Part shown: piece after piece, positions 1 to 64,000 of the stretch
Numbering within the stretch: position 1 is the first letter of the stretch
Layout: each line of letters opens with the position of its first letter
DNA from: Candidatus Rokuibacteriota bacterium
Lineage (GTDB): Bacteria > Methylomirabilota > Methylomirabilia > Rokubacteriales > CSP1-6
Length of the DNA stretch: 64,000 nucleotides
Direction: 5' to 3'
Assembly: GCA_044869815.1 (NCBI GenBank)
Contig: JBIOXS010000189.1
Coordinates: forward strand, 5,341 to 69,340
Notes under the pieces: model-generated
Told to the model about the DNA's origin: nothing
What the model saw: only the letters and a program-made list of their open reading frames with translations
Database searches by the model: none
Position numbers and translations under genes: made by a program

Positions 1-1049
1 CCGTCGTGGTCAAGCGCCGCCTCAAGCAGGTGGACCAGTTCCGCACGATCGCCGCCGTCAAGACGCCGAACGCCGAGTACGGGCACATGGCTCTGCTCGA
101 GGTCGGCAAGGGCTGCGGCCGGGGCTGTCGCTTCTGCCTCGAAGGCCAGGTCTACCGTCCCGTCCGGCACCGCAGCGTCGCCGCGCTGCGCGAGACGGTG
201 GAGCAGCTGGCGGCGCAAGGGGAGAAGCGCATCGGCCTCGTCGGCGCCTGCGTGTCCGACTATCCCTGGATCGGCGATCTCCTCAAGGTCGTCGAGGACA
301 ACGGCATGGAGCTGTCGATCTCGTCGCTTCGCGCCGACAGCCTCACCGACCACCTCGTCGCCTCGCTGGCGCGCGGCGGTCACCGGACGCTCACCATGGC
401 GCCGGAGGCGGGCACCGAGCGTCTGCGCCGGGCCATCCGCAAGACCATCACCGATGAGCAGCTGCTGGCGGCGTGCGACCTGGTGCGCGCGCGCGGGATT
501 CCCAATCTGAAGACCTATTTCATGATCGGCCAGCCGACGGAGACGGCGGAGGACGTGGCCGCCATTCCGGACCTCGCGCGACGCATGCTGGACCGGCTAC
601 GGGTGCTCGATCCGAACGGCCGCCCCTTCGGCAAGCTCACGCTGTCGATCTCCTCGTTCGTGCCCAAGCCATGGACGCCGTTCCAGTGGGCGCCGTTCGA
701 CGGGGCCGCCTCCTTGTCGGCGAAGCTGGAGGTGATCAAGCGCGGGGTGCGGAGCTTCTCCAACGTCCGCGTGCTCCACGAGAACCCGCGCGAGGCGGCG
801 CTGCAGGCGCTGCTGGCGCGCGGCGATCGTCGTGTCGGCGACTTCCTCGAGATGGCGGCCCGCCTCGACGGCGACTGGCGGCGGGCCCTGCGCGAGTGGG
901 CCGGCGATCCGGAGTTCTACACCACGCGCGTCCGCGCCCTCGACGAGCGCTTTCCATGGGATCATTTCGACGTGGGGGTCAAGAAGGCCGGGCTGGTGCG
1001 GGAATGGGAGCGCGCGCAGGCCGATGCCGCGCCGGCGGGTGTGGCGTGA
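1..1049 (+). CDS. Radical SAM protein, probably B12-binding-domain type; 5' end lies outside the window
   Basis: ORF 6..1049 stays open to the window edge in the same frame. CGRGCRFC (CxxxCxxC) radical-SAM cluster motif sits about 35 aa into the visible part. Its TGA overlaps the moaA ATG (ATGA). Confidence 0.75.
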
Positions 1050-2071
1050 TGGCGACCCCCGACACGTACGGTCGCCTGCTGCGGAATCTCCGGGTCTCCA
1101 TCACGGATCGCTGCAACCTCCGCTGCGGCTACTGCATGCCCGAGGAGGAGTACGTCTGGCTGCCGCGCGAGGCGATCCTTCACTTCGAGGAGATCAGCCG
1201 ACTGGTGGATGTCTTCACCACGCTCGGCGTCGACAAGGTCCGGCTGACCGGCGGCGAGCCGCTGCTCCGCCGTGACGTGCCGGCGCTCATCCGGCTGCTC
1301 GCCGCCAAGCCGGCCCTGCGTGATCTCGCCATCACGACCAACGGCGTCTTGCTCGCCGAGCACGCCGCGGCCCTCCGCGCCGCCGGTCTGCACCGGGTGA
1401 CGGTGAGCCTCGATACCTTGCACGCCGATCGCTTCGCGGCCCTCACGCGGCGCACCAGCCACGCGCAGGTCCTCGAGGGCATCCGGAGCGTCCCGCGCGC
1501 GGGCTTCACGGGAACCAAGCTCGACACGGTCGTGATTCGCGGCGTCAACGACGACGAGCTCGCCGATCTGATCGAGTTCGGCAAGACGGTGCCGGCCGAG
1601 GTGCGGTTCATCGAGTACATGGACGTCGGCGGCGCCACCCGCTGGGCGATGGACCAGGTCGTCAGCGGCAAGGAGATGCTCGAGCGGCTCGAGCGACGCT
1701 ACGGACGGATCACGCCCGTGATCGAGGAGAGCACGGCGCCCGCCGACCGCTACGCGCTTCCGGACGGCACCGTCTTCGGCATCATCGCCTCGACCACGGC
1801 GCCCTTCTGCGCGGACTGCGATCGCAGCCGGCTCACTGCGGACGGCATGTGGTATCTCTGCCTCTATGCGCTCACCGGCGTCGACCTGCGCGGACCGCTG
1901 CGCGCCGGCGCCCCGGCCGCCGAGCTGGCGGAATTGATCGCCGGCGGCTGGGAGCGTCGTGCCGACCGCGGCGCAGAGGAGCGGCTCGCGCTCCGCGATC
2001 GTCGCCCGCTCATCCAGATCGGGGGCCTCAAGCGAGATCCCCACCTCGAGATGCATACCCGGGGAGGTTAG
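1049..2071 (+). CDS. moaA: GTP 3',8-cyclase MoaA (molybdenum cofactor biosynthesis)
   Basis: In the frame of ORF 473..2071, ATG at 1049. N-terminus [22 protein letters not shown] is the canonical MoaA radical-SAM motif. C-terminal [14 protein letters not shown] matches the second-cluster region. Confidence 0.9.
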
Positions 2072-2072
2072 C

Positions 2073-2786
2073 GTGGCCGCCGCCGACGAGGGCAAGGTCG
2101 ACGTTCGCGAGCGGGGGGCGAACCAGCAGCAGTGCGAGCGCCGGCTCTTCATGCAGCTGCAAGTCCTGACGGGCTGCGCCGACGTCAAGCCGCTCGTCCG
2201 CGGCCTCGAAGCGAGCCGCCAAGAGGGCGTGCTCTACCAGGACGTGAACGATCCGCGCGGCGTCGGCATTCTCGGCATGAGCGAGGATCCGGTGTCGCTC
2301 GTGGGGCCGTTCCGCGATCTCCTCAACACCGAAGCCTTCGTCGGGCTGCCGATCCGCCCCGAGTTCACGATGCTCGGACGGACGTACTCGTCGGGCTTCG
2401 AGGCCGACCTCGAGGATTGGCTCCTGCGACGGCCGCGGCGCACGGTGTTGAATCCGGGGTGGCCGTGGGCGATCTGGTATCCGCTCCGGCGCACGGGCGC
2501 CTTCGCGCGGCTGTCGGCGAAAGAACAGGGCGAAGTGATCCGCGAGCACAGCGTGCTCGGCCGCGCCTACGGCGACGCCGACCTCGCCCATGACGTCCGC
2601 CTTGCCTGCCACGGTCTCGACGTCCACGACAATGACTTCGTCATCGGCCTGATCGGCAAGGAGCTGCACCCGCTGTCGCACCTGGTGCAGACGATGCGCA
2701 AGACCGCCCAGACCTCGCAGTACCTCCAGACGCTCGGCCCCTTCTTCATCGGCCACGTCGGCTGGCAGAGCCCGCTCCGCGCGTAG
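2073..2786 (+). CDS. Chlorite dismutase (Cld/HemQ) family protein
   Basis: In the frame of ORF 1959..2786, GTG at 2073 with SD GGGGAGG 5 nt upstream. C-terminal pattern HLVQTMRKTAQTSQYLQTLGPFFIGH resembles the Cld/HemQ family signature. Confidence 0.55.
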   Translation: MAAADEGKVDVRERGANQQQCERRLFMQLQVLTGCADVKPLVRGLEASRQEGVLYQDVNDPRGVGILGMSEDPVSLVGPFRDLLNTEAFVGLPIRPEFTMLGRTYSSGFEADLEDWLLRRPRRTVLNPGWPWAIWYPLRRTGAFARLSAKEQGEVIREHSVLGRAYGDADLAHDVRLACHGLDVHDNDFVIGLIGKELHPLSHLVQTMRKTAQTSQYLQTLGPFFIGHVGWQSPLRA

Positions 2787-2813
2787 GAGGGGGCCGCCGA
2801 GGCCCCTCCGAAC

Positions 2814-4248
2814 TTAGAGCGGCGCCGGGAGGTCGGAGCCGCCCATCAGGTAGGCGTCGACGCCGCGCGCGGCGGAGCGGCCTTCGGCGATCGCCCACAC
2901 GATCAGTGACTGACCGCGCTGCATGTCGCCGCACGCGAACACGCCGGGCACGCTCGTCATCCAACTCGCGTCGCGCCACACGTTGCCACGCTCGGTGAGC
3001 CTGACGCCGAGGTCGGTGAGCATGCCGGGCCTCTCGGGGCCGACGAAACCCATGGCCAGCAGGACGAGGTCGACGTCCAGCGTGAACTCGCTGCCCGGCA
3101 CGGGGCGGAAGTCGAGACGGCCGCCCTCGCGGATCATGTCGACCCTCACGGCCTCCAGGCGCTCGAGGCGCCCGCCGTCGCCGAGGAAGCGCTGCGTCGA
3201 CACCGCGTAGACGCGCTCGCCGCCCTCCTCGTGCGCGCCGGACACGCGGAAGATGTTCGGCCACTGGGGCCAGGGGTTGTCGGGGGCGCGCGTGTCGGGC
3301 GGCCGCGGCAGCAGCTCGAACTGATGGACGGACTGAGCCCCCTGGCGGTGGACGGTGCCGAGGCAGTCTGCGCCGGTGTCGCCGCCACCGATGATGACCA
3401 CGCGCTTGCCCTCGGCACTGATGAACGCCTCGTCCGCGATGCTATCGCCCTCGCAGCGCTTGTTCTGCAGCGTGAGGTAGTCCATCGCGAAGTGGATGCC
3501 GCCGAGCTCGCGGCCCGGGATCGGCAGGTCGCGCGGCGCGCAGGCGCCCCCGGCGAGGACGATGGCATCGAACTCGCGCCGCAGATCGGCCACGGGCACG
3601 TCGACGCCGACGTGCGCATTGGTCTGGAACACTACGCCCTGCTTTTGCAGGAGCTCGAGGCGGCGGTCGAGGAAGCGCTTCTCCATCTTGAACTCGGGGA
3701 TGCCGTAGCGGAGCAGGCCGCCGATGCGATCGGCCCGCTCGAAGACCATGACCGAATGGCCGGCGCGGTTGAGCTGCTCGGCGGCGGCGAGCCCGGCCGG
3801 CCCGGAGCCGACCACCGCGACCTTCTTGCCGGTGCGCGCGGCCGGCATCTCGGGAGTGACCCAGCCACGCTCGAACGCGTGCTCGATGATCGACACCTCG
3901 ACCGCCTTGATGGTGACGGCGTCGTCGTTGATGCCGAGCACGCACGAGCCCTCGCACGGCGCCGGGCAGAGCCGGCCGGTGAACTCCGGAAAGTTGTTGG
4001 TCGCGTGCAGCCGCTCGATGGCGTCGCGCCAGCGGTCCTTGTAGACGAGGTCGTTCCAGTCCGGGATCAGGTTGCCGAGCGGACAGCCCTGATGGCAGAA
4101 GGGCACGCCGCAGTCCATGCATCGCGCGCCCTGCTTCGAAAGCTCGGCGTCGGGGTACGGGAGGTAGACTTCCTTCCAGTCGCGCAGGCGCTCGGCCACG
4201 GGCCGGGTCGGCCACTTCTTGCGCTGGATTTCGAGAAAGCCGGTGGTC

Positions 4249-4256
<8 letters not shown>
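2814..4256 (-). CDS. gltD: Glutamate synthase small subunit (NADPH)
   Basis: ORF 2814..4256 with a GTG start. [20 protein letters not shown] Fe-S motif and [12 protein letters not shown] dinucleotide fold. Overlaps the gltB stop by 8 nt. Confidence 0.9.
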
Positions 4257-8832
<4,576 letters not shown>

Positions 8833-8861
8833 GCTCTTACCCCTTTGTGAAGAGTTGCACG

Positions 8862-8890
8862 ATAGTACTCGCCTCACCAGTATTAGTCAT
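8862..8890 (-). promoter_or_regulatory. Candidate gltB promoter on the minus strand: -35 ATGACT, 17 nt, -10 TACTAT
   Basis: AT-rich hexamers in an otherwise 70% GC context. Plus-strand agtcat at 8885-8890 and atagta at 8862-8867. About 23 nt of leader carrying the SD. Confidence 0.4.
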
Positions 8891-8932
8891 CAGGGAAAAG
8901 ACGGATGGTAGGTATCAGCCGGACTAATGGTG

Positions 8933-8938
8933 TAGAGT
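8933..8938 (+). promoter_or_regulatory. Candidate -10 box TAGAGT placed 6 nt before the LysR GTG (leaderless-type arrangement)
   Basis: Reads TAGAGT gacagc GTG(8945), with no SD in between. Confidence 0.35.
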
Positions 8939-8944
8939 GACAGC

Positions 8945-9856
8945 GTGCATCTGGAAACGCTGCGACTCTACTGCGACGTCGTCCGCCTGCGGTCCTTCTC
9001 GAAAGGCGCCGAGGAGAACTTCGTTTCACAATCGGCGGCCAGCCAGGCGGTCCAGCAGCTCGAGAGCCAGGTCGGGGCCGCCCTGATCGACCGGACGCAG
9101 CGGCCGTTCGTGGTCACCCCCGGGGGGCGCTCCCTCTACGAGGCGTGCCGCTCGATGCTCGAGGCCTGGGAGAAGGCCAAGTCCGACCTGGCGGCGGTGA
9201 AGGCGCGCGTCGACGGCACGGTCCGGGTGGCCGCCATCTACTCGGTCGGTCTGCACGACGTCAGCCGCCCGATGCAGCAGTTCTCGTCGCTGTACCCCGA
9301 CGCGCGCGTGCAGCTCGAGTGCCTGCATCCCCACAAGGTGGTCGAGGCCGTGATGAGCGGCGAAGTCGACATCGGCATCATGTCCTATCCGCCGTCGGAC
9401 CGCGCGCTCACCGTCGTGCCGCTGCGGAAGGAGCCGATGGCGGTCGTCTGCCATCCGAATCATCGCTTCGCCCGTCGACGGGTGCTCGATCCCTCCGATC
9501 TCCATGGCGTCCCCTACGTCGCCTTCGACCGGGCGCTGCCGATCCGCAAGGCGATCGACCGGATCCTCCGCCAGCACGGCGCGCGTCCGAATATCGTCAT
9601 GGAGTTCGACAACATCGAGACGATCAAGCAGGCGATCATCATCGACGCCGGCGTCAGCATCCTGCCTCGCCACACCGTCCAGAAAGAGGCCGGCGTCCGG
9701 ACGCTGGCGGCGGTAGGCTTGAGCGTGCCGGACCTGGCGCGGCCGGTGGGGATCATCCATCGACGGCAGAAGCCCCTGACACCGACGGCGACCCGGTTCA
9801 TCGAGATGCTGAAGGACGAGAGCGCGCCAGGCGCTCGAGCGCAGGAGGCCCGGTGA
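8945..9856 (+). CDS. LysR family transcriptional regulator, divergent from gltBD (GltC-like arrangement)
   Basis: ORF 8945..9856. N-terminal HTH FSKGAEENFVSQSAASQAVQQLE, with a LysR substrate-binding domain after it. Confidence 0.85.
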   Translation: MHLETLRLYCDVVRLRSFSKGAEENFVSQSAASQAVQQLESQVGAALIDRTQRPFVVTPGGRSLYEACRSMLEAWEKAKSDLAAVKARVDGTVRVAAIYSVGLHDVSRPMQQFSSLYPDARVQLECLHPHKVVEAVMSGEVDIGIMSYPPSDRALTVVPLRKEPMAVVCHPNHRFARRRVLDPSDLHGVPYVAFDRALPIRKAIDRILRQHGARPNIVMEFDNIETIKQAIIIDAGVSILPRHTVQKEAGVRTLAAVGLSVPDLARPVGIIHRRQKPLTPTATRFIEMLKDESAPGARAQEAR

Positions 9857-10383
9857 TGGACCATCTCGAGGACGATCACGACCCGATGCTCGATGACGAC
9901 GAGCTGCAGGAGATCCGCGGCGCGTTCCTGAACGATACGATCGCCACGCTCGAGCCGGCGGAGCCGATCTGCCTGCGCGAGTCAGCGACCGTGGCCGACG
10001 CCATCGCGCGCATGCTGGAGCGGCGGCAGGCCGGCGTCCTCATCGTCGACGACGCAGGCCGCCTGACCGGCATCTTCACCGAGCGCGACGTCCTGACGCG
10101 TGTCGCCGGCGCCGGGCGAGAGGCGTCACGCACCGCGCTCGGCGACGTGATGACGCCAAACCCGGAGGCGCTGTCGGCCACGGACCGGATCGCGTACGCG
10201 GTCCACTCGATGAGCGTGGCCGGCTATCGCACGGTGCCGCTGGTCGACGCCGACCGCCGTGCCGTCGGCGTGGTGACGGTGAGTGACGTCATCCGGTGGC
10301 TCGCGCACCTCTACCCGGAGGCCGTTCTGAACCTTCCTCCGGGCGACGTTCTGAAGAACCCCCACGCCATTGACGCGGGGTAG
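9856..10383 (+). CDS. CBS domain-containing protein
   Basis: In the frame of ORF 9145..10383, ATG 9856 overlaps the LysR TGA (ATGA). CBS-pair pattern AGVLIVDDAGRLTGIFTERDVLTRV and RTVPLVDADRRAVGVVTVSDV. Confidence 0.8.
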   Translation: MDHLEDDHDPMLDDDELQEIRGAFLNDTIATLEPAEPICLRESATVADAIARMLERRQAGVLIVDDAGRLTGIFTERDVLTRVAGAGREASRTALGDVMTPNPEALSATDRIAYAVHSMSVAGYRTVPLVDADRRAVGVVTVSDVIRWLAHLYPEAVLNLPPGDVLKNPHAIDAG

Positions 10384-10413
10384 GGGCGTTCCCTGCGTAA
10401 CCACTCATTAACC

Positions 10414-10442
10414 TTGCCGAAAGCGGGGGGCTTCGCTAACAT
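10414..10442 (+). promoter_or_regulatory. Candidate korAB promoter: TTGCCG, 17 nt, TAACAT
   Basis: Hexamers at 10414-10419 and 10437-10442 with exact 17-nt spacing. Implies a leader of about 110 nt with hairpins at 10449-10467 and 10484-10505. Confidence 0.35.
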
Positions 10443-10561
10443 GAACCACGCCCCGTCGAACGGGGCGGCCTCGGCGTGAATCCCCGTCCGGTCGATCGCG
10501 GACGGCGTATGCGTCTGGCCTGGACACGGCCGACGCGAACCAGAGGGGAGAGAATAGCTCG

Positions 10562-12426
10562 ATGAGCGAGACGGCGGCGCCCGCGACCGGGGCGAAGACA
10601 CGGCGAGAGCTCGATCGCGCCGTCATCCGGTTCGCCGGCGATTCCGGCGACGGCATGCAGCTGACCGGCGAGCAGTTCACCACCGAGTCGGCCTGGGCCG
10701 GCAACGACCTCGCGACCCTCCCGAACTTTCCCGCCGAGATCCGGGCTCCCGCCGGGACGCTCTTCGGTGTCTCGAGCTTTCAGCTCCAGTTCGGCAGCCA
10801 GCGCGTCTACACGCCGGGCGACCGGCTCGATTGTCTGGTGGCCATGAACCCGGCCGCGCTCAAGGTGCATCTTCGCGACCTGAAGACCGGCGGCCTGCTC
10901 ATCGTCAACACGGCGGCCTACGACAAGCGCAACCTCGACAAGGCCGGCTACAACGCCAATCCGCTCGAGGATCCGGCGCTGGCCGAGCGGTACCGCCTGC
11001 ACAAGGTCGACATGACCGGCCTCACCCACGAGGCGATCAAGGACCTGCCGCTGAACACCAAGGAAAAAGACCGGACGAAGAACTTCTTCGCGCTCGGGCT
11101 GGTCTCCTGGATCTACACGCGGCCGCTCGAGCCGACGCTCGACTGGATCGGCAAGAAGTTCGCGAAGAATCCCCAGTTCGCCGAGGCCAACACGCGCGTG
11201 CTGAAGTCCGGCCACGCCTACGGCGAGACGGCGGAGATCTTCTCCGAGCATTACGAGATCGAGCCCGCCGAGATGCCGGCCGGCGTCTACCGCGCCATGA
11301 CCGGCAATCGCGCGCTCGCCTGGGGTCTGCTGGCGGCCGCGGAGCGCTCGAAGGTGCCGATCATCTACGGCGCCTATCCGATCACACCCGCATCGAGCAT
11401 TCTCGAAGAGCTCGCGATGCACAAGCGCTTCCGCATCCGCACCATCCAGGCGGAAGACGAGATCGCGGCCGCGACCGCCGCCATCGGAGCATCGTTCGGC
11501 GGCGCCATCGGCGTGACGGGGTCGAGCGGCCCGGGTATCGCGCTCAAGGGCGAGGCGATCGGCCTGGCGGTGACGGCGGAGCTGCCGCTCGTGGTCTTCG
11601 ATATCCAGCGCGGCGGGCCGTCGACCGGCCTGCCCACCAAGACCGAGCAGGCGGATCTCATGCAGGCCATGTACGGCCGCAACAGCGAGTCCCCGGTGGT
11701 CGTGCTGGCGCCGGCGACGCCGGGCGACTGCTTCTACGTCGCGTACGAGGCGGTGCGGATCGCCGCCAAGTACATGTGCCCGGTCTTCGTGCTCAGCGAC
11801 GGGTTCCTCGCCAACGGCTCGGAGCCGTGGCTCATTCCCGACCCCGACACGCTGCCGCCGATCGACATCCAGTTCCGGACGGAGAAGGAGGGATTCTTCC
11901 CCTACCTGCGCGATCCGGCGACCCTGTCGCGGCCATGGGTTCGTCCCGGGACGCCGGGCCTCGAGCACCGCATCGGCGGCATCGAGAAACAGGACGTGAC
12001 CGGCAACATCTCCTACGATCCGGACAACCACGATCACATGGTCCGCACCCGCGCCGAGAAAGTGCGACGGGTGGCCCAGGAGATCCCGCCGACCACGATC
12101 AACGGGCCGGCCACCGGTGACCTGCTCGTCGTCGGCTGGGGCGGGACCTACGGGTCGATCACGGCCGCCGTGGAGCGCGCGCAGGCGGCAGGGCGCTCGG
12201 TGGCGTCGATCCACCTGCGCCACCTGAATCCGCTGCCGCCCGATCTCGGTCACATCCTCCGTGAGTACCGCAAGGTGCTCGTGCCGGAGATCAACAGCGG
12301 GCAGCTGGTGCGCGTGCTGCGCGCGGAGTACCTCGTGGACGCCGTCGGTTTCAACCGCGTGCGCGGGCTGCCCCTGGCGAGCGAGGAGATCTTCGAGGCG
12401 ATCAACCAACTCATCGGGAGCCCAGC

Positions 12427-12430
<4 letters not shown>
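10562..12430 (+). CDS. korA: 2-oxoglutarate/2-oxoacid:ferredoxin oxidoreductase alpha subunit (fused gamma-alpha type)
   Basis: ORF 10562..12430 with SD GAGGGGAGAG upstream. IRFAGDSGDGMQLTG N-terminus and YPITPAS motif typical of the OFOR alpha subunit. Confidence 0.88.
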
Positions 12431-13461
<1,031 letters not shown>

Positions 13462-13485
13462 CCCTCCCGGGCAGGCGATCCCCCC

Positions 13486-13526
13486 ACTTGCCGGTCCGCC
13501 GCGTCGGGACCGGCAAGTTGCTTTTG
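13486..13526 (+). terminator. Rho-independent terminator after korB
   Basis: Perfect 12-bp stem ACTTGCCGGTCC (13486-13497) / GGACCGGCAAGT (13507-13518) with a 9-nt loop, followed by TGCTTTTG. Confidence 0.7.
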
Positions 13527-13546
13527 GGCGACGCAGGGATCGAGTG

Positions 13547-14992
13547 ATGGCACTCAGCGGCATCGTCGCAACCGAGCTTCAGCGGATCGTCGGCGCCGAC
13601 GGCGTGTTCACGTCGCGCGAGGCGCGGCTGACCTACGACGCGGACATGCACACGCTCTACAAAGGTGAGCCCGACGCGGTCGTGCTTCCGCGCTCCACCG
13701 AGCAGGTCCGCGACGTCGTGCGCCTCTGCCGCCGCGAGCGCATTCCGGTCGTGCCCCGCGGCTCGGGCACCGGCCTCATCGGCGGCGCCATGGCGCCGCG
13801 AGGCGGCGTGATGGTCTCCATGACCCGCATGACCGAGATCCTCGAGGTGGACCTGACCAATCGGACGGCGACCGTGCAGCCCGGCCTCGTCAATCTGTGG
13901 CTCACCAACGCCGTGCGCGACCGCGGGTACTTCTTCGCGCCCGACCCGTCGAGCCAGATGGTGTCGTCGATCGGCGGCAACGTCTCGACGAACGCCGGGG
14001 GCCCGCACTGCCTGAAGTACGGGATCACGACGAACCACGTGCTGGGGCTCGAGTTCGTCACGGGCACCGGCGAGGTCATCCGCGTCGGCGGCAAGGCCGC
14101 CGATCGGCCGGGCTACGATCTGCCCGGCACGATGGTCGGCGCCGAGGGCACGTTCGGGCTCGTGACGGCGGTGACGGTGCGGCTGCTCCATGTCCCCGAG
14201 GCGGTGAAGACGGTGCTGGCGGCCTTCGCCACCGTCGTGGATGCCTCGGAGGCCGTCTCGGCCATCATCGCGGCCGGCATCGTCCCCGCCGCGCTCGAGA
14301 TGCTCGACGAGGCCATGGTCGGCGCCATCAACGCCGCCGTGGGCAAGGTCTATCCCGACGGCGCCGGCGCCGTGCTCCTGATCGAGCTCGACGGGCCGCG
14401 CGCCGAGGTCGACGCTCAGGGCGAGCGTATCGCCGCGATCTGCCGCGAGCGGCAGGCGCTGTTCGTCACCGTCGCCCGTGACGAGCTCGAGCGCGCGCTC
14501 CTGTGGAAGGGCCGCAAGGAGGCGGCGGGCGCCATCGGACGGATCGCCTCCGCGTACCTGTTGCAGGATGCCGTCGTGCCGCGCTCGAAGCTGCCACAGA
14601 TCATGCGCGAGATGGTCGCCATCGGCCGGCGCTACGGCCTCATGATCGCCAACGTGTTCCACGCCGGCGACGGCAACTTGCACCCGATGATCTGCTACGA
14701 CGATCGCAAGCCCGAGGAGCTGGCGCGCGCGCAGGAAGCCAACGAAGAGCTGCTCCGCGCCTGCATCGCGCTGGGCGGCAGTGTCACCGGGGAGCATGGG
14801 GTCGGGATGGACAAGGCGAAGAACCTGCCGCTGCAATACGCCGACGCGGATCTCAACTTCATGTACCGGCTGCGGCGCGTGTTCGATCCCGACGGCCTCA
14901 TGAATCCCGCCAAGCTCTTGCCGTCGCATCCGGCCTGCGGCGAGGGCTTCCGTCCGACGCGGCCGAAGCTCCCGGACGGCGCGTGGGTGTGA
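13547..14992 (+). CDS. glcD: FAD-linked oxidase, glycolate oxidase subunit GlcD-like
   Basis: ORF 13544..14992. ATG 13547 preferred (SD AGGGA 7 nt upstream). FAD-binding PCMH domain PRGSGTGLIGGA and C-terminal GEHGVG motif. Confidence 0.85.
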   Translation: MALSGIVATELQRIVGADGVFTSREARLTYDADMHTLYKGEPDAVVLPRSTEQVRDVVRLCRRERIPVVPRGSGTGLIGGAMAPRGGVMVSMTRMTEILEVDLTNRTATVQPGLVNLWLTNAVRDRGYFFAPDPSSQMVSSIGGNVSTNAGGPHCLKYGITTNHVLGLEFVTGTGEVIRVGGKAADRPGYDLPGTMVGAEGTFGLVTAVTVRLLHVPEAVKTVLAAFATVVDASEAVSAIIAAGIVPAALEMLDEAMVGAINAAVGKVYPDGAGAVLLIELDGPRAEVDAQGERIAAICRERQALFVTVARDELERALLWKGRKEAAGAIGRIASAYLLQDAVVPRSKLPQIMREMVAIGRRYGLMIANVFHAGDGNLHPMICYDDRKPEELARAQEANEELLRACIALGGSVTGEHGVGMDKAKNLPLQYADADLNFMYRLRRVFDPDGLMNPAKLLPSHPACGEGFRPTRPKLPDGAWV

Positions 14993-14996
14993 CGGC

Positions 14997-16295
14997 GTGA
15001 GCGTCACGACGCGCTCGCTGGCCGGCGCGCTCGCGGCCGTGGTCGGCGCCGACGGAGTCCGCGACGACGCCGCGACGCTCTCCCAGGCCGCCGTCGACGG
15101 GCTGACGCCGCGCTCGGTGGTCTCCCCGGCGACGCCGGAGCAGCTCGCGCAGGTGCTCGCGCTGGCGCGGGCGGAGGAGCTCGCAGTGGTGCCCCGCGGC
15201 AGCGGGGTCAACCTCGAGCAGGGAGCCCCGCCGCGCCGCGTCGATCTCGTCGTCGATCTGCGCCGCCTCGACGCGATGGTGGAGCACAATCCCGACGACC
15301 TCACGATCAGCGTGCAGGCGGGGATGACGGCGGGGGCGCTGGCCGCTCGCCTCGCGCCGCATCGCCAGACGTTGCCGCTCGACCCGCCCGGCTGGAGCGC
15401 GCGCACGCTCGGCGGCATCGCCGCCACCCAGGCGAGCGGACCGCTCCGGATGCGCTACGGCACGATGCGCGATCTGCTCCTGGGCGTCCGCTTCGTCCAG
15501 GCCGACGGAGTCCTGACCTGGGGCGGCGCGCGGGTGGTGAAGTCCGTGACCGGCTACGACGTCCCCAAGCTCATGGTCGGCGCCCTCGGCACGCTCGGCG
15601 TCCTCGTGGAGCTGACACTCCGCCTGCATCCGGCGCCCGACGTCGAGGCGACCTGGCTGGCGACGTTTCCCTCGACGGCGCAGGCCCAGGAGTGTGTCGC
15701 GATGCTGCTCGACTCCGCGGTGCAGCCGAGCCGCCTGGAAATGCTCGATGACCGGGCGCTCGCCGGCTGCGGCCTGCCCGTGGCCGCCGCCGCCCTCGCC
15801 GTCTCCATCGCCACCGTCGAGCCGGCGGTGCGCGCGCAGGGAGCGGCCGTGGCCGAGTTCGTCCGGCGTGTCGGCGGCGGCATCGAGACGATCGACGCGA
15901 GCATCTGGAACGCTTACGATCGAATGCTCGCCGCCCCCGGCGGCGTGACGCTGCGCATCGGTACCGTGCCCTTCCGGCTCGCGGCGACCTTCGCCGAGAC
16001 GCGAAGCGCGCTCGACACGGTGGCGGTCGCCGGCTGCGCGGGGCTGGGCGCGCTGCGGGCGCGCGTCGAGGGCGGCGACGTGCCCGCCCTCTCGCGTGGC
16101 ATCGAGCGGCTGCGCGCATTCGTGTCCGAGGTCGACGGCGGCGTGATCATCGAGCGCGCGCCGCGAGCGCTGCGTGAGGCCGTCGATCCGTGGGGCCCGG
16201 TCGCGGCGCCGGCACTCGCCGTGATGCGCGCGATCAAGCGGGAGTTCGATCCGGCCGGCGTGCTGAATCCCGGCCGTTTCGTGGACGGACTCTGA
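14997..16295 (+). CDS. glcE: FAD-binding oxidoreductase, glycolate oxidase subunit GlcE-like
   Basis: ORF 14997..16295 with a GTG start. PRGSGVNLEQG FAD-binding domain. Position between glcD and glcF. Confidence 0.75.
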   Translation: MSVTTRSLAGALAAVVGADGVRDDAATLSQAAVDGLTPRSVVSPATPEQLAQVLALARAEELAVVPRGSGVNLEQGAPPRRVDLVVDLRRLDAMVEHNPDDLTISVQAGMTAGALAARLAPHRQTLPLDPPGWSARTLGGIAATQASGPLRMRYGTMRDLLLGVRFVQADGVLTWGGARVVKSVTGYDVPKLMVGALGTLGVLVELTLRLHPAPDVEATWLATFPSTAQAQECVAMLLDSAVQPSRLEMLDDRALAGCGLPVAAAALAVSIATVEPAVRAQGAAVAEFVRRVGGGIETIDASIWNAYDRMLAAPGGVTLRIGTVPFRLAATFAETRSALDTVAVAGCAGLGALRARVEGGDVPALSRGIERLRAFVSEVDGGVIIERAPRALREAVDPWGPVAAPALAVMRAIKREFDPAGVLNPGRFVDGL

Positions 16296-17557
16296 TGGCG
16301 GGCGAGACGGTCGACGCGCTTGACGCCCCGCAGACGCTCGCGGCGATCCGCTCCTGCGTTCACTGCGGCATCTGCCTTCCCCAGTGCCCGACCTACCGCG
16401 TGCTGGGCCAGGAGATGGATTCGCCGCGCGGGCGCGTCTACCTGATGCGCGCCGTCGCCGAGAAACGGCTCGACATGACCGACGGCTTCCGCCGCCACTT
16501 GGATCTGTGCCTCGGCTGTCGCGCCTGCGAGACGGCGTGTCCCGCCGGCGTCCCCTTCGGCTCTCTCCTCGAGACCTCGCGCGCCCAGATCGAGCGTCAC
16601 GGACGGCCGCTCCGCGAGCGAGTGCTCTCCTCGCTGATCTTCGCCGTGTTCCCATATCCGGGGCGGCTGCGGGCGCTGCTCGCGGCGGGTCGGCTGTACC
16701 GCCGCTCGGGACTGCAGGCGTTGGTTCGCCGCACGGGGATTCTCCGGAGCTTCCCGCGCCTGGCCGCGATGGACCGGCTGGTGCCCGCCGTCCCCGCCGC
16801 GGCACCGCTGCCCGAGGTCGTGCCGGCACGCGGCCGGTCACGCGGCCGGGTCGCGCTGCTGACCGGGTGCGTCCAGCGTCATGTCTATGCCGACGTCAAC
16901 CGCGACACCGCCCGTCTGCTCGCCCTCGCCGGCTGGGACGTCGTCGTGCCGCGCGGGCAAGGCTGTTGTGGCGCGCTCGAGCTCCACGCCGGCCGCCCGG
17001 ACGCGCTGCGCCGCCGTGCGGCCGCGCTCGGGTCGGTATTTCCCTCGGACGTCGACTGGGTGGTGACCAACGCGGCCGGCTGCGGCGCGGCCATGCGGGA
17101 ATACGGGCACTGGACGACGGACGAGGCGGCCATTCGTCTGGCGAGCCGCACGCGAGACGTCACCGAGCTCCTGGCCGACACCGAGCTGCCGCTCGAGCCG
17201 TTGCCGCTCACGGTGACGTACCATGATCCCTGCCATCTCGCCCACGGCCAGAAGATCCGCGCCGCGCCGCGTGCGCTGCTGGCGAAGGTCCCGGGCCTCA
17301 GCGTGGTGCCGCTCGCCGACAGCGAGCTCTGCTGCGGCAGCGCCGGCGTGTACAACATCCTGGAGCCGGAGATGGCCGAGCAGCTGCTGTCGCGGAAGAT
17401 CGACCGCATCGTCGAGAGCGGGGCCCGCACGGTGGTCACCGGCAATCCCGGCTGCCTCTTGCAGATCGCGAGCGGCTGCCGGCGGCGGGGAGTGGAGATC
17501 GAGGTGATCCATCCGGTGACGCTGGTGGCCCGCGCGGTGCGATGGGAGGCGCCATGA
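16295..17557 (+). CDS. glcF: Glycolate oxidase iron-sulfur subunit GlcF-like (2x[4Fe-4S] plus CCG domains)
   Basis: In the frame of ORF 16190..17557, ATG 16295 overlaps the glcE TGA. CVHCGICLPQCPTYRV and CLGCRACETACPAGV ferredoxin motifs. PRGRVYLMR motif as in GlcF. Confidence 0.85.
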   Translation: MAGETVDALDAPQTLAAIRSCVHCGICLPQCPTYRVLGQEMDSPRGRVYLMRAVAEKRLDMTDGFRRHLDLCLGCRACETACPAGVPFGSLLETSRAQIERHGRPLRERVLSSLIFAVFPYPGRLRALLAAGRLYRRSGLQALVRRTGILRSFPRLAAMDRLVPAVPAAAPLPEVVPARGRSRGRVALLTGCVQRHVYADVNRDTARLLALAGWDVVVPRGQGCCGALELHAGRPDALRRRAAALGSVFPSDVDWVVTNAAGCGAAMREYGHWTTDEAAIRLASRTRDVTELLADTELPLEPLPLTVTYHDPCHLAHGQKIRAAPRALLAKVPGLSVVPLADSELCCGSAGVYNILEPEMAEQLLSRKIDRIVESGARTVVTGNPGCLLQIASGCRRRGVEIEVIHPVTLVARAVRWEAP

Positions 17558-17877
17558 AGATCCGACTCGCAGAGCACGCGAAATTCCAGGCCGACAAGAT
17601 GGCGAAGATCGCGCTCGCGACCACCCCGCGCGCCCAGCTGGATCTGTACTGCCTCGAGTCGGGCCAGAGCCAGAAGGTCCACAGCCACGACGATCAGGAC
17701 AAGGTGTACGTGGTGCTCGAGGGCCGGGGCCGCTTCACGGTCGGTGCCGAGCAGTACGCGCTCGCGCCGGGCGAGGCGGTCGTCGCGACGGCCGGCGCGC
17801 CGCACGGCGTGACCAACGATTCCGGCGCGCGGCTGCTCCTGCTCGTCTTCGTCAGTCCGCCGCCGCCGCACGCATGA
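17554..17877 (+). CDS. Cupin domain protein
   Basis: ORF 17542..17877. ATG 17554 preferred (ATGA overlap with glcF, SD GGGAGG). Cupin motifs HSHDDQDKVYVVLEG and GAPHGVTN. Confidence 0.7.
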   Translation: MKIRLAEHAKFQADKMAKIALATTPRAQLDLYCLESGQSQKVHSHDDQDKVYVVLEGRGRFTVGAEQYALAPGEAVVATAGAPHGVTNDSGARLLLLVFVSPPPPHA

Positions 17878-18617
17878 CCGGTCCGGCGCGCGCCGCGCTG
17901 ATGATCACGTGCTTAGCCGACCTGTTCTATCCCGAGGTCGGCGAGCGCATCGTGCGTCTGCTGCGGCGGCTCGGCGTGACGGTGACGCTTCCGGGCGGCC
18001 AAACGTGCTGCGGTCTGCCCCTGTTCAACTCCGGCTACCACTCCGAGGCCGCCGCCGTGGCGCGCCGCACGGTGGCCGTGTTCGCGGACGCGGAGGCGGT
18101 GGTGGTACCGTCCGGATCCTGCGCGTGGATGGTGAAGCACGAGTACCCCGGCCTGCTCGGCAACGGTCCGGAGGCCGCGGCCGCACGGCAGCTCGCCGGC
18201 CGCACGTACGAGTTCTCCCAGTACCTCGTTCGCGCGCTCGGCCGGACGGAGTTCGAGACGGACGCGAGCGGGCGCGTGACGTACCACGACTCGTGTCACC
18301 TGCTGCGCGGCCTGCACGAGTCGGAGTCGCCGCGGACGCTCCTGCGCAATTTGCGGGGCGTGGAGGTCGTGGAGCTGCCGGGGAGCGATGAATGCTGCGG
18401 CTTCGGCGGCTCCTTCTCCGTCCGCTTGCCCGAGGTCTCGACGGCCATCCTCGACCGGAAGCTCGCCAACGTCGACGCCTCCGGCGCGAGCTGCGTCGTC
18501 GCCTGCGACGCCGGCTGTCTCATGCAGATGAAGGGCGGCCTCGAGCGCCGCGAGTCGAGCGTACGCGCCGTCCACCTGGCCGAGCTGCTCGATCGCGAGC
18601 GGGGGGGCGTCCGGTGA
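17874..18617 (+). CDS. lutA: (Fe-S)-binding lactate utilization protein LutA/YkgE (CCG domains)
   Basis: ORF 17874..18617, ATGA overlap with the cupin gene. CLADLFYPEVG...QTCCGLP and DSCHLLRGL...ECCGFGG CCG motifs. Confidence 0.85.
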   Translation: MTGPARAALMITCLADLFYPEVGERIVRLLRRLGVTVTLPGGQTCCGLPLFNSGYHSEAAAVARRTVAVFADAEAVVVPSGSCAWMVKHEYPGLLGNGPEAAAARQLAGRTYEFSQYLVRALGRTEFETDASGRVTYHDSCHLLRGLHESESPRTLLRNLRGVEVVELPGSDECCGFGGSFSVRLPEVSTAILDRKLANVDASGASCVVACDAGCLMQMKGGLERRESSVRAVHLAELLDRERGGVR

Positions 18618-20032
18618 GCGAGCCGCTGATCACCACGCCGCTGCGCGATCGGGCGCAGCAGGCGCTCGGCGACCGCTTCCTGCACGAGGCGCTCGACATC
18701 GCGACCACGAAGTTCATCGGACTGCGCCGCGAGGCGTTCGGCGACTTTCCGCAGGGCGAGCAGCTGCGCGATCGCGCGCGCGCGATCAAGGAGGCCACGC
18801 TCCAGCGGCTCGACGAGCATCTGGAGCGTCTGATCGACAACGTCGAGCGTCTCGGCGGACGCGTGCACTTCGCCACCACCGCGGACGAGGCTCGCGACAT
18901 CGTCCTCGACATCGCCCGCCGTACCGGCGCCCGGATGGCGGTGAAGTCCAAATCGATGGCCACCGAGGAGATTCACCTGAACGACGCGCTGGCGGCCGCC
19001 GGCGTGACGCCGGTGGAGACCGACCTCGGCGAGTACATCATCCAGCTGGCGCACGAGCGGCCCTCACACATCATCGCGCCGGCCATCCACAAGACGAAAG
19101 GGCAGGTGGCCGAGCTCTTCGCGCGCGAGCTCAAGCGCGAGGTCGCGCCCGACCCCGAGGTGCTGACGCGCATCGCCCGCGCCGAGCTGCGCGAAAAATT
19201 CCTGCAGGCGGACTTGGGCATCACGGGCGCGAACTTCGCCGTGGCCGAGACGGGGACGGTCGTGCTGGTGACCAACGAGGGCAACGGCCGCATGGTCACC
19301 TCGCTGCCGCGGGTGCACGTGGCCGTCATGGGGGTCGAGAAGGTCGTGCCGTCCATGACCGACCTGATGGTCTTTCTGAGCGTGCTCGCCAAGAGCGCGA
19401 CCGGGCAGAAGCTGTCCGTGTACACGACGCTCGTCCAGGGGCCGCGCCGAGCGCGGGAGCTGGAAGGGCCCGACGAGTTCCACCTGGTGCTGCTCGACAA
19501 CGGCCGGATCGCGCAGATCGGTGGCACCCTGCGCGAGGCGCTCTACTGCCTGCGCTGTGGCGCCTGCCTCAACGTCTGTCCCGTCTATCGGCAGATCGGC
19601 GGTCACGCCTACGGTTACACATATCCGGGCCCGATCGGGATCCTCCTCACCGCGATGCTGAACGGGCCGCGCTCGGTGAAGGAGCTGTCGCACGCCTCGT
19701 CGCTCTGCGGCGCCTGCGCCGACGCCTGCCCGGTGCGGATCGACATTCCACGGATGCTCATCGAGCTTCGCAAGGAGGTCGACGAGCAACAGCTCGCGCC
19801 GTGGCCCGAGCGCGTCCTGTTCAAGGCGTTCGCCTGGCTGCTGCGACGGCCCGGGGTCTACCGCCTGGGCGGGCCGCTCGGGCGCCTGCTCCAGCGACCG
19901 TTCGTGCGGGGCGGACGGATCCGCACGCTGCCGCTGTTCTTCGGCCACTGGACGCGGACGCGCGACCTGCCGCCGGTGGCGGCCCAGACCTTCCAGGAGC
20001 GCTGGGCGGCGCTCGAGCGGGAGACGCGGTGA
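18614..20032 (+). CDS. lutB: Lactate utilization iron-sulfur protein LutB/YkgF
   Basis: In the frame of ORF 18392..20032, GTG 18614 (GTGA overlap). LUD domain plus CLRCGACLNVCPVY and CGACADACPVRI ferredoxin motifs. Confidence 0.85.
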   Translation: MSEPLITTPLRDRAQQALGDRFLHEALDIATTKFIGLRREAFGDFPQGEQLRDRARAIKEATLQRLDEHLERLIDNVERLGGRVHFATTADEARDIVLDIARRTGARMAVKSKSMATEEIHLNDALAAAGVTPVETDLGEYIIQLAHERPSHIIAPAIHKTKGQVAELFARELKREVAPDPEVLTRIARAELREKFLQADLGITGANFAVAETGTVVLVTNEGNGRMVTSLPRVHVAVMGVEKVVPSMTDLMVFLSVLAKSATGQKLSVYTTLVQGPRRARELEGPDEFHLVLLDNGRIAQIGGTLREALYCLRCGACLNVCPVYRQIGGHAYGYTYPGPIGILLTAMLNGPRSVKELSHASSLCGACADACPVRIDIPRMLIELRKEVDEQQLAPWPERVLFKAFAWLLRRPGVYRLGGPLGRLLQRPFVRGGRIRTLPLFFGHWTRTRDLPPVAAQTFQERWAALERETR

Positions 20033-20781
20033 CCACGCGCGCGGCGTTCCTGGCCCGCATCCGCGGAGAGATGACGAAGACGCGCGGATTGTTCCCGGCG
20101 ACGCCGGCCGAGCGTCCGGCGCTGCCGCGCGAGCGGTTCGACGTCCTGCGCCGGGAGCTCATCGAGCGCTGGCCGCAAACGCTCGAGCGATTTCGCGCCG
20201 AGTTCGAGCGAGTGGCCGGCGTGTTCCATCGCGTACCGACCGCGGCCGACGTGCCGGCCGTGCTCGAGCGCATCTGCCGCGAGGGCGGTGCTCGCAGCGT
20301 GGTGACGTGGGCCATCCCCGCGCTCGGCGTCGACGCGGCGCCGATGCTGGGCGCCGCCGGCATCGCCGTGCAGGCGATGCCGGGCAGGGTGCCGCGGGCC
20401 GAGGAGCGGTCTCGCCTGCGTCAGGTCGTTGCGGGGGCGGACGTCGGCGTGACCGGCGCCGATCTTGCCGTCGCGGAGACGGGGACGCTCGTGCTGCGCT
20501 CGGCGGCGGGACGGCCACGCTCGACGTCGCTTCTGCCGGCGTGCCACGTCGCGCTCTTCGACCGATCGGCGCTCGTCGAGACGCTGGAGCAGGTCGGCGT
20601 GGCGCTCGAGGCGTGGCACGAGGGGCGTGCGGCCGACGACGAGGGCGCCGTCATCAACCTCATCACGGGTCCGAGCCGTACCGCGGATATCGAGCTCACG
20701 CTGACGCGGGGCGTTCACGGTCCGAAGGAGGTCCACGCCGTCTTCGTCGAGGCGGGGCTGGGGACCGCCGCGCATGGGTGA
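20029..20781 (+). CDS. lutC: Lactate utilization protein LutC/YkgG (LUD domain)
   Basis: In the frame of ORF 19801..20781, GTG 20029 (GTGA overlap). GVTGADLAVAETGTLVL and GPSRTADIE motifs of the LUD family. Confidence 0.75.
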   Translation: MTTRAAFLARIRGEMTKTRGLFPATPAERPALPRERFDVLRRELIERWPQTLERFRAEFERVAGVFHRVPTAADVPAVLERICREGGARSVVTWAIPALGVDAAPMLGAAGIAVQAMPGRVPRAEERSRLRQVVAGADVGVTGADLAVAETGTLVLRSAAGRPRSTSLLPACHVALFDRSALVETLEQVGVALEAWHEGRAADDEGAVINLITGPSRTADIELTLTRGVHGPKEVHAVFVEAGLGTAAHG

Positions 20782-21172
20782 GCTCTTCCATCCCGCCGAC
20801 GTCGACCGGTTGATCCCGCGGCTCACGCGCGTGATGGAGCGAGCAATGACGGCGCACGCCGCGGGCACGGCGATCGCGGAGCGCCTCGAGCAGGAGCGCC
20901 AGCGCATCCGCCTCGCCGGCGGCGGCCTGATCGATCGCGGCGCCTGGCAGGCGGACTCGGAACGTCTGGAGGCGCTGACCGAGACGGTGCGTCAGGCGCT
21001 CGCCGAGATCGCCGAGATGGGTGGCGTCACCAAGGACGTCACCCTCGGCCTCGTGGACTTTCGCCACGTTCGCGAGGGGCGGGAGGTGAACCTCTGCTGG
21101 AAATTCGGCGAGGATGCCGTGCGCCACTGGCACGGGCTCGACGAGGGCTACGCGAGCCGGAGGCCGCTCTGA
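20774..21172 (+). CDS. DUF2203 domain protein
   Basis: ORF 20774..21172, overlapping the lutC end by 8 nt. C-terminal GLVDFRHVREGREVNLCWKFGEDAVRHWHGLDEG matches my recollection of DUF2203. Confidence 0.6.
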   Translation: MGELFHPADVDRLIPRLTRVMERAMTAHAAGTAIAERLEQERQRIRLAGGGLIDRGAWQADSERLEALTETVRQALAEIAEMGGVTKDVTLGLVDFRHVREGREVNLCWKFGEDAVRHWHGLDEGYASRRPL

Positions 21173-21921
21173 GCGCGCCGTACGCCGCCATCTTCTTCGA
21201 TCTCTTCGACACGCTCGTCCACTTCGACCGCCAAAAACTCCCGACCATCGAGATCGGCGGCAAGGTCGTCCGCTCGACGGCCGGCTGCCTGCACGAGCTG
21301 CTGCGCGTGCACGCGCCCGGCGTCACGCTGCCCGCCTGCTACGACGCCCTGCTGGCGAGCTGGCAGGAGGCCGAGCGGCAGCGCGCCATCGATCACCGCG
21401 AGGTGGCCGCGCCCGAGCGCTTCCGGGACTTCTTCACGCGCCTGGCGCTCGAGCCCGCGCCGGCGGTGGCCCAGGCGCTGATCGACGCGCATCGCGCGGC
21501 CCTGGCGGCGGCGGCCACGTTTCCGGCGCACTATGGTCCCCTGCTGCGCCGCCTGGCGCGCAGTCACCGCCTCGCCATCGTCTCGAACTTCGACTACAGC
21601 CCGACGGCGCTGGCCATCCTGGAAGCGGCGGGCGTCCGGGAGCTCTTCGCGGCCGTCGTCGTCTCCGACCAGGTCGGCTGGCGCAAGCCACGGCCGGACA
21701 TCTTCCGCTATGCCCTCGACGCCGCCGGTGCCGATCCCGCACGGACGTTGTTCGTCGGCGACAAGGCCGAGCTGGACGTGGCGGGCGCCCATCGCGTCGG
21801 CATGGACGCCGCGTGGGTCAATCCGGATCGCGAGCCGTTGCCACGGGGCGTCCGGCCGCCGGAGTACGAGATCCAGGACCTCGCCGAGCTCGAGCTCATC
21901 CTGGCCGACGGCCACGCTTGA
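21169..21921 (+). CDS. HAD superfamily hydrolase; start codon unresolved
   Basis: Frame of ORF 21307..21921. The HAD motif I (FFDLFDTLV, about 21187-21213) lies upstream of the first canonical start at GTG 21307. Motifs SNFD and GDKAELDVAGA lie downstream. The 5' boundary is set at CTG 21169, just after the DUF2203 stop, and is tentative. Confidence 0.6.
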   Translation: MSAPYAAIFFDLFDTLVHFDRQKLPTIEIGGKVVRSTAGCLHELLRVHAPGVTLPACYDALLASWQEAERQRAIDHREVAAPERFRDFFTRLALEPAPAVAQALIDAHRAALAAAATFPAHYGPLLRRLARSHRLAIVSNFDYSPTALAILEAAGVRELFAAVVVSDQVGWRKPRPDIFRYALDAAGADPARTLFVGDKAELDVAGAHRVGMDAAWVNPDREPLPRGVRPPEYEIQDLAELELILADGHA

Positions 21922-21973
21922 ACCCAGGGGCACGCGATCTGCATCTCAAGTGGCGAGGGAGGGCGAAGGTCAT

Positions 21974-22912
21974 ATGTCCGCGACGCGCAAGGTCATTGTC
22001 ATTGGCTCCGGCCCCGCGGGCTACACGGCGGCGATCTATGCCGCCCGGGCGAACCTGGCGCCGCTCATGATCTCGGGCGTTCAGTCCGGCGGTCAGCTGA
22101 TGCTGACGACGCTCGTCGAGAACTACCCCGGGTTTGCCGACGGCATCGACGGTCCCGACCTGATGGAGACGATGCGCAAGCAGGCGGAGCGGTTCGGGAC
22201 GGAGATGGTCGCCGACGACGTCACCGCGGTCGACTTCAGTCGCCGGCCGTTCGTCGTTCGCACCGCCGATCAGTCGTGGGAGGCCGACACGGTGATCATC
22301 GCCAGCGGCGCCACCGCCAAGCTCCTGGGTCTGCCCTCCGAACGCGCGCTGCTGGGGCGCGGCGTCTCGACGTGTGCCACCTGCGACGGGTTCTTCTTCA
22401 AGGATCAGAACGTGATGGTCGTCGGGGGCGGCGACACGGCGATCGAGGAGGCGCTCTACCTGGCCCGTCTCGGCCGCAAGGTCAGCGTCGTCCACCGGCG
22501 CGACACGCTGCGCGCCTCGAAGATCATGCAGGAGCGCGCCCTCGGCAATCCGAAGATCGAGTTCATCTGGAACAGCGAGGTGGCCGAGGTCAAGGATCTC
22601 GCCGCCGACAAGGTCACCTCGGTGGTCCTGCGTGACACGAAGAGCGGTGCGCTCACCGAGCGGGCCGTGGACGGGCTGTTCGTCGCCATCGGCCACGAGC
22701 CGAGCACCGCGCTCTTCCGCGGCCAGCTCGACCTGCTGCCGAACGGCTACGTGAAGGTGGAGCCGGGGACGACGCGGACGTCAGTGCCGGGAGTCTTCGC
22801 GGCCGGCGACGTCCAGGACTTCACGTTCCGCCAGGCGGTCACCGCCGCCGGGACCGGTTGCATGGCCGCGCTCGAGGCCGAACGCTACCTCGAGGTGATC
22901 CACGCCGGTTGA
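21974..22912 (+). CDS. trxB: Thioredoxin-disulfide reductase
   Basis: In the frame of ORF 21533..22912, ATG 21974 with SD GAGGGAGGG. VIVIGSGPAGYTAAIYAARA, redox-active CATCDG and GGGDTAIEEA motifs. Confidence 0.92.
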   Translation: MSATRKVIVIGSGPAGYTAAIYAARANLAPLMISGVQSGGQLMLTTLVENYPGFADGIDGPDLMETMRKQAERFGTEMVADDVTAVDFSRRPFVVRTADQSWEADTVIIASGATAKLLGLPSERALLGRGVSTCATCDGFFFKDQNVMVVGGGDTAIEEALYLARLGRKVSVVHRRDTLRASKIMQERALGNPKIEFIWNSEVAEVKDLAADKVTSVVLRDTKSGALTERAVDGLFVAIGHEPSTALFRGQLDLLPNGYVKVEPGTTRTSVPGVFAAGDVQDFTFRQAVTAAGTGCMAALEAERYLEVIHAG

Positions 22913-22958
22913 CGAGCGGCGCCACGGCTTCGCCGGGGTGCCGCGAACGCTGGGGGCT

Positions 22959-22981
22959 TGGGGGCCATTTCGGGGCCCCCA
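22959..22981. terminator. Hairpin between convergent trxB and nadX (possible bidirectional terminator)
   Basis: Stem TGGGGGCC (22959-22966) / GGCCCCCA (22974-22981) with loop ATTTCGG. Confidence 0.45.
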
Positions 22982-22987
22982 TGTCAG

Positions 22988-23815
22988 TCAAGTTCCGACG
23001 CGCAGCGAGGCACCCAGGTCGCGGAGCAGCGCGATCGTGGAGAGATAGGAGAGGCGGCCCGTGCGCGGGTTCTCCGACGGGACGTTCTCGACCTCGATCC
23101 GGAGCGCGCCGAACTCGCCGTCGATGCGAATGCGGTGCGTGTTGCGCGTGAGGCCGGGCACTGCGTAGATCTTCGTCCGCGTGCGCTCCGGTCCGATGCC
23201 GGCCAGCGAGAGCGCGGCGAGGACGTTCACGTTCGCGGGAAACGCGCGGCACGCCTGGGTGGCGGGACCCTCGAAGATCAGCGTCTCCTCGCGGATGGCA
23301 TCCAGGTCGATCTGCTGCTGGACGATCCACGGCGCGCCGGCGAGGCCCTGCGGCGGCTTGCGCGTCTCCATGGTGACGGACGTCACGGCGCCGATGGCGC
23401 CGCCCTTGACGCCGTCGAGGCCCGCGATGGCCCCCGATGGCACGAGGATGCGCGCGCCGTGACGCTCGGCGAGGGCCACCCAGTCGTCGCGGCCGAGCAG
23501 CGCGCCGCAGGACAGGACCACGAGGTCGCGTCCCGCGCCGAGGGTCTTCGGCGCGATCTCGGCGAGGTGCGCTTGCGTGGAGGCCTCGACGACGAGATCC
23601 GAGGCCCCGATGAGATCGTCGAGCGTGTGGAAGGGGACGGGCGACTTCAGTGTGGCGAGGAACGCCTCGCCCGCGTCTCTCCGGCGCGTCGTGGCCCCGG
23701 CAAGGACGACGCCGGTCAGCCCGGCGTCGAGCGCCCGGCACACGTGGCGGCCGATCACGCCGAGGCCGACGACGCCGACGCGCAGCGGTTCGCGCACGTT
23801 GGCGGCTGCGCTCAT
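22988..23815 (-). CDS. nadX: Aspartate dehydrogenase (NadX-like)
   Basis: ORF 22988..23815. LRVGVVGLGVIGRHV Rossmann N-terminus and VPSGAIAGLDGVKG motif characteristic of the aspartate dehydrogenase domain. Confidence 0.75.
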   Translation of the reverse strand: MSAAANVREPLRVGVVGLGVIGRHVCRALDAGLTGVVLAGATTRRRDAGEAFLATLKSPVPFHTLDDLIGASDLVVEASTQAHLAEIAPKTLGAGRDLVVLSCGALLGRDDWVALAERHGARILVPSGAIAGLDGVKGGAIGAVTSVTMETRKPPQGLAGAPWIVQQQIDLDAIREETLIFEGPATQACRAFPANVNVLAALSLAGIGPERTRTKIYAVPGLTRNTHRIRIDGEFGALRIEVENVPSENPRTGRLSYLSTIALLRDLGASLRVGT

Positions 23816-23825
23816 GGCGGCGTGA

Positions 23826-24722
23826 ATGGTATCATGCGGTACGTTGACGTCAGCGAGCGCGTTGCGGCAGCCGCTCGAGCGGCTCTACCGGGAGTTCGAT
23901 TACGACGCGCGCCTCGGGCGCGACGCCATCCAGTTCCCGCTTCGCTACGCCGATGCCGCCGACCGCGAGCTGGTCTCACTCCTCACATGCTGCCTGGCCT
24001 ACGGCCGCGTCGATCTCTTCGGACGGGAGCTGGACCGGGCGCTGAACGTGATGGGGCCGTCGCCCGCGACGTTCGTCCGCGAATTCGATCCGCGCCGCCA
24101 GGCCCGCGCCTTCGACGGATTCCTCTACCGGTTCAACCGTCCGCGCGATCTGGTGGCCTTCTGCGTGGCCGCGCGCGCCGTGCTGGCGCGACACGGCACG
24201 CTCGAGCGATGTTTCCTGGCGGGCGACCCCGAGCGCCGCGGGCCGATCGGGCCGCCGCTCGAGCGGTTCGCGCGGGCGTTCCTCGACGCCGATCTCCGTG
24301 ACGTCTTTCCACGCGGCCGGCGCTCCCGCGGCTACCGTCATCTGTTCCCGCTGCCCTCTGGGGGCGGGCCGTGCAAGCGCCTCCTCCTTTATATGCGCTG
24401 GATGGTCCGCCGCGAGGCGCCGGACCTCGGCCTCTGGCGTGAGGTCTCGCCGGCGCGGCTGCTGATGCCGGTCGACACGCACGTCGAGAACATGAGCCGC
24501 GCCATCGGCCTCACGCGTCGCCGCTCGCGTACCTGGCGGATGGCGGAGGAGATCACCGCGCGCCTCGCCGCCGTCGATGCGGCCGACCCCGTGAAGTACG
24601 ACTTCGCGCTCTGCCACAAGCGCATGTCGGGCGACTGCCTGGATCGCCGCGACGCAGCCGTCTGCGCCCCGTGCGGCCTGCGCGCCGTCTGCCGTCACTG
24701 GCGCCATAGAAGGCGCGCGTGA
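23826..24722 (+). CDS. TIGR02757 (DUF2400) family protein
   Basis: ORF 23826..24722. DAIQFPLRY...DRELVSLLTCCLAYGRV and MPVDTHV patterns recalled from the DUF2400/TIGR02757 family. Confidence 0.6.
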   Translation: MVSCGTLTSASALRQPLERLYREFDYDARLGRDAIQFPLRYADAADRELVSLLTCCLAYGRVDLFGRELDRALNVMGPSPATFVREFDPRRQARAFDGFLYRFNRPRDLVAFCVAARAVLARHGTLERCFLAGDPERRGPIGPPLERFARAFLDADLRDVFPRGRRSRGYRHLFPLPSGGGPCKRLLLYMRWMVRREAPDLGLWREVSPARLLMPVDTHVENMSRAIGLTRRRSRTWRMAEEITARLAAVDAADPVKYDFALCHKRMSGDCLDRRDAAVCAPCGLRAVCRHWRHRRRA

Positions 24723-25903
24723 CAGAGATCACCGGCGTCCTGCTCGGCGCTCTGATCGTCGTCCTGGCCGTGGTGGCATGGAGCCTCCTGTCCACGCGGC
24801 GCGAGCTCGGCGAGCTGCGCGCTCGCGCGGCCGCGCCGGATACGACCGCCCCGATGCTCCAGCAGCAGATCGAGGCCGTGCGCAAGGAAGGGCGCGACGG
24901 TCAGGACGGCCTCCGGCGTGAGGTGGGCGCCATGGCCGTCACGGTCAAGGACGAGCTCAACGTGCTGCAGCGGCAGGTCGCCGCGGAGCTGAAGTCGGTC
25001 ACGGGCGAGGTGACGCGCCAGCTCCAGGAGGGCATGACCCTCATCCAGGGCGCTCAAACGATGATGGGTCAGCGGCTCGACGCCACCGCGCGGGTAGTGG
25101 GCGACGTCCAGGGCAGCCTCGGCAAGCTGAGCGAGGCCACGCAGCGCGTGGTCGAGATCGGCCGCGACATCCAGGGGCTGGAGCACGTGCTCAAGTCGCC
25201 GAAGGTCCGCGGGGGCCTCGGGGAGACGCTGCTCGAGCAGCTGCTGGCGCAGATGCTGCCGCGCGAGCACTGGGCCATGCAGCACGGCTTCCGCAGCGGC
25301 GAGAAGGTGGACGCCGTCATCCGCATCGGCGAGCGCCTGGTGCCCGTCGACGCCAAGTTCCCGCTCGAGAATTTCCGGCGCGTTCTGGAGGAGCCCGAGG
25401 AGGAGCGCCGGCGGCCGCTTCGCCGCGCGTTCGCGCGCGACGTCAAGCTCCGCGTGGACGAGGTCGCCAAGAAGTACATCCTTCCGGACGAGGCGACGTA
25501 CGACTTCGCGCTCATGTACGTGCCCGCCGAGAACGTCTACTACGAGATCACCGTGCAGCAGGAAGACGACGAGGAGGCGATCGCCGCCTACGCGCTGTCG
25601 CGTCGCGTGGTGCCGGTGTCGCCGAATACGCTCTTCGCCTATCTTCAAGTCATCATCCTCGGGCTGCGCGGACTGCGCATCGAGGCCAACGCGCGCGAGA
25701 TCCAGAACGACCTGGCGCGGCTCGGCGGCGACCTCGCCAAGGTGCGCGAGCCCCTCGGCAAGGTCGGGACCCACCTCGGCAACGCCCAGAAGCAGTTCGA
25801 GGAGACGCAGCGCGCCATGGAGCGCTTCGACACGCGCCTGGAGGCGATCGGCCGGAAGGGCGGCGGTCACGGCCCGCCGCAGCCGGAGCTGCCAGGGACT
25901 TAG
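24719..25903 (+). CDS. rmuC: DNA recombination protein RmuC
   Basis: ORF 24719..25903, GTGA overlap with the upstream gene. N-terminal TM helix, a long coiled-coil, then the conserved DAKFPLENF and MYVPAENVYYE RmuC core. Confidence 0.85.
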   Translation: MTEITGVLLGALIVVLAVVAWSLLSTRRELGELRARAAAPDTTAPMLQQQIEAVRKEGRDGQDGLRREVGAMAVTVKDELNVLQRQVAAELKSVTGEVTRQLQEGMTLIQGAQTMMGQRLDATARVVGDVQGSLGKLSEATQRVVEIGRDIQGLEHVLKSPKVRGGLGETLLEQLLAQMLPREHWAMQHGFRSGEKVDAVIRIGERLVPVDAKFPLENFRRVLEEPEEERRRPLRRAFARDVKLRVDEVAKKYILPDEATYDFALMYVPAENVYYEITVQQEDDEEAIAAYALSRRVVPVSPNTLFAYLQVIILGLRGLRIEANAREIQNDLARLGGDLAKVREPLGKVGTHLGNAQKQFEETQRAMERFDTRLEAIGRKGGGHGPPQPELPGT

Positions 25904-25946
25904 GACAGCCTCGAACAAGGACAACGATTCGGTCCACGCAGTTCGA

Positions 25947-26009
25947 GCGGCGGCTTTGCCGCCGCAATCCGGTTCAGGGGGAGGTTCGGAGGGGGCCGTC
26001 GAGGCCCCC
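25947..26009. terminator. Two GC-rich hairpins between convergent rmuC and the ABC permease gene
   Basis: GCGGCGGC-TTT-GCCGCCGC (25947-25965) and GGGGGCC-GTCGA-GGCCCCC (25991-26009). No clear U-tracts. Confidence 0.4.
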
Positions 26010-26014
26010 GCCGA

Positions 26015-26845
26015 TTATTTCACGCTGCCCGCAGTGAGCCCGCTCACCAGATAGGGCTCGATCACCGCGAACAGCACGATCACCGGCACGATGGCCAGGA
26101 TCGACGCGGCGAAGAGCAGGTTCCAGTGCTGCACGTACGCGGTCACGTAGGACGTGATCCCCACCGTCAGCGGCTTCATGTCGGCGTCGGTCATGAGCGT
26201 CAGCGCCACGATGTACTCGTTCCAGGCGGCGATGAAGGCGAAGATGGCGGCGGTGACGATGGCGGGGCGGGCGAGCGGCAAGACGACGCGCACGAGCGCG
26301 CCGAGGCGGCTGCAGCCGTCGACCTCGGCCGCCTCCTCGATCTCGCGCGGAATCGAGGCAAAGAACGCGCGCAGGATCCACACCGCGAAGGCCAGGTTGA
26401 AGGCGGCATTGGTGAGGATCAGCGCGGCCGACGTGTTGACGAGGCCGAGCTCGAAGAACTCGCGATAGAGCCCGACCACCAGCGTGGTGGGCGAGAACAT
26501 CTGGGTCACGAGCACGAGGAACAGGAACGCGTTGCGGCCGCGGAAGCGGCGGCGCGCCGTGTGGTAGGCGGCGGGGACGGCGGCGACCACCGCCAGCGCG
26601 GTCGAGGCGAGCGCGACGGTGAGGGAGACCCGGAGCGCCGAGCGAAAGGCCGGATCGCGCACGACCTCGAGGAAGTTCCCGGGCTGCCAGTCGATGGGCA
26701 GGAACCTCGGCGGCGAGGCGCGCAGCTCGGCGGCCGGCTTGAGCGCGTCGAGCAGCATCACGACGTAGGGCGCCACGAACCCGACGGCGACGGCGATGCC
26801 GGCGCCGGTGAGCGCGGCCCGGCGCAGCCGGCGCGCCGGCCTCAC
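26015..26845 (-). CDS. Carbohydrate ABC transporter permease (MalG-like)
   Basis: ORF 26015..26845 with a GTG start (GTGA overlap with the upstream permease). EAAEVDGCSRLGALVRVVLPLARPAI is the EAA-loop motif. Confidence 0.85.
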   Translation of the reverse strand: MRPARRLRRAALTGAGIAVAVGFVAPYVVMLLDALKPAAELRASPPRFLPIDWQPGNFLEVVRDPAFRSALRVSLTVALASTALAVVAAVPAAYHTARRRFRGRNAFLFLVLVTQMFSPTTLVVGLYREFFELGLVNTSAALILTNAAFNLAFAVWILRAFFASIPREIEEAAEVDGCSRLGALVRVVLPLARPAIVTAAIFAFIAAWNEYIVALTLMTDADMKPLTVGITSYVTAYVQHWNLLFAASILAIVPVIVLFAVIEPYLVSGLTAGSVK

Positions 26846-27735
26846 TCCTCGGCGTCCTGCCAGCGCACGGTGCGCAGGTAGACCAGGACGGCCAGCAGCA
26901 CCAGCGCCACGTTGAGCACGCCGAGCGCGGCGGCCAGACCCACGTCGCGGAGCGCGCTCTTGAAGGCGACCTTGTATAGGTACGTGACCATCGTGTCGTG
27001 GCCGAAACCCGGGTTACGGTCGTTCAGCGTCCACACGATCAGGAACGAGTTGAAGACGTAGATCAGGTTCAGGACCGTCGCCACCAGCAGGGCGGGGGCG
27101 AGCAGCGGCAGCGTCACCGACCGATAGCTCTGCCACGCCGAGGCGCCATCGAGCCGCGCCGCCTCGTAGACGTCGCCGGGGATGGTGGCGAGCCCGGCCA
27201 GCAGGACGTACGTCGTGAACGGGAGCGAGACGAAGACGCCGACGGCGATCATCGCCCCCATGACCGTCGCGTCGTTCCCGAGCCAGTCGACCGGTTCGTG
27301 GGCGAGCCGCAGCGAGAGCAGCACGTGATTGAGCGCGCCGAAGTAATAGTCGTAGACCCACACGAAGAGCTTGGCCGTCACGATGAGCGACGCCGCCCAC
27401 GGCACGATCACGGCCCACCGGACGACGCGCCGGCCCGGGAAGCTCGCGTCGAGCAGCTGCGCCAGCACCAGCGAGATGACGACGGTGATCGCGACCACGG
27501 CCGTCACCCACACCAGCGTGTTCGCCACGACCGTCGCCAGCGCGTCCTGCTCGAACAGGCGGCGGTAGTTCAGGCTCCCGACGCCGGTCTGGTAAAGGCC
27601 GGTGATCGAGTACCGACTCAGGGAGGCCCGGACGAGCTCGGCGGCCGGGTACAGGACGACGGCGGCGATCAGCGCGAGCGCGGGGCCGAGCCACAGGAGC
27701 GCGCGCCATCCGCTGCCTGTCCGTCGGCTCTCTAC
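26842..27735 (-). CDS. Carbohydrate ABC transporter permease (MalF-like); start codon unresolved
   Basis: C-terminal 297 codons of ORF 26842..28485. EAARLDGASAWQSYRSVTLPLLAP is the EAA-loop motif. The homologous region begins right after the SBP stop (27732), but there is no in-frame ATG, GTG or TTG between 28485 and well inside TM1. Confidence 0.7.
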   Translation of the reverse strand, partial: VESRRTGSGWRALLWLGPALALIAAVVLYPAAELVRASLSRYSITGLYQTGVGSLNYRRLFEQDALATVVANTLVWVTAVVAITVVISLVLAQLLDASFPGRRVVRWAVIVPWAASLIVTAKLFVWVYDYYFGALNHVLLSLRLAHEPVDWLGNDATVMGAMIAVGVFVSLPFTTYVLLAGLATIPGDVYEAARLDGASAWQSYRSVTLPLLAPALLVATVLNLIYVFNSFLIVWTLNDRNPGFGHDTMVTYLYKVAFKSALRDVGLAAALGVLNVALVLLAVLVYLRTVRWQDAEE

Positions 27736-28976
27736 CGGCGTTCCTCCGCCGCCGCCATCGCCCGCTGCTGGAGGCCGTCGAGGACCTGTCGTGGATTGCC
27801 GCCCGGCTGCACGGCCAGCCCGATGTTCTGCTGGACGTCGAGCTTCACCTTGTCCCAGACGGGATCCGTGGTGGGGGCGAGTCTCGCCCTCGGCAGCGCG
27901 TCGAGGTAGGGGCGCAGCTTCGCGTTGGCGCTCATGCGCTCGACTCCGGCCTTCGTCACCGGCAGGAACCCCTCGGCCGTGATCCAGCGCGTGATGTTGT
28001 CGGGCTGGTAGTAAAGGTCGAGGAACTGGCGAACGGCCTCCCGGTTCTCCTTCTTCTTGAACGCCATGAGGTAGTCCTCGACGCCGAGCGTGACCGCATC
28101 GCGCTCGTTCGTCGGCATGGACGTGACGCCGTAGTCGACCTTGCCCTCGGCGTCGAGCTGCGCCGCGAGCGGGCTGAAGCCGATCACCATCCCGACCTTG
28201 CCATCCTTGAAGAGCTGGAAGGCGCCGTCGGTCCGGTTCGTCTTGCCCGGGTTGACCTGCGTGACCCGGTGGCGGTTGGCCAGATCGGCGAGGAACTGGA
28301 GCGTCTGCACGTTCCGGTCGCTGTTGATGGTCCAGCGGTCCCCCGTCTTCCAGTCGCCACCGTTGTTCCACATCCAGATGGACCACTCCGCCTGGGCCTC
28401 TTCGGGGCCGAGCGGCAGCGCGTAGCCGATCAGGCCCGGACCGCTGTCGCGGATCCTCGCGGCCGAGGTGACGAGCTCGTTCCACGTCCGCGGTGGCGCC
28501 GCCACGCCCGCGGTGGCGAGGAGCTGCTTGTTGTAGAAGAAGGCGCGCGCGCTGGCCAGGATCGGAAAGCCGTACAGCGTGCCGCGGAACTCGCCGCCCT
28601 GCGCGAACGAGGGCAGGAAGTCCGCGCGCGTCTGCGGCGACAGCACCTCGTCGGCGGAATAGAGCAGACCGTCCCGCGCATAGCTCGAGAAGGAGTTGAG
28701 GTTCAGCACATCGGGCGGCTGGTTGTTCTGGATCATGGTCGTCACCTGCTGATCGATCGAGTTCCAGTCGATCACCTGCAGGTCGACCTTCACGCCGGTC
28801 CGCTTCGTGTAGTCGTCGGCCAGCGACTGCCAGAACGACTTCGTGTGGTCCTTGCTGTAGTCCGCGATGACGACCTTGAGGGACTTGCCGTCGCCCGGGC
28901 CGCGGCCGCAGCCGCCGACGACGAGCGCCAGACAGGCCGCGAGGAGGAATGCCGTCAGGCGCCGGCGCAGAGCCAT
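27732..28976 (-). CDS. Sugar ABC transporter substrate-binding lipoprotein
   Basis: ORF 27732..29063, start moved to ATG 28976. This gives MALRRRLTAFLLAACLALVVGGC, a signal peptide plus lipobox. Family 1 extracellular solute-binding domain. Confidence 0.85.
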   Translation of the reverse strand: MALRRRLTAFLLAACLALVVGGCGRGPGDGKSLKVVIADYSKDHTKSFWQSLADDYTKRTGVKVDLQVIDWNSIDQQVTTMIQNNQPPDVLNLNSFSSYARDGLLYSADEVLSPQTRADFLPSFAQGGEFRGTLYGFPILASARAFFYNKQLLATAGVAAPPRTWNELVTSAARIRDSGPGLIGYALPLGPEEAQAEWSIWMWNNGGDWKTGDRWTINSDRNVQTLQFLADLANRHRVTQVNPGKTNRTDGAFQLFKDGKVGMVIGFSPLAAQLDAEGKVDYGVTSMPTNERDAVTLGVEDYLMAFKKKENREAVRQFLDLYYQPDNITRWITAEGFLPVTKAGVERMSANAKLRPYLDALPRARLAPTTDPVWDKVKLDVQQNIGLAVQPGGNPRQVLDGLQQRAMAAAEERR

Positions 28977-29031
28977 CGCTGCCGGCAGGCTATGGCGCGG
29001 GGAGCCCGGCGTCAAGCCGCGAGATGCTGCG

Positions 29032-29040
29032 TGGTATAGT
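29032..29040 (+). promoter_or_regulatory. Extended -10 box TGgTATAGT placed 6 nt before ATG 29047 (leaderless-type)
   Basis: Reads TGGTATAGT cgcgat ATG, with no SD. Lies in the 70-bp divergent spacer with the SBP gene. Confidence 0.45.
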
Positions 29041-29046
29041 CGCGAT

Positions 29047-29349
29047 ATGACGAACATCCCCATCCAGGTCTACGGCATCAATCTCCTCGTCAAGATGATG
29101 GCCGAAGCGCCTGCCGACATCCGGGTGAACTGTCCGAAGGGCTCGCCGATCCGGTACGGCGCGGTGATGGCCCGGGGCGATGGGTTCGACGAAGGCGCCA
29201 ATGCCTTTCGCGAGATGCCGGAGCTGAAAACGGTGGTCGCGTTCGAGGAGAGCGCGGAGGAGGTCGAGGGACACTACTTCTACATCGCCCTCGAGGAGTA
29301 CCGCGTGATCCGGCTCGACTCCGTCATCCTGTCCTTCCCGCACGAGTAG
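29047..29349 (+). CDS. Hypothetical 100-aa protein with possible GroES/Cpn10-like pattern
   Basis: In the frame of ORF 28867..29349, ATG 29047. Pattern IQVYGINLLVK...YGAVMARGDG...YFYIALEEYRVIRLDSVI loosely parallels GroES (RVIVK...GEVLAVGNG...VLIMSESDILAIV). Confidence 0.55.
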   Translation: MTNIPIQVYGINLLVKMMAEAPADIRVNCPKGSPIRYGAVMARGDGFDEGANAFREMPELKTVVAFEESAEEVEGHYFYIALEEYRVIRLDSVILSFPHE

Positions 29350-29372
29350 TCGCCGGACACGGCGGTTGCCCG

Positions 29373-30593
29373 GTGTCCGCGCTGAAATCCGCGCTCGCCC
29401 GCGTCGATCCCGATGAGCTGATCGCGCTCACGCGCGACCTCATCCGCATTCCGAGCGTCGTCCGGCCCGGCGACCCGACGGCGACGGAGGCGGCGGTGGC
29501 CGCGCACGTCGAGCAGTGGTGTCGCCAGGAAGGGTTCGACGTCGAGGTACAGCCCGTCGCGCCGGGGCGGCCCAACGTCCTGGCCGTCCTCGCCGGGCGG
29601 GGGCCGGGACCGACGCTGCTGCTGGAGGGCCACACCGACGTCGTGACCGAGGGCGACCCGGGGCAGTGGAGCCATCCGCCGTTCGGTGCCGACGTGATCG
29701 ACGGTCGGATCTACGGCCGCGGCGCCGCCGACATGAAGAGCGGGCTCGCCGCCGCCATGCTCGCCGCCGCCGCCCTCAAGCGCAGCGGCGCGCGCTTCCG
29801 CGGCCGGCTGGTGGTGGGCGCGCTGGTCGACGAGGAAGCCGACATGCTCGGCGTGAAGCACCTGGTCCGGACCCCGCTCGGTCGGGAGCTGACGGCGGCC
29901 ATCATCTGCGAGCCGGAGCAGAACGAGCTCTGCCTCGAGCAGCGCGGCGTGCTGTGGGCGCGTGTCACCGCCCGCGGCCGCATGGCTCACGGGGCCATGC
30001 CGGAGGCCGGCGTGAATCCGATCGTGGCGCTGTCCGCGCTGGTCCGGGAGGCGCCGCGGCTCGAGCGCCGTCTGCGGCTCCTGTGCGCGCGCAGCCGCTA
30101 TCTGCGCCCGCCCACGGTGACACCGACGGTCATGGCGGCGCCCGTGAAAGGCGTGCCGCAGTCGAACGTGATTCCCGCGCTCGCTCAGGCCACGCTCGAC
30201 GTGCGGCTCACGCCGGGCCCCGACGAGGATGCCGTCGCCAAGGAGATCGACGAGGCCTGCCGCCGTGCGGCCGACGCCTGCCCGGGCGCGACAGTGCAGT
30301 GGGAGCCGATCAACGGCTTCCGGATGGCCACCCAGGTCGAGCGGACGGAGCCGCTCGTGCGTGCCATGGCGCGCGCCGTGCGACGGGCCACCGGCAACCC
30401 GCCGCGGTATGGCGGCGTGCCCGGCTCGACCGACGGGACGATCCTCCGGATGGAGCTCGGAATCCCGATCGTCACCTGCGGTCCGGGCAATCGCCTGATT
30501 CCGCATCAGGTCGACGAGCACGTCGAGGTGGGCCAGCTCATCGACGCCGCCCGCATCTACGTCGCCACTGCGCTCGCCTATCTCGCCTCGTGA
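29373..30593 (+). CDS. M20 family metallopeptidase (ArgE/DapE/acetylornithine deacetylase-like)
   Basis: ORF 29373..30593 with a GTG start. LLLEGHTDVV, GRGAADMKSG and VDEE metal-ligand motifs. Confidence 0.85.
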   Translation: MSALKSALARVDPDELIALTRDLIRIPSVVRPGDPTATEAAVAAHVEQWCRQEGFDVEVQPVAPGRPNVLAVLAGRGPGPTLLLEGHTDVVTEGDPGQWSHPPFGADVIDGRIYGRGAADMKSGLAAAMLAAAALKRSGARFRGRLVVGALVDEEADMLGVKHLVRTPLGRELTAAIICEPEQNELCLEQRGVLWARVTARGRMAHGAMPEAGVNPIVALSALVREAPRLERRLRLLCARSRYLRPPTVTPTVMAAPVKGVPQSNVIPALAQATLDVRLTPGPDEDAVAKEIDEACRRAADACPGATVQWEPINGFRMATQVERTEPLVRAMARAVRRATGNPPRYGGVPGSTDGTILRMELGIPIVTCGPGNRLIPHQVDEHVEVGQLIDAARIYVATALAYLAS

Positions 30594-31813
30594 GCGAGCC
30601 GGCGCCGCGGCTGCGTCGCGTCGAGGTCTTTCCGGTCGAGCACGAGGGCGAGCGGTTCCTGGCGCTGCGTGATCCCGCCGGGTACACGGAGTCGTTGGTC
30701 ATGGTTCCCGTCGAGCTGCTGGAGGTCGTCTCGCTGTTCGACGGCGAGCACGACATGGCCGAGATCCAGGCCGCCGTCATGCGGCGTCGCGGCGAGCTGA
30801 TCGACTCCGCCCATATCCGTGAGCTGGCCGCCGCGCTCGATGCCCACGGCTTCCTCGAGGGCGCGGCGTTCGAGGCGCGGCGCTCGCGCATCGACGGCGA
30901 GTTCCTCGACCTCGCGCGCCGGCCGGCCTCGCACGCCGGCGGCGCCTATCCCGACGACCCCGCCGCGCTGCGCGCCATGATGGACGGCTTCTTCGAACCG
31001 CCATCCGGCCCCGGCGCCGTTGGCACCGACGGCGCGGGCCCCAGGGTGACGGCGCTCGTCGCGCCGCACATCGACTACCACCGCGGTGGGCCCGCCTACG
31101 CGTGGGGCTACCGGGACCTCGCCGAACGCTGCGACGCCGACCTGTTCGTGATCTTCGGGACCTGTCACGCCGGGATGGCCGATGCGTTCGCGCTCACCCG
31201 CAAGGACTACGACACGCCGCTCGGCGCGGCCGCCGTCGATCGCGACTTCGTGGAGTCGCTGGCGGCGCGCTCCGGGCAGGACTGCTTCGCCTCCGAGCTC
31301 GCCCACCGCGCGGAGCACTCCATCGAGTTCCAGGCGGTGTTCCTGCGCTATCTCTTCGCGGGACGGCGCGACATCACGGTGGTGCCGATCCTCACCTCCT
31401 TCGCGCACGAGGCGCTCGTGCAGGGCAAGCGGCCCGAAGACGATTCCCGGGTGGCGCGCTTCGTCGAGGCGCTCGGGGAGACCGCGGCCACCTGCGGCCG
31501 GCGGGTGGCCTTCGTGGCCGGCGCCGATCTCGCCCACGTCGGTCCGCGCTTCGGCGACCCGGACCCGATCTCGGCGGACGCGCTCGCGCGGCTCGGCGCC
31601 GACGACCGGGTCACGCTGAAGGCCGTCGAAGCCGGTGACGCCGACGCGTTCTTCGACGACGCCGTCCGCGACGGCGATCGACGTCGCATCTGCGGCCTCT
31701 CGCCGATCTGGACGCTGCTGCGGGCTCACGGCCAGCGCGCCGGTGTGCTGCGCCACTACGCTCAGTGGCCCGACCCGCAGGCGGTGGTCACCTTCGCGAG
31801 CGTGGTGTTCTGA
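30590..31813 (+). CDS. Memo / AmmeMemoRadiSam system protein B-like protein with an N-terminal extension of about 130 aa (possible PqqD/RRE-like domain)
   Basis: In the frame of ORF 29516..31813, GTG 30590 (GTGA overlap with the M20 gene). Memo-family core motifs VAPHIDYHRGG, FGTCH and AGADLAHVGPRFGD. 407 aa against about 270 for typical AmrB. Confidence 0.75.
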   Translation: MSEPAPRLRRVEVFPVEHEGERFLALRDPAGYTESLVMVPVELLEVVSLFDGEHDMAEIQAAVMRRRGELIDSAHIRELAAALDAHGFLEGAAFEARRSRIDGEFLDLARRPASHAGGAYPDDPAALRAMMDGFFEPPSGPGAVGTDGAGPRVTALVAPHIDYHRGGPAYAWGYRDLAERCDADLFVIFGTCHAGMADAFALTRKDYDTPLGAAAVDRDFVESLAARSGQDCFASELAHRAEHSIEFQAVFLRYLFAGRRDITVVPILTSFAHEALVQGKRPEDDSRVARFVEALGETAATCGRRVAFVAGADLAHVGPRFGDPDPISADALARLGADDRVTLKAVEAGDADAFFDDAVRDGDRRRICGLSPIWTLLRAHGQRAGVLRHYAQWPDPQAVVTFASVVF

Positions 31814-32268
31814 TGGCAACGCCCCCCGCCGACTGGAAGCTGCCCGACCTGCGCGTCGACGTCGACGGCGAATGGTTCGACGACGACGTCCAGGTGACGC
31901 ATCCCGGGATCCTGGCGAACCTCCGCGGCAACCTCCGCAAGGACGCCCAGGGATATTTCATCCAGACACGCGTCCGGATCCCCGTGCGCGTGGACGACGT
32001 GCCGTGGCTGGTGGCACGGCTCGAGCGCCGGGGCGACCGCCTTCACGTGCTTCTGAACGACGGCAGCGAGGAGAGGATCGATCCCGCGACGTTCCGGGTG
32101 GGCGCCGGTGACGTGCCGTACTGCGCGGTGAAGGCGGGCGCCTTCGAGGCTCGGCTCTCGCGCGCCGCCACCTTCCAGCTCTGGGCGCTCGCCGAGTACG
32201 ACGAGGCATCGGGGCGCGGCGCGCTCCGTCTCGGCGGGCGCGAGTACCCGCTCGCCCGCGCCTCCTGA
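31813..32268 (+). CDS. DUF1285 domain protein
   Basis: In the frame of ORF 31765..32268, ATG 31813 overlaps the upstream TGA by 1 nt. The pattern DGEWFDDDVQVTHPGILANLRGNLRKD...YFIQ matches my recollection of DUF1285. Confidence 0.6.
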   Translation: MATPPADWKLPDLRVDVDGEWFDDDVQVTHPGILANLRGNLRKDAQGYFIQTRVRIPVRVDDVPWLVARLERRGDRLHVLLNDGSEERIDPATFRVGAGDVPYCAVKAGAFEARLSRAATFQLWALAEYDEASGRGALRLGGREYPLARAS

Positions 32269-32292
32269 CCGCGCGGTAGTATCCTGACCGGC

Positions 32293-33960
32293 ATGCAGGT
32301 CGCCGCGCTGTTGATGCGCTCGCTCCGCGCCGCCGGGGTCGACTATCTCTTCGGCAATCCCGGCACGACGGAGCTGCCGTTCCTCGACGCGCTCGACGGC
32401 TCCGGCATCGACTACATCGTGGCGCTGCAGGAGGCGACGGCGGTGGCCGCCGCCGACGGCTACGCCCAGGCGAGCGGCCGGCTCGGCGTGGTCAACCTTC
32501 ACGTGGCGCCCGGCGTCGGCAACGGTCTCTCCATCCTCCACAATGCGAGCCGCGCGCGCTCGCCGCTGCTCGTCACGGCCGGGCAGCAGGACACGCGACT
32601 GCTGCTCGGCGACCCGATCCTGGCCGCCGATCTGGTCCAGCTGACCGAGCAGTTCACGAAGTGGTCGCACGAGATCCGCTCCGCCGCCGAGGCGCCGGCC
32701 GCGCTCCGCCGCGCGATCGAGCTCGCGCTGACACCGCCGACGGGGCCGGTGTTCCTCGCGCTTCCGATGGATCTCATGGCCGAGGCGGCCGATCCGGTCG
32801 CCGCGCCGGCGTCCGCGGTATGCGCGCGTCCCGAGCCGCCGCCCGATGCGATCGCCGAGGCGGCGACGCTGCTGGCGGCCGCGAGGTCGCCGGTCATCGT
32901 GGTCGGCGACGGCGTGGGGCGCTCCGGGGCTCGCGCCGAGCTCACGGCGCTGGCCGAGCTTCTCGGCGCGGCCGTGTACGGCGAGCCGATCCAGCGGCGC
33001 GCGAGCTTTCCCGCCGACCACCCGCTGTGGCGCGGCGGGCTGTTTCCGGCCGCGGCCAGCGTCCGCAAGTCGCTCGAGCGTGCCGACTGCGTCCTGATCG
33101 TCGGCGCGAGCGTCTTCACGTGGCTCTTTCACACGCCGGGACCACCGCTTCGGCCGGGCCTGCCGGTCGTGCAGCTCGACGACGACCCGCGCGAAGTGGG
33201 CAAGACGTATCCCGTCCGCCTCGGGATCGTCGCCGACGTCCGCGCCGCGCTCCGTGCGCTGCATGCGGTCCTGGACGCGCGGCTCGGCCCCGCCGAGCGC
33301 GCGGCGGCGGCCGAACGCGCCGCGGCGCTGGGCCGCGCGCGCCAGGAGTACGTCAGACGGCTGGCGGCCGACGCCGAGGCGGCCGCCGGGCGCACGCCGA
33401 TCGCGCCGGCGTTTGTCATGCACACCCTTGGCCGGCTGCTGCCGGCCGATGCCGTCGTCGTCGACGAGTCGGCCTCGTCACTGCCGCACGTCCTTCGTCA
33501 TCTGCCATTCGGGCCGCGGGCGGAGTTCTTCGGCAGCAAGACGGGCACGCTCGGCTGGGCCATGGGCGCCGCCGTGGGCGTGCAGCTCGCCTGGCCCGAG
33601 CGCGCCGTGGTGGCGACGCTCGGCGACGGATCGGTGATGTACGCACCGCAGGCGCTGTGGACGGCGGCGCGGTACCGCCTGCCCATCACCTACGTCGTCC
33701 TCAACAACACCTCGTACGCGATCTTGAAAGCGGGAATGGTGACGCTCGGGTTGCCGTCGGCCAAGCGCGGGATCTATCCCGGCATGGACCTGGTGGACCC
33801 GGAGATCGACTATCTCGCGCTCGCCCGCGCCATGGGCGTGCGGGCCGCGCGCGTGGAGAAACCGGCGGACCTGCGCGAGACGCTCGCCGAGTGTCTCGCG
33901 CATCGCGGGCCCGCGCTGGTGGACGTCGCCATCGAGCGCTCGTTCGAGCCGATGCTGTGA
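32293..33960 (+). CDS. Thiamine diphosphate-dependent enzyme, benzoylformate decarboxylase-like
   Basis: ORF 32293..33960. The N-terminus [19 protein letters not shown]...[20 protein letters not shown] closely parallels MdlC (DTVFGNPGSNELPFLKDF...[20 protein letters not shown]). GDGS...NN ThDP motif near the C-terminus. Confidence 0.75.
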   Translation: [555 protein letters not shown]

Positions 33961-35567
33961 AGCGCACGGGCGGGGAATGGGTCGTGGACGCGCTCACGCG
34001 CGAGGGCGTCCGTCACGTCTTCGGCATCCCCGGCGTGCACAATCTCGCCGTCTACGACGCGCTCCTGCGGCAGTCCGCCATCCGCCACGTCCTGGCCCGC
34101 CACGAGCAAGGCGCCGCTTTCATGGCGGACGGCTATGCCCGCGCGTCCGGCGCGCCCGGGGTGGTCATCGTCACCAGCGGGCCGGCGGCGACGAACACCA
34201 TCACGCCGCTGGCGGAGGCCTATTCGGGCTCGATCCCCGTGGTGGTGATCATGTCGGACATCGCCTCGACGCTCGTCGGCCGCGACCTGGGCGCGCTGCA
34301 CGAGGTGCCGAACCAGATCGATTGCTTCCGGCCCGTCACCCGCTGGGCGGAGGCGCTGACCGACGCCGCCGCCATCCCGACGACGATCGCCGGCGCGTTC
34401 GAGCTGCTGCGGACCGGCCGGCCCGGGCCGATGGCCGTCTCGATTCCGAACGATCTGCTCGGCGCCCAGGTCGAGGCGGCCACGCCGCCGCGCTCGGGCG
34501 CGGGCCGTCCGCCGTGTCACGTCGCCGACATCGAGGCCGCGGCGAGCGTGCTCGCGGCCGCCGCGCGGCCGCTCATCATCGCCGGCGGCGGTGTCGTCGC
34601 CGCCGGAGCTGAGACGGAGCTGACGGCGCTCGCGCGGCGGTTGCAGGCGCCGGTCGTCGCCACCGTTTCCGGGCGCGGCGCCATCTCCGAGCGCGATCCG
34701 CTCTTTCACAGCGTGCTGCCCGACCGCCGCGCCACCGCGGGCGCGCTGGCCGCCGCCGACGTCGTGCTGGCCGTCGGCACCAAGCTCGGCCACCGCTCAC
34801 TGGAGAAGCTCGGCACGGGCCTGACGGCCGGGCAGGCGCTCATCCATCTCGATCTGGATCCGGGCGTGATCGGGCGGCACTCCAAGGCGCGCCTGGCCCT
34901 CGTCGGCGATGCGCGTCACGGCCTGGCCGGTCTGGTGGCCGCGCTCGGTCCCGGCGAGGGCCAGACGCGCTGGGACCGCGCGCGACTGGCGTCCTTGCGC
35001 GCCGATGCCGGACCGCGTTTCACGCGCGAGGTCGCCGACGCCGTCGCCACGCTGCGGCGCGCGCTGCCAGACGACACGATCGTCGTGAACGACCAGACGG
35101 GCTTGACCTACTGGATGGAGCACAAGTTCCCGGTCCTGGCGCCGCGGACGTTCTTGTATCCCACGGGCTCGGCGGTTCTCGGCTACGCCGTCCCGGCGGC
35201 CATCGGCGCCAAGCTCGCTCGTCCCGATCGGCCCGTCGTCGCCGTCGCCGGAGACGGCGGGTTCATGTTCTCGGTGGCGGAGCTCGCGACGGCGGTGAAG
35301 TACCGGCTGCCGATCGTCTTCATCGTCGTCAACGACGACCGGTTCGGCGCCATCAAGTACCTGCAAGAGAAGTTCTACGGCGGCCGGTGGGGGGAGACGG
35401 ACCTGACGAATCCCGATTTCGTGGCCCTCGCGCACGCCTTCGGCGCCGGCGGCGAGCGCCTGGCCGCGCTGGATGCGCTGCCCGAGGCCGTCGCGCGCGC
35501 GCTGGCGGCCGATGGCCCGAGCCTGCTCGAGCTCAGGCTGAGTCTCGAGCCTCCGTGGGAGTTCTAG
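33957..35567 (+). CDS. Thiamine diphosphate-dependent enzyme, acetolactate synthase large-subunit-like
   Basis: In the frame of ORF 32661..35567, GTG 33957 (GTGA overlap). VRHVFGIPGVHNLAVYDAL, HEQGAAFMADGYARASG and GDGGFMFS...VVNDD motifs. Confidence 0.8.
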   Translation: MKRTGGEWVVDALTREGVRHVFGIPGVHNLAVYDALLRQSAIRHVLARHEQGAAFMADGYARASGAPGVVIVTSGPAATNTITPLAEAYSGSIPVVVIMSDIASTLVGRDLGALHEVPNQIDCFRPVTRWAEALTDAAAIPTTIAGAFELLRTGRPGPMAVSIPNDLLGAQVEAATPPRSGAGRPPCHVADIEAAASVLAAAARPLIIAGGGVVAAGAETELTALARRLQAPVVATVSGRGAISERDPLFHSVLPDRRATAGALAAADVVLAVGTKLGHRSLEKLGTGLTAGQALIHLDLDPGVIGRHSKARLALVGDARHGLAGLVAALGPGEGQTRWDRARLASLRADAGPRFTREVADAVATLRRALPDDTIVVNDQTGLTYWMEHKFPVLAPRTFLYPTGSAVLGYAVPAAIGAKLARPDRPVVAVAGDGGFMFSVAELATAVKYRLPIVFIVVNDDRFGAIKYLQEKFYGGRWGETDLTNPDFVALAHAFGAGGERLAALDALPEAVARALAADGPSLLELRLSLEPPWEF

Positions 35568-35577
35568 CGGAGAGCGC

Positions 35578-36366
35578 TCATCCGCCGCGGACCTCCTCGA
35601 GGACGCCGAGCATCTCGTCGTGGATCAGGCCGTTGGTGGCGAGCAGCGTCGGCGCCTCGACGTCGAGCGCGCCGCCGTCGACGCCGGTGATGCGACCGCC
35701 CGCCTCCTCGACGAGGACGGCGCCGGCGGCGACGTCCCACGCGCCCAGACGCAGCTCCCAGTAGCCGTCGAACCGGCCGCAGGCGACATAGGCGAGATCG
35801 ATGACGGCCGAGCCGAGCCGGCGCACCGCGCGCGCGCGCAGGCTGAAGGCGGCATACTCCACGAGGTTCGTGTCCGCGGTCTCGCGGATGTTGTAGGGAA
35901 AGCCGGTGACGAGCAGGCTGGCCCCGACCGACGCCGCGGCGGAGACGCGGATGGGCGCGTCGTTCACGGTGGCGCCGGCGCCGCGCTCGCCGACGAACAT
36001 CTCGTCGCGCGACGGGTCGTAAACGACGCCGAGCATCAGGCGGCGAGCCGCCTCGAGCGCGATCGACACGCCGAAGACCGGCAGGCCGTGGGCGTAGTTG
36101 GTGGTGCCGTCGAGCGGGTCGACGAGCCAGCGACGACCCGAGCGCCCGCCGGCCGCGCCGTGCTCCTCCGCGAGGATCGCGTCGTCCGGAAACGCGCCAC
36201 GCAGCCGCTCGAGAATCAGCGCCTCGGCGCGCTGATCCATCTCCGTGACGAGGTTGGTGGGACTGCCCTTGTAGGTAATGCGCCGGGCGCCGGAAAGCTC
36301 GTCGCGCAGGAGGCGGCCCGCCGCGCGCGCGGCGTCCACGGCCACGCGGCGCTCGAGCGATGCCAT
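35578..36366 (-). CDS. Inositol monophosphatase family protein (SuhB-like)
   Basis: ORF 35578..36366. The motifs EE...WLVDPLDGTTNY and AWDVAAG are diagnostic of the IMPase family. Confidence 0.88.
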   Translation of the reverse strand: MASLERRVAVDAARAAGRLLRDELSGARRITYKGSPTNLVTEMDQRAEALILERLRGAFPDDAILAEEHGAAGGRSGRRWLVDPLDGTTNYAHGLPVFGVSIALEAARRLMLGVVYDPSRDEMFVGERGAGATVNDAPIRVSAAASVGASLLVTGFPYNIRETADTNLVEYAAFSLRARAVRRLGSAVIDLAYVACGRFDGYWELRLGAWDVAAGAVLVEEAGGRITGVDGGALDVEAPTLLATNGLIHDEMLGVLEEVRGG

Positions 36367-36430
36367 GCTGCGGCGACTCTATCACACGCTCGCTTGACAA
36401 CCAACGGACCGTCCCGGAGCATGACGCTGA

Positions 36431-37531
36431 ATGCGTGACGTTCCCCGGGGCAAGCGGATGGTGAGCGCGCTCGGTGGCCGCCATCGGCGCGTGCCTCGCG
36501 TCCGGCCCGGCACGCCACCCGGCACGCTCGTCCCCGCCGACTCCGCGGGTCCCGGCCGCATCTCCGTGCTCACGTGGACGCGCGGCGCCGCGAGCTACGC
36601 GGACGTCCCGGATGTCGACGCCGCGCTGGCGAGGATCGGCGCCGGTGTCATCACCTGGATCAACGTCGACGGGCTCGGCGACGTCGGCACCCTGGCCAAG
36701 CTCGGCGAGCGCTTCAGCCTCCATCCGCTGGCGCTGGAGGATGTTCTCAACGTGCCGCAGCGCCCGAAGGTCGAGCGGTACGACAAGCACATGTTCGTGG
36801 TGATGCGCACCATGCGGCTGGCCGACGGCGCCATGCTCGAGGAGCAGGTGAGCCTCTTCTTCGGCGCCGACTGGCTCATCACCGTGCAGGAGCGGAGCGA
36901 CGGTGACTGCTTCGGTCCCGTGCGCGAGGCCATCCGCGCGGGCCGCGGACGGGCGCGCGAGAGCGGCGCCGACTACGTCGCCTATCTCATGCTCGACTCG
37001 GTCGTGGACGCCTACTTCCCCGTCATCGAGCATTTCGGCGAGCGCATGCAGGCGCTGGAGAGCGCCGCGCTGCAAGAGCCAGGGGAGGCGGTGCTGGTGG
37101 AGATGCAGCGGATGCGGCACGAGCTGCTCGCGCTCCGCCGCGCCGTGTGGCCCATGCGCGAGGAGCTCGCGATCCTGCTCCGGGACGACACCACGCTGAT
37201 CGGCGCCGAAACCCGCCTCTTCCTGCGCGACGTGTACGACCACGCCGTGCAGGCGCTGGAGATCGTCGAGTCGCTGCGTGAGACGGCCGTGTCGGTGATG
37301 GAGGTCTACCTCTCCGTTCAGAACCAGCACCTGAACGAGATCATCAAGGTCCTCACGATCATCGCGACCCTCTTCATCCCGCTCACGTTCATCGCGTCGA
37401 TCTACGGGATGAACTTTCGCCACATGCCCGAGCTCGAGTGGCGCTACGGCTACGCGTGGGCGCTCGGCCTGATGGCGGTCACCGCCCTCGGGCTGATCCG
37501 GTACTTCCGGCGCAAGGGCTGGTGGCGATGA
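36431..37531 (+). CDS. corA: Magnesium/cobalt transporter CorA
   Basis: ORF 36431..37531 (ATG 36458 is an alternative start). Aligns along its whole length with T. maritima CorA, including PPGTLV, HPLALEDVLNVPQRPKVE and YGMNF. Confidence 0.9.
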   Translation: MRDVPRGKRMVSALGGRHRRVPRVRPGTPPGTLVPADSAGPGRISVLTWTRGAASYADVPDVDAALARIGAGVITWINVDGLGDVGTLAKLGERFSLHPLALEDVLNVPQRPKVERYDKHMFVVMRTMRLADGAMLEEQVSLFFGADWLITVQERSDGDCFGPVREAIRAGRGRARESGADYVAYLMLDSVVDAYFPVIEHFGERMQALESAALQEPGEAVLVEMQRMRHELLALRRAVWPMREELAILLRDDTTLIGAETRLFLRDVYDHAVQALEIVESLRETAVSVMEVYLSVQNQHLNEIIKVLTIIATLFIPLTFIASIYGMNFRHMPELEWRYGYAWALGLMAVTALGLIRYFRRKGWWR

Positions 37532-38448
37532 GGATCGCCGTGGTGGGCGCGGGCGGCGTCGGCGGCTACTTCGGGGCGAAGCTGGCGCGCGCCGGCGAAT
37601 CGGTGGTGATGCTCGCCCGCGGCCCGCATCTCGACGCGATCCGCCGCGACGGCATCCGCGTGCGGTCCGCGCCGGAAGGCGAGAGCGTCGCCAAGGTCGA
37701 GGCCGTGGCGTCGTTCGCCGGGCAAGGGCCGGTCGACATCGCCCTCTTCTGCGTCAAGTCGTTCGACACGCGGAGCGCCGCCCAGGCCCTGCGGCCCGTG
37801 ATGGGGCCCTCGACCGGTGTCGTCTCGCTGCAGAACGGCGTCGACAACGAGGACGCCATCGACGAGGTCCTGGGCCGCGGGGTGGCGCTGGGCGGCGCCG
37901 CCTACGTCTTCGCCGGCATCGAGGCGCCGGGCGTGATCGTGCACAGGTTCGCCGGGCGCATCGTCTTCGGCGAGATGGACGGTCGAATCAGCGACCGCGC
38001 CACGGGCCTGCGCGAGGCGCTGGCCGGAGCCGGCGTGCCGGTCGACCTCGTGACCGACATCCGACGCGTTCTCTGGGAGAAATATCTGCTGATCAGCGCG
38101 CAGGCGGGCATGACGGCGCTCACCCGCTGCCCGGCCGGCGTGCTGCGCGAGACGCCGGAATCGTGGCGCATGTACCGCCTGATCGTCGAAGAGCTGGCCA
38201 CGCTGGCGCGCGCCGCCGGCGTGACGCTGGCCGCCGACGTCGTCGACACCGTCATGACGCAGGCGGCCGCCATCGCTCCCGACGCGTACTCCTCGCTTCA
38301 CCACGACCTCATGCAGGGCAAACGCCTCGAGCTCGAGGCGCTCCACGGCCATGCCGTGCGCCTCGGTGAGCGCCACGGCGTGCCGACGCCGATGGTCTTC
38401 GCCGTCTACGCCGCGCTCAAGCCGCACGCCGCGGGGAGGCGCGGCTGA
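37528..38448 (+). CDS. panE: 2-dehydropantoate 2-reductase (PanE/ApbA family)
   Basis: In the frame of ORF 37438..38448, ATG 37528 (ATGA overlap with corA). MRIAVVGAGGVGGYFGAKLA Rossmann N-terminus and the SSLHHDLMQGKRLELE motif. Confidence 0.85.
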   Translation: MRIAVVGAGGVGGYFGAKLARAGESVVMLARGPHLDAIRRDGIRVRSAPEGESVAKVEAVASFAGQGPVDIALFCVKSFDTRSAAQALRPVMGPSTGVVSLQNGVDNEDAIDEVLGRGVALGGAAYVFAGIEAPGVIVHRFAGRIVFGEMDGRISDRATGLREALAGAGVPVDLVTDIRRVLWEKYLLISAQAGMTALTRCPAGVLRETPESWRMYRLIVEELATLARAAGVTLAADVVDTVMTQAAAIAPDAYSSLHHDLMQGKRLELEALHGHAVRLGERHGVPTPMVFAVYAALKPHAAGRRG

Positions 38449-38468
38449 GGGGACCTGCACGCGCCGTT

Positions 38469-40166
38469 GTGCGGTACGCCGCGCGATACCGCGCGCGCTA
38501 CGCGGCGGGCGCGTCGTGCCTGCTGGCGGCGACCGGCTTCTCGCTCGCGATTCCGTGGACGGTGAAGCACGCGATCGACGCGCTCCAGGGCGGAGGTCGT
38601 TCCATCGACGGGTACGTCGGTCTCATCCTCGTTCTTGCCGCGGCCAACGGCGTCACCCGCCTGGCTTCGCGCTTCGCCATCGTCGGCTCCGGCCAGCGCG
38701 TCGAGGCCGACCTGCGCGAGGCGCTCTACCGGGCGTTCCAGTCCTTTCCACCGGAGTTCTACAACCGCCACTCGACGGGCGAGCTCATGACGCGGGCCTC
38801 CAGCGACGTCAGCGCCGTCCGGAGCCTCCTCGGCTTCGGCGTCATCGGGCTGGTGGGGACGGCGCTGGCCTTCGTCGGCGCCGTCGCCGCCATGCTCCTC
38901 GTCGATCCCTGGCTCACGCTGTGCGCGATGGCCCCGCTGCCGGTGCTCGTCGCGCTGGCGCGCCGCTTCAATGCCGAGGTGAACACCCGCACCGAGGCGA
39001 TGCAGGAGCAGCTCGGTGTGCTCTCGGGCCGGGTGCAGGAAGCCCTTGCCGGCATGGCCGTCGTTCGCGCCTACACGCTCGAGCCGCGCATGACCGCGAC
39101 CTTCGCCGCCGAGAATCGAGCGCTGCTCGATCTCAGTGTCGCCCTGGCCGCGACCCAGGCGCGCTTCACGCCGCTGATGTCGCTCATCGCCGGCGTGGGC
39201 GTGCTGATCGTACTGTGGGTGGGCGGCATCAGCGTGGCGCAGGGCCGGATCACCCTCGGCGCGCTGGTGGCCTTCAACGGCTACCTGGCCTATCTCGCAT
39301 GGCCGACGATCGCGCTCGGCCTCACCCTGTCGGTCGTCCGGCGCGGGTTGACGTCGATGGCGCGCATCGAGGAGATCGTCCAGGCGACCCGGCCGCCGGA
39401 GCCGGCGGGCGCGCCGCTGGTCGAGCCGCCATCGATCCGCTTTGCGGGATTGACGTTCGCCTATCCCGGCCGCGCGCCCGTGCTGAACGACGTGGACTTC
39501 GAGGTCGCGGCCGGGGAGGTGGTCGCCGTGGTCGGCCCGACCGGAAGCGGCAAGAGCACGCTCGGCCTCCTCCTGTCGCGCCTGTGGCCGCCACCGCCCG
39601 GCACCGTCTTCGTCGCGGGGCACGACGTGACGGGGGTGCCGCTCGGCACGCTGCGCGCGACCGTCGGCTGGGTGCCGCAGGAGGCGTTCCTGTTCTCGCG
39701 ATCGATCGAGGACAACCTCACGCTCGGGCGCGAGGGGATCGCAGCGGAGGCCGTGCGAGCGGCGGCGGCGGCCGCCGCCGTGGACGACGAGATCGAGGAT
39801 TTCCCGCAGGGCTATCGCACCATGGTCGGCGAACGGGGCCTGACCGTCTCCGGCGGCCAGCGGCAGCGCCTGGCGCTGGCGCGCGCGCTCGCGGGCGCGC
39901 CGCGCCTGCTCGTGCTCGACGACGTCTTCGCCAGCGTGGACGCCGCCACCGAGGACCGCGTCATCAAGGCGCTGCGCGCGTCCGGCCGCACGATGCTCGT
40001 GATCACCCACCGGCTGCGCGTGGCCCAGGTCGCCGACCGTGTGATCGTGCTGGAGGCGGGACGCGTCGTGGAGCGCGGCACGCACGCCGACCTCCTCGCG
40101 CGGGGCGGGCTCTACGCGCGGTTGTGGCGGATGCAACAGCTCGAGGCGGAGATCGCCCGTGCATAG
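38469..40166 (+). CDS. ABC exporter, fused permease/ATPase subunit (heterodimer partner 1)
   Basis: ORF 38469..40166 with a GTG start. Six-TM domain, then Walker A GPTGSGKST, signature LSGGQRQR and Walker B LLVLDD. Confidence 0.88.
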   Translation: MRYAARYRARYAAGASCLLAATGFSLAIPWTVKHAIDALQGGGRSIDGYVGLILVLAAANGVTRLASRFAIVGSGQRVEADLREALYRAFQSFPPEFYNRHSTGELMTRASSDVSAVRSLLGFGVIGLVGTALAFVGAVAAMLLVDPWLTLCAMAPLPVLVALARRFNAEVNTRTEAMQEQLGVLSGRVQEALAGMAVVRAYTLEPRMTATFAAENRALLDLSVALAATQARFTPLMSLIAGVGVLIVLWVGGISVAQGRITLGALVAFNGYLAYLAWPTIALGLTLSVVRRGLTSMARIEEIVQATRPPEPAGAPLVEPPSIRFAGLTFAYPGRAPVLNDVDFEVAAGEVVAVVGPTGSGKSTLGLLLSRLWPPPPGTVFVAGHDVTGVPLGTLRATVGWVPQEAFLFSRSIEDNLTLGREGIAAEAVRAAAAAAAVDDEIEDFPQGYRTMVGERGLTVSGGQRQRLALARALAGAPRLLVLDDVFASVDAATEDRVIKALRASGRTMLVITHRLRVAQVADRVIVLEAGRVVERGTHADLLARGGLYARLWRMQQLEAEIARA

Positions 40167-41946
40167 CGCGAGCGGTGAGCACGACGACGTCCTGGGGCGC
40201 GCGTTCGACCGGCGGCTGGCCGGGCGCCTGTGGGCGGTGGCACGACAGCATCACGGCCTGGTCGCGGCCGCCCTCGCGCTCTTCCCGCTGATCGCCGCCG
40301 CCGAGCTCGCGCAGCCGTATCTACTGAAGGTCGCGATCGACGACCACATCCTGACCGCCGACTGGGTGGGCCTCGCGCTCACGGCCGGCCTCTATGCGCT
40401 GACGCTGGCCGCGCTCTACGGGCTCCGCATGGTGGAGGCGTACCTCATGGCCGTGGCCGGGCAGCGGGTGACTCACGACCTGCGCGCCGCGCTGTTCGGC
40501 CACCTGCTTCGACTCGAGGCGACGTTCTTCGACCGCAACCCGGTGGGGCGGTTGATGACCCGCGTCCTCAACGACGTGGAGGCCGTGAGCGAGGCATTCA
40601 CCAGCGGACTGCTCGCGATCGCCGCCGACGTCATCACGCTCACCGGCGTCGTCGCGATCATGCTGTGGATGGACTGGCGGCTCGCGCTGGTGACCTTCGC
40701 GATCGTGCCGGTCCTCGCCGCGGCCGCCGGCTACTTCCGCCTCCGGGCCCGTGACGCGTACCGCGAGGTACGGCGGCGCCTGGCCGTGCTGAACGGCTTC
40801 CTGCAGGAATCGCTGCAAGGCATGACGGTGATCCAGCTCTTCGCGCGCGAGCGACAGGAGCTCGGCGCGTTCCGTCGCGTGAATCGCGACTACCGTCGCG
40901 CCCTCTTCGGGTCGACGGCGTTCGAGGCCTCGCTCTACGCCTCCGTGGAGGCGCTCGGCTCGGTGGCCCTGGCGCTGCTCATCTGGTACGGCGGCGCGCA
41001 GATCCTCGGCGGCGCGCTGAGCTTCGGCGCCCTCGTCGCCTTCATCCAGTACACGAGCCGCTTCTTCCTGCCGATCCGTGACCTCGGGGCCAAGTACACC
41101 GTCATGCAGTCCGCCATGGCCTCCGCCGAGCGCATCTTCGGCCTCCTGGATCGCGAGCCCCTGATCGTCTCGCCGAAGCGCGCGGCACCAGAGCCCGCAG
41201 GCCGTGCTCCAGGGATCGCGCTCGAGTTCGAGCACGTGTGGTTCTCGTACGACGGCGGCGCGCCGGTCCTCACCGATCTCTCCTTCCGGGTCGCGCACGG
41301 CGAGCACGTCGCCATCGTGGGCGCGACCGGCGAGGGGAAGAGCACGTGCGCACGGCTGCTGACGCGTGCCTACGACGTCAGCCGTGGCCGCGTGCTCGTG
41401 GATGGTGTCGACGTGCGCGAGTGGGATCTGACGCGGCTCCGCCGTCACGTCGGCACCGTGTTCCAGGACACGGTGCTCTTCACCGGCAGCGTGGCCGACA
41501 ACCTCCGCGTCGACGGCGCCGGGGATCACACGGCGGCGCTCGTCGCACTGGAGGCGGCCCATGCCGCCCGGTTCGTGGCCGCGCTGCCGGCCGGTCCCGA
41601 CGAGCCGCTCGGCGAGCGCGGCATGAAGATCTCGCACGGACAGCGTCAGCTGCTGGCCATCGCGCGAGCGCTCGTGTACAATCCCCCGGTCCTCGTTCTC
41701 GACGAGGCGACGTCGAGCGTCGATCCGGAGTCGGAATGGTTGATCCGCGAGGGCATGAAGCGCCTGCTGGCCGGCCGGACCAGCGTCACCATCGCCCACC
41801 GCCTCTCGACGATCCAGCGCGCCGACCGCATCATGGTGCTTCATCGCGGCCGCGTCCACGAGGAGGGCTCGCACGCGGAGCTGTTGCGTCGCCAGGGGCT
41901 CTACGCGCGCCTGTGGGAGCTCGGTCACGGCGTCGCGACGGGCTGA
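40159..41946 (+). CDS. ABC exporter, fused permease/ATPase subunit (heterodimer partner 2)
   Basis: ORF 40159..41946, overlapping the upstream gene by 8 nt. Walker A GATGEGKST, signature ISHGQRQL (degenerate) and Walker B VLVLDE. Confidence 0.88.
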   Translation: MHSASGEHDDVLGRAFDRRLAGRLWAVARQHHGLVAAALALFPLIAAAELAQPYLLKVAIDDHILTADWVGLALTAGLYALTLAALYGLRMVEAYLMAVAGQRVTHDLRAALFGHLLRLEATFFDRNPVGRLMTRVLNDVEAVSEAFTSGLLAIAADVITLTGVVAIMLWMDWRLALVTFAIVPVLAAAAGYFRLRARDAYREVRRRLAVLNGFLQESLQGMTVIQLFARERQELGAFRRVNRDYRRALFGSTAFEASLYASVEALGSVALALLIWYGGAQILGGALSFGALVAFIQYTSRFFLPIRDLGAKYTVMQSAMASAERIFGLLDREPLIVSPKRAAPEPAGRAPGIALEFEHVWFSYDGGAPVLTDLSFRVAHGEHVAIVGATGEGKSTCARLLTRAYDVSRGRVLVDGVDVREWDLTRLRRHVGTVFQDTVLFTGSVADNLRVDGAGDHTAALVALEAAHAARFVAALPAGPDEPLGERGMKISHGQRQLLAIARALVYNPPVLVLDEATSSVDPESEWLIREGMKRLLAGRTSVTIAHRLSTIQRADRIMVLHRGRVHEEGSHAELLRRQGLYARLWELGHGVATG

Positions 41947-42239
41947 GCTTCCGTGCGGCCGTGTATCGTCTCGTCCGCCGCGTTCCTCGCGGCACGGTCG
42001 TGACGTACGGGCAGGTCGCGGCCATGCTCGGCGCCCCGCGATCGGCCCGCGCCGTCGGGGGCGCGATGCGACGGTGCCCGGACGACGTGCCGTGGCATCG
42101 CGTGGTGAACGCCCAGGGCGGGATCAGCCGGCGGCGTCGCCTGGGATCCGTGCTGACACAGCGCATCCGCCTGGAGCAGGAGCGCGTGCCCATGCGACGC
42201 GGGCGCGTGCTGCTCGAGCGGTGCCGCTGGGAGACGTAG
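41913..42239 (+). CDS. Alkyltransferase-like (Atl1/YbaZ, MGMT DNA-binding domain) protein; start tentative
   Basis: In the frame of ORF 41238..42239, GTG 41913 or GTG 41961. [11 protein letters not shown]...VPWHRVVN reads PWHRV where active MGMTs have PCHR, the hallmark of ATL proteins. Confidence 0.7.
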
Positions 42240-42246
42240 GAGCCGC

Positions 42247-43263
42247 ATGCAACTGGCGCTGAACCTGAATTACTCGGGCGCGAGCGTCGCCCTCGACCTC
42301 GACAAGGTGCTCGAGGCCGAGCGGCTCGGGTACACGTCGGTGTGGACGGCCGAGGCCTACGGCTCCGACGCGGTGACACCGGCGGCGTGGATCGCCGCTC
42401 ACACCACGCGCATCCACGTCGGCACCGGCATCATGCAGATTCCCGCCCGCACGCCGGCGATGACGGCCATGACCGCGATGACGCTGGACGCACTGTCCGG
42501 AGGCCGGTTCCGTCTCGGTCTCGGTGTGTCGGGGCCTCAAGTCGTCGAGGGCTGGCACGGTCAGCCGTTCGGCAAGCCGCTCAGGAAGACACGCGAGTAC
42601 GTCGAGATCGTGCGCGCGATCCTCAAGCGTGAGCGGCCGCTCGAATTCCGCGGCGAGTATTACCGGATCCCGTACGAGGGCGCCGACGCCACGGGACTGG
42701 GCAAGCCGCTCAAGTCGATCCTCCACGGCCGGGCGACGCTGCCGATCTACCTGGCCGCCGTCGGACCCAAGAACGTCGCGCTCGCGGCCGAGATCGCCGA
42801 CGGATGGATCCCCGTGTTCTTCTCCGCCCGGCGCAGCGCGACCTTCCGCGAGTGGCTCGACGAAGGGTTCACGCGGGGCGGGCGGAAGCGTGAGGGCTTC
42901 GACATCATGCCCATGGTTCCCGTCGTGATCGGAGCGGACACGGCCGCCTGCCGCGCGGTCGTGAAGCCCCGCATCGCGCTCTATGTCGGCGGAATGGGCG
43001 CGCGCGGCCGGAATTTCTACAACGACATCGCGCGCCGCTACGGCTACGAGGCGGCGGCCAAGACGATCCAGGACCTCTACCTCGGCGGCAACAAATCAGC
43101 GGCGGAAGCGGCGGTGCCCGACGAGCTCGTGGACGAGGTCGCGCTCTGCGGTCCGCGCGAGCGGATTCGCGAGCGGCTCGCCGAGTGGCAGGCGTCGGGC
43201 GTGACGACCCTCATGGTCGCCGGCGACGCCGCCGCCGTGCGCACGATGGCCGAGCTGGGGTAG
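42247..43263 (+). CDS. LLM-class F420-dependent oxidoreductase (luciferase-like monooxygenase family)
   Basis: ORF 42247..43263. [27 protein letters not shown] and [20 protein letters not shown] are typical of the TIGR03559-like LLM family. Confidence 0.8.
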
Positions 43264-43287
43264 ACGGCCGCCAGGAAGGAGCACGAG

Positions 43288-44049
43288 ATGAAGCTCAAGG
43301 ACAAGGTCGCGATCGTCACGGGCGCGGGATCGGGGATCGGGGCGGCGAGTGCGATCGCCATGGCCGCCGAGGGCGCCCGCGTCCTGGTCGTGGATCTGAA
43401 CGAGACGGGCGCGAAGAGCACCGTGGCCGCCATCGAGCGCGATCGGGGCACGGCGCTGGCCATGACCGCCGACGTGACGCGCGCCCCCGACAGCCAGGCG
43501 ATGGTGGAGCGCGCGGTGGCCGCCTGGGGCCGGCTCGACGTGTTCTTCGCGAACGCGGGGACGCCCCAGTGGAAGATGGACGTGGAGCAGGTCGAGGAGA
43601 CCGTCTACGACAAGATCTTCGACGTCAACGTGAAGGGCGTCTTCCTCGGCGCGAAGTACGCGCTGCCGGTCATGAAGCGCCAGAAGCGCGGCGTGTTCCT
43701 CATCACGGCGTCGACCGCCGGCATCCGGCCGCGCCCGGGCGGACAGGTCTACGCCGCGTCCAAGGGGGCGGTCATCACGCTGGCGAAGGCGCTGGCGCTC
43801 GAGGTCGCGCCGCACGGCGTCCGGGTCGTCGCCATCTGCCCTGTCGCCACGCACACGCCCATGCTGCCGACGTTCATGGGCAAGCAGCAGGTCGACGCCG
43901 AAGGCCTCGCGCGCTACGAGGCGACGGTGCCACTCGGGCGTCTGAACCAGCCGGAGGACATCGCGCGGACGGCGGTCTTCCTCGCCTCCGACGACGCGGC
44001 GATGATCACGGGCAGCACGATCGAGGTCGACGGCGGACGCTGCATCTAG
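43288..44049 (+). CDS. SDR family oxidoreductase
   Basis: ORF 43288..44049 with [18 protein letters not shown] cofactor motif, NAG, and the catalytic YAASK motif. Confidence 0.88.
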   Translation: MKLKDKVAIVTGAGSGIGAASAIAMAAEGARVLVVDLNETGAKSTVAAIERDRGTALAMTADVTRAPDSQAMVERAVAAWGRLDVFFANAGTPQWKMDVEQVEETVYDKIFDVNVKGVFLGAKYALPVMKRQKRGVFLITASTAGIRPRPGGQVYAASKGAVITLAKALALEVAPHGVRVVAICPVATHTPMLPTFMGKQQVDAEGLARYEATVPLGRLNQPEDIARTAVFLASDDAAMITGSTIEVDGGRCI

Positions 44050-44970
44050 ATGCGCGTCATTCCGCTCGCCGCCGAGTCACTCGGCGTCCGCTCGATGGCG
44101 ACCTATGTCGAGGCCGGCGACGTCGGCATCCTGATCGATCCCGGCGCGACGCTCGCGGCGGCGCGGTACGGGCTGCCGCCGGCGGAGGCCGAGTGGGAGG
44201 CGCTTCGTCGAGCCAACGATCGGATCTCGGCCTACGCCGCCCGCGCCTCTCTCGTGTTCGTGAGCCACTACCACGAGGACCACTATCGCTCGGATCCGGC
44301 GACCTACGTGGGCCGGACGGTCATCGCCAAGGAGCCGCGCCGCATGGTCGGCGGCCAGCAGAGCCGTCGCGGCGTCGCGCTGTGGACGTCGCTGCAGGCC
44401 GTGGCCAGGCTCGAGGCGGCCGACGGCTGGCGGCGGCGCGAGCCGCACGTGGAGCTTTCGGCTTCGCCGCCGCTGCCCCACGGCGTGGAGGGCACGCCGC
44501 TCGGCTACGTGGTCGCGCTCACGGTCGTCGACGTCGCCGAGCGCGAGCGGTTCGTGTTCGCCTCCGATGTGCAGGGACCGCTGTCGGCGGTCGCCGCCGG
44601 CTGGCTCATCCGGCAGCGACCGACGCTGCTCTATCTGTCCGGTCCACCGTCCTACATCGAACGCGACCTGCCCGAGGGCGCCATCGACCGCGGCATCGAG
44701 CATCTGCTCCGCGTGATCGACGCCACCGGCTGCCGCGTGATCATGGATCATCACGCGCTGCGCGACGGGGGATTCTCGGCACGCTTCGATCGGCTGTGGC
44801 GCACGGGCCGCGTCGTCACCGCCGCCGCCCACCTCGGCCTCGAGACGCTGGCGCTCGAGGCGCGGCGGCGTGCGCTGTGGGCCGACGTCCGCAAGGCGCC
44901 CGTCGCCGCCCGATCGTCGAGTGGTATCATCACGACGCGCACGTTCGCGAAAAGGGGGAACGCCGAGTGA
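44050..44970 (+). CDS. MBL-fold metallo-hydrolase-like protein (UPF0282-like)
   Basis: ORF 44050..44970. The ATG directly abuts the SDR TAG. SHYHEDHY resembles the HxHxDH metal motif. Confidence 0.6.
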   Translation: MRVIPLAAESLGVRSMATYVEAGDVGILIDPGATLAAARYGLPPAEAEWEALRRANDRISAYAARASLVFVSHYHEDHYRSDPATYVGRTVIAKEPRRMVGGQQSRRGVALWTSLQAVARLEAADGWRRREPHVELSASPPLPHGVEGTPLGYVVALTVVDVAERERFVFASDVQGPLSAVAAGWLIRQRPTLLYLSGPPSYIERDLPEGAIDRGIEHLLRVIDATGCRVIMDHHALRDGGFSARFDRLWRTGRVVTAAAHLGLETLALEARRRALWADVRKAPVAARSSSGIITTRTFAKRGNAE

Positions 44971-45431
44971 CAGACAACAAGACGCTCAACGTCGGCGACC
45001 AGGCCCCGGGCTTCACGCTGAAGACCATCGGGCTCAAAGAGGTCAGTCTCGCCGACTACAAAGGCAAGAACGTCGTCCTGCTCTTCTATCCGCTCGACTG
45101 GACGCCGGGCTGAAGCAAGTGCATGCCCGCCTTCGACAAGCGCGTGAGCGACTTCGAGGCGGTCAATACCCAGGTGCTGGGTATCTCCACCGATAGCCCC
45201 TTCAGCCACGAGAACTGGGCCAAGGCGGTCGGCATCAGCCACTATCCGCTGCTCTCCGACGTGCATCGCACCGTCGCCAAGGAGTATGGCGTGTACTGGC
45301 CGGACTGGAACGCCAACAACCGCGCGACGTTCATCATCGACAAGACCGGCAGGGTGCGCTTCGTCGAGCGCTACGGCAAGGGCGAGCTGCCCGATCCCGA
45401 CAAGATGCTCGGCGAGGTGAAGAAGCTCTAG
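44967..45431 (+). CDS. Peroxiredoxin (AhpC/TSA, BCP-like) with in-frame UGA at the peroxidatic position: predicted selenoprotein (U49)
   Basis: GTG 44967 (GTGA overlap with the MBL gene, SD AAAGGGGGAA). The tail of ORF 43185..45113 and ORF 45123..45431 share one frame and are split only by TGA 45111-45113. The joined protein reads VVLLFYPLDWTPG-U-SKCMPAF...ISTDSPFSH. Confidence 0.7.
45127..45162 (+). promoter_or_regulatory. Candidate bacterial SECIS hairpin downstream of UGA 45111
   Basis: Pairs 45127-31:45158-62, U45132 bulged, 45133-36:45154-57, 45139-40:45152-53, 45141-43:45148-50. Apical loop GUGA (45144-47) sits about 30 nt after the UGA. Confidence 0.55.
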
Positions 45432-46348
45432 CCGCGCGCGGGAAGCCGGACGACCGTCCGGCCTCCCGTCGTCAAGGCCACGCCGGCCAGCACCATGGCG
45501 GCGCCGCCGATCTGCCAGGGGCCGATCTCCTCGCCCACGAGCAGCGCCGCCGTCCCGATCCCGACCACCGGCGTCACGTTCATGAAGATCGCCGCGCGGC
45601 TCGGGCCGACGCGCTCGACGGCCGCATACCACCAGAGATGGGCGACGGCGCCGGGAATGGCGTGATAGAGGAGCACGGCCCACGCGACGGCCGAGCCGAG
45701 CCGCGGCCGCGGCGTGAGGGGCGCCGTCACGATCGCGAGCGGAACGAGGATCAGCGTGCCGCAGACGTAGGCGGCGGTGGTCGTGAGAACGGGTGAGTGA
45801 CCGCTCAGCACGCGCTTGCCGTACACCGTGTACACCGTCCACCCGACGAGGGCGAGCAGGGTGAGGAAATCGCCGAGCCGCAGCTCGCTCGGCGCCAGCT
45901 CCGCCAGGCGGTCCTCGGTCACCACGAGGAGGACCCCGAGCATCGAGATCGCGACGCCGACGCGCTGCTTCGCTCGCAAGCGCTCGCCGAGATACGCGCG
46001 CGCACCGAGCGCGACCATCACCGGCGCCGTGGCCTGGAGGATCGCCGCGTTGGCCGCCGACGTCGTGTAGATGCCCCAGTAGCTGATGTGCGCGGAGACG
46101 ACGAACCCGGCCGTGCCGAGCACGAAGAAGGACGTGACGGCGTCGGTGCTGAGCGCGCGCGCCGCATTGAAGCCGGCGCGGAGCACCAGCGCCGAGAGCA
46201 GACCGGCCGCGATCGCGCAGCGCACCGCGGTCAGCAGCGTCGGTGGAATATCGGCGAGCGCCAGCTTGGAGGTGGCGGGGAAGGTGCCCCAGAGCGTCGC
46301 GATCAGCAACAGCGCGACGTACGCGCGTGTTTGACTGAGCGGGGGCAC
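45428..46348 (-). CDS. DMT superfamily (EamA-like) transporter
   Basis: ORF 45428..46567, start moved to GTG 46348 (VPPLSQTRAYVALLLIATLWG). Ten predicted TM segments and two EamA repeats. Its stop overlaps the peroxiredoxin stop by 4 nt (convergent). Confidence 0.8.
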   Translation of the reverse strand: MPPLSQTRAYVALLLIATLWGTFPATSKLALADIPPTLLTAVRCAIAAGLLSALVLRAGFNAARALSTDAVTSFFVLGTAGFVVSAHISYWGIYTTSAANAAILQATAPVMVALGARAYLGERLRAKQRVGVAISMLGVLLVVTEDRLAELAPSELRLGDFLTLLALVGWTVYTVYGKRVLSGHSPVLTTTAAYVCGTLILVPLAIVTAPLTPRPRLGSAVAWAVLLYHAIPGAVAHLWWYAAVERVGPSRAAIFMNVTPVVGIGTAALLVGEEIGPWQIGGAAMVLAGVALTTGGRTVVRLPARG

Positions 46349-46359
46349 CTGCCTATCAT
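46331..46359 (+). promoter_or_regulatory. Candidate promoter for the SRPBCC gene: TTGACT, 17 nt, TATCAT
   Basis: Near-consensus hexamers at 46331-36 and 46354-59. The predicted TSS is about 5-6 nt before ATG 46372, so the transcript is nearly leaderless. Confidence 0.5.
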
Positions 46360-46371
46360 AGCTCGCGCGCC

Positions 46372-46845
46372 ATGGCCGACCACGTCTTCGAGTCGCGCGT
46401 GTGGCTTGCGCGCCCGCGTCCGGAGGTGTTCGCGTTCTTCGCCGAGCCGACGGCCCTCGAGCGCCTGACGCCGCCGACATTCCGGCTCCGCCTGTTGAAT
46501 CCCGGCGTGAAGATGACCACGGGCGCCGTCCTCGATTTCCGGCTGCGCTGGCTGGGCATCGTCCCATTGCGCTGGCGGGCGTTCGTGCGCGAGTGGGATC
46601 CGCCGTTCCGTTTCGTCGATGTGCAGGTGCGGGGACCGTATGCGCGCTGGGAGCACCGCCACCGATTTCTCGAGGAGGGCGGCGGCACCTGGATCGAGGA
46701 CCGCGTGACGTACCGGCTGCCGCTGGGACCGCTCGGACGGATGGCGCACGCGCTGCTGGTCGGGCGCCAGCTCCGCGAGCTGTGGGAATACCGCCACCGA
46801 CAGCTGGCGGAGCTGGTGAAGCCGCTCAGCGCGCCGGCAGGGTGA
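46372..46845 (+). CDS. SRPBCC family (START/cyclase-dehydrase fold) protein
   Basis: ORF 46372..46845. The pattern FRFVDVQVRGPYARWEHRHRF is typical of COG4276-type SRPBCC proteins. Confidence 0.7.
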   Translation: MADHVFESRVWLARPRPEVFAFFAEPTALERLTPPTFRLRLLNPGVKMTTGAVLDFRLRWLGIVPLRWRAFVREWDPPFRFVDVQVRGPYARWEHRHRFLEEGGGTWIEDRVTYRLPLGPLGRMAHALLVGRQLRELWEYRHRQLAELVKPLSAPAG

Positions 46846-47800
46846 TGCCGAGCTTCTCGAGGCGCGGCGTCACGCGCTCGGTCAGCAGCCCGAGCCGCGC
46901 CAGGTTCGCCACCATCGAGCCGTGCATGTCGCGCCGGAAGTATTTCCGGAACGGCGCGTAGTCGTTCGACGCGGCCGTCTCCCGACGGTAGCGACGCACC
47001 TCCTGCATCTCGGCCGCGCTGAAGCCCATGTCCTCGTACGCCTCGGCCGGGAAGAAGCCGGTCAGCGTCTTCTCGAGAGCGAAGCAGCTGTAGTCTTCGA
47101 GCTCGCGCCGCTCCGTCTCGGACGCCTCGCGGATCACCTTCGGCAGGGCGAGCATGCCGAAGCCCATGTGCCGGGACTCGTCGAGCAGCACGCGCCGGCA
47201 CAGCTCGCCGAGCACGGGATCGCGCGCGCTCTCCCCCATCATCTTGAAGAGGGCCACCGCAAAGGTCTCGGCCACCAGCTGGAGCGAGATGGTCTTGAGG
47301 TACCAGCGGCTCTCGCTCAGGATGGAGTCGAAGAGGTCGCGCTCGTTCTTCGGCATCGGATAGCGCACATTGTCGAGGCGCTCGGTGATGTAGCGATCGA
47401 GCACCTCGTTGTGGCGCGCCTCGTCCATGACCTGGGTGGCCTGGAAGAATTTCTGATCGGCCCCCTCCACCACGTCGACGAGCTGGCTGCAGGCGAGAAG
47501 GGCCCCCTGCTCGCCGTACATGAGGACGGAGAGGCGCCAGGCGGCGATCCGCCGGTTGAGCGCGACGCGGTCCTTGTCGGGCAGCCGCTCCCACAGAGGG
47601 CTGCCATAGATGTCGATCAGCTCATCGGCGATCACGCGGCCGTCGTCGCTGCCGGCGGCGGACCACGCGATGTCGCGGGAGGCGTTCCACTGGTCGCGCT
47701 TGGCGTTCTCGTAGAGCCGCCGGAGCTCCGGCTCGGTAGCGGCGTAGTCGAGCTCGAAGGTGGTGGTGAAGCTGGACGGAATCTCGCGCGGCGGTGCCAT
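46826..47800 (-). CDS. Ferritin-like diiron-carboxylate protein (putative oxygenase)
   Basis: ORF 46826..47800. Four-helix diiron ligand set: E in MYGEQGA, DEARHNE (ExxH), E in LVAETFA, DESRHMG (ExxH). Confidence 0.7.
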   Translation of the reverse strand: MAPPREIPSSFTTTFELDYAATEPELRRLYENAKRDQWNASRDIAWSAAGSDDGRVIADELIDIYGSPLWERLPDKDRVALNRRIAAWRLSVLMYGEQGALLACSQLVDVVEGADQKFFQATQVMDEARHNEVLDRYITERLDNVRYPMPKNERDLFDSILSESRWYLKTISLQLVAETFAVALFKMMGESARDPVLGELCRRVLLDESRHMGFGMLALPKVIREASETERRELEDYSCFALEKTLTGFFPAEAYEDMGFSAAEMQEVRRYRRETAASNDYAPFRKYFRRDMHGSMVANLARLGLLTERVTPRLEKLGITLPAR

Positions 47801-47930
47801 GGGATCTCCTCCGGAACCAGTGGGTTTCGACGACGGACCAGCTGGTTTTCATTATGGCGCGCGCGGGTGGCCGTGCGCAAGGGTGCTACGCTGGCGCCCG
47901 TGACCGTCGGTCGGGACGAGCTCGGCGCCC

Positions 47931-48803
47931 GTGTCGATCGCCGGCGGCCTCGCGCTGGCGCCGGCGCGCGGCCGCCAGCTCGGATGCGGGGCCATCCAGA
48001 TCTTCGTGAAGAACCAGCGCCAGTGGGCGTCGCCGCCGCTGACCGCGGGCGATGCTCGCGCGTTCCGGCGCGCGCGGCGCCGCGCTCGTCTCCGCCACGC
48101 GTTCGCCCACGGCTCCTACCTCGTGAATCTGGCGTGCCCCGACCCCGCCGGCTGGCGCCAGGCGGTCGATACCTTCACCGACGAGCTGCGGCGAGCGGCC
48201 AGGCTCGGGCTCGACGCGCTCGTCATCCACCCGGGCTCGCACCTGGGCGCGGGTCCCGAGGCGGGACTCGACGCGATCGCCCGCGCCATCGAGGAGGGAT
48301 TGCGCGCCACGCACCGCTCGACGGTGAAGGTCGCGCTCGAGAACACCGCGGGCGCCGGCCACGTGCTCGGGCGCACCTTCTCGGAGCTGCGCGCGATCCT
48401 CGAGCGGCTCGGCCATCCGCGGCGCGTCGGCGTGTGCGTCGACACCTGTCACCTGTTCGTGGCCGGCTACGACATCCGCACGGCGGCGGGCTATGCGCTG
48501 GCCATGGCGGAGTGCATCGAGATGCTCGGCGCCGGCCGGGTGCTGGCGTTCCATCTGAACGACGCCAAGGCGCCGCTCGGCTCGGGGCTGGACCAGCACG
48601 AGCACATCGGCCGTGGCGCGCTCGGCCTGCGGCCCTTCCGGCTGCTGCTCAACGATCGGCGCTTCGCGCGCGTGCCGAAAGTCCTGGAGACGCCGAAGGA
48701 GCCCGAGCCGACGGCCGATCTCCGCAACCTGGCGACGCTGCGTCGATTGCGCCGGCCGGTCAGCGGGCGGACGTCACTCCCACCCGCCGGCAGAGCGCGC
48801 TGA
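47931..48803 (+). CDS. nfo: Endonuclease IV (deoxyribonuclease IV); N-terminus questionable
   Basis: ORF 47931..48803 with a GTG start. VSIAGGL...IQIFVKNQRQW aligns with E. coli Nfo VSAAGGL...FALFTKNQRQW. Also HGSYLVNL, HPGSH, ENTAG, CVDTCH and HLNDAK metal-site motifs. Confidence 0.85.
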   Translation: MSIAGGLALAPARGRQLGCGAIQIFVKNQRQWASPPLTAGDARAFRRARRRARLRHAFAHGSYLVNLACPDPAGWRQAVDTFTDELRRAARLGLDALVIHPGSHLGAGPEAGLDAIARAIEEGLRATHRSTVKVALENTAGAGHVLGRTFSELRAILERLGHPRRVGVCVDTCHLFVAGYDIRTAAGYALAMAECIEMLGAGRVLAFHLNDAKAPLGSGLDQHEHIGRGALGLRPFRLLLNDRRFARVPKVLETPKEPEPTADLRNLATLRRLRRPVSGRTSLPPAGRAR

Positions 48804-49392
48804 CGGGGCACGTCGAGCAGCGCGGCGAGATCGGCGTGCAGACGTTCTGGCCGAAGGCGACGAGCAGGTCGTTGTAGCCGATCCAGTACCGCCGCGGCAG
48901 GCGCGCGCGGAGCGCCATCTCGGTCGCCTCGGGATCGCGCGTGCGGATGTAGCCCAGCCGGTTGGAGATGCGGTGGACGTGCGTGTCGACACAGATGCCG
49001 GGCTTGCCATACCCCATCGTCACCACCAGGTTCGCCGTCTTGCGCCCGACGCCCTTGAGCGTCAGGAGCGCGTCGATGTCGTCGGGCACGCGTCCGTCGA
49101 AGCGCCGGAGAAGGTCCCGGCACAGTCTGCGGATCACGCGCGCCTTGGTGCGGTAGAAGCCGACCGGATAGATCAGCCGCGCGATGGCGCGGGCCGACAG
49201 CGCCAGCATCGCCGACGGCGTGTCGGCGACCGTGAACAGCCGCGCGGCGGCCGGACCGGTGGTCCGATCCTGGGTGCGCAGCGACAGGATGCAGGCCACG
49301 AGCACGCGGAACGGATCCCGCTCCTGCTCGGCGATCAGCGCCAGCGCCGTCCGCGGGAAGGAGCGCCGCGTCCGTCGCAGCCGCGCGATCAC
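48760..49392 (-). CDS. nth: Endonuclease III (DNA glycosylase/AP lyase)
   Basis: ORF 48760..49791, start moved to GTG 49390-49392 (210 aa). HhH-GPD motif LKGVGRKTANLVV...CVDTHVHR and the C-terminal CTPISPRCSTCPVSALC [4Fe-4S] loop. Confidence 0.88.
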   Translation of the reverse strand: MIARLRRTRRSFPRTALALIAEQERDPFRVLVACILSLRTQDRTTGPAAARLFTVADTPSAMLALSARAIARLIYPVGFYRTKARVIRRLCRDLLRRFDGRVPDDIDALLTLKGVGRKTANLVVTMGYGKPGICVDTHVHRISNRLGYIRTRDPEATEMALRARLPRRYWIGYNDLLVAFGQNVCTPISPRCSTCPVSALCRRVGVTSAR

Positions 49393-49403
49393 GCCGGCGA
49401 TGT

Positions 49404-50135
49404 CTACCGCTTGTCGCGAATCGACTCGAGCAGGGCGCGGGCGCGTGGGACGTCCTTCACGGTCCAGTCGGCGACGATCGTCGGCGCGCGCTCGTCGATG
49501 ACGCGCGCCAGTTCCTCCCGGGCCGCGGGGTAGCGGCCGTCGCCGATGTAGAGTCGCGCGAGATCGACGCGGAGCACGGTGAAGCGCGGATCGATCTCGA
49601 GCCCCTTCTTGAAGTGGCTTTCCGCCCTGGCGCGGTCGCCGCCGGCCAGCCGCGGCACCTCCATGTACACGTTGCCGGCCAGCGCGTGGCCCCGCACGGA
49701 GCGCGGGTCGAGGGTCAGGATCGTGTCGATCTCGCGCTGGACGGTCGGCAGCAGGAACAGTGACCGCATGATGCCTTTCGTCTGTCCCCACCGTGCGGTG
49801 TTGATGGCGTACCAGAGATGCGCCTGCGCGTTGCGGGGCGCCAGCTCCACGGCGCGCTCGCCGAGCTGACGGCCCCGCGCATAGGCCTCCAGCTTTTCGT
49901 CGGTGGTGCCGGCCCGCGTGTCGGCCCAGAGGAACTGCACGTAGGCGAGCATGATCATCGTTTCCACCTGCGGGTCCTGCGCGAGGGCCGAGTCGAGCAG
50001 CGCGCGAGCGCGGTCGAGGGCGGTGGCGTCCTGATGGTAGCGCTGCACGAGGGTGCGCGCCGCATCCACCGGCGTCTGCGCGACGGCGGCGACCGCGACC
50101 CCCAGCAGGGCGGCGACCAGGAGGCGCGCGATCAT
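49404..50135 (-). CDS. Secreted TPR-like repeat protein
   Basis: C-terminal 243 codons of ORF 49404..50696, ATG at 50135. Signal peptide MIARLLVAALLGVAVAAVAQ, then helical repeat content. Confidence 0.6.
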   Translation of the reverse strand: MIARLLVAALLGVAVAAVAQTPVDAARTLVQRYHQDATALDRARALLDSALAQDPQVETMIMLAYVQFLWADTRAGTTDEKLEAYARGRQLGERAVELAPRNAQAHLWYAINTARWGQTKGIMRSLFLLPTVQREIDTILTLDPRSVRGHALAGNVYMEVPRLAGGDRARAESHFKKGLEIDPRFTVLRVDLARLYIGDGRYPAAREELARVIDERAPTIVADWTVKDVPRARALLESIRDKR

Positions 50136-50191
50136 CGGCCGAACTCTAGCGATGGCGCGGAGCGGAGTCAAACGTCGTGCCTGCACGGCCT

Positions 50192-50689
50192 TCACGCCGG
50201 CGACCCGGGACGGCCGGTCAGCTGGAGCAGCAGGCGTAACCGGTCGGCGGCCGCGGACGGAGGCTCGTGGGCGAGCGACTCGCACGCGGCAAGCAGCAGC
50301 CAGGCCAGCGTCTCGGCCGGCAGCCCGAGCACGCCTCGGGCGGATGGCGGCGTGGCCTCGATGACGCTCTGCAGCCCCAGGCGAAGCTGCTCGCGCGCCC
50401 ACGCGAGCGCCAGCGCAGCCGTCTTGTCGGTCCGTGCGGCGAGCCAGGCACGGTGCACCGCCGCCGGCAGATCGCCGTCGGGCGCGTAGGCGGCGGCCAG
50501 CGCGCGGACGGCAGCGGGCAGCGCGTCGGCTCCGAGGCCTTCCATCTCGCGCGCGAGCGCCAGCAAACGCCGCTCCGCCTGGCTCGGCGCGGCCACGCGC
50601 TGGCGGGGCGCCGGCGGCGGGCGTTTCGCGGGCGAGGATGGGCGCGCGGCGCGGCGGCGTCCGGCGGCACGCTTGCGTGCGCGGGCCAT
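50192..50689 (-). CDS. Hypothetical protein with an Arg/Pro-rich basic N-terminus
   Basis: ORF 50192..50689. Lies 16 nt downstream of the macB-like permease on the same strand. High GC3 in this frame. No recognisable motif. Confidence 0.45.
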   Translation of the reverse strand: MARARKRAAGRRRAARPSSPAKRPPPAPRQRVAAPSQAERRLLALAREMEGLGADALPAAVRALAAAYAPDGDLPAAVHRAWLAARTDKTAALALAWAREQLRLGLQSVIEATPPSARGVLGLPAETLAWLLLAACESLAHEPPSAAADRLRLLLQLTGRPGSPA

Positions 50690-50705
50690 GGCGCAACCGG
50701 GGCCG

Positions 50706-51935
50706 CTACTCGTAGCGGAGCGCTTCGATCGGATCGAGCCGCGAGGCTTTCCGCGCCGGATAGAAGCCGAAGAAGATTCCGATGGCGGCGGCGAAGCCGA
50801 AGGCGACGACCACGGCCTGCGGGGCCAGCACGGTCCGCCACTCCGCGAGATAGCTGATGGCGCTGGAGCCGCCGATGCCGAGCCCGATGCCGATGATGCC
50901 GCCGATGAGCGACAGCGTCACGGCCTCCACGAGGAACTGCGTGAGGATGTCACGCGCCCGCGCGCCGACGGCCATGCGGAGGCCGATCTCGCGTGTCCGC
51001 TCGGTGACCGACACCAGCATGATGTTCATGATGCCGATGCCGCCGACGAGCAGGGAGACGGAGGCGATGGCGCCGAGGAGGTAGGTCAGCACCGCGGAGG
51101 TCTGCTCCTGCGTTTGCAAGACTTCAGACAGGTTGCGGATCCAGAAGTCGTCCTCCTGGTAGGGCTGCAGGCGATGACGATCGCGCAGCAGGGTGCGAAC
51201 CTGGGCCTCCGCCTCGCTCATGTCCTCGCCGGGCACGACCTTGATCGAGATCGCATGCACGGACCGCGAGTTCGCCTGGGAGGCACCGAGAACCTTCTTC
51301 TTCGCCGTCGAGAGCGGAATGACGATGACGTCGTCCTGGTCCTGACCCCACGTGGTCTGGCCCTTCCGCGCGAGCACGCCCACGACGGTGAAGGGGACTT
51401 TCTTGATGCGGATGATCTCGCCGAGGGGATCGGAGTCGCCGAAGAGGTTGACAGCGGCCGTCTGGCCGACCAGCGCCACCTTCGTGGCGCCGTCGACGTC
51501 CTCGCGGAGGATCGGCCGTCCGGCGTCGAGCGCCCAGTCGCGGGCCTCGAAGAAATCCGCGGTGACGCCGGTAATCGTCGTCGACCAGTTGAGGTTGCCG
51601 TAGACCACCTGGGCGTTGCCACGCGACGCAGGCGCCGCTGCCTGGACGAGCGGCACCTCGCGCGCGATGGCGAGCGCGTCGTCTTCGGTGATCGTCACCT
51701 GACTGCCCTGGCCGAGACGAAGACCGGCGGTATTGCGGCTGCCGGGGAGCACGATGATCAGGTTCGATCCGAGACTCTGGATTTGTTCCGCGACGCGCGC
51801 CTGCGCACCGGTGCCGACTGAGACCATGGCGATCACGGCGCCGACTCCGATCATGATGCCGAGCATCGTCAGCGCCGTGCGGAGCTTGTTGACCCGCAGC
51901 GATCGAAGCGCGATTCGCAGGGCCTGGAAAACCAT
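50706..51935 (-). CDS. ABC transporter permease, MacB/FtsX-type
   Basis: ORF 50706..51935. N-terminal TM helix, large periplasmic domain (MacB_PCD) and a C-terminal FtsX 3-TM module. Its ATG overlaps the ATPase TGA. Confidence 0.88.
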
Positions 51936-52672
51936 CAGACGAGCGCCTCTTCCTCTGGCAGGCTCGCCAGCATCAGCGCGGCGTCTTCGGGCGTACCGCG
52001 CTGGTCGCCGATGAGACGGCCATCGCGGAAAACGAGGCGGCGTCCGGCGAACGCCGCGATGTCCGGCTCGTGCGTGACCAGCACGATCGTCAGCCCTCCG
52101 CGGTTGAGCCGCTGCAGCAGGGCCATGATCTCTGCGCTCGTCCGTGTATCCAGGTTGCCCGTCGGCTCGTCGGCCAGGATGACCGCCGGATCGTTCACGA
52201 GCGCACGCGCGATGGCGACCCGCTGCTGCTGTCCGCCGGACAGCTGGCTGGGGTGATGGTGCTCGCGGTCGGCGAGTCCGACCTCGGCCAGTCGCGCTCT
52301 GGCGCGCTCGCGCCGCGTTCGTGGGCTCCCGCCCCCGTAGAGCAGCGGTAGCTCGACGTTCTCAAGCGCGCTCGTCCGCGGGAGCAAGTTGAACTGCTGG
52401 AACACGAACCCGATCTTGGCATTGCGGATGGTCGCGAGCTCGTCGCGCGAGAGCCTCGCCACGTCTTCGCCGTCGAGCCAGTACCGGCCCGAGGTCGGCC
52501 GGTCCAGGCACCCGAGCAGGTTCATGAACGTCGACTTGCCGGATCCGGAAGGGCCCATCACCGCCACGAACTCCCCTCGGTCGATGGTCACGGAGACGCC
52601 CCGAAGGGCATGGACGGTGTGCGGGCCGAGCCGATAATCCTTCGTGAGTCCGTCGGTCGCGATGATCGCCAC
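51935..52672 (-). CDS. ABC transporter ATP-binding protein, MacB/LolD-type
   Basis: ORF 51935..52672 with a GTG start. Walker [10 protein letters not shown], signature [15 protein letters not shown] and Walker [12 protein letters not shown]. Confidence 0.92.
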
Positions 52673-52674
52673 TG

Positions 52675-54330
52675 TCAGAATCTCAGTCGCGGCGGCTGAC
52701 CGCCGGAGCCTGCGGCTGGCGAGCGCTGGGTCGTCGCCGCCGCCCCGATAATGACGTCCTGGCCCTCTTTCAGCTCGCCGCGGAGGACTTCGGTGGCCGT
52801 GCCGTCGCTAATGCCGAGCGTGAGCGGAACGGCCTTCGGCTTCCCGTCGGCATCGACGATGAAGACCCTTCCGCTCGTCCCGCCGCTCGCTCGGGCCCTG
52901 GCGCTGGCTGCGGCATCGAACGTCAGCTGCTGCGCGGGCGTGAGGATCTCGCGCACGCGCGTTCGCATGTCGCCGAGGATTCGCCGCGTCCGCTGCTGCC
53001 TCTCGGCCTCGGGCACCTCGTTCAGGCCCGCCATCTGCTGACGCATGTCCGTGAGGATCGGCTCGAGCCGGCGCTGCTGATCCTCGGTGAGGCCCAATCC
53101 CTTCACGAGGCGCTCGCGCATTTCCTCTGGCGATGGTCGGCCGGCGCCGAATGCGAACGCCGGCGTGCCGCCGCCGGCGCCGGCCGCCGAGGGCGGCGCG
53201 GCATCGGCGCCGGCCGGCCGGAACCGCAGCGCGGCGTTCGGCACCTTCAGGACGCTCGGCTTCTGGTCATACACGAGCTTCACGTTCGCCGTCATCCCCG
53301 GCAGCAATTTTTCGCCAGGGTTCGCCACGGCGAGGACGACCGTGTACGTGACGACGTTCTGGACGACCTGCGGGGCCTTCCTGATCTGCGTAACCGCGCC
53401 GCTGAACAGCTGGCCCGCGAACGCATCGACGGTGAACGTCGCGCGGTCCTCCAGCGACACCCGCCCGATGTCGGCCTCGTCCACGCTCGTCTCGACCTGC
53501 ATCTTCGTCAGGTCCTGGGCGATGGTGAAGAGCGTTGGCGCCGAGAGGCTCGCCGCCACCGTCTGGCCGACGTCGACCGCGCGCGACACGACCACGCCGT
53601 TCACGGGAGCGCGGATCGTCGTGTAGTTCAGATTGGTCTGCGCCTGCACCAGCGCCGCGCGCTTCTGATCGACCTGGGCGCGCGCCGACTGGAGCGCCGC
53701 CTCCTGCACCCGCAGTTGGGCCTCCGCGGACTTGATGCCGGCCATGAGCGCCTGCTCGGTGGCCCGCGCCGACTCTGACTGGGCGACGGCGGAGTCGTAG
53801 TTCGCTTGCGCGGTGTCGCGGTCGGCCTGCGCGATGAGGTCGCGCCGGAACAGCTCGGCGCTTCGCTCGAGCGCGCGCTTGGCGTCAGCGCGCGCGACGT
53901 CGGCCTTCGCGGTCTGCGCCTTCGCTTGCGCGAGCGCGGCGCGTGCGTTCTCGACGTCGGCGCGCGCCTTCTCCACGGTGGCCGTCTGGTTGAGTATGGC
54001 CGCGCGCGCTGTCTCCACCTCCGCCTTCACCTGGCTGACCTGGGCCTCGAAGAGCTGCGGGTCGATGCGGGCGATGATCTGGTCCTTCTTCACGACGGAG
54101 TTGAAGTCGACGAAAAGCTCCTTGATCTGTCCCGAGACCTGGCTGCCGACCTGAACCGTTGTGACGGCGTTCAGGTTGCCGGTCGCGGAGATGGCCGCGG
54201 TCAGGGCACCGCGTTCGACCTTGGCGAACCGGAACTTGGGCGCGTTGCCGCCGGCCTGCGCATAGAAGTAGCCCCAGATCCCGGCGGCAAGGACCCCGAC
54301 CACGAGAATGAGGGAAAGAACACGCTTCAT
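52675..54330 (-). CDS. Efflux periplasmic adaptor (MacA/HlyD family) with a C-terminal insertion
   Basis: ORF 52675..54351, ATG 54330 preferred ([17 protein letters not shown] membrane anchor). Barrel-sandwich and long coiled-coil hairpin domains. An extra segment of about 116 aa lies before the last beta domain. Confidence 0.85.
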
Positions 54331-54378
54331 CACCACTTGGACGCGCCGCAACTCGCCAGTATTCGACTATTTACCAGA

Positions 54379-55815
54379 CTACCGGCGGCCGGTGGCCCGG
54401 TCGAGCCGGGCCAGGGCGATGCGGTAATCGGCCAGGGCCTGCGCCTCGGTGTTCTGGGCCAGGGTGAGGGCCAGCTGGGCGTCGGTCAGCTCGAGGATCG
54501 TTCCCACGCCGGCGTCGAACCGGCCCTGCGCCAGGCGAAAGTTCTCCTGCGCCGACGTGACGGCCACCTGGGCGGCCTGGATCCGCTCCTGCGACTCGAT
54601 CACGTTGCTCTGCGCCTGCTCCACCTCGCGGGAGACGTCGAGCTCGGTGGCCCTGACGCGCGCTTGCGCCGCATCGAAGTTGGCCTTGGCCTCCCGGTAG
54701 CGGGCGATGCGGTTGCCGCCATCGAACAGCGACCAGTTGAGCGACAGGCGGAGCTCCCAGACCTCGCTCAAGTCCGTGCGCTGAGCGCCATAGAACCCGT
54801 CGCCGGTGATGTCCGGGAAGAAGTCGCGGAACGCGCGGCGGACACGGCCCTCGGCGGCATCGGCCTGGAGCCTGGCCTGGCGTGACTCGGGCCGCTGCCG
54901 CAGCGCCTCCTCGGTCAGGCGCGCGGGATCCAGGCTCACCGGCTGATAGATGAGGTTGTCCTCGATCTGCAGCGGCGTCGTCGCCGGCAGGCCCATGGCT
55001 GTGGCCAGCGCCACCCGCGCCAGCCGCTCGGCATTGCGGGCGCGGATGACGTCCACCCGGGCGTTGGCGACGTCGACCTCCGCGCGCGTGACGTCCGACT
55101 TCGGCCGGGTGCCGACCTCGAAGAAACCGCGCGCCGACCGGAGATTCAGCTCGGCCCGCTGCAGCGCCTGCTCGTTCACACGGATCAGCCGCTGCGCGAA
55201 GTTGATGTTGGTGAAGGCCTCCTTGACGGTCTGCGTGACGAGCTGGCGTTGCAGCTCCGTGTCCTCGAGCGCGACCTCGGCGAGCCGCCTCGCCACGTCG
55301 GTGGACGCCCAGCTCTTGCCGAAGTCGAACAGCACCTGCGACAGCGAGATGCGCGGGCCTGCCGACGACGTCGTCCATGTCGTCCCCTGCGTGCTCGTGA
55401 TGGTGCCCGGGGTGGACACGTTCTGTGCCCGGGCCGCCGTCCAGCTCGCGCTCAGCTGCGGCAGCAGGCGCGAGAACTCCTGATCGACGCGGAAGGCCGC
55501 GGCCGCGTAGTCCCCCAGGCGCGCCTGGATCGAGGGCTGCGACTCGAGCGCGATCGCCACCGCGTCGTCCACGGACAGGATGCGGCCGTACACCTTCGCC
55601 TGTGGACTGTTCGCAGGCGGCGCCGTCTGCGCGGGTGCCGGCGTCGGCGCGACGGGCGGAGCCGGCGCCGGCGGTGGAGTGGGCGCGATCGGCGGTGCGG
55701 GCGATACGGGCGGTGCCGGCGCCGGCGTGACCGGTGGCGTCTGGGCGTGCGCGACACTGCTGGCGGCGACCAGGGCGGCGCATCCCACCGCCCACAGCGT
55801 GACGCACGGCCTCAT
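54379..55815 (-). CDS. TolC family outer membrane efflux protein
   Basis: ORF 54379..55815. Signal peptide ending AHA-Q, a Pro/Ala-rich linker, then two OEP repeats. Confidence 0.85.
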   Translation of the reverse strand: MRPCVTLWAVGCAALVAASSVAHAQTPPVTPAPAPPVSPAPPIAPTPPPAPAPPVAPTPAPAQTAPPANSPQAKVYGRILSVDDAVAIALESQPSIQARLGDYAAAAFRVDQEFSRLLPQLSASWTAARAQNVSTPGTITSTQGTTWTTSSAGPRISLSQVLFDFGKSWASTDVARRLAEVALEDTELQRQLVTQTVKEAFTNINFAQRLIRVNEQALQRAELNLRSARGFFEVGTRPKSDVTRAEVDVANARVDVIRARNAERLARVALATAMGLPATTPLQIEDNLIYQPVSLDPARLTEEALRQRPESRQARLQADAAEGRVRRAFRDFFPDITGDGFYGAQRTDLSEVWELRLSLNWSLFDGGNRIARYREAKANFDAAQARVRATELDVSREVEQAQSNVIESQERIQAAQVAVTSAQENFRLAQGRFDAGVGTILELTDAQLALTLAQNTEAQALADYRIALARLDRATGRR

Positions 55816-55941
55816 GGAGCATCTCCCTTGGATTACCGGCTGTCCGAATGCACTTCGGACTGCGCGACACGGCGAAGGATATCACGCGTCGGTGGACCCG
55901 CGGTGGATGGGGCCGTGGACGGGCTGTGGACTCCTTTTTCC

Positions 55942-55996
55942 TTGACGAACGCGATATGCTGCGTGGTATGGTCTCGGCCACCACAAGATATAGGAG
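55942..55996 (+). promoter_or_regulatory. Candidate nrdJ promoter (TTGACG ... TGgTATGGT) with two NrdR-box-like AT-cored palindromes
   Basis: TTGACG at 55942-47 and TATGGT at 55967-72 (19-nt spacer, TG at 55964-65). Boxes ACGCGATATGCTGCGT (55949-64) and CCACAAGATATAGGAG (55981-96) each match about 11 of 16 positions of the NrdR consensus as I recall it. Confidence 0.3.
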
Positions 55997-56003
55997 GTGC
56001 CGG

Positions 56004-59000
56004 ATGCTGTCGGAGACCCGCCCCGCGAAAGTCGGCCAGTGGACTGAACCCGCCCTCCGCGTCCTCCGCGAGCGCTATCTCCTCCGCAAGGATGGAGAGG
56101 TGATCGAGACGCCGGAGGAAATGTGCTGGCGGGTCGCGGTGTCCATCGCCGCCGGGGAAGGGCGCTACGGCCGCAGCCCGGCCGCCGTCCGAGAAGTCGC
56201 CGAGGCCTTCTACGACATGATCGTCGACGGCTATTTCATCCCGAACTCGCCCACGCTGATGAACGCGGGCAAGGGAAACGGTCTCCAGTACTCGGCGTGC
56301 TACGTCCTGCCCGTCGGCGATTCGATGGAGGAGATCTTCGACTCGGTCAAGGCCGCGGCCATCATACATAAAAGTGGTGGTGGCACTGGATTTGCCTTCT
56401 CGCGCCTGCGTCCAAAGGACGACATCGTCAGCTCGACGGGCGGTCGCGCGTCCGGCCCGGTCTCGTTCTTGAAGGTATTCAACGGCGCGACCGAAGCGGT
56501 GAAGCAGGGGGGCACGCGGCGCGGCGCGAACATGGGGATCCTGAAGGTCGACCATCCCGACATCCTCGAGTTCATCGACTGCAAGCTGGACGGCGGGATC
56601 ACGAACTTCAACATCTCCGTGGCCGCCACCGACAAGTTCATGGACGCACTGGCCCGCGGCGAAGAATACGATCTCGTCAATCCGCACACGAAGAAGGTCG
56701 TCGAGCGGCTGTCGGCGCGCGAGGTCTTCGAGCGCATCGTCCGCGCGGCGTGGCGCACCGGCGATCCGGGCATGGTGTTCATCGATCGCATCAACGCCAG
56801 CCCGGCCAACCCCACGCCGGAGATGGGCCAGGTCGAAGCGACCAACCCTTGTGTCACCGGCGACACGCTCGTCTACACGGCAGCCGGGCTCGTACGCGCC
56901 GATGTCTTGGCCGCTCAGAAAGAGTCGATCGACGTCGTCCTCGACTCGCGGTTCGATGCCGGGGAGTGGGGACCCGCCTCGGCGGTCTTCGAGACCGGCG
57001 CCAAGCCCGTGTATCGCCTGGTCACGACCGAGGGTTACGAGCTGAAGCTCACCGCCGATCATCGTGTCATGACAGCGCGAGGCTGGCGTCGAGCCGACGA
57101 GCTCGAGCCCGGCGACCTGCTCCACATCCTCAACCGGAAAGGTGCGTTCGGGACGACCGGGACCCTCGAGGAGGGCCGCCTTCTCGGCTGGCTCGTCGGC
57201 GACGGACACATCCGCCCGGACAAGGGCGCAATACTGAGATTCTATGGCGAGGAGAAGCGCGAGCTGGCGCCGGCGTTTGCCGAGTGGATGAATACCGCGC
57301 TCGGTTCCAAGCCGGGCGACCGTTATCACGTGTCGGCCGTCGAAGTCACGGGCCGTGATCAGGCCACGGTGAGCTCCGTTCGATTCGCGCGGCTCGCCCA
57401 GCAACGCTTCGGACTGACGCAAGAGAACAAGGTTGCTGGTGTCCCCCCGGCGGTGCTCGCCGGCTCCGAGGCGCTCCAGCGAGGATTCCTGCAGGCGCTC
57501 TTCACCGCTGACGGGCAGGTATACGGCAGCCGGCAGAGAGGGCTGTCGGCGCGGCTGACGTCGATGTCGCTGCCGCTGCTTCGTGACGTTCAGCGCATGC
57601 TGCTCAACTTCGGCATTGCCTCACGGATCTACCCGAACCGGCACACCGAGAGGCCGAGGACGATGCCGGATGGGCGTGGCGGCTCGGCAGAGTATCTGTG
57701 CAACGCGGATCACGACCTCGCAGTTGCTCGCGAGAACGTCGTGGCGTTCCTGGACGACATTGGATTCTTGACGCGCGCCAAGCAGGATCGTCTGTGTCAT
57801 CAGACCGCGTACGTTCGTCGTCCATATCGCGAGCCGTTCGTGGCCCGGTTCGAGGCGCTGGAACCGCTCGGGATCGAGACCGTCTTCGACCTCAAGGAGC
57901 CGTTCACGCACAGCTTCATCGCGAACGGTCTGGTCGTGCACAATTGTGGCGAACAACCGCTTTTGCCGAACGAGGCGTGCAACCTCGGCTCCCTGAACGT
58001 CTCGAAGTTCGCGCGGCGGCCGGAGAACGGCGAGTGGTCCATCGACTGGGACGAGATGGAGCGCGTGGTGCGCCTGGCCGTGCGGTTCCTCGATGACGTC
58101 ATCGAGATGAATCCGTACCCGCTGCCGGAGATCGACCAGACGGTGAAGGCCAACCGTCGCATCGGGCTCGGCATCATGGGCTGGGCCGACCTGCTCTTCG
58201 TCATGGGCATCCCGTACGAGACGCAAGAGGCCATCGATCTCGCCGATCGTCTCATGTCGTTCGTCAAGGAGAAGTCGCACGATCAGTGTGCCAAGCTCGC
58301 CGAGGAGCGGGGGCCGTTCCCGAACTGGAGCCGGTCGATCTACAAGGACGTCCGCCCGATGCGGAACTCGACGGTGACGACCATCGCGCCGACCGGCACC
58401 ATCTCGATGATCGCCGGCTGCTCGTCCGGCATCGAGCCGATCTTCGCGCTCGCGTTCCAGCACCGCGTCAAGCAGCCGGACGGCGAGCGGGTGCTGACGT
58501 TCGTGAACGAGACCTTCGAGGCGATCGCCCGCGAGAAGGGCTTCTTCTCGACGGCGCTGATGGAGGAGATCGCCAGGCACGGCACGCTCCACGACATCCC
58601 CGGCGTGCCGGAAGAAGCGGCCCGCGTCTTCAAGACCTCGCACGAGATCCCGTTCGAGTGGCACGTGCGGCATCAGGCGGCCTTCCAGCGCTACACCGAC
58701 AACGGCGTGTCGAAGACGATCAACCTGCCAAACGATGCGAGCGAGGTGGACGTCGCCAACGCCTACAAGCTCGCCTGGGAGCTCGGCTGCCTCGGCATCA
58801 CCGTGTTCCGCGACGGGTGCAAGGGCGAGCAGGTGCTGAACGTCGGCGTCGGCAAGAAGGACAAGGTCGCCGCGCAGCTTCCCACTGCCGGCCAGGTCGT
58901 GATCAAGCCGCGGCCCCATAGCCTTTCGGGCAAGACGTATCGGATGGAGACGCCGATCGGCACCGCGTTCATCACGGTCAACGAGACGCCCGAGGGCGAG

Positions 59001-59393
59001 CCCTTCGAGGTGTTCGTCCAGGTCGGCAAGGGCGGCTCCGACACCATGGCCGTGGCGGAGGCGCTCGGACGCCTCATTTCGCTCACGCTCAGGCTACCTT
59101 CGCCGCTTTCAGCTCAGCGACGGCTCGAAGAGGTCATCAGCCAGCTCGCGCGGATCGGCGGCGCCCAGCCGATGGGCTTCGGCGCCGGCAAGATCCTGTC
59201 GCTGCCCGACGCGCTGGCGCGCACGCTGGCCGAGCACACGGGACAGCTGAAGCAGCCCGGCGCGCCCAGCCAGCCACCGCACGCCGACGAGCGGCGGACG
59301 ATCGGCGATCTCTGCAAGGAATGCGGCCAGGCCACCTTCGTCTACGAGGAAGGGTGCAAGAAGTGTCTCTCGTGCGGCTTCAACGAGTGCTGA
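56004..59393 (+). CDS. nrdJ: Adenosylcobalamin-dependent (class II) ribonucleotide reductase, intein-containing
   Basis: ORF 55848..59393, ATG 56004 with SD AGGAGG 5 nt upstream. Exteins carry the class II motifs: TNP|C..|CGEQPL active-site finger, CNLGS, TIAPTGT. C-terminal CKECG...CKKCLSCG zinc ribbon. Confidence 0.92.
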   Translation: MLSETRPAKVGQWTEPALRVLRERYLLRKDGEVIETPEEMCWRVAVSIAAGEGRYGRSPAAVREVAEAFYDMIVDGYFIPNSPTLMNAGKGNGLQYSACYVLPVGDSMEEIFDSVKAAAIIHKSGGGTGFAFSRLRPKDDIVSSTGGRASGPVSFLKVFNGATEAVKQGGTRRGANMGILKVDHPDILEFIDCKLDGGITNFNISVAATDKFMDALARGEEYDLVNPHTKKVVERLSAREVFERIVRAAWRTGDPGMVFIDRINASPANPTPEMGQVEATNPCVTGDTLVYTAAGLVRADVLAAQKESIDVVLDSRFDAGEWGPASAVFETGAKPVYRLVTTEGYELKLTADHRVMTARGWRRADELEPGDLLHILNRKGAFGTTGTLEEGRLLGWLVGDGHIRPDKGAILRFYGEEKRELAPAFAEWMNTALGSKPGDRYHVSAVEVTGRDQATVSSVRFARLAQQRFGLTQENKVAGVPPAVLAGSEALQRGFLQALFTADGQVYGSRQRGLSARLTSMSLPLLRDVQRMLLNFGIASRIYPNRHTERPRTMPDGRGGSAEYLCNADHDLAVARENVVAFLDDIGFLTRAKQDRLCHQTAYVRRPYREPFVARFEALEPLGIETVFDLKEPFTHSFIANGLVVHNCGEQPLLPNEACNLGSLNVSKFARRPENGEWSIDWDEMERVVRLAVRFLDDVIEMNPYPLPEIDQTVKANRRIGLGIMGWADLLFVMGIPYETQEAIDLADRLMSFVKEKSHDQCAKLAEERGPFPNWSRSIYKDVRPMRNSTVTTIAPTGTISMIAGCSSGIEPIFALAFQHRVKQPDGERVLTFVNETFEAIAREKGFFSTALMEEIARHGTLHDIPGVPEEAARVFKTSHEIPFEWHVRHQAAFQRYTDNGVSKTINLPNDASEVDVANAYKLAWELGCLGITVFRDGCKGEQVLNVGVGKKDKVAAQLPTAGQVVIKPRPHSLSGKTYRMETPIGTAFITVNETPEGEPFEVFVQVGKGGSDTMAVAEALGRLISLTLRLPSPLSAQRRLEEVISQLARIGGAQPMGFGAGKILSLPDALARTLAEHTGQLKQPGAPSQPPHADERRTIGDLCKECGQATFVYEEGCKKCLSCGFNEC
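56850..57944 (+). mobile_element. Intein (365 aa) with a LAGLIDADG homing-endonuclease domain, inserted at the catalytic Cys of NrdJ
   Basis: The host motif EATNP-CGEQPL is interrupted. The intein starts CVTGDTLV (block A), has TADHRV (block B), LLGWLVGDGH and FLQALFTADG (LAGLIDADG motifs), and ends LVVHN followed by the +1 Cys. Confidence 0.9.
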
Positions 59394-59420
59394 TCGCGGC
59401 AGCGCTCGCGTAAGCCGACA

Positions 59421-59455
59421 GCCCGGCGCCGTCGCTCGATGGGACGGCGCCGGGC
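59421..59455 (+). terminator. GC-rich hairpin after nrdJ (terminator candidate, no U-tract)
   Basis: 13-bp stem GCCCGGCGCCGTC (59421-33) / GACGGCGCCGGGC (59443-55) with a 9-nt loop. Confidence 0.5.
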
Positions 59456-59481
59456 GGATCGACGGGCCACGGAGGTCGTGA

Positions 59482-59490
59482 TGCTAGAAT
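59482..59490 (+). promoter_or_regulatory. Extended -10 box TGcTAGAAT placed 6 nt before GTG 59497 (leaderless-type)
   Basis: Reads TGCTAGAAT cgcggc GTG, the same geometry as at 29032 and 8933. Confidence 0.4.
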
Positions 59491-59496
59491 CGCGGC

Positions 59497-59805
59497 GTGT
59501 TCTCCGGCGGGTCCTACGATGACGTCGCGCGCTGGCTCAAGATGTTTCTGAACTCCCACGCCAAGCGCGAGCATCCGCGCGTCGAGGCGGTGCTCGAGAA
59601 CGACGAAGCCCGCGAGAACGTCTCGTACGCGGCGCGACTGCAGCTCGGCGAGCGCGCGAGCCCCGTGATGGAGTTCGACTACAAGAGCGTGGCCGCGCAT
59701 CGCGGCGAGCTCGCGTGGTGCCTGGACCTCGCGCGGCGCGTCCGACGTGAGGCGAGGCTTCTCCTCGCCGGCAGCGCCTCCGGCGACGTCGCCACGCGCC
59801 AGTAG
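59497..59805 (+). CDS. Hypothetical protein (102 aa)
   Basis: ORF 59497..59805. Strong GC3 bias in this frame. No recognisable motif. Confidence 0.5.
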   Translation: MFSGGSYDDVARWLKMFLNSHAKREHPRVEAVLENDEARENVSYAARLQLGERASPVMEFDYKSVAAHRGELAWCLDLARRVRREARLLLAGSASGDVATRQ

Positions 59806-61315
59806 CCGTCCGCTCCGCTGGGCGGCGCCGGGTGACGTCAACGGCTTCCTCGGCCTCGCACTCGACAATCTCACCCAGCTCGTCATTCTTTCCTCGCTGC
59901 TCATCGGCGTGTTCGGTTTCCCGGCCGACCTCGTGCTCCGCCGCATGGTGCCGGGGACGGCGCTCGGCGTCCTCGTCGGCGACCTCGTCTATACCTGGCT
60001 CGCGCTGCGCCTCATGCGACGCACGGGCCGCGAGGACGTCACCGCGATGCCGTTCGGCATCGACACACCGACGCTCTTCGCGATGGTCTTCGGGGTGCTG
60101 GGTCCCGTGAAGGTCACGACCGGTGATGCCGTGCTCGCGTGGAAAGTCGGCATGGCCGCCACGCTGGCCATCGGTGTTCTGAAGGCGCTGCTCGCGTTCG
60201 CGGGGGACTGGACGCGCCGTGCCATCCCGCGAGCGGCGCTGCTCGGGTCCATCGCCGGCGTGGCCATCCTGCTCATCGCATTCTTGCCCGCGCTCAAGCT
60301 GCTGCGCGATCCGCTCGTCGGTCTCGTCGCGCTCGGCGTGCTGCTGCTCGCGCAGCTCGGCCACGTCCGGATGCCATTCGGAGCGCCTGGAGCGCTGGCG
60401 GCGGTGACGGCGGGCACCGCCATGTACTGGCTGCGCGGCGGCGGCACCCAGGCCTGGGCGTCGGGTGCGGCGGGAATCGCGTTCCCGTGGCCGACGCTCG
60501 CCTGGGTGGATGCCCTCGACGCCGCCCTGCCGTACCTCTCCATCGCCCTGCCGTTCGCGCTGGTGACGACGATCGGCGGCATCGACAACACGGAATCCGC
60601 GGCGGCGGCCGGCGACGAATACCGGACACGCGACATCTTGCTCACCGAGGCGGGCGCGACGATGCTGGCGGCGCTCTGCGGAGGTGTCGTGCAGAACACC
60701 CCGTACATCGGCCAGCCGGCCTACAAGGCGATGGGCGCCCGCGCCGGCTACACGCTGGCCACCGGGCTCGTGATCGGCGTCGGAGCCATGGTCGGCATGC
60801 TCTCCTGGCTCGTCGGTCTCCTGCCCGAGGCGGCGGTGGCCCCGATCCTCGTCTACATCGGCCTCGAGATAACCGCGCAGGCGTTCCTCGCCTCACCGTC
60901 GCGGCACGGTCCCGCGGTCGCGGTGACCTTCGTGCCGATCGCGGCCGCCGTGGTGCTCATCGAGCTCGGCGGCGCCCTCGGCGCCGTCGGAAAATCGGCG
61001 AGCGATCTCACCGGCGACGCGGCGCTGACGCATCGAGCGCTGCTCGTGCTCGGCAACGGCTTCATCCTCACGGCCGTGCTCTGGGGCGCGGCGCTCGCCT
61101 GGATCATCGACCGACGCCTGCGCTTCGCCGCCGTCGCCTTCGCCCTCGCGAGTCTGGCCACCTTGTTCGGCGTCATCCACTCGCCGCTGCCGAGCGGCGC
61201 GCTGTTCTGGCCGTGGACTGCCGGGCTCGCGCGTGAGGTGGCGTGGCCGGTGGCCGGGGCCTACGGTCTGCTGGCCGCCGTCTGCGCGACGCTCGGCGTG
61301 CGCCGATCGGACTGA
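59747..61315 (+). CDS. Integral membrane permease (NCS2/AzgA-like purine or solute permease, tentative); start tentative
   Basis: ORF 59747..61315. About 12 hydrophobic segments. N-terminal region GFLGLALDNLTQLVIL...MPFGIDTP. The only canonical in-frame start overlaps the upstream ORF by 59 nt. Confidence 0.65.
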   Translation: MRRGFSSPAAPPATSPRASSRPLRWAAPGDVNGFLGLALDNLTQLVILSSLLIGVFGFPADLVLRRMVPGTALGVLVGDLVYTWLALRLMRRTGREDVTAMPFGIDTPTLFAMVFGVLGPVKVTTGDAVLAWKVGMAATLAIGVLKALLAFAGDWTRRAIPRAALLGSIAGVAILLIAFLPALKLLRDPLVGLVALGVLLLAQLGHVRMPFGAPGALAAVTAGTAMYWLRGGGTQAWASGAAGIAFPWPTLAWVDALDAALPYLSIALPFALVTTIGGIDNTESAAAAGDEYRTRDILLTEAGATMLAALCGGVVQNTPYIGQPAYKAMGARAGYTLATGLVIGVGAMVGMLSWLVGLLPEAAVAPILVYIGLEITAQAFLASPSRHGPAVAVTFVPIAAAVVLIELGGALGAVGKSASDLTGDAALTHRALLVLGNGFILTAVLWGAALAWIIDRRLRFAAVAFALASLATLFGVIHSPLPSGALFWPWTAGLAREVAWPVAGAYGLLAAVCATLGVRRSD

Positions 61316-61326
61316 CCGCCTCCGCG

Positions 61327-61355
61327 TTGCCGGCCGCGCGCCAGGCGGCTACTAT
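61327..61355 (+). promoter_or_regulatory. Candidate promoter: TTGCCG, 17 nt, TACTAT
   Basis: Hexamers at 61327-32 and 61350-55, upstream of the CBS gene ([13 protein letters not shown] 61404). Confidence 0.4.
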
Positions 61356-61403
61356 GCGAACAGCCTCGTCGCGGCTGTGGCGGCGGGACGGAAGGAGTCC
61401 CTC

Positions 61404-61862
61404 ATGACGGTGGCCAGCCTGCTCGCCAGAAAAGGCGTCAAAGTCGTCACCATCCAGCCCGACCACCAGATCCGTCAGGCCCTTGCCCTGCTCGCCGACC
61501 ATAACATCGGCGCGCTCGTCGTCGTGGATCCCGGGGCACGGCCCATCGGGATCCTGTCCGAGCGCGACATCGTCCGCGCCGCCGTCCAGGACGAGCGCGG
61601 CGTGTTCGACAAGCCGGTCAGCGCGTTGATGACACGCAACGTGATCGTCGGCGTCCCGCAGGACGATCTGAACTCGGTCGGCTCCACCATGACGGAGAAG
61701 CGCATCCGCCACCTGCCGGTCGTCGAGCAGGGGCGCCTGGTCGGCATCATCTCGATCGGCGACGTCGTCAAGGCGCAGCGCGATCAGTACCAGGGCGAGG
61801 TCGACACCTTGCAGTTCCAGCTCATCGCCGAGCAGGACAAGCCCGCGGCGCGCGCCGGATGA
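61404..61862 (+). CDS. CBS domain-pair protein
   Basis: In the frame of ORF 61233..61862, ATG 61404. IGALVVVDPGARPIGILSERDIVRA and IRHLPVVEQGRLVGIISIGDVV CBS motifs. Confidence 0.85.
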   Translation: MTVASLLARKGVKVVTIQPDHQIRQALALLADHNIGALVVVDPGARPIGILSERDIVRAAVQDERGVFDKPVSALMTRNVIVGVPQDDLNSVGSTMTEKRIRHLPVVEQGRLVGIISIGDVVKAQRDQYQGEVDTLQFQLIAEQDKPAARAG

Positions 61863-63280
61863 CGCGTCCCGGGACCGAGAGCGTCCCGCTGCGTGTTGCC
61901 ATCGTGGGCGCCGGACCGACCGGGTACTACGCCGCCGACCACCTGTTTCGCCAGCCCGGGCTCGTGGTCGAGATCGACATGTACGACCGCGTGCCGACGC
62001 CGTACGGCCTCGTCCGCGCCGGCGTGGCTCCCGACCATCAGAAGATCAAGTCGGTCACCGCCAGCTTCGACAAGGTGGCCGCGCACCCGCGCTTCCGCTT
62101 CTTCGGATCCGTGGAACTGGGACGGCACGTGAGCGTCGACGATCTGCGCGCGCACTATCACATGCTGCTCTACACGACGGGCGCGCAGACCGACCGCCGC
62201 ATGGGGATCCCCGGCGAAGATCTCAGGAACAGTCACGCGGCGACCGAGTTCGTGGCCTGGTACAACGGCCATCCGGATTATCGCGACCTCACATTCGACC
62301 TCTCCCACGAGCGCGCTGCCATCGTCGGTGTCGGCAACGTCGCCGTCGACGTCGCCCGCATCCTGTCGCGCACGCCCGAGGAGCTCGCGGCAACCGACGT
62401 CGCCGACCACGCGCTCGAGGCCTTCCGTGCCAGCCGGGTCCGCGAGGTCTATCTTCTCGGCCGGCGCGGCCCGGCGCAGGCCGCGTTCACCAACCCCGAG
62501 ATCAAGGAGCTGGGTGAGCTCGCCGACGCCGACGTGACGGCGATTCCCGAGGAGGTCGAGCTCGACGACCTGAGCCGGGCCGCGATGGAGCGCGCGGGCG
62601 ACCGCGCCACCAAGAAGAAGGTCGACCTGATGCAGGCGTACGCACGGCGCGCGCCGACCGGCAAGCGCCGCCGGCTCATCCTGCGCTTCCTCGTCTCCCC
62701 GGTGGAGCTGCTCGACGACGGCGCCGGCGCCGTGGGCGGCATGCGACTCGTCCGGAACAAGCTCTATGCGACGGCCACGGGCACGCTGCAGCCGAAGCCG
62801 ACCGGCGAGTTCGAGGACTTGCCGGTCGGGCTCGTCTTCCGCTCGGTCGGTTACAAGGGCGTCGCGCTGGCGGGCGTGCCGTTCAACGAGCAGTGGGGCG
62901 TCATCCTGAACGACAAAGGGCGCGTGCTGGACCCCGAGAGCAAGCAGCCCGTCGCGGGCGAGTACACGGCGGGCTGGATCAAGCGCGGCCCCACAGGAGT
63001 CATCGGGACGAACAAGCCCGACGCCGCGGAGACCGTGGCGTGCATGATCGAGGACCTCGACGCCGACCGTTACCTGCGCCCCGCCGACCCCTTGCGCGAG
63101 GCCGCGGACCGGCTGATCCGCGCGCGACAGCCTCGGTGGTTCTCGTACGAGGACTGGCTGCGCCTCGACGAGATGGAGGTGCGCCGCGGCAAGGAAACCG
63201 GACGACCGCGAGTGAAGTTCACCAGGGTAGACGAGATGCTCGCCGTTCTCGGACGGCAGCCGGGGCGGCGCGGCGAATAA
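61859..63280 (+). CDS. Ferredoxin/adrenodoxin-NADP+ reductase, FprA-like
   Basis: ORF 61859..63280, ATGA overlap with the CBS gene. VAIVGAGPTGYYAA, PTPYGLVRAGVAPDH and a second GVGNVAVDVARIL dinucleotide fold, as in mycobacterial FprA. Confidence 0.82.
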   Translation: MTRPGTESVPLRVAIVGAGPTGYYAADHLFRQPGLVVEIDMYDRVPTPYGLVRAGVAPDHQKIKSVTASFDKVAAHPRFRFFGSVELGRHVSVDDLRAHYHMLLYTTGAQTDRRMGIPGEDLRNSHAATEFVAWYNGHPDYRDLTFDLSHERAAIVGVGNVAVDVARILSRTPEELAATDVADHALEAFRASRVREVYLLGRRGPAQAAFTNPEIKELGELADADVTAIPEEVELDDLSRAAMERAGDRATKKKVDLMQAYARRAPTGKRRRLILRFLVSPVELLDDGAGAVGGMRLVRNKLYATATGTLQPKPTGEFEDLPVGLVFRSVGYKGVALAGVPFNEQWGVILNDKGRVLDPESKQPVAGEYTAGWIKRGPTGVIGTNKPDAAETVACMIEDLDADRYLRPADPLREAADRLIRARQPRWFSYEDWLRLDEMEVRRGKETGRPRVKFTRVDEMLAVLGRQPGRRGE

Positions 63281-63284
63281 CGGC

Positions 63285-63313
63285 TTGACCCCATTCGTCA
63301 CAGGTGTGTTAAT
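63285..63313 (+). promoter_or_regulatory. Candidate promoter: TTGACC, 17 nt, TGtGTTAAT
   Basis: Hexamers at 63285-90 and 63308-13, with the extended -10 TG at 63305-06. SD GAGAGGAG precedes ATG 63361. Confidence 0.5.
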
Positions 63314-63360
63314 GACGCCGGTGTTGTGAATCAAGTCACGACGTGGTGAGAGGAGACCCC

Positions 63361-63777
63361 ATGAGGGCGTTCCAGAGGTCGTTCATCGTCGTCGCCGCTG
63401 CGGCCCTCGTCGCGGTCGGCGTCGTGTCCGGCGTGTGGGCGCAGGGCGAATGGAAAGCGCCGGCGGACGCCAAGGCGACGAAGAACCCCCGGGCCGACAA
63501 GAAGACGGACAAGCAGGCGCTGGCGGCGGCGAAGAAGAACGTCGACACCAATTGCCAGTCCTGCCACGGCAGCGGCAAGGGGGACGGCCCCGCCGCGGCC
63601 GCGCTGCCGCCGCCGAAGCCGGCGGACTGGACGTCGGCCAAGGTCGCGTCCGAGACGGACGGCGAGCTCTTCTGGAAGATCTCCAACGGGCGTGGCGCGA
63701 TGCCGCCCTGGAAGCATCTCCCGGAAAACGATCGCTGGGACCTCGTCAACTACATCCGCACGCTCCAGAAGAAGTAG
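63361..63777 (+). CDS. Class I c-type cytochrome (secreted)
   Basis: ORF 63343..63777, ATG 63361 preferred. Signal peptide, CQSCH heme-binding motif and the distal GAMPPW Met ligand region. Confidence 0.85.
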   Translation: MRAFQRSFIVVAAAALVAVGVVSGVWAQGEWKAPADAKATKNPRADKKTDKQALAAAKKNVDTNCQSCHGSGKGDGPAAAALPPPKPADWTSAKVASETDGELFWKISNGRGAMPPWKHLPENDRWDLVNYIRTLQKK

Positions 63778-63794
63778 CGACCGCGGAGCCCATC

Positions 63795-63825
63795 GAACGC
63801 CCCGCCGCCCGCCGGCGGGGCGTTC
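63795..63825 (+). terminator. Terminator hairpin after the cytochrome c gene
   Basis: Perfect 13-bp stem GAACGCCCCGCCG / CGGCGGGGCGTTC with a 5-nt loop, followed by GTCTGTC. Confidence 0.6.
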
Positions 63826-63840
63826 GTCTGTCGAGCGCGC

Positions 63841-64000
63841 GTGCGCCTCGCCACCATCGATCTCGGCACCAACACCGTGCGCCTGCTCGTCGCGGAGGCC
63901 GAACCCGGCGCGACGTCGTGGCGCGTCGTCGACCAGCATCAGCGGGTCACACGGCTGGGCGAGGGGAGCCGTGCCGCGGGCCGCCTGATGGCGGCGCCGG
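63841..64000 (+). CDS. ppx: Ppx/GppA family phosphatase (3' end outside window)
   Basis: GTG 63841. VRLATIDLGTNTVRLLVAE is the canonical Ppx/GppA N-terminal phosphate-binding motif. Open to the window end. Confidence 0.7.
   Translation, partial: MRLATIDLGTNTVRLLVAEAEPGATSWRVVDQHQRVTRLGEGSRAAGRLMAAP

What the first reader, a model, noticed from the sequence alone, without database searches (positions are those of the whole stretch)
30590..31813. Memo/AmrB-like enzyme with an N-terminal extension that resembles a PqqD-type RiPP recognition element
The C-terminal 270 aa or so carry Memo/AmmeMemoRadiSam-B motifs (APHIDYHRGG, FGTCH, GADLAHVGPRFGD). The protein is 407 aa in total.

The extra N-terminal region reads RFLALRDPAGYTESLVMVPVELLEVVSLFDGEHDMAEIQAAVMRRRGELIDSAHIRELAAALDAHGFLEG. 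It has the beta-beta-beta plus three-helix layout and the xLxDGxxxxxEI...FLxxLxxxGxL spacing of PqqD/RRE peptide-binding domains.

An RRE fused to a Memo-fold (LigB-like) enzyme would imply a peptide substrate. I am not aware that this fusion has been described.

No AMMECR1 (AmrA) or AmrS radical-SAM partner lies nearby. The radical SAM gene at 1-1049 is 29 kb away and of a different type.
Basis: inference. Interest (0 to 1): 0.6.

Follow-up and report, generated by a model that had tools for sequence, protein, structure and literature searches.

The report
Peptide-docking domain fused to Memo
This gene encodes a Memo-type metal enzyme with a conserved front domain shaped like the peptide-docking module of peptide-modifying enzymes; the fusion is real and widespread but was catalogued in 2025, and its target is still unknown.

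Summary
Window 30590-31813 (+) encodes a 407-aa protein: a Memo domain at residues 111-407 and a conserved 110-aa N-terminal domain.

The RRE reading holds at fold and profile level:
- The best PDB fold match is the heterocyclase TruD.
- hhalign links it to PqqD (PF05402) at 91% probability.
- Pfam and NCBIfam HMMs find nothing in this domain.

The fusion is not new. The 2025 RRE-Finder update (PMC12710340) lists Memo fusions and has a model for them, RREFam044 "Memo_RRE". This scan has also noted the same fusion at least 45 times on other DNA.

Added here:
- The gene is single-copy and nearly universal in Rokubacteria and in a Nitrospinota/Tectomicrobia phylum.
- It is a paralogue distinct from the AmrB of the AmmeMemoRadiSam system. 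Relatives that have AmrS carry a second, canonical Memo beside it.
- In Rokubacteria it sits in a fixed operon: Cpn10-fold 100-aa protein, M20 peptidase, RRE-Memo, DUF1285-like protein.
- No neighbour is conserved across phyla, and there is no precursor-like gene.

A classic RiPP cluster is therefore unlikely. The substrate is unknown.

The parts
30590..31813 (+). RRE-Memo fusion gene, 407 aa, GTG start, TGA stop at 31811-31813
   Evidence: Translation. Start overlaps the upstream stop. Full-length orthologues in 80 + 33 loci.
30590..30919 (+). N-terminal RRE-like (PqqD-like winged-helix) domain plus linker helix, residues 1-110
   Evidence: [quoted passage not shown] Foldseek top hit is TruD. 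hhalign to PF05402 domains 90.9%. No Pfam or NCBIfam HMM hit.
30920..31810 (+). Memo (LigB-like fold) domain, residues 111-407. H160, H193, D313, H316 and C368 align with MEMO1 H49, H81, D189, H192 and C244.
   Evidence: Pfam and NCBIfam. Alignment to MEMO1 chains 7kq8 and 3bcz. These residues are >=97% conserved in 72 orthologues.
29047..29349 (+). First gene of the operon: a 100-aa Cpn10/GroES-fold protein of an orphan family, far more conserved than RRE-Memo
   Evidence: 71-100% identity across 61 loci. Mean column identity 86%. No Pfam hit. AF2 plus Foldseek match to Cpn10 1p3h, E 2.4e-5, TM 0.66. Single copy beside RRE-Memo in 57 of 61 relatives.
29373..30593 (+). M20 family metallopeptidase/deacylase, translationally coupled to RRE-Memo
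   Evidence: Pfam Peptidase_M20 plus M20_dimer. Found directly upstream of RRE-Memo in most Rokubacteria-type loci.
31813..32268 (+). DUF1285_N-like 151-aa protein whose start overlaps the Memo stop by 1 nt
   Evidence: Weak Pfam hit PF06938, E 8.9e-4, below the cut-off. Found directly downstream in nearly all Rokubacteria-type loci.
32293..35567 (+). Two thiamine-diphosphate enzymes (32293-33960 and 33957-35567) at the tail of the co-directional block. They are variable among relatives.
   Evidence: Pfam TPP_enzyme_N/M/C. Present, displaced or missing in different loci.

Best explanation
The gene encodes a two-domain protein. The C-terminal Memo domain keeps the His/His/Asp/His/Cys site that binds metal in human MEMO1, so it is probably an active metal-dependent enzyme (inferred). 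The N-terminal 110 residues form a winged-helix domain of the RRE/PqqD type (shown at model and profile level). In known peptide-modifying enzymes this domain holds an extended peptide segment against its third strand and presents the neighbouring residues to the fused catalytic domain. I therefore read the protein as a Memo enzyme that recruits a peptide or an exposed protein segment through its own docking domain (inferred, not shown).

It belongs to the catalogued but uncharacterised 'Memo_RRE' fusion family. It is a paralogue separate from the AmrB protein of the AmmeMemoRadiSam three-gene system (shown by phyletic pattern and gene order in relatives). It behaves like a housekeeping gene, not like a natural-product gene: it is single-copy, nearly universal in two phyla, and has no shared neighbours across phyla.

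In Rokubacteria it is co-transcribed with an ultra-conserved Cpn10-fold protein, an M20 peptidase and a DUF1285-like protein. These are the best local candidates for partner or substrate. They are absent from other lineages that carry the fusion.
For: - **Domain architecture:**
- **RRE-like fold and remote homology:**. There is also a weak hmmsearch hit to PaaA residues 47-95 (E 0.06).
- **Metal-site residues conserved:**
- **Size of the family:** 1986 clusters at 50% identity match the N-terminal profile. Nearly all of the 150 listed are Memo fusions of about 400-440 aa or fragments of them.
- **Published catalogue entry:**
- **Single copy and wide spread:** 55 of 61 relatives (26 of 27 high-quality genomes), 47 of 51 genomes of the Nitrospinota/Tectomicrobia phylum, and 47 of 151 genomes of the phylum of the Brocadiales-labelled genome G003.
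- **Separate from AmrB:** AmrS passes its cut-off in only 12 of 61 relatives and AMMECR1 is in 17 of 61. All five AmrS-carrying relatives that were checked have a second, better-scoring Memo (175-206 bits) beside AmrS.
- **Operon conservation in Rokubacteria:**
Against: - Nothing shows that the domain binds a peptide.
- No Foldseek match reaches E <= 0.001, and TM-scores are only about 0.5.
- The hhalign match covers only the three helices (residues 41-90), not the strands.
- The Pfam PqqD model and all NCBIfam models miss the domain.
- I could not run RRE-Finder, so membership of RREFam044 is inferred from architecture alone.
- No candidate substrate is conserved wherever the fusion occurs.
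- The invariant PxLR and LRDP motifs are not general RRE features. They may serve a different purpose, such as contact with the Memo domain.
Confidence: 0.6

Rival explanations
1. This is a classic RiPP maturase. A small precursor peptide encoded in or near the operon is bound by the RRE and modified by the Memo domain, with the M20 peptidase trimming it.
For: - The domain has an RRE-like fold.
- A peptidase gene is translationally coupled upstream.
- The RRE-Finder authors file such fusions under RiPP discovery.
Against: - Gene junctions in the window leave no room for a small ORF: the gaps are 23 and 24 nt, or the genes overlap.
- The only conserved small gene is a folded 100-aa Cpn10-like protein that is conserved along its whole length. 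It does not have the conserved-leader/variable-core look of a precursor.
- The gene is single-copy and near-universal in whole phyla. RiPP clusters are usually patchy.
- No neighbour is shared among 33 loci from other phyla.
Confidence: 0.07
2. The N-terminal domain shares the RRE fold but no longer docks a free peptide. It acts as a lid, as a dimerisation or regulatory module, or as a docking site for a folded partner protein such as the Cpn10-like protein.
For: - The family-specific invariant motifs (P6-x-L8-R9, R27-D28-P29) and a conserved linker helix suggest fixed intramolecular contacts.
- No substrate gene travels with the fusion.
- Fold matches also include non-RiPP winged helices such as the PKMT C-terminal domain.
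Against: - The profile similarity is specifically to PqqD-family domains.
- The best structural match is a RiPP heterocyclase.
- Human MEMO1 itself binds a peptide in its active-site cleft (my knowledge of the 3bcz paper, not tested here), so peptide chemistry is plausible for this fold.
Confidence: 0.25
3. It is the AmrB component of the AmmeMemoRadiSam system, as the database names say, and works with the unlinked AmrS radical SAM enzyme of this genome.
For: - TIGR04336 scores 112.9 bits against a cut-off of 26.
- This genome has a strong AmrS (640 bits) and no other Memo gene was found.
- All five distant genomes that carry the fusion also have an AmrS-type gene.
Against: - AmrS is on another contig among unrelated genes.
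- RRE-Memo is in 55 of 61 relatives, but AmrS passes its cut-off in only 12 and AMMECR1 is in 17.
- Relatives with AmrS have their own canonical Memo next to it, next to AMMECR1 too in three of the five checked.
- The genome is only 80% complete, so a canonical AmrB may simply be missing from the assembly.
Confidence: 0.08

Closest known systems
'Memo_RRE' fusions of the updated RRE-Finder (RREFam044; Bregman et al., mSystems 2025, PMC12710340)
   Same: [quoted passage not shown] In both cases the fusion was found by structure prediction, not by sequence HMMs, and neither has a known function.
   Different: I could not score this protein with RREFam044. The paper gives no substrate, no phyletic pattern and no operon context. 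The Rokubacteria operon and the separation from AmrB are described only here.
PqqD and PqqD-family RiPP recognition elements (Pfam PF05402; e.g. PDB 5SXY)
   Same: Same order of secondary-structure elements. The profile-profile match runs over the three helices and includes the 'xDG..s..eI' turn.
   Different: The PF05402 HMM does not detect it. It is fused rather than free-standing, carries a fourth helix and has family-specific invariant motifs. There is no precursor peptide or radical SAM partner at the locus.
AmmeMemoRadiSam system protein B (AmrB, TIGR04336) and human MEMO1 (PDB 3bcz, 7kq8)
   Same: Same catalytic-domain fold and the same conserved His/His/Asp/His/Cys site.
   Different: AmrB and MEMO1 are about 270-300 aa and lack the N-terminal domain. 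AmrB is encoded beside AmrS and AMMECR1. This protein is not, and relatives keep a separate canonical AmrB.
N-terminal RRE domains of the cyanobactin heterocyclases TruD/LynD/PatD (PDB 4bs9)
   Same: TruD (4bs9) is the best structural match to the modelled domain. Both have an RRE fused at the N-terminus of the catalytic domain.
   Different: Similarity is modest (E 0.014, TMq 0.49, 14% identity). The catalytic domain (YcaO) is unrelated, and cyanobactin clusters encode a clear precursor.

Membership tests
RiPP recognition element (RRE), as defined by Bregman et al. 2025 | N-to-C order beta-beta-beta then alpha-alpha-alpha, forming a winged helix-turn-helix | tested here: met
   AF2 model, pLDDT 90.7: E12-18, E21-27, E36-40, H41-48, H56-67, H73-85.
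RiPP recognition element (RRE), as defined by Bregman et al. 2025 | Detectable similarity to known RRE structures or profiles | tested here: met
   Foldseek top hit is TruD 4bs9 (E 0.014, probability 1.0), with ThcOx, MibB and TglHI also listed. hhalign to PF05402 domains gives 90.9% and score 37.9 against at most 15.7 for controls. The Pfam and NCBIfam HMMs are negative.
RiPP recognition element (RRE), as defined by Bregman et al. 2025 | [quoted passage not shown] | not testable with these tools
   No candidate precursor was found. Binding needs an experiment or a complex prediction.
RRE-Finder RREFam044 'Memo_RRE' | Score of at least 20 bits on the RREFam044 HMM | not testable with these tools
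   The HMM is not available here. The architecture matches the paper's description.
Memo family (Pfam PF01875) | Pfam score above the gathering cut-off, and the MEMO1 metal-site residues present | tested here: met
   140.2 bits against a cut-off of 27. H160, H193, D313, H316 and C368 align to MEMO1 H49, H81, D189, H192 and C244 and are >=97% conserved.
AmmeMemoRadiSam system protein B (TIGR04336) | HMM score above the cut-off | tested here: met
   112.9 bits against a cut-off of 26.
AmmeMemoRadiSam system protein B (TIGR04336) | Part of a three-gene system with the AmrS radical SAM enzyme and an AMMECR1 homologue (co-located and co-occurring) | tested here: not met
   AmrS is on another contig and no AMMECR1 was found. 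Among 61 relatives the counts are 55 (RRE-Memo), 12 (AmrS) and 17 (AMMECR1). In all five AmrS-carrying relatives checked, a second Memo gene fills the AmrB slot.
RiPP biosynthetic gene cluster | A precursor peptide gene conserved next to the modifying enzyme | tested here: not met
   No small ORF fits inside the operon. The only conserved small gene is a folded Cpn10-like protein. No neighbour is shared across 33 loci from other phyla.

The most novel reading that the evidence does not exclude
RRE-Memo is a housekeeping protein-modifying enzyme. In Rokubacteria its target would be the ultra-conserved Cpn10-fold protein that heads the operon. The RRE would grip that protein's invariant flexible loop (V-x-C-P-K-G-S-P-I-R-Y-G, at the position of the GroES mobile loop) and the Memo metal site would modify a residue in it. 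The M20 enzyme would act before or after that step. This would give the first substrate and the first chemistry for any bacterial Memo protein.
Probability: 0.08. Interest if true: 0.65.

Novelty: new member of a known kind. Interest (0 to 1): 0.3.

Why it matters
Memo proteins occur from bacteria to humans, where MEMO1 is linked to cell motility and to metal and redox biology. No bacterial Memo has a known reaction. A built-in peptide-docking domain is a strong hint that this branch acts on a peptide or protein.

The gene is single-copy and nearly universal in several uncultivated phyla, so the reaction is probably a basic cellular one. The fixed Rokubacteria operon narrows the search for a substrate to a few proteins that can be tested in E. 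coli.

The fusion itself is already in the literature and has been seen many times in this scan. The value here is context and a correction to annotation: this protein should not be called 'AmmeMemoRadiSam system protein B'.

Tried and rejected
- **Sequence HMMs on the N-terminal domain.** Pfam and NCBIfam on the 123-aa N-terminus alone at E <= 10 gave nothing. phmmer against PDB gave only noise.
- **PF05402 over genomes.** The search of 61 relatives' genomes listed many PqqD genes. I did not check whether any of those places falls in a Memo gene.
- **Profile hmmsearch against PDB.** The top of the list was EF-hand noise (troponin C, calmodulin) and gyrase A. The PaaA hit was only E 0.06, so I treat it as a hint.
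- **My own error.** In some searches I translated the small upstream gene from 29052 instead of 29047, which is out of frame. That 'no Pfam hit' and those identity values are void. repeat the work in frame.
- **Cpn10-like protein as a universal partner.** Rejected: four of five distant genomes with RRE-Memo lack it, and the fifth has it unlinked.
In the 33 loci from other phyla I found no homologue of the window's M20 among the flanking genes. The ten neighbours I annotated with Pfam are lineage-specific: MFS transporter, ornithine cyclodeaminase/mu-crystallin, Amidohydro_2, DUF4175, TRAM methyltransferase, sigma-54 activator and a nickel-insertion protein. Most flanking ORFs were not annotated.
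- **P0145 (986 aa).** It looked like the domain fused to something else. It holds the RRE plus the first residues of Memo and then an unrelated TPR protein, so it is probably a chimeric assembly.
- **Full-length model.** Not made; the second structure job went to the Cpn10-like protein.
Full report
**The gene**

Window 30590-31813 (+) translates without a stop to 407 aa. Its GTG start overlaps the stop codon of the upstream gene (GTGA). Its own stop overlaps the ATG of the next gene by one base.

Pfam places a Memo domain at residues 113-393 (E 9.8e-41). NCBIfam TIGR04336 (AmmeMemoRadiSam system protein B) covers 111-407 at 112.9 bits.

Aligned to human MEMO1 (PDB 7kq8, 3bcz), H160, H193, D313, H316 and C368 take the places of H49, H81, D189, H192 and C244. 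All five are at least 97% conserved in 72 orthologues. That these residues bind copper or iron in MEMO1 is my own knowledge of the literature and was not tested here.

**The N-terminal extension is real and conserved**

- The search for homologous proteins returned more than 3600 hits. The best 120 are 371-422 aa long, nearly all of them 400-422 aa, and cover 91-100% of the query.
- In 80 genomic loci the match starts at query residue 1-6 unless the contig is cut.
- A 64-sequence alignment of residues 1-112 (A1) has P6, L8, R9, R27, D28, D51, G52 and R111 invariant.
- The organism is a Rokubacteria (Methylomirabilota) MAG of 3.69 Mb, 80% complete.

**Is the extension an RRE?**

Sequence HMM libraries are silent. 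Pfam and NCBIfam find nothing in the N-terminus alone even at E <= 10.

Structure prediction and profile comparison support the reading:
- AlphaFold2 on A1 gives pLDDT 90.7 and pTM 0.80. The elements are strands 12-18, 21-27 and 36-40, helices 41-48, 56-67 and 73-85, then a fourth helix 92-107 leading into Memo. [quoted passage not shown]
- Foldseek against PDB ranks the cyanobactin heterocyclase TruD (4bs9) first (E 0.014, probability 1.0, TMq 0.49).
- ThcOx (rank 7), MibB (rank 33) and TglHI (rank 43) also appear. All are RiPP enzymes that, to my knowledge, contain RRE-type domains. The list also holds PKMT winged-helix domains and chromodomains.
- No Foldseek match reaches E <= 0.001.
- A profile of A1 against PDB sequences hits residues 47-95 of PaaA, which I recall as part of its RRE. 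The hit is only E 0.06 and sits among EF-hand noise.
- For a cleaner test I collected 28 PF05402 (PqqD) domains from relatives' genomes and ran hhalign against A1. The result was probability 90.9%, E 1.1e-6 and score 37.9 over residues 41-90, the three helices.
- One reversed and 30 column-shuffled controls scored at most 15.7.

I conclude that the domain has the RRE fold and is a remote relative of PqqD. Peptide binding itself is not shown.

**The fusion is already described**

A full-text search found Bregman et al., mSystems 2025 (PMC12710340). [quoted passage not shown] Its Table S1 lists a Foldseek-derived model, RREFam044 'Memo_RRE' (72% true positives, cut-off 20 bits). No substrate or function is given.

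After reaching this point I looked at the scan's earlier notes. At least 45 findings in other genomes describe the same fusion, and follow-up agents reached the same verdict.

**How large and how widespread the family is**

- The A1 profile matches 1986 clusters (50% identity representatives) at E <= 0.001 and 1163 at E <= 1e-10. Nearly all of the 150 listed are Memo fusions of about 400-440 aa or fragments of them.
- Among 61 genomes of the same order it occurs in 55, in 53 of them as a single match (G006 and G024 each show a second, partial or weak one), and in 26 of 27 high-quality genomes.
- It is single-copy in 47 of 51 genomes of the phylum that holds the Nitrospinota and Tectomicrobia loci.
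- It is in 47 of 151 sampled genomes of the phylum of the Brocadiales-labelled genome G003.
- It is in 4 of 151 genomes of a third phylum.
- A near-universal single-copy gene looks like a core function, not a natural-product cluster.

**It is not the AmrB of the AmmeMemoRadiSam system**

- This genome has one strong AmrS (TIGR04337, 640 bits) on contig C100. AmrS sits between an aldolase and an amidohydrolase gene. No AMMECR1 and no second Memo were found.
- Among the 61 relatives, AmrS passes its cut-off in 12 and AMMECR1 is present in 17, against 55 with RRE-Memo.
- I checked five relatives with AmrS. Each has two Memo genes: the RRE-Memo (106-143 bits on PF01875) and a second, canonical Memo (175-206 bits, full model length) directly beside AmrS. 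In three of the five this second gene is also beside AMMECR1 (one search read).
- The three-gene system thus has its own AmrB, and the RRE-Memo is a distinct paralogue. The database name 'AmmeMemoRadiSam system protein B' for this gene rests on the HMM score alone.

**Gene neighbourhood in Rokubacteria**

The block is: a 100-aa gene (29047-29349), M20 peptidase (29373-30593), RRE-Memo, a DUF1285_N-like gene (31813-32268), then two ThDP enzymes.
- M20 and the DUF1285-like gene flank RRE-Memo in most Rokubacteria-type loci.
- The 100-aa gene is present in 61 of 80 loci. That is every locus with at least 1.7 kb upstream except nine distant ones (NC10/Methylomirabilis-, Tectomicrobia- and Brocadiales-labelled, plus unclassified). 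It is 71-100% identical where RRE-Memo is only 50-85% identical.
- In six loci it lies within about 100 nt upstream of RRE-Memo with no M20 between them.
- It has no Pfam hit and belongs to only 240 clusters, none with an informative name.
- Its AlphaFold2 model (pLDDT 85.9) matches Cpn10/GroES (1p3h, E 2.4e-5, TM 0.66).
- It is single-copy and lies about 1.5 kb from RRE-Memo in the relatives where both were found (57 of 61 carry it).
- This is the only conserved small gene near the orthologues. It is a folded protein and does not look like a precursor peptide.

**Gene neighbourhood elsewhere**

- In NC10, Tectomicrobia, Brocadiales and Nitrospinota loci the neighbours are unrelated to those above and mostly to each other: peroxiredoxin, ornithine cyclodeaminase, an ELP3-like radical SAM, a TRAM methyltransferase, DUF4175 and SurA.
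- I fetched 33 more loci from three phyla. All encode the full fusion at 26-49% identity.
- All-against-all comparison of 131 flanking ORFs found no homologue of the window's M20, DUF1285-like, Cpn10-like or ThDP genes. Only lineage-limited clusters appeared: MFS transporter, OCD/mu-crystallin, Amidohydro_2 and DUF4175.
- Four of five distant genomes lack the Cpn10-like gene altogether.
- No partner gene travels with the fusion across phyla.

**Reading**

The best-supported picture is a metal-dependent Memo enzyme that uses its own RRE-type domain to hold a peptide or an exposed protein segment.
- Shown: architecture, fold, conservation, phyletic pattern, separation from AmrB, and the operon.
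- Inferred: peptide docking, catalysis, and any link to the operon partners.
- A classic RiPP pathway is unlikely.
- The rival that the domain has lost peptide binding and now serves as a lid or protein-docking module cannot be excluded.
- The most novel reading still open is that, in Rokubacteria, the Cpn10-like protein's invariant loop is the target. I give it about 8%.

**Verdict**

This is a new member of a catalogued but uncharacterised family, with modest interest.

Noticed in passing
window 29047-29349 (+): A 100-aa protein with a Cpn10/GroES fold but no Pfam hit. It belongs to an orphan family of about 240 clusters and is 71-100% identical across Rokubacteria, far more conserved than its operon neighbours. 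The stretch C29-P-K-G-S-P-I-R-Y-G38 is invariant or nearly so and sits where GroES has its mobile loop. There is no groEL beside it.
   Followed up: partly
genome G000, whole: The Pfam Cpn10 model (PF00166) finds no canonical groES in this 80%-complete genome; the best hit is 13.6 bits. This may be an assembly gap, or it may mean the Cpn10-like gene matters more than it seems.
   Followed up: no
G000 contig C100:8504-9550 (locus L083): An orphan AmrS-type radical SAM gene (TIGR04337, 640 bits) sits between a class II aldolase and an Amidohydro_2 gene, with no AMMECR1 or canonical Memo next to it. In relatives G035, G011 and G009 the three genes lie together.
   Followed up: partly
relatives G035:C64:39350-42430, G011:C245:823-3969, G009:C271:4900-7953: AmrS, AMMECR1 and canonical Memo matches all report the same long open frame of 1057-1118 aa. 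This may mean a triple fusion protein, or it may be a chance open frame in high-GC DNA.
   Followed up: no
L004, L005, L008, L026, L028-L032, L036, L038, L048 (about 500 nt between the DUF1285-like and ThDP genes): Some relatives carry an extra gene here for a membrane-anchored protein with a PCxCGC...GHxSN motif (PCYCGC-type, possibly metal-binding). The window lacks it.
   Followed up: no
L053, L055, L060, L061, L079: Contigs labelled Dormibacterota, Nitrosotalea, Deferrimicrobiaceae, Verrucomicrobiia and Limnocylindria share the exact Rokubacteria gene order (RmuC, Cpn10-like, M20, RRE-Memo, DUF1285-like, IMPase). They are probably mis-binned Rokubacteria contigs.
   Followed up: no
protein P0145 (986 aa, from the representative search): It has the RRE-like domain plus the first residues of Memo, followed by an unrelated TPR-containing sequence. 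It is probably a chimeric contig and not a second kind of fusion.
   Followed up: partly
L068:9393-10442 and L145-L151 (gene just downstream of RRE-Memo): In the Nitrospinota/Tectomicrobia phylum an ornithine cyclodeaminase/mu-crystallin gene regularly follows RRE-Memo.
   Followed up: partly

Follow-up and report, generated by a model that had tools for sequence, protein, structure and literature searches.

The window, i.e., the whole 64-kb stretch of DNA analysed here, carries a gene for a 154-residue peroxiredoxin that is interrupted by an in-frame UGA, and comparison with its relatives makes it very likely that this codon encodes the peroxidatic selenocysteine (Sec). The best overall explanation, to which we assign a probability of about 0.6, is a Sec-peroxiredoxin whose UGA is followed by two RNA hairpins, the first of which would serve as a spacer and the second of which would bind SelB. 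The protein belongs to a known kind, with a SECIS layout that seems to represent a new variant. The features of the locus are as follows.

44050–44970, + strand: upstream gene for a 306-residue protein, translationally coupled; context only, resembling PRK04286 hypothetical-protein models.
44950–44960, + strand: Shine-Dalgarno-like purine-rich AAAAGGGGGAA, 6 nt 5' of the GTG, read from the sequence.
44967–45431, + strand: predicted selenoprotein gene for a 154-residue AhpC/TSA peroxiredoxin (translation, Pfam PF00578, Cys-type orthologs).
45090–45113, + strand: motif P-L-D-W-T-P-G-U (PxxxTxxU), with Pro at 45090–45092, Thr at 45102–45104 and the predicted Sec TGA at 45111–45113 (orthologs, PRDX1 alignment).
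45120–45122, + strand: TGC, Cys at +3 from Sec (UxxC), candidate resolving Cys (orthologs).
45127–45162, + strand: hairpin 1, with a lower stem CCGCCU/AGGCGG plus CGA/UCG, an upper stem and a GUGA loop at 45144–45147; proposed structural spacer (folding, covariation).
45166–45184, + strand: hairpin 2, AUACCCAG-GUG-CUGGGUAU, 8 bp, apex G-GUG-C at 45173–45177; proposed SelB-binding element (conservation, RNAalifold).
45321–45323, + strand: CGC, the active-site Arg of peroxiredoxins, in NNRATFIID (invariant R119).

The initial annotation had joined the last 49 codons of ORF 43185..45113 and ORF 45123..45431 into one gene, and the translation bears this out. Positions 44967–45431 form a single frame consisting of 48 residues, the only in-frame TGA, 105 residues and TAG 45429–45431. 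The start proposed there fits the sequence: GTG 44967 overlaps the stop codon of the upstream gene as GTGA (44967–44970), the purine-rich stretch precedes it, and full-length Cys-type orthologs begin at the same residue. Sec-type loci and Cys-type loci alike have the upstream gene next to that for the peroxiredoxin. The product of the upstream gene scored 204 bits against NCBIfam PRK04286-type models, below their cut-off of 526, and neither a Pfam domain nor a PDB relative was found for it.

The joined protein had been assigned to the AhpC/TSA peroxiredoxins, and it matches the Pfam profile AhpC-TSA (PF00578) from end to end, with residues 9–132 aligned to profile positions 1–123 of 124 (142 bits against a cut-off of 26, E = 1.2e-41). 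An AF2 model of the Cys-type ortholog P0001 (86% identical; pLDDT 77, with low confidence in the active-site loop) gave TM scores of 0.83–0.85 to PRDX1 and AhpE, with a helix beginning at residue 49. The model thus predicts a peroxiredoxin fold of the thioredoxin type in which helix 2 begins at the peroxidatic residue. One close comparison is AhpE of Mycobacterium tuberculosis (1-Cys, 153 residues, PDB 1XVW), of the same length and, according to this model, the same fold; the alignment covers the full length (TM 0.85/0.83) and the sequences match at E of about 1e-21 to 1e-22. AhpE differs, however, in having Cys rather than Sec and no Cys at +3, and identity is about 34%.

Within the active site, the P-L-D-W-T-P-G-U motif is invariant among 81 distinct Sec-type orthologs and agrees with the PxxxTxxU motif given for Sec-peroxiredoxins (PMC13188914). 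The placement of the TGA at the peroxidatic Cys, as first proposed, was examined by alignment with homologs: the TGA column corresponds to the Cys of LDWTPG-C-S[KT]C in 155-residue homologs and to the Cys in FYPLDFTFVC of human peroxiredoxin-1, i.e., to the catalytic Cys in both cases. The counterpart of Arg 45321–45323 in PRDX1 is the Arg of ...SFRGLFIID. Among the Rokubacteria Sec-type orthologs, 100% have the TGC at +3; it is missing from the distant L100–L105 sequences, which read U-T-A-Q. In the P-L-D-W-T-P-G-U-S-K-C site, Sec would react with peroxide to give a selenenic acid, and either the UxxC Cys, three residues further on, or an external thiol would then resolve it.

The likeness to PrxU of Eubacterium acidaminophilum, drawn in the initial annotation, holds in part. 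The window protein shares with the Sec-peroxiredoxin family the PF00578 domain, Sec in place of Cys in PxxxTxxU and a stem-loop after the UGA within the coding region. Nevertheless, the comparison is an analogy only, as the protein scored 79.8 bits against the PrxU equivalog model NF040737, whose cut-off is 270, and so it is not a PrxU equivalog. None of the NCBIfam peroxiredoxin models reached its cut-off with the window protein (Prx-SUH, 44.8 against 298). In comparison to PrxU, the protein is shorter (154 residues), of the AhpE/Prx1-core type and has the extra Cys at +3; it also comes from the Rokubacteria/Methylomirabilota lineage and has a two-hairpin recoding signal. A further possible relation is to the Prx-like thiol:disulfide oxidoreductase selenoproteins of Zhang and Gladyshev (UxxC/UxxU), with which it shares PF00578 and UxxC (U-S-K-C). 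By its description, UxxC replaces TxxU in that family, whereas the window protein combines the two (T-P-G-U-S-K-C) and also has the peroxiredoxin Arg.

Conservation of the TGA was assessed in 80 species-representative genomes of Rokubacteria/Methylomirabilota. Of these, 79 have TGA at the orthologous codon and one has TGC, over orthologs spanning 63–93% protein identity; the sequences first collected gave the same TGA in 83 of 84. No additional stops occur in 81 distinct genes. Pairwise differences at the three codon positions were 0.13/0.10/0.37 upstream of the UGA and 0.15/0.11/0.34 downstream of it; third-position variation dominates on both sides, and thus both halves are under purifying selection in frame. 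Together with the position of the TGA in the column of the catalytic Cys, these results uphold the original prediction that Sec is the peroxidatic residue of a peroxiredoxin. Orthologs of the Cys type are found in synteny, and in a rough tree they branch from within the Sec-type sequences at no fewer than three places. When the window was screened for TGA codons with coding-type codon-position G+C on both flanks, this TGA was the sole match. The same screen in loci L001–L091 gave one further match, in L044, which was discarded because it looks like the end of a gene followed by another ORF. General reassignment of UGA is ruled out, since TGA is the commonest stop in the window and ends 36 of its 58 genes, and is therefore not a general sense codon there.

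The RNA downstream of the UGA was examined next to the protein. The initial annotation had placed a SECIS-like hairpin at 45127–45162 (hairpin 1), and the folding agrees with that description: about 14 bp, an unpaired U at 45133, a GUGA loop 30 nt after the UGA and about −20 kcal/mol. Its stem is conserved, with 93.4% of cells paired among 76 orthologs, and covaries at synonymous sites (third position of a Pro codon against third position of an Ala codon: CG 63, UG 3, GC 2, UA 1). What did not hold was the GUGA loop, as the loop is variable and has G within its first two positions in only 41 of the 76 orthologs. Taken alone, hairpin 1 is no more stable than shuffled versions of this 70% G+C sequence (z = −1.07). 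A covariance-model search, which had been suggested as a check of the SECIS, returned no Rfam SECIS family for 44900–45500 up to E = 10, and at gathering thresholds the whole window gave no SECIS family either, just chance matches. The SECIS assignment is thus right in that hairpin 1 is a real structure and incomplete in that the most conserved Sec-linked RNA is a second hairpin, which had been missed.

Hairpin 2 (45166–45184) is 99.8% paired and is the only helix in the RNAalifold consensus. It folds at −10.2 kcal/mol with a 3-nt or 5-nt loop (z = −3.42), and its apical G, in a G-GUN-Y apex, is present in all Sec-type sequences, with the loop 60 nt from the UGA. Rare codons are fixed within it (AAT 100% and GGT 98%, against 14% and 8% usage in the window genes), and between codons +3 and +24 synonymous variation dips to a trough. 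In 705 kb of DNA examined there are 92 copies of the motif, 91 of them with a TGA exactly 55 nt upstream. All 8 bp are present in 82 of 83 Sec-type genes, while most Cys-type genes have decayed to 5–7 bp or to a CUA loop; an intact hairpin with a GUN loop was found in 80 of 81 Sec-type and one of seven Cys-type genes (Fisher 9e-8, with kinship ignored). Two Cys-type lineages retain a near-intact hairpin 2. Its sequence is mostly invariant, with a single covarying pair (AU to GU to GC). Part of the hairpin 2 sequence (Q-V-L-G-I) is also under protein constraint.

Two further pairings were considered and dropped. A closing helix of GGCUG (−3..+2) with CAGCC (+84..+88), seen in RNAalifold, involves a Ser codon that varies. 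In some MFE folds AUGCCC (45123–45128) pairs with GGGUAU (45179–45184), and this was rejected as column 18 covaries with column 51 and not with column 69.

The bSECISearch model expects an apical loop of 3–9 nt, an upper stem of 4–16 bp, an MFE no higher than −7.5 kcal/mol, a G among the first two nucleotides of the loop and 16–37 nt from the UGA to the apical loop (PMC13188914). Both hairpins lie within its loop, stem and MFE limits. As for distance, hairpin 1 is inside the range at 30 nt and hairpin 2, at 60 nt, is outside it unless hairpin 1 is looped out. With its 8-bp stem, hairpin 2 matches the apex of the model, N1-G-[G/U]-N-N2, as G-GUG-C, and its CAGGU matches the apex of E. coli fdhF, GCA-GGUC-UGC (a comparison sequence that was confirmed in 5,419 E. 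coli genomes). The minimal fdhF hairpin starts 11 nt after the UGA, which is similar to hairpin 1 (about 13 nt). Hairpin 2 differs from the fdhF element and the model in its distance, in the lack of a bulged U, and in the 36-nt hairpin with a variable loop that intervenes between it and the UGA.

Both hairpins are probably functional RNA, and we consider it somewhat more likely than not that hairpin 2 is the SelB determinant. We infer the following mechanism. The recoding signal would be a two-hairpin element directly 3' of the UGA, which would be decoded by SelB-delivered Sec-tRNA(Sec) in place of release factor 2. With the UGA in the A site, hairpin 1, which begins 13 nt after it, would sit at the mouth of the mRNA channel. 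The second hairpin begins 3 nt past the first, and its G-GUG-C apex, a G followed by U in a small loop, would contact SelB sequence-specifically. Hairpin 1 would act as a structured spacer: when it is folded, the 60 nt between the UGA and the loop of hairpin 2 would shrink to an effective 24 nt, which is within the canonical 16–37 nt range. Counted linearly, a SelB-binding loop at 60 nt breaks the 16–37 nt rule (PMC13188914), and our literature search found no precedent for a two-hairpin bacterial SECIS or a looped-out spacer.

More distant lineages show two layouts. L098 and L100–L105, with 46–65% protein identity to the window and G+C of 0.50–0.63, are Sec-type and retain hairpin 2 at the same codons. 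In place of hairpin 1 they have hairpins of unrelated sequence over the same span, with loops of AAAG, CCGA or 11 nt. L095, L097 and L099, on the other hand, lack hairpin 2; their one canonical hairpin has a GGA loop 20 nt downstream of the UGA. This contrast is drawn between three two-hairpin lineages and three single-hairpin lineages only. A metagenome scan with the L098 protein recovered the L100–L105 lineage and no close relatives of L098; P0146, at first a candidate for a distinct lineage, proved to be a copy with frameshifts, taken from an assembly rich in errors. The chances seem about even that we are dealing with a distinct bacterial SECIS class, in which a G-GUN-Y hairpin lies about 60 nt from the UGA and a spacer conserved in shape and free in sequence reduces this distance to about 24 nt, with sister lineages using the single canonical hairpin.

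The most serious competing explanation is that hairpin 1 alone is the SelB-binding SECIS, with hairpin 2 being accessory (stabilising the mRNA or pausing the ribosome) or a by-product of protein and codon constraint. Since the window copy of hairpin 1 conforms to every rule of the bSECISearch model (GUGA, G first, 30 nt, −20 kcal/mol), it may itself be the SECIS. Synonymous sites in its stem covary, it occupies the same place as the canonical SECIS of L095, L097 and L099, and the SECIS elements known from bacteria directly follow the UGA (PMC1088965). However, a loop G in just 41 of 76 orthologs and the AAAG, CCGA or 11-nt loops of the distant two-hairpin lineages argue against it. It also leaves three things unexplained: the fixed rare codons of hairpin 2 across all Sec-type genes, its decay in the Cys-type genes, and its absence from precisely those lineages that have the GGA loop. 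We regard this explanation as less likely, and prefer hairpin 2 as the SelB-binding element with hairpin 1 as its spacer.

Much less probable is SECIS-dependent recoding of the UGA to cysteine by a tRNA of the tRNA(ReC)/SelC* type, which would make the product an ordinary Cys-peroxiredoxin. UGA-reading tRNAs with a downstream SECIS are reported from several bacterial phyla (PMC13582414), and sequence evidence cannot separate Sec from Cys. Such tRNAs are, however, rare and known from other phyla (PMC13582414), and reports describe this phylum as selenoprotein-rich, with a Methylomirabilota MAG carrying 63 predicted selenoprotein genes (PMC13188914); Sec-type hydrogenases have also been reported in it (PMC13582414). 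Moreover, TGA has repeatedly changed to TGC or TGT with subsequent decay of the hairpin, so the two states are not equivalent. ARAGORN found no tRNA of any kind in the 64-kb window, which speaks against a local UGA-to-Cys tRNA and equally means that no tRNA-Sec is encoded there. Pfam searches of about 40 window genes, first picked by the size of SelA, SelB and SelD, gave no selA, selB or selD; within the scope of the window, this and the lack of a tRNA-Sec count against the Sec reading itself. A literature search on selenocysteine in Rokubacteria or Methylomirabilis returned nothing specific.

The retention of this predicted Sec-peroxiredoxin by 79 of 80 species in a phylum widespread in soil and groundwater suggests selenium-dependent peroxide defence, and it agrees with recent reports of very large Methylomirabilota selenoproteomes. 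According to reviews, some bacterial selenoprotein genes depart from the SECIS model, and about 13% of known genes escape bSECISearch (PMC12013277). The two-hairpin layout offers a concrete and testable alternative architecture, for which three lineages with two hairpins, three with one and several Cys reversions serve as natural controls. Should the spacer model be true, search tools ought to let a helix loop out between the UGA and the hairpin that binds SelB, and SelB spacing on the ribosome would follow a three-dimensional and not a linear rule.

That the TGA is a true stop, arising from a pseudogene, an assembly error or two small associating proteins (48 + 102 residues), accords with the gene calls and with TGA being the commonest stop in the window, but is effectively refuted by the comparative data, as the same TGA recurs across 79 of 80 species with no other stop or frameshift and in-frame purifying selection on both sides, it falls exactly on the catalytic residue, each fragment matches only its own part of the one AhpC-TSA domain, and no Shine-Dalgarno-like sequence precedes ATG 45123; neither half had looked like a stand-alone protein at the outset. 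The expectation that gene callers would split the gene was also confirmed. Public calls divide the locus into proteins of 48 and 103 residues, and about 90 of the best 120 database matches are C-terminal fragments of 102–105 residues. In public records, essentially all Rokubacteria genomes have the gene in split or truncated form, so the catalytic half-site is missing from the annotation, and the split also affects roughly a hundred metagenome protein clusters found here.

The putative selenocysteine (Sec) peroxiredoxin gene was analysed together with the elements that surround and follow its UGA codon:

44050-44970, forward strand: upstream gene, with a GTGA overlap, translationally coupled to the peroxiredoxin gene
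44967-45431, forward strand: peroxiredoxin gene
45127-45162, forward strand: hairpin 1
45166-45184, forward strand: hairpin 2, AUACCCAG-GUG-CUGGGUAU

Translation of 44967-45431 gave a single frame of 48 codons, TGA (45111-45113), 105 codons and the stop codon TAG (45429-45431). The GTG start at 44967, preceded by AAAAGGGGGAA, lies in a GTGA overlap with the stop codon of the upstream gene, just as the initial annotation had read it. That annotation had also joined the frame across the TGA into a 154-residue AhpC/TSA peroxiredoxin, and with Cys set at the TGA this protein indeed matches the Pfam AhpC-TSA profile end to end (142 bits, E 1.2e-41). Taken singly, the halves cover only profile positions 1-40 and 45-123. 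In public annotations the gene is split, as had been anticipated, into products of 48 and 103 residues, and of the best 120 database matches some 90 are C-terminal fragments of this sort. The 642-residue ORF 43185..45113 returned by an ORF finder can be explained by the G+C content of the window (70.4%), since long spurious ORFs are common in such DNA. When the 64 kb were screened for TGA codons with coding-type codon-position G+C on both sides, 45111-45113 was the single site found.

Scanning one genome per species yielded 80 orthologous loci, labelled nearly all as Candidatus Rokubacteria, Rokuibacteriota or Methylomirabilota; the catalytic codon is TGA in 79 and TGC in one (L009). No further in-frame stops occur in 81 distinct Sec-type genes, i.e., those with TGA at this codon (63-93% protein identity). 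At first, second and third codon positions these genes differ pairwise by a mean of 0.13/0.10/0.37 before the UGA and 0.15/0.11/0.34 after it, the pattern of a single protein kept in this frame by purifying selection on both sides. The 79/80 conservation, the lack of extra stops and this selection effectively exclude a pseudogene, a sequencing error or two separate peptides. TGA terminates 36 of the 58 window genes, so it is not generally a sense codon. We estimate a probability of about 0.93 that the locus is a selenoprotein gene. Five contigs filed as Verrucomicrobiia, Binatia, Actinomycetota and the archaeon Nitrosocosmicus (L025, L045, L049, L054, L082) also carry near-identical Sec-peroxiredoxin genes (79-82% identity to the query) and are probably mis-binned Rokubacteria. 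One apparently divergent cluster representative (P0146) proved spurious, as it comes from a locus (L094, contig_149317) whose neighbourhood is frameshifted into many short ORFs.

The assignment of the TGA to the peroxidatic Cys position was borne out by alignment with Cys-containing homologs, in which LDWTPG-TGA-SKC of the window aligns with LDWTPG-C-S[KT]C of full-length, 155-residue proteins. In an alignment to human peroxiredoxin-1 the TGA falls on the Cys of FYPLDFTFVC, which is the peroxidatic Cys52, and the conserved peroxiredoxin Arg is matched by that of NNRATFIID. The AlphaFold model of an 86%-identical Cys-type ortholog, i.e., one with TGC or TGT at the catalytic codon (pLDDT 77, the active-site loop being of low confidence), has helix 2 beginning at the TGA-equivalent residue, and superimposes on PRDX1 and M. 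tuberculosis AhpE with a TM of 0.83-0.85. None of the NCBIfam peroxiredoxin models reached its cut-off (PrxU 79.8 bits vs. 270, Prx-SUH 44.8 vs. 298), thus the protein belongs to neither named Sec-peroxiredoxin equivalog. Sec-peroxiredoxins (PF00578, PxxxTxxU) and Prx-like UxxC selenoproteins are established families (PMC13188914, PMC1088965); the window protein joins these known kinds, its short AhpE-like scaffold bearing the two motifs together. Its reducing system could include a 320-residue pyridine nucleotide-disulphide oxidoreductase encoded 22 kb upstream (21950-22912, forward strand), which has the size of a thioredoxin reductase.

We then considered the RNA downstream of the UGA, using an alignment of 76 distinct sequences that spans the UGA and 81 nt. 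Synonymous variation drops sharply over codons +3 to +24, where third-position differences are 0.16, vs. 0.34-0.37 in the flanks. Hairpin 1 is paired in 93.4% of cells and displays a compensatory change between a Pro and an Ala third position (CG 63, UG 3, GC 2, UA 1) and, near the apex, a CG to UA change that involves the rare codon CGU. Lys in place of Ala +16 (L012, L031, L073, L074) goes together with a CCG Pro codon and a shifted stem, GGCCUU/AAGGCC. The segment with hairpin 1 has a fold stability of z = -1.07 relative to shuffles. A G in the first two apical-loop positions is a hallmark of bacterial SECIS elements (PMC13188914); the hairpin 1 loop is variable (GUGA, AUCG, AUCC, ACCC and others), and has such a G in only 41/76 orthologs. 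The SECIS-like hairpin proposed at 45127-45162 therefore stands as a stem, conserved with synonymous covariation, but its GUGA loop is not conserved. We regard the model of the initial annotation, in which SelB would bind hairpin 1 (hairpin 2 then being accessory), as the main rival, possible but doubtful.

Hairpin 2 is the sole helix of the RNAalifold consensus (99.8% paired) and, folded alone, is far more stable than shuffles (z = -3.42). It is fixed by the locally rare codons AAT and GGT, present in 100% and 98% of orthologs vs. 14% and 8% usage in window genes. One pair changes from AU through GU to GC; it is the only covarying pair, in a sequence partly constrained by the protein too. The apex, G-GUN-Y, matches the consensus bacterial SECIS loop N1-G-[G/U]-N-N2 (PMC13188914) and has CAGGU in common with the E. 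coli fdhF SECIS apex, GCA-GGUC-UGC, a sequence checked in 5,419 E. coli genomes. Spacing is the only SECIS rule that hairpin 2 breaks, with 60 nt from the UGA to the start of its loop, vs. 16-37 nt.

All 8 bp of hairpin 2 are present in 82 of 83 Sec-type genes and the GUN loop in all 83. Among seven distinct Cys-type sequences, both are retained only in L009, the most recent convert; the rest show either 5-7 bp or a CUA loop, some with amino acids unchanged (Fisher p = 9e-8, kinship of sequences ignored). L090, for instance, keeps the peptide T-Q-V-L-G-I with codons CTC GGA. The motif occurs 92 times in 705 kb of collected locus DNA, 91 times with TGA exactly 55 nt upstream, the other occurrence being that of L009. 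In the Cys-type loci L086/L087 the 8-bp stem is kept and the loop, at nt 64-66 after the TGT, is changed from GUG to CUA; this Leu codon is very rare (0.3% of Leu codons in window genes).

Looking for distant C-terminal fragments led to five more Sec-type lineages, in each of which TGA occupies the same residue. In three (L095/L096, L097 and L099) the signal is one compact hairpin, a textbook bacterial SECIS whose GGA loop begins 20 nt downstream of the UGA, and hairpin 2 is absent from all three. The two-hairpin layout is found in L098 (G+C 0.58) and L100-L105 (G+C 0.50-0.63), the latter reading FYPLAWTPV-U-TAQM, i.e., an active site U-T-A-Q without the +3 Cys. Here the first hairpin (approximately nt 15-51) is closed and unrelated in sequence to that of the window, with a loop of AAAG, CCGA or 11 nt, and the distal hairpin (nt 56-74) is AUACCCAG-GUC-UUGGGUAU or AUGCYCAG-GUN-YUGGGCAU, located at the same codons as in the window. 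Synonymous changes in L100-L105 (e.g., L100 1639-1722) toggle hairpin 1 between two pairing schemes, the span still being closed and the peptide PAYEADLERFKG unchanged. Hairpin 1 is thus kept in shape and position, not in sequence, and hairpin 2 in sequence. Comparing three lineages of each kind, hairpin 2 appears to occur exactly where a canonical-distance G-loop hairpin is missing, and one peroxiredoxin family would use two alternative Sec recoding signals, a single GGA-loop hairpin or a spacer plus a distal GUN-loop hairpin.

With the UGA in the A site, about the next dozen nucleotides of mRNA are within the ribosome. Because hairpin 1 begins 13 nt after the UGA and hairpin 2 a further 3 nt past the end of hairpin 1, both are foldable at the channel entrance. 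Folding of hairpin 1 would shorten the distance between the UGA and the loop of hairpin 2 to 60 - 36 = 24 nt, near the 20 nt seen in the single-hairpin relatives and within 16-37 nt, which is why we propose that SelB would bind the G-GUN-Y apex of hairpin 2, hairpin 1 being a spacer. That both hairpins are functional RNA is very likely; this division of labour between them is somewhat favoured. Some bacterial SECIS elements fall outside the model, and bSECISearch misses approximately 13% of known genes (PMC13188914, PMC12013277). Since no description of a two-hairpin layout was found in the literature, the recoding signal looks, from sequence comparison alone, like a new SECIS variant.

No tRNA is present in the 64-kb window, and no selA, selB or selD was found among the approximately 40 window genes searched against Pfam. 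Literature reports on Methylomirabilota, of a MAG with 63 predicted selenoprotein genes, cited in a 2026 review (PMC13188914), and of Sec-type group 4 hydrogenases (PMC13582414), give indirect support to the selenoprotein reading. SECIS-dependent reading of the UGA as Cys by a tRNA(ReC)-type tRNA is very improbable.

Two other pairings were noticed. AUGCCC (45123-45128, Met-Pro codons) can pair with GGGUAU (45179-45184) in the 3' arm of hairpin 2, a long-range conformer present in some MFE folds; covariation favours hairpins 1 and 2 instead. In a helix suggested by RNAalifold, GGCUG/CAGCC (45108-45112 with 45194-45198), the two hairpins would be surrounded, and the U and G of the UGA would themselves be paired. 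GGC, the Gly codon that precedes the UGA, shows unusual fixation (94%), but the partner Ser codon varies, which leaves the helix unproven.

Cys-type loci have the same neighbourhood as Sec-type ones: luciferase-like oxidoreductase, short-chain dehydrogenase, a protein of 306-321 residues of unknown function, peroxiredoxin and a convergent EamA transporter. In a rough neighbour-joining distance tree they nest among Sec-type orthologs at three or more places, which suggests that Sec was repeatedly replaced by Cys. Neither a Pfam domain nor a PDB relative was found for the upstream gene (44050-44970), which has only sub-cut-off matches to PRK04286 'hypothetical protein' models; as it adjoins the peroxiredoxin gene whether the locus is Sec-type or Cys-type, it may be its functional partner.

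Elsewhere in the window, 55956-59393 (forward strand) encodes a 1,145-residue ribonucleotide reductase large subunit with a TSCPD domain at its end; an intein that carries a homing-endonuclease domain of the LAGLIDADG type interrupts it (Pfam Intein_splicing, LAGLIDADG_3). A metabolic cluster at 10562-21172 (forward strand) comprises 2-oxoacid:ferredoxin oxidoreductase subunits, a GlcD/GlcE/GlcF-like FAD-linked oxidase and LutA/LutB/LutC-like lactate-utilisation proteins.
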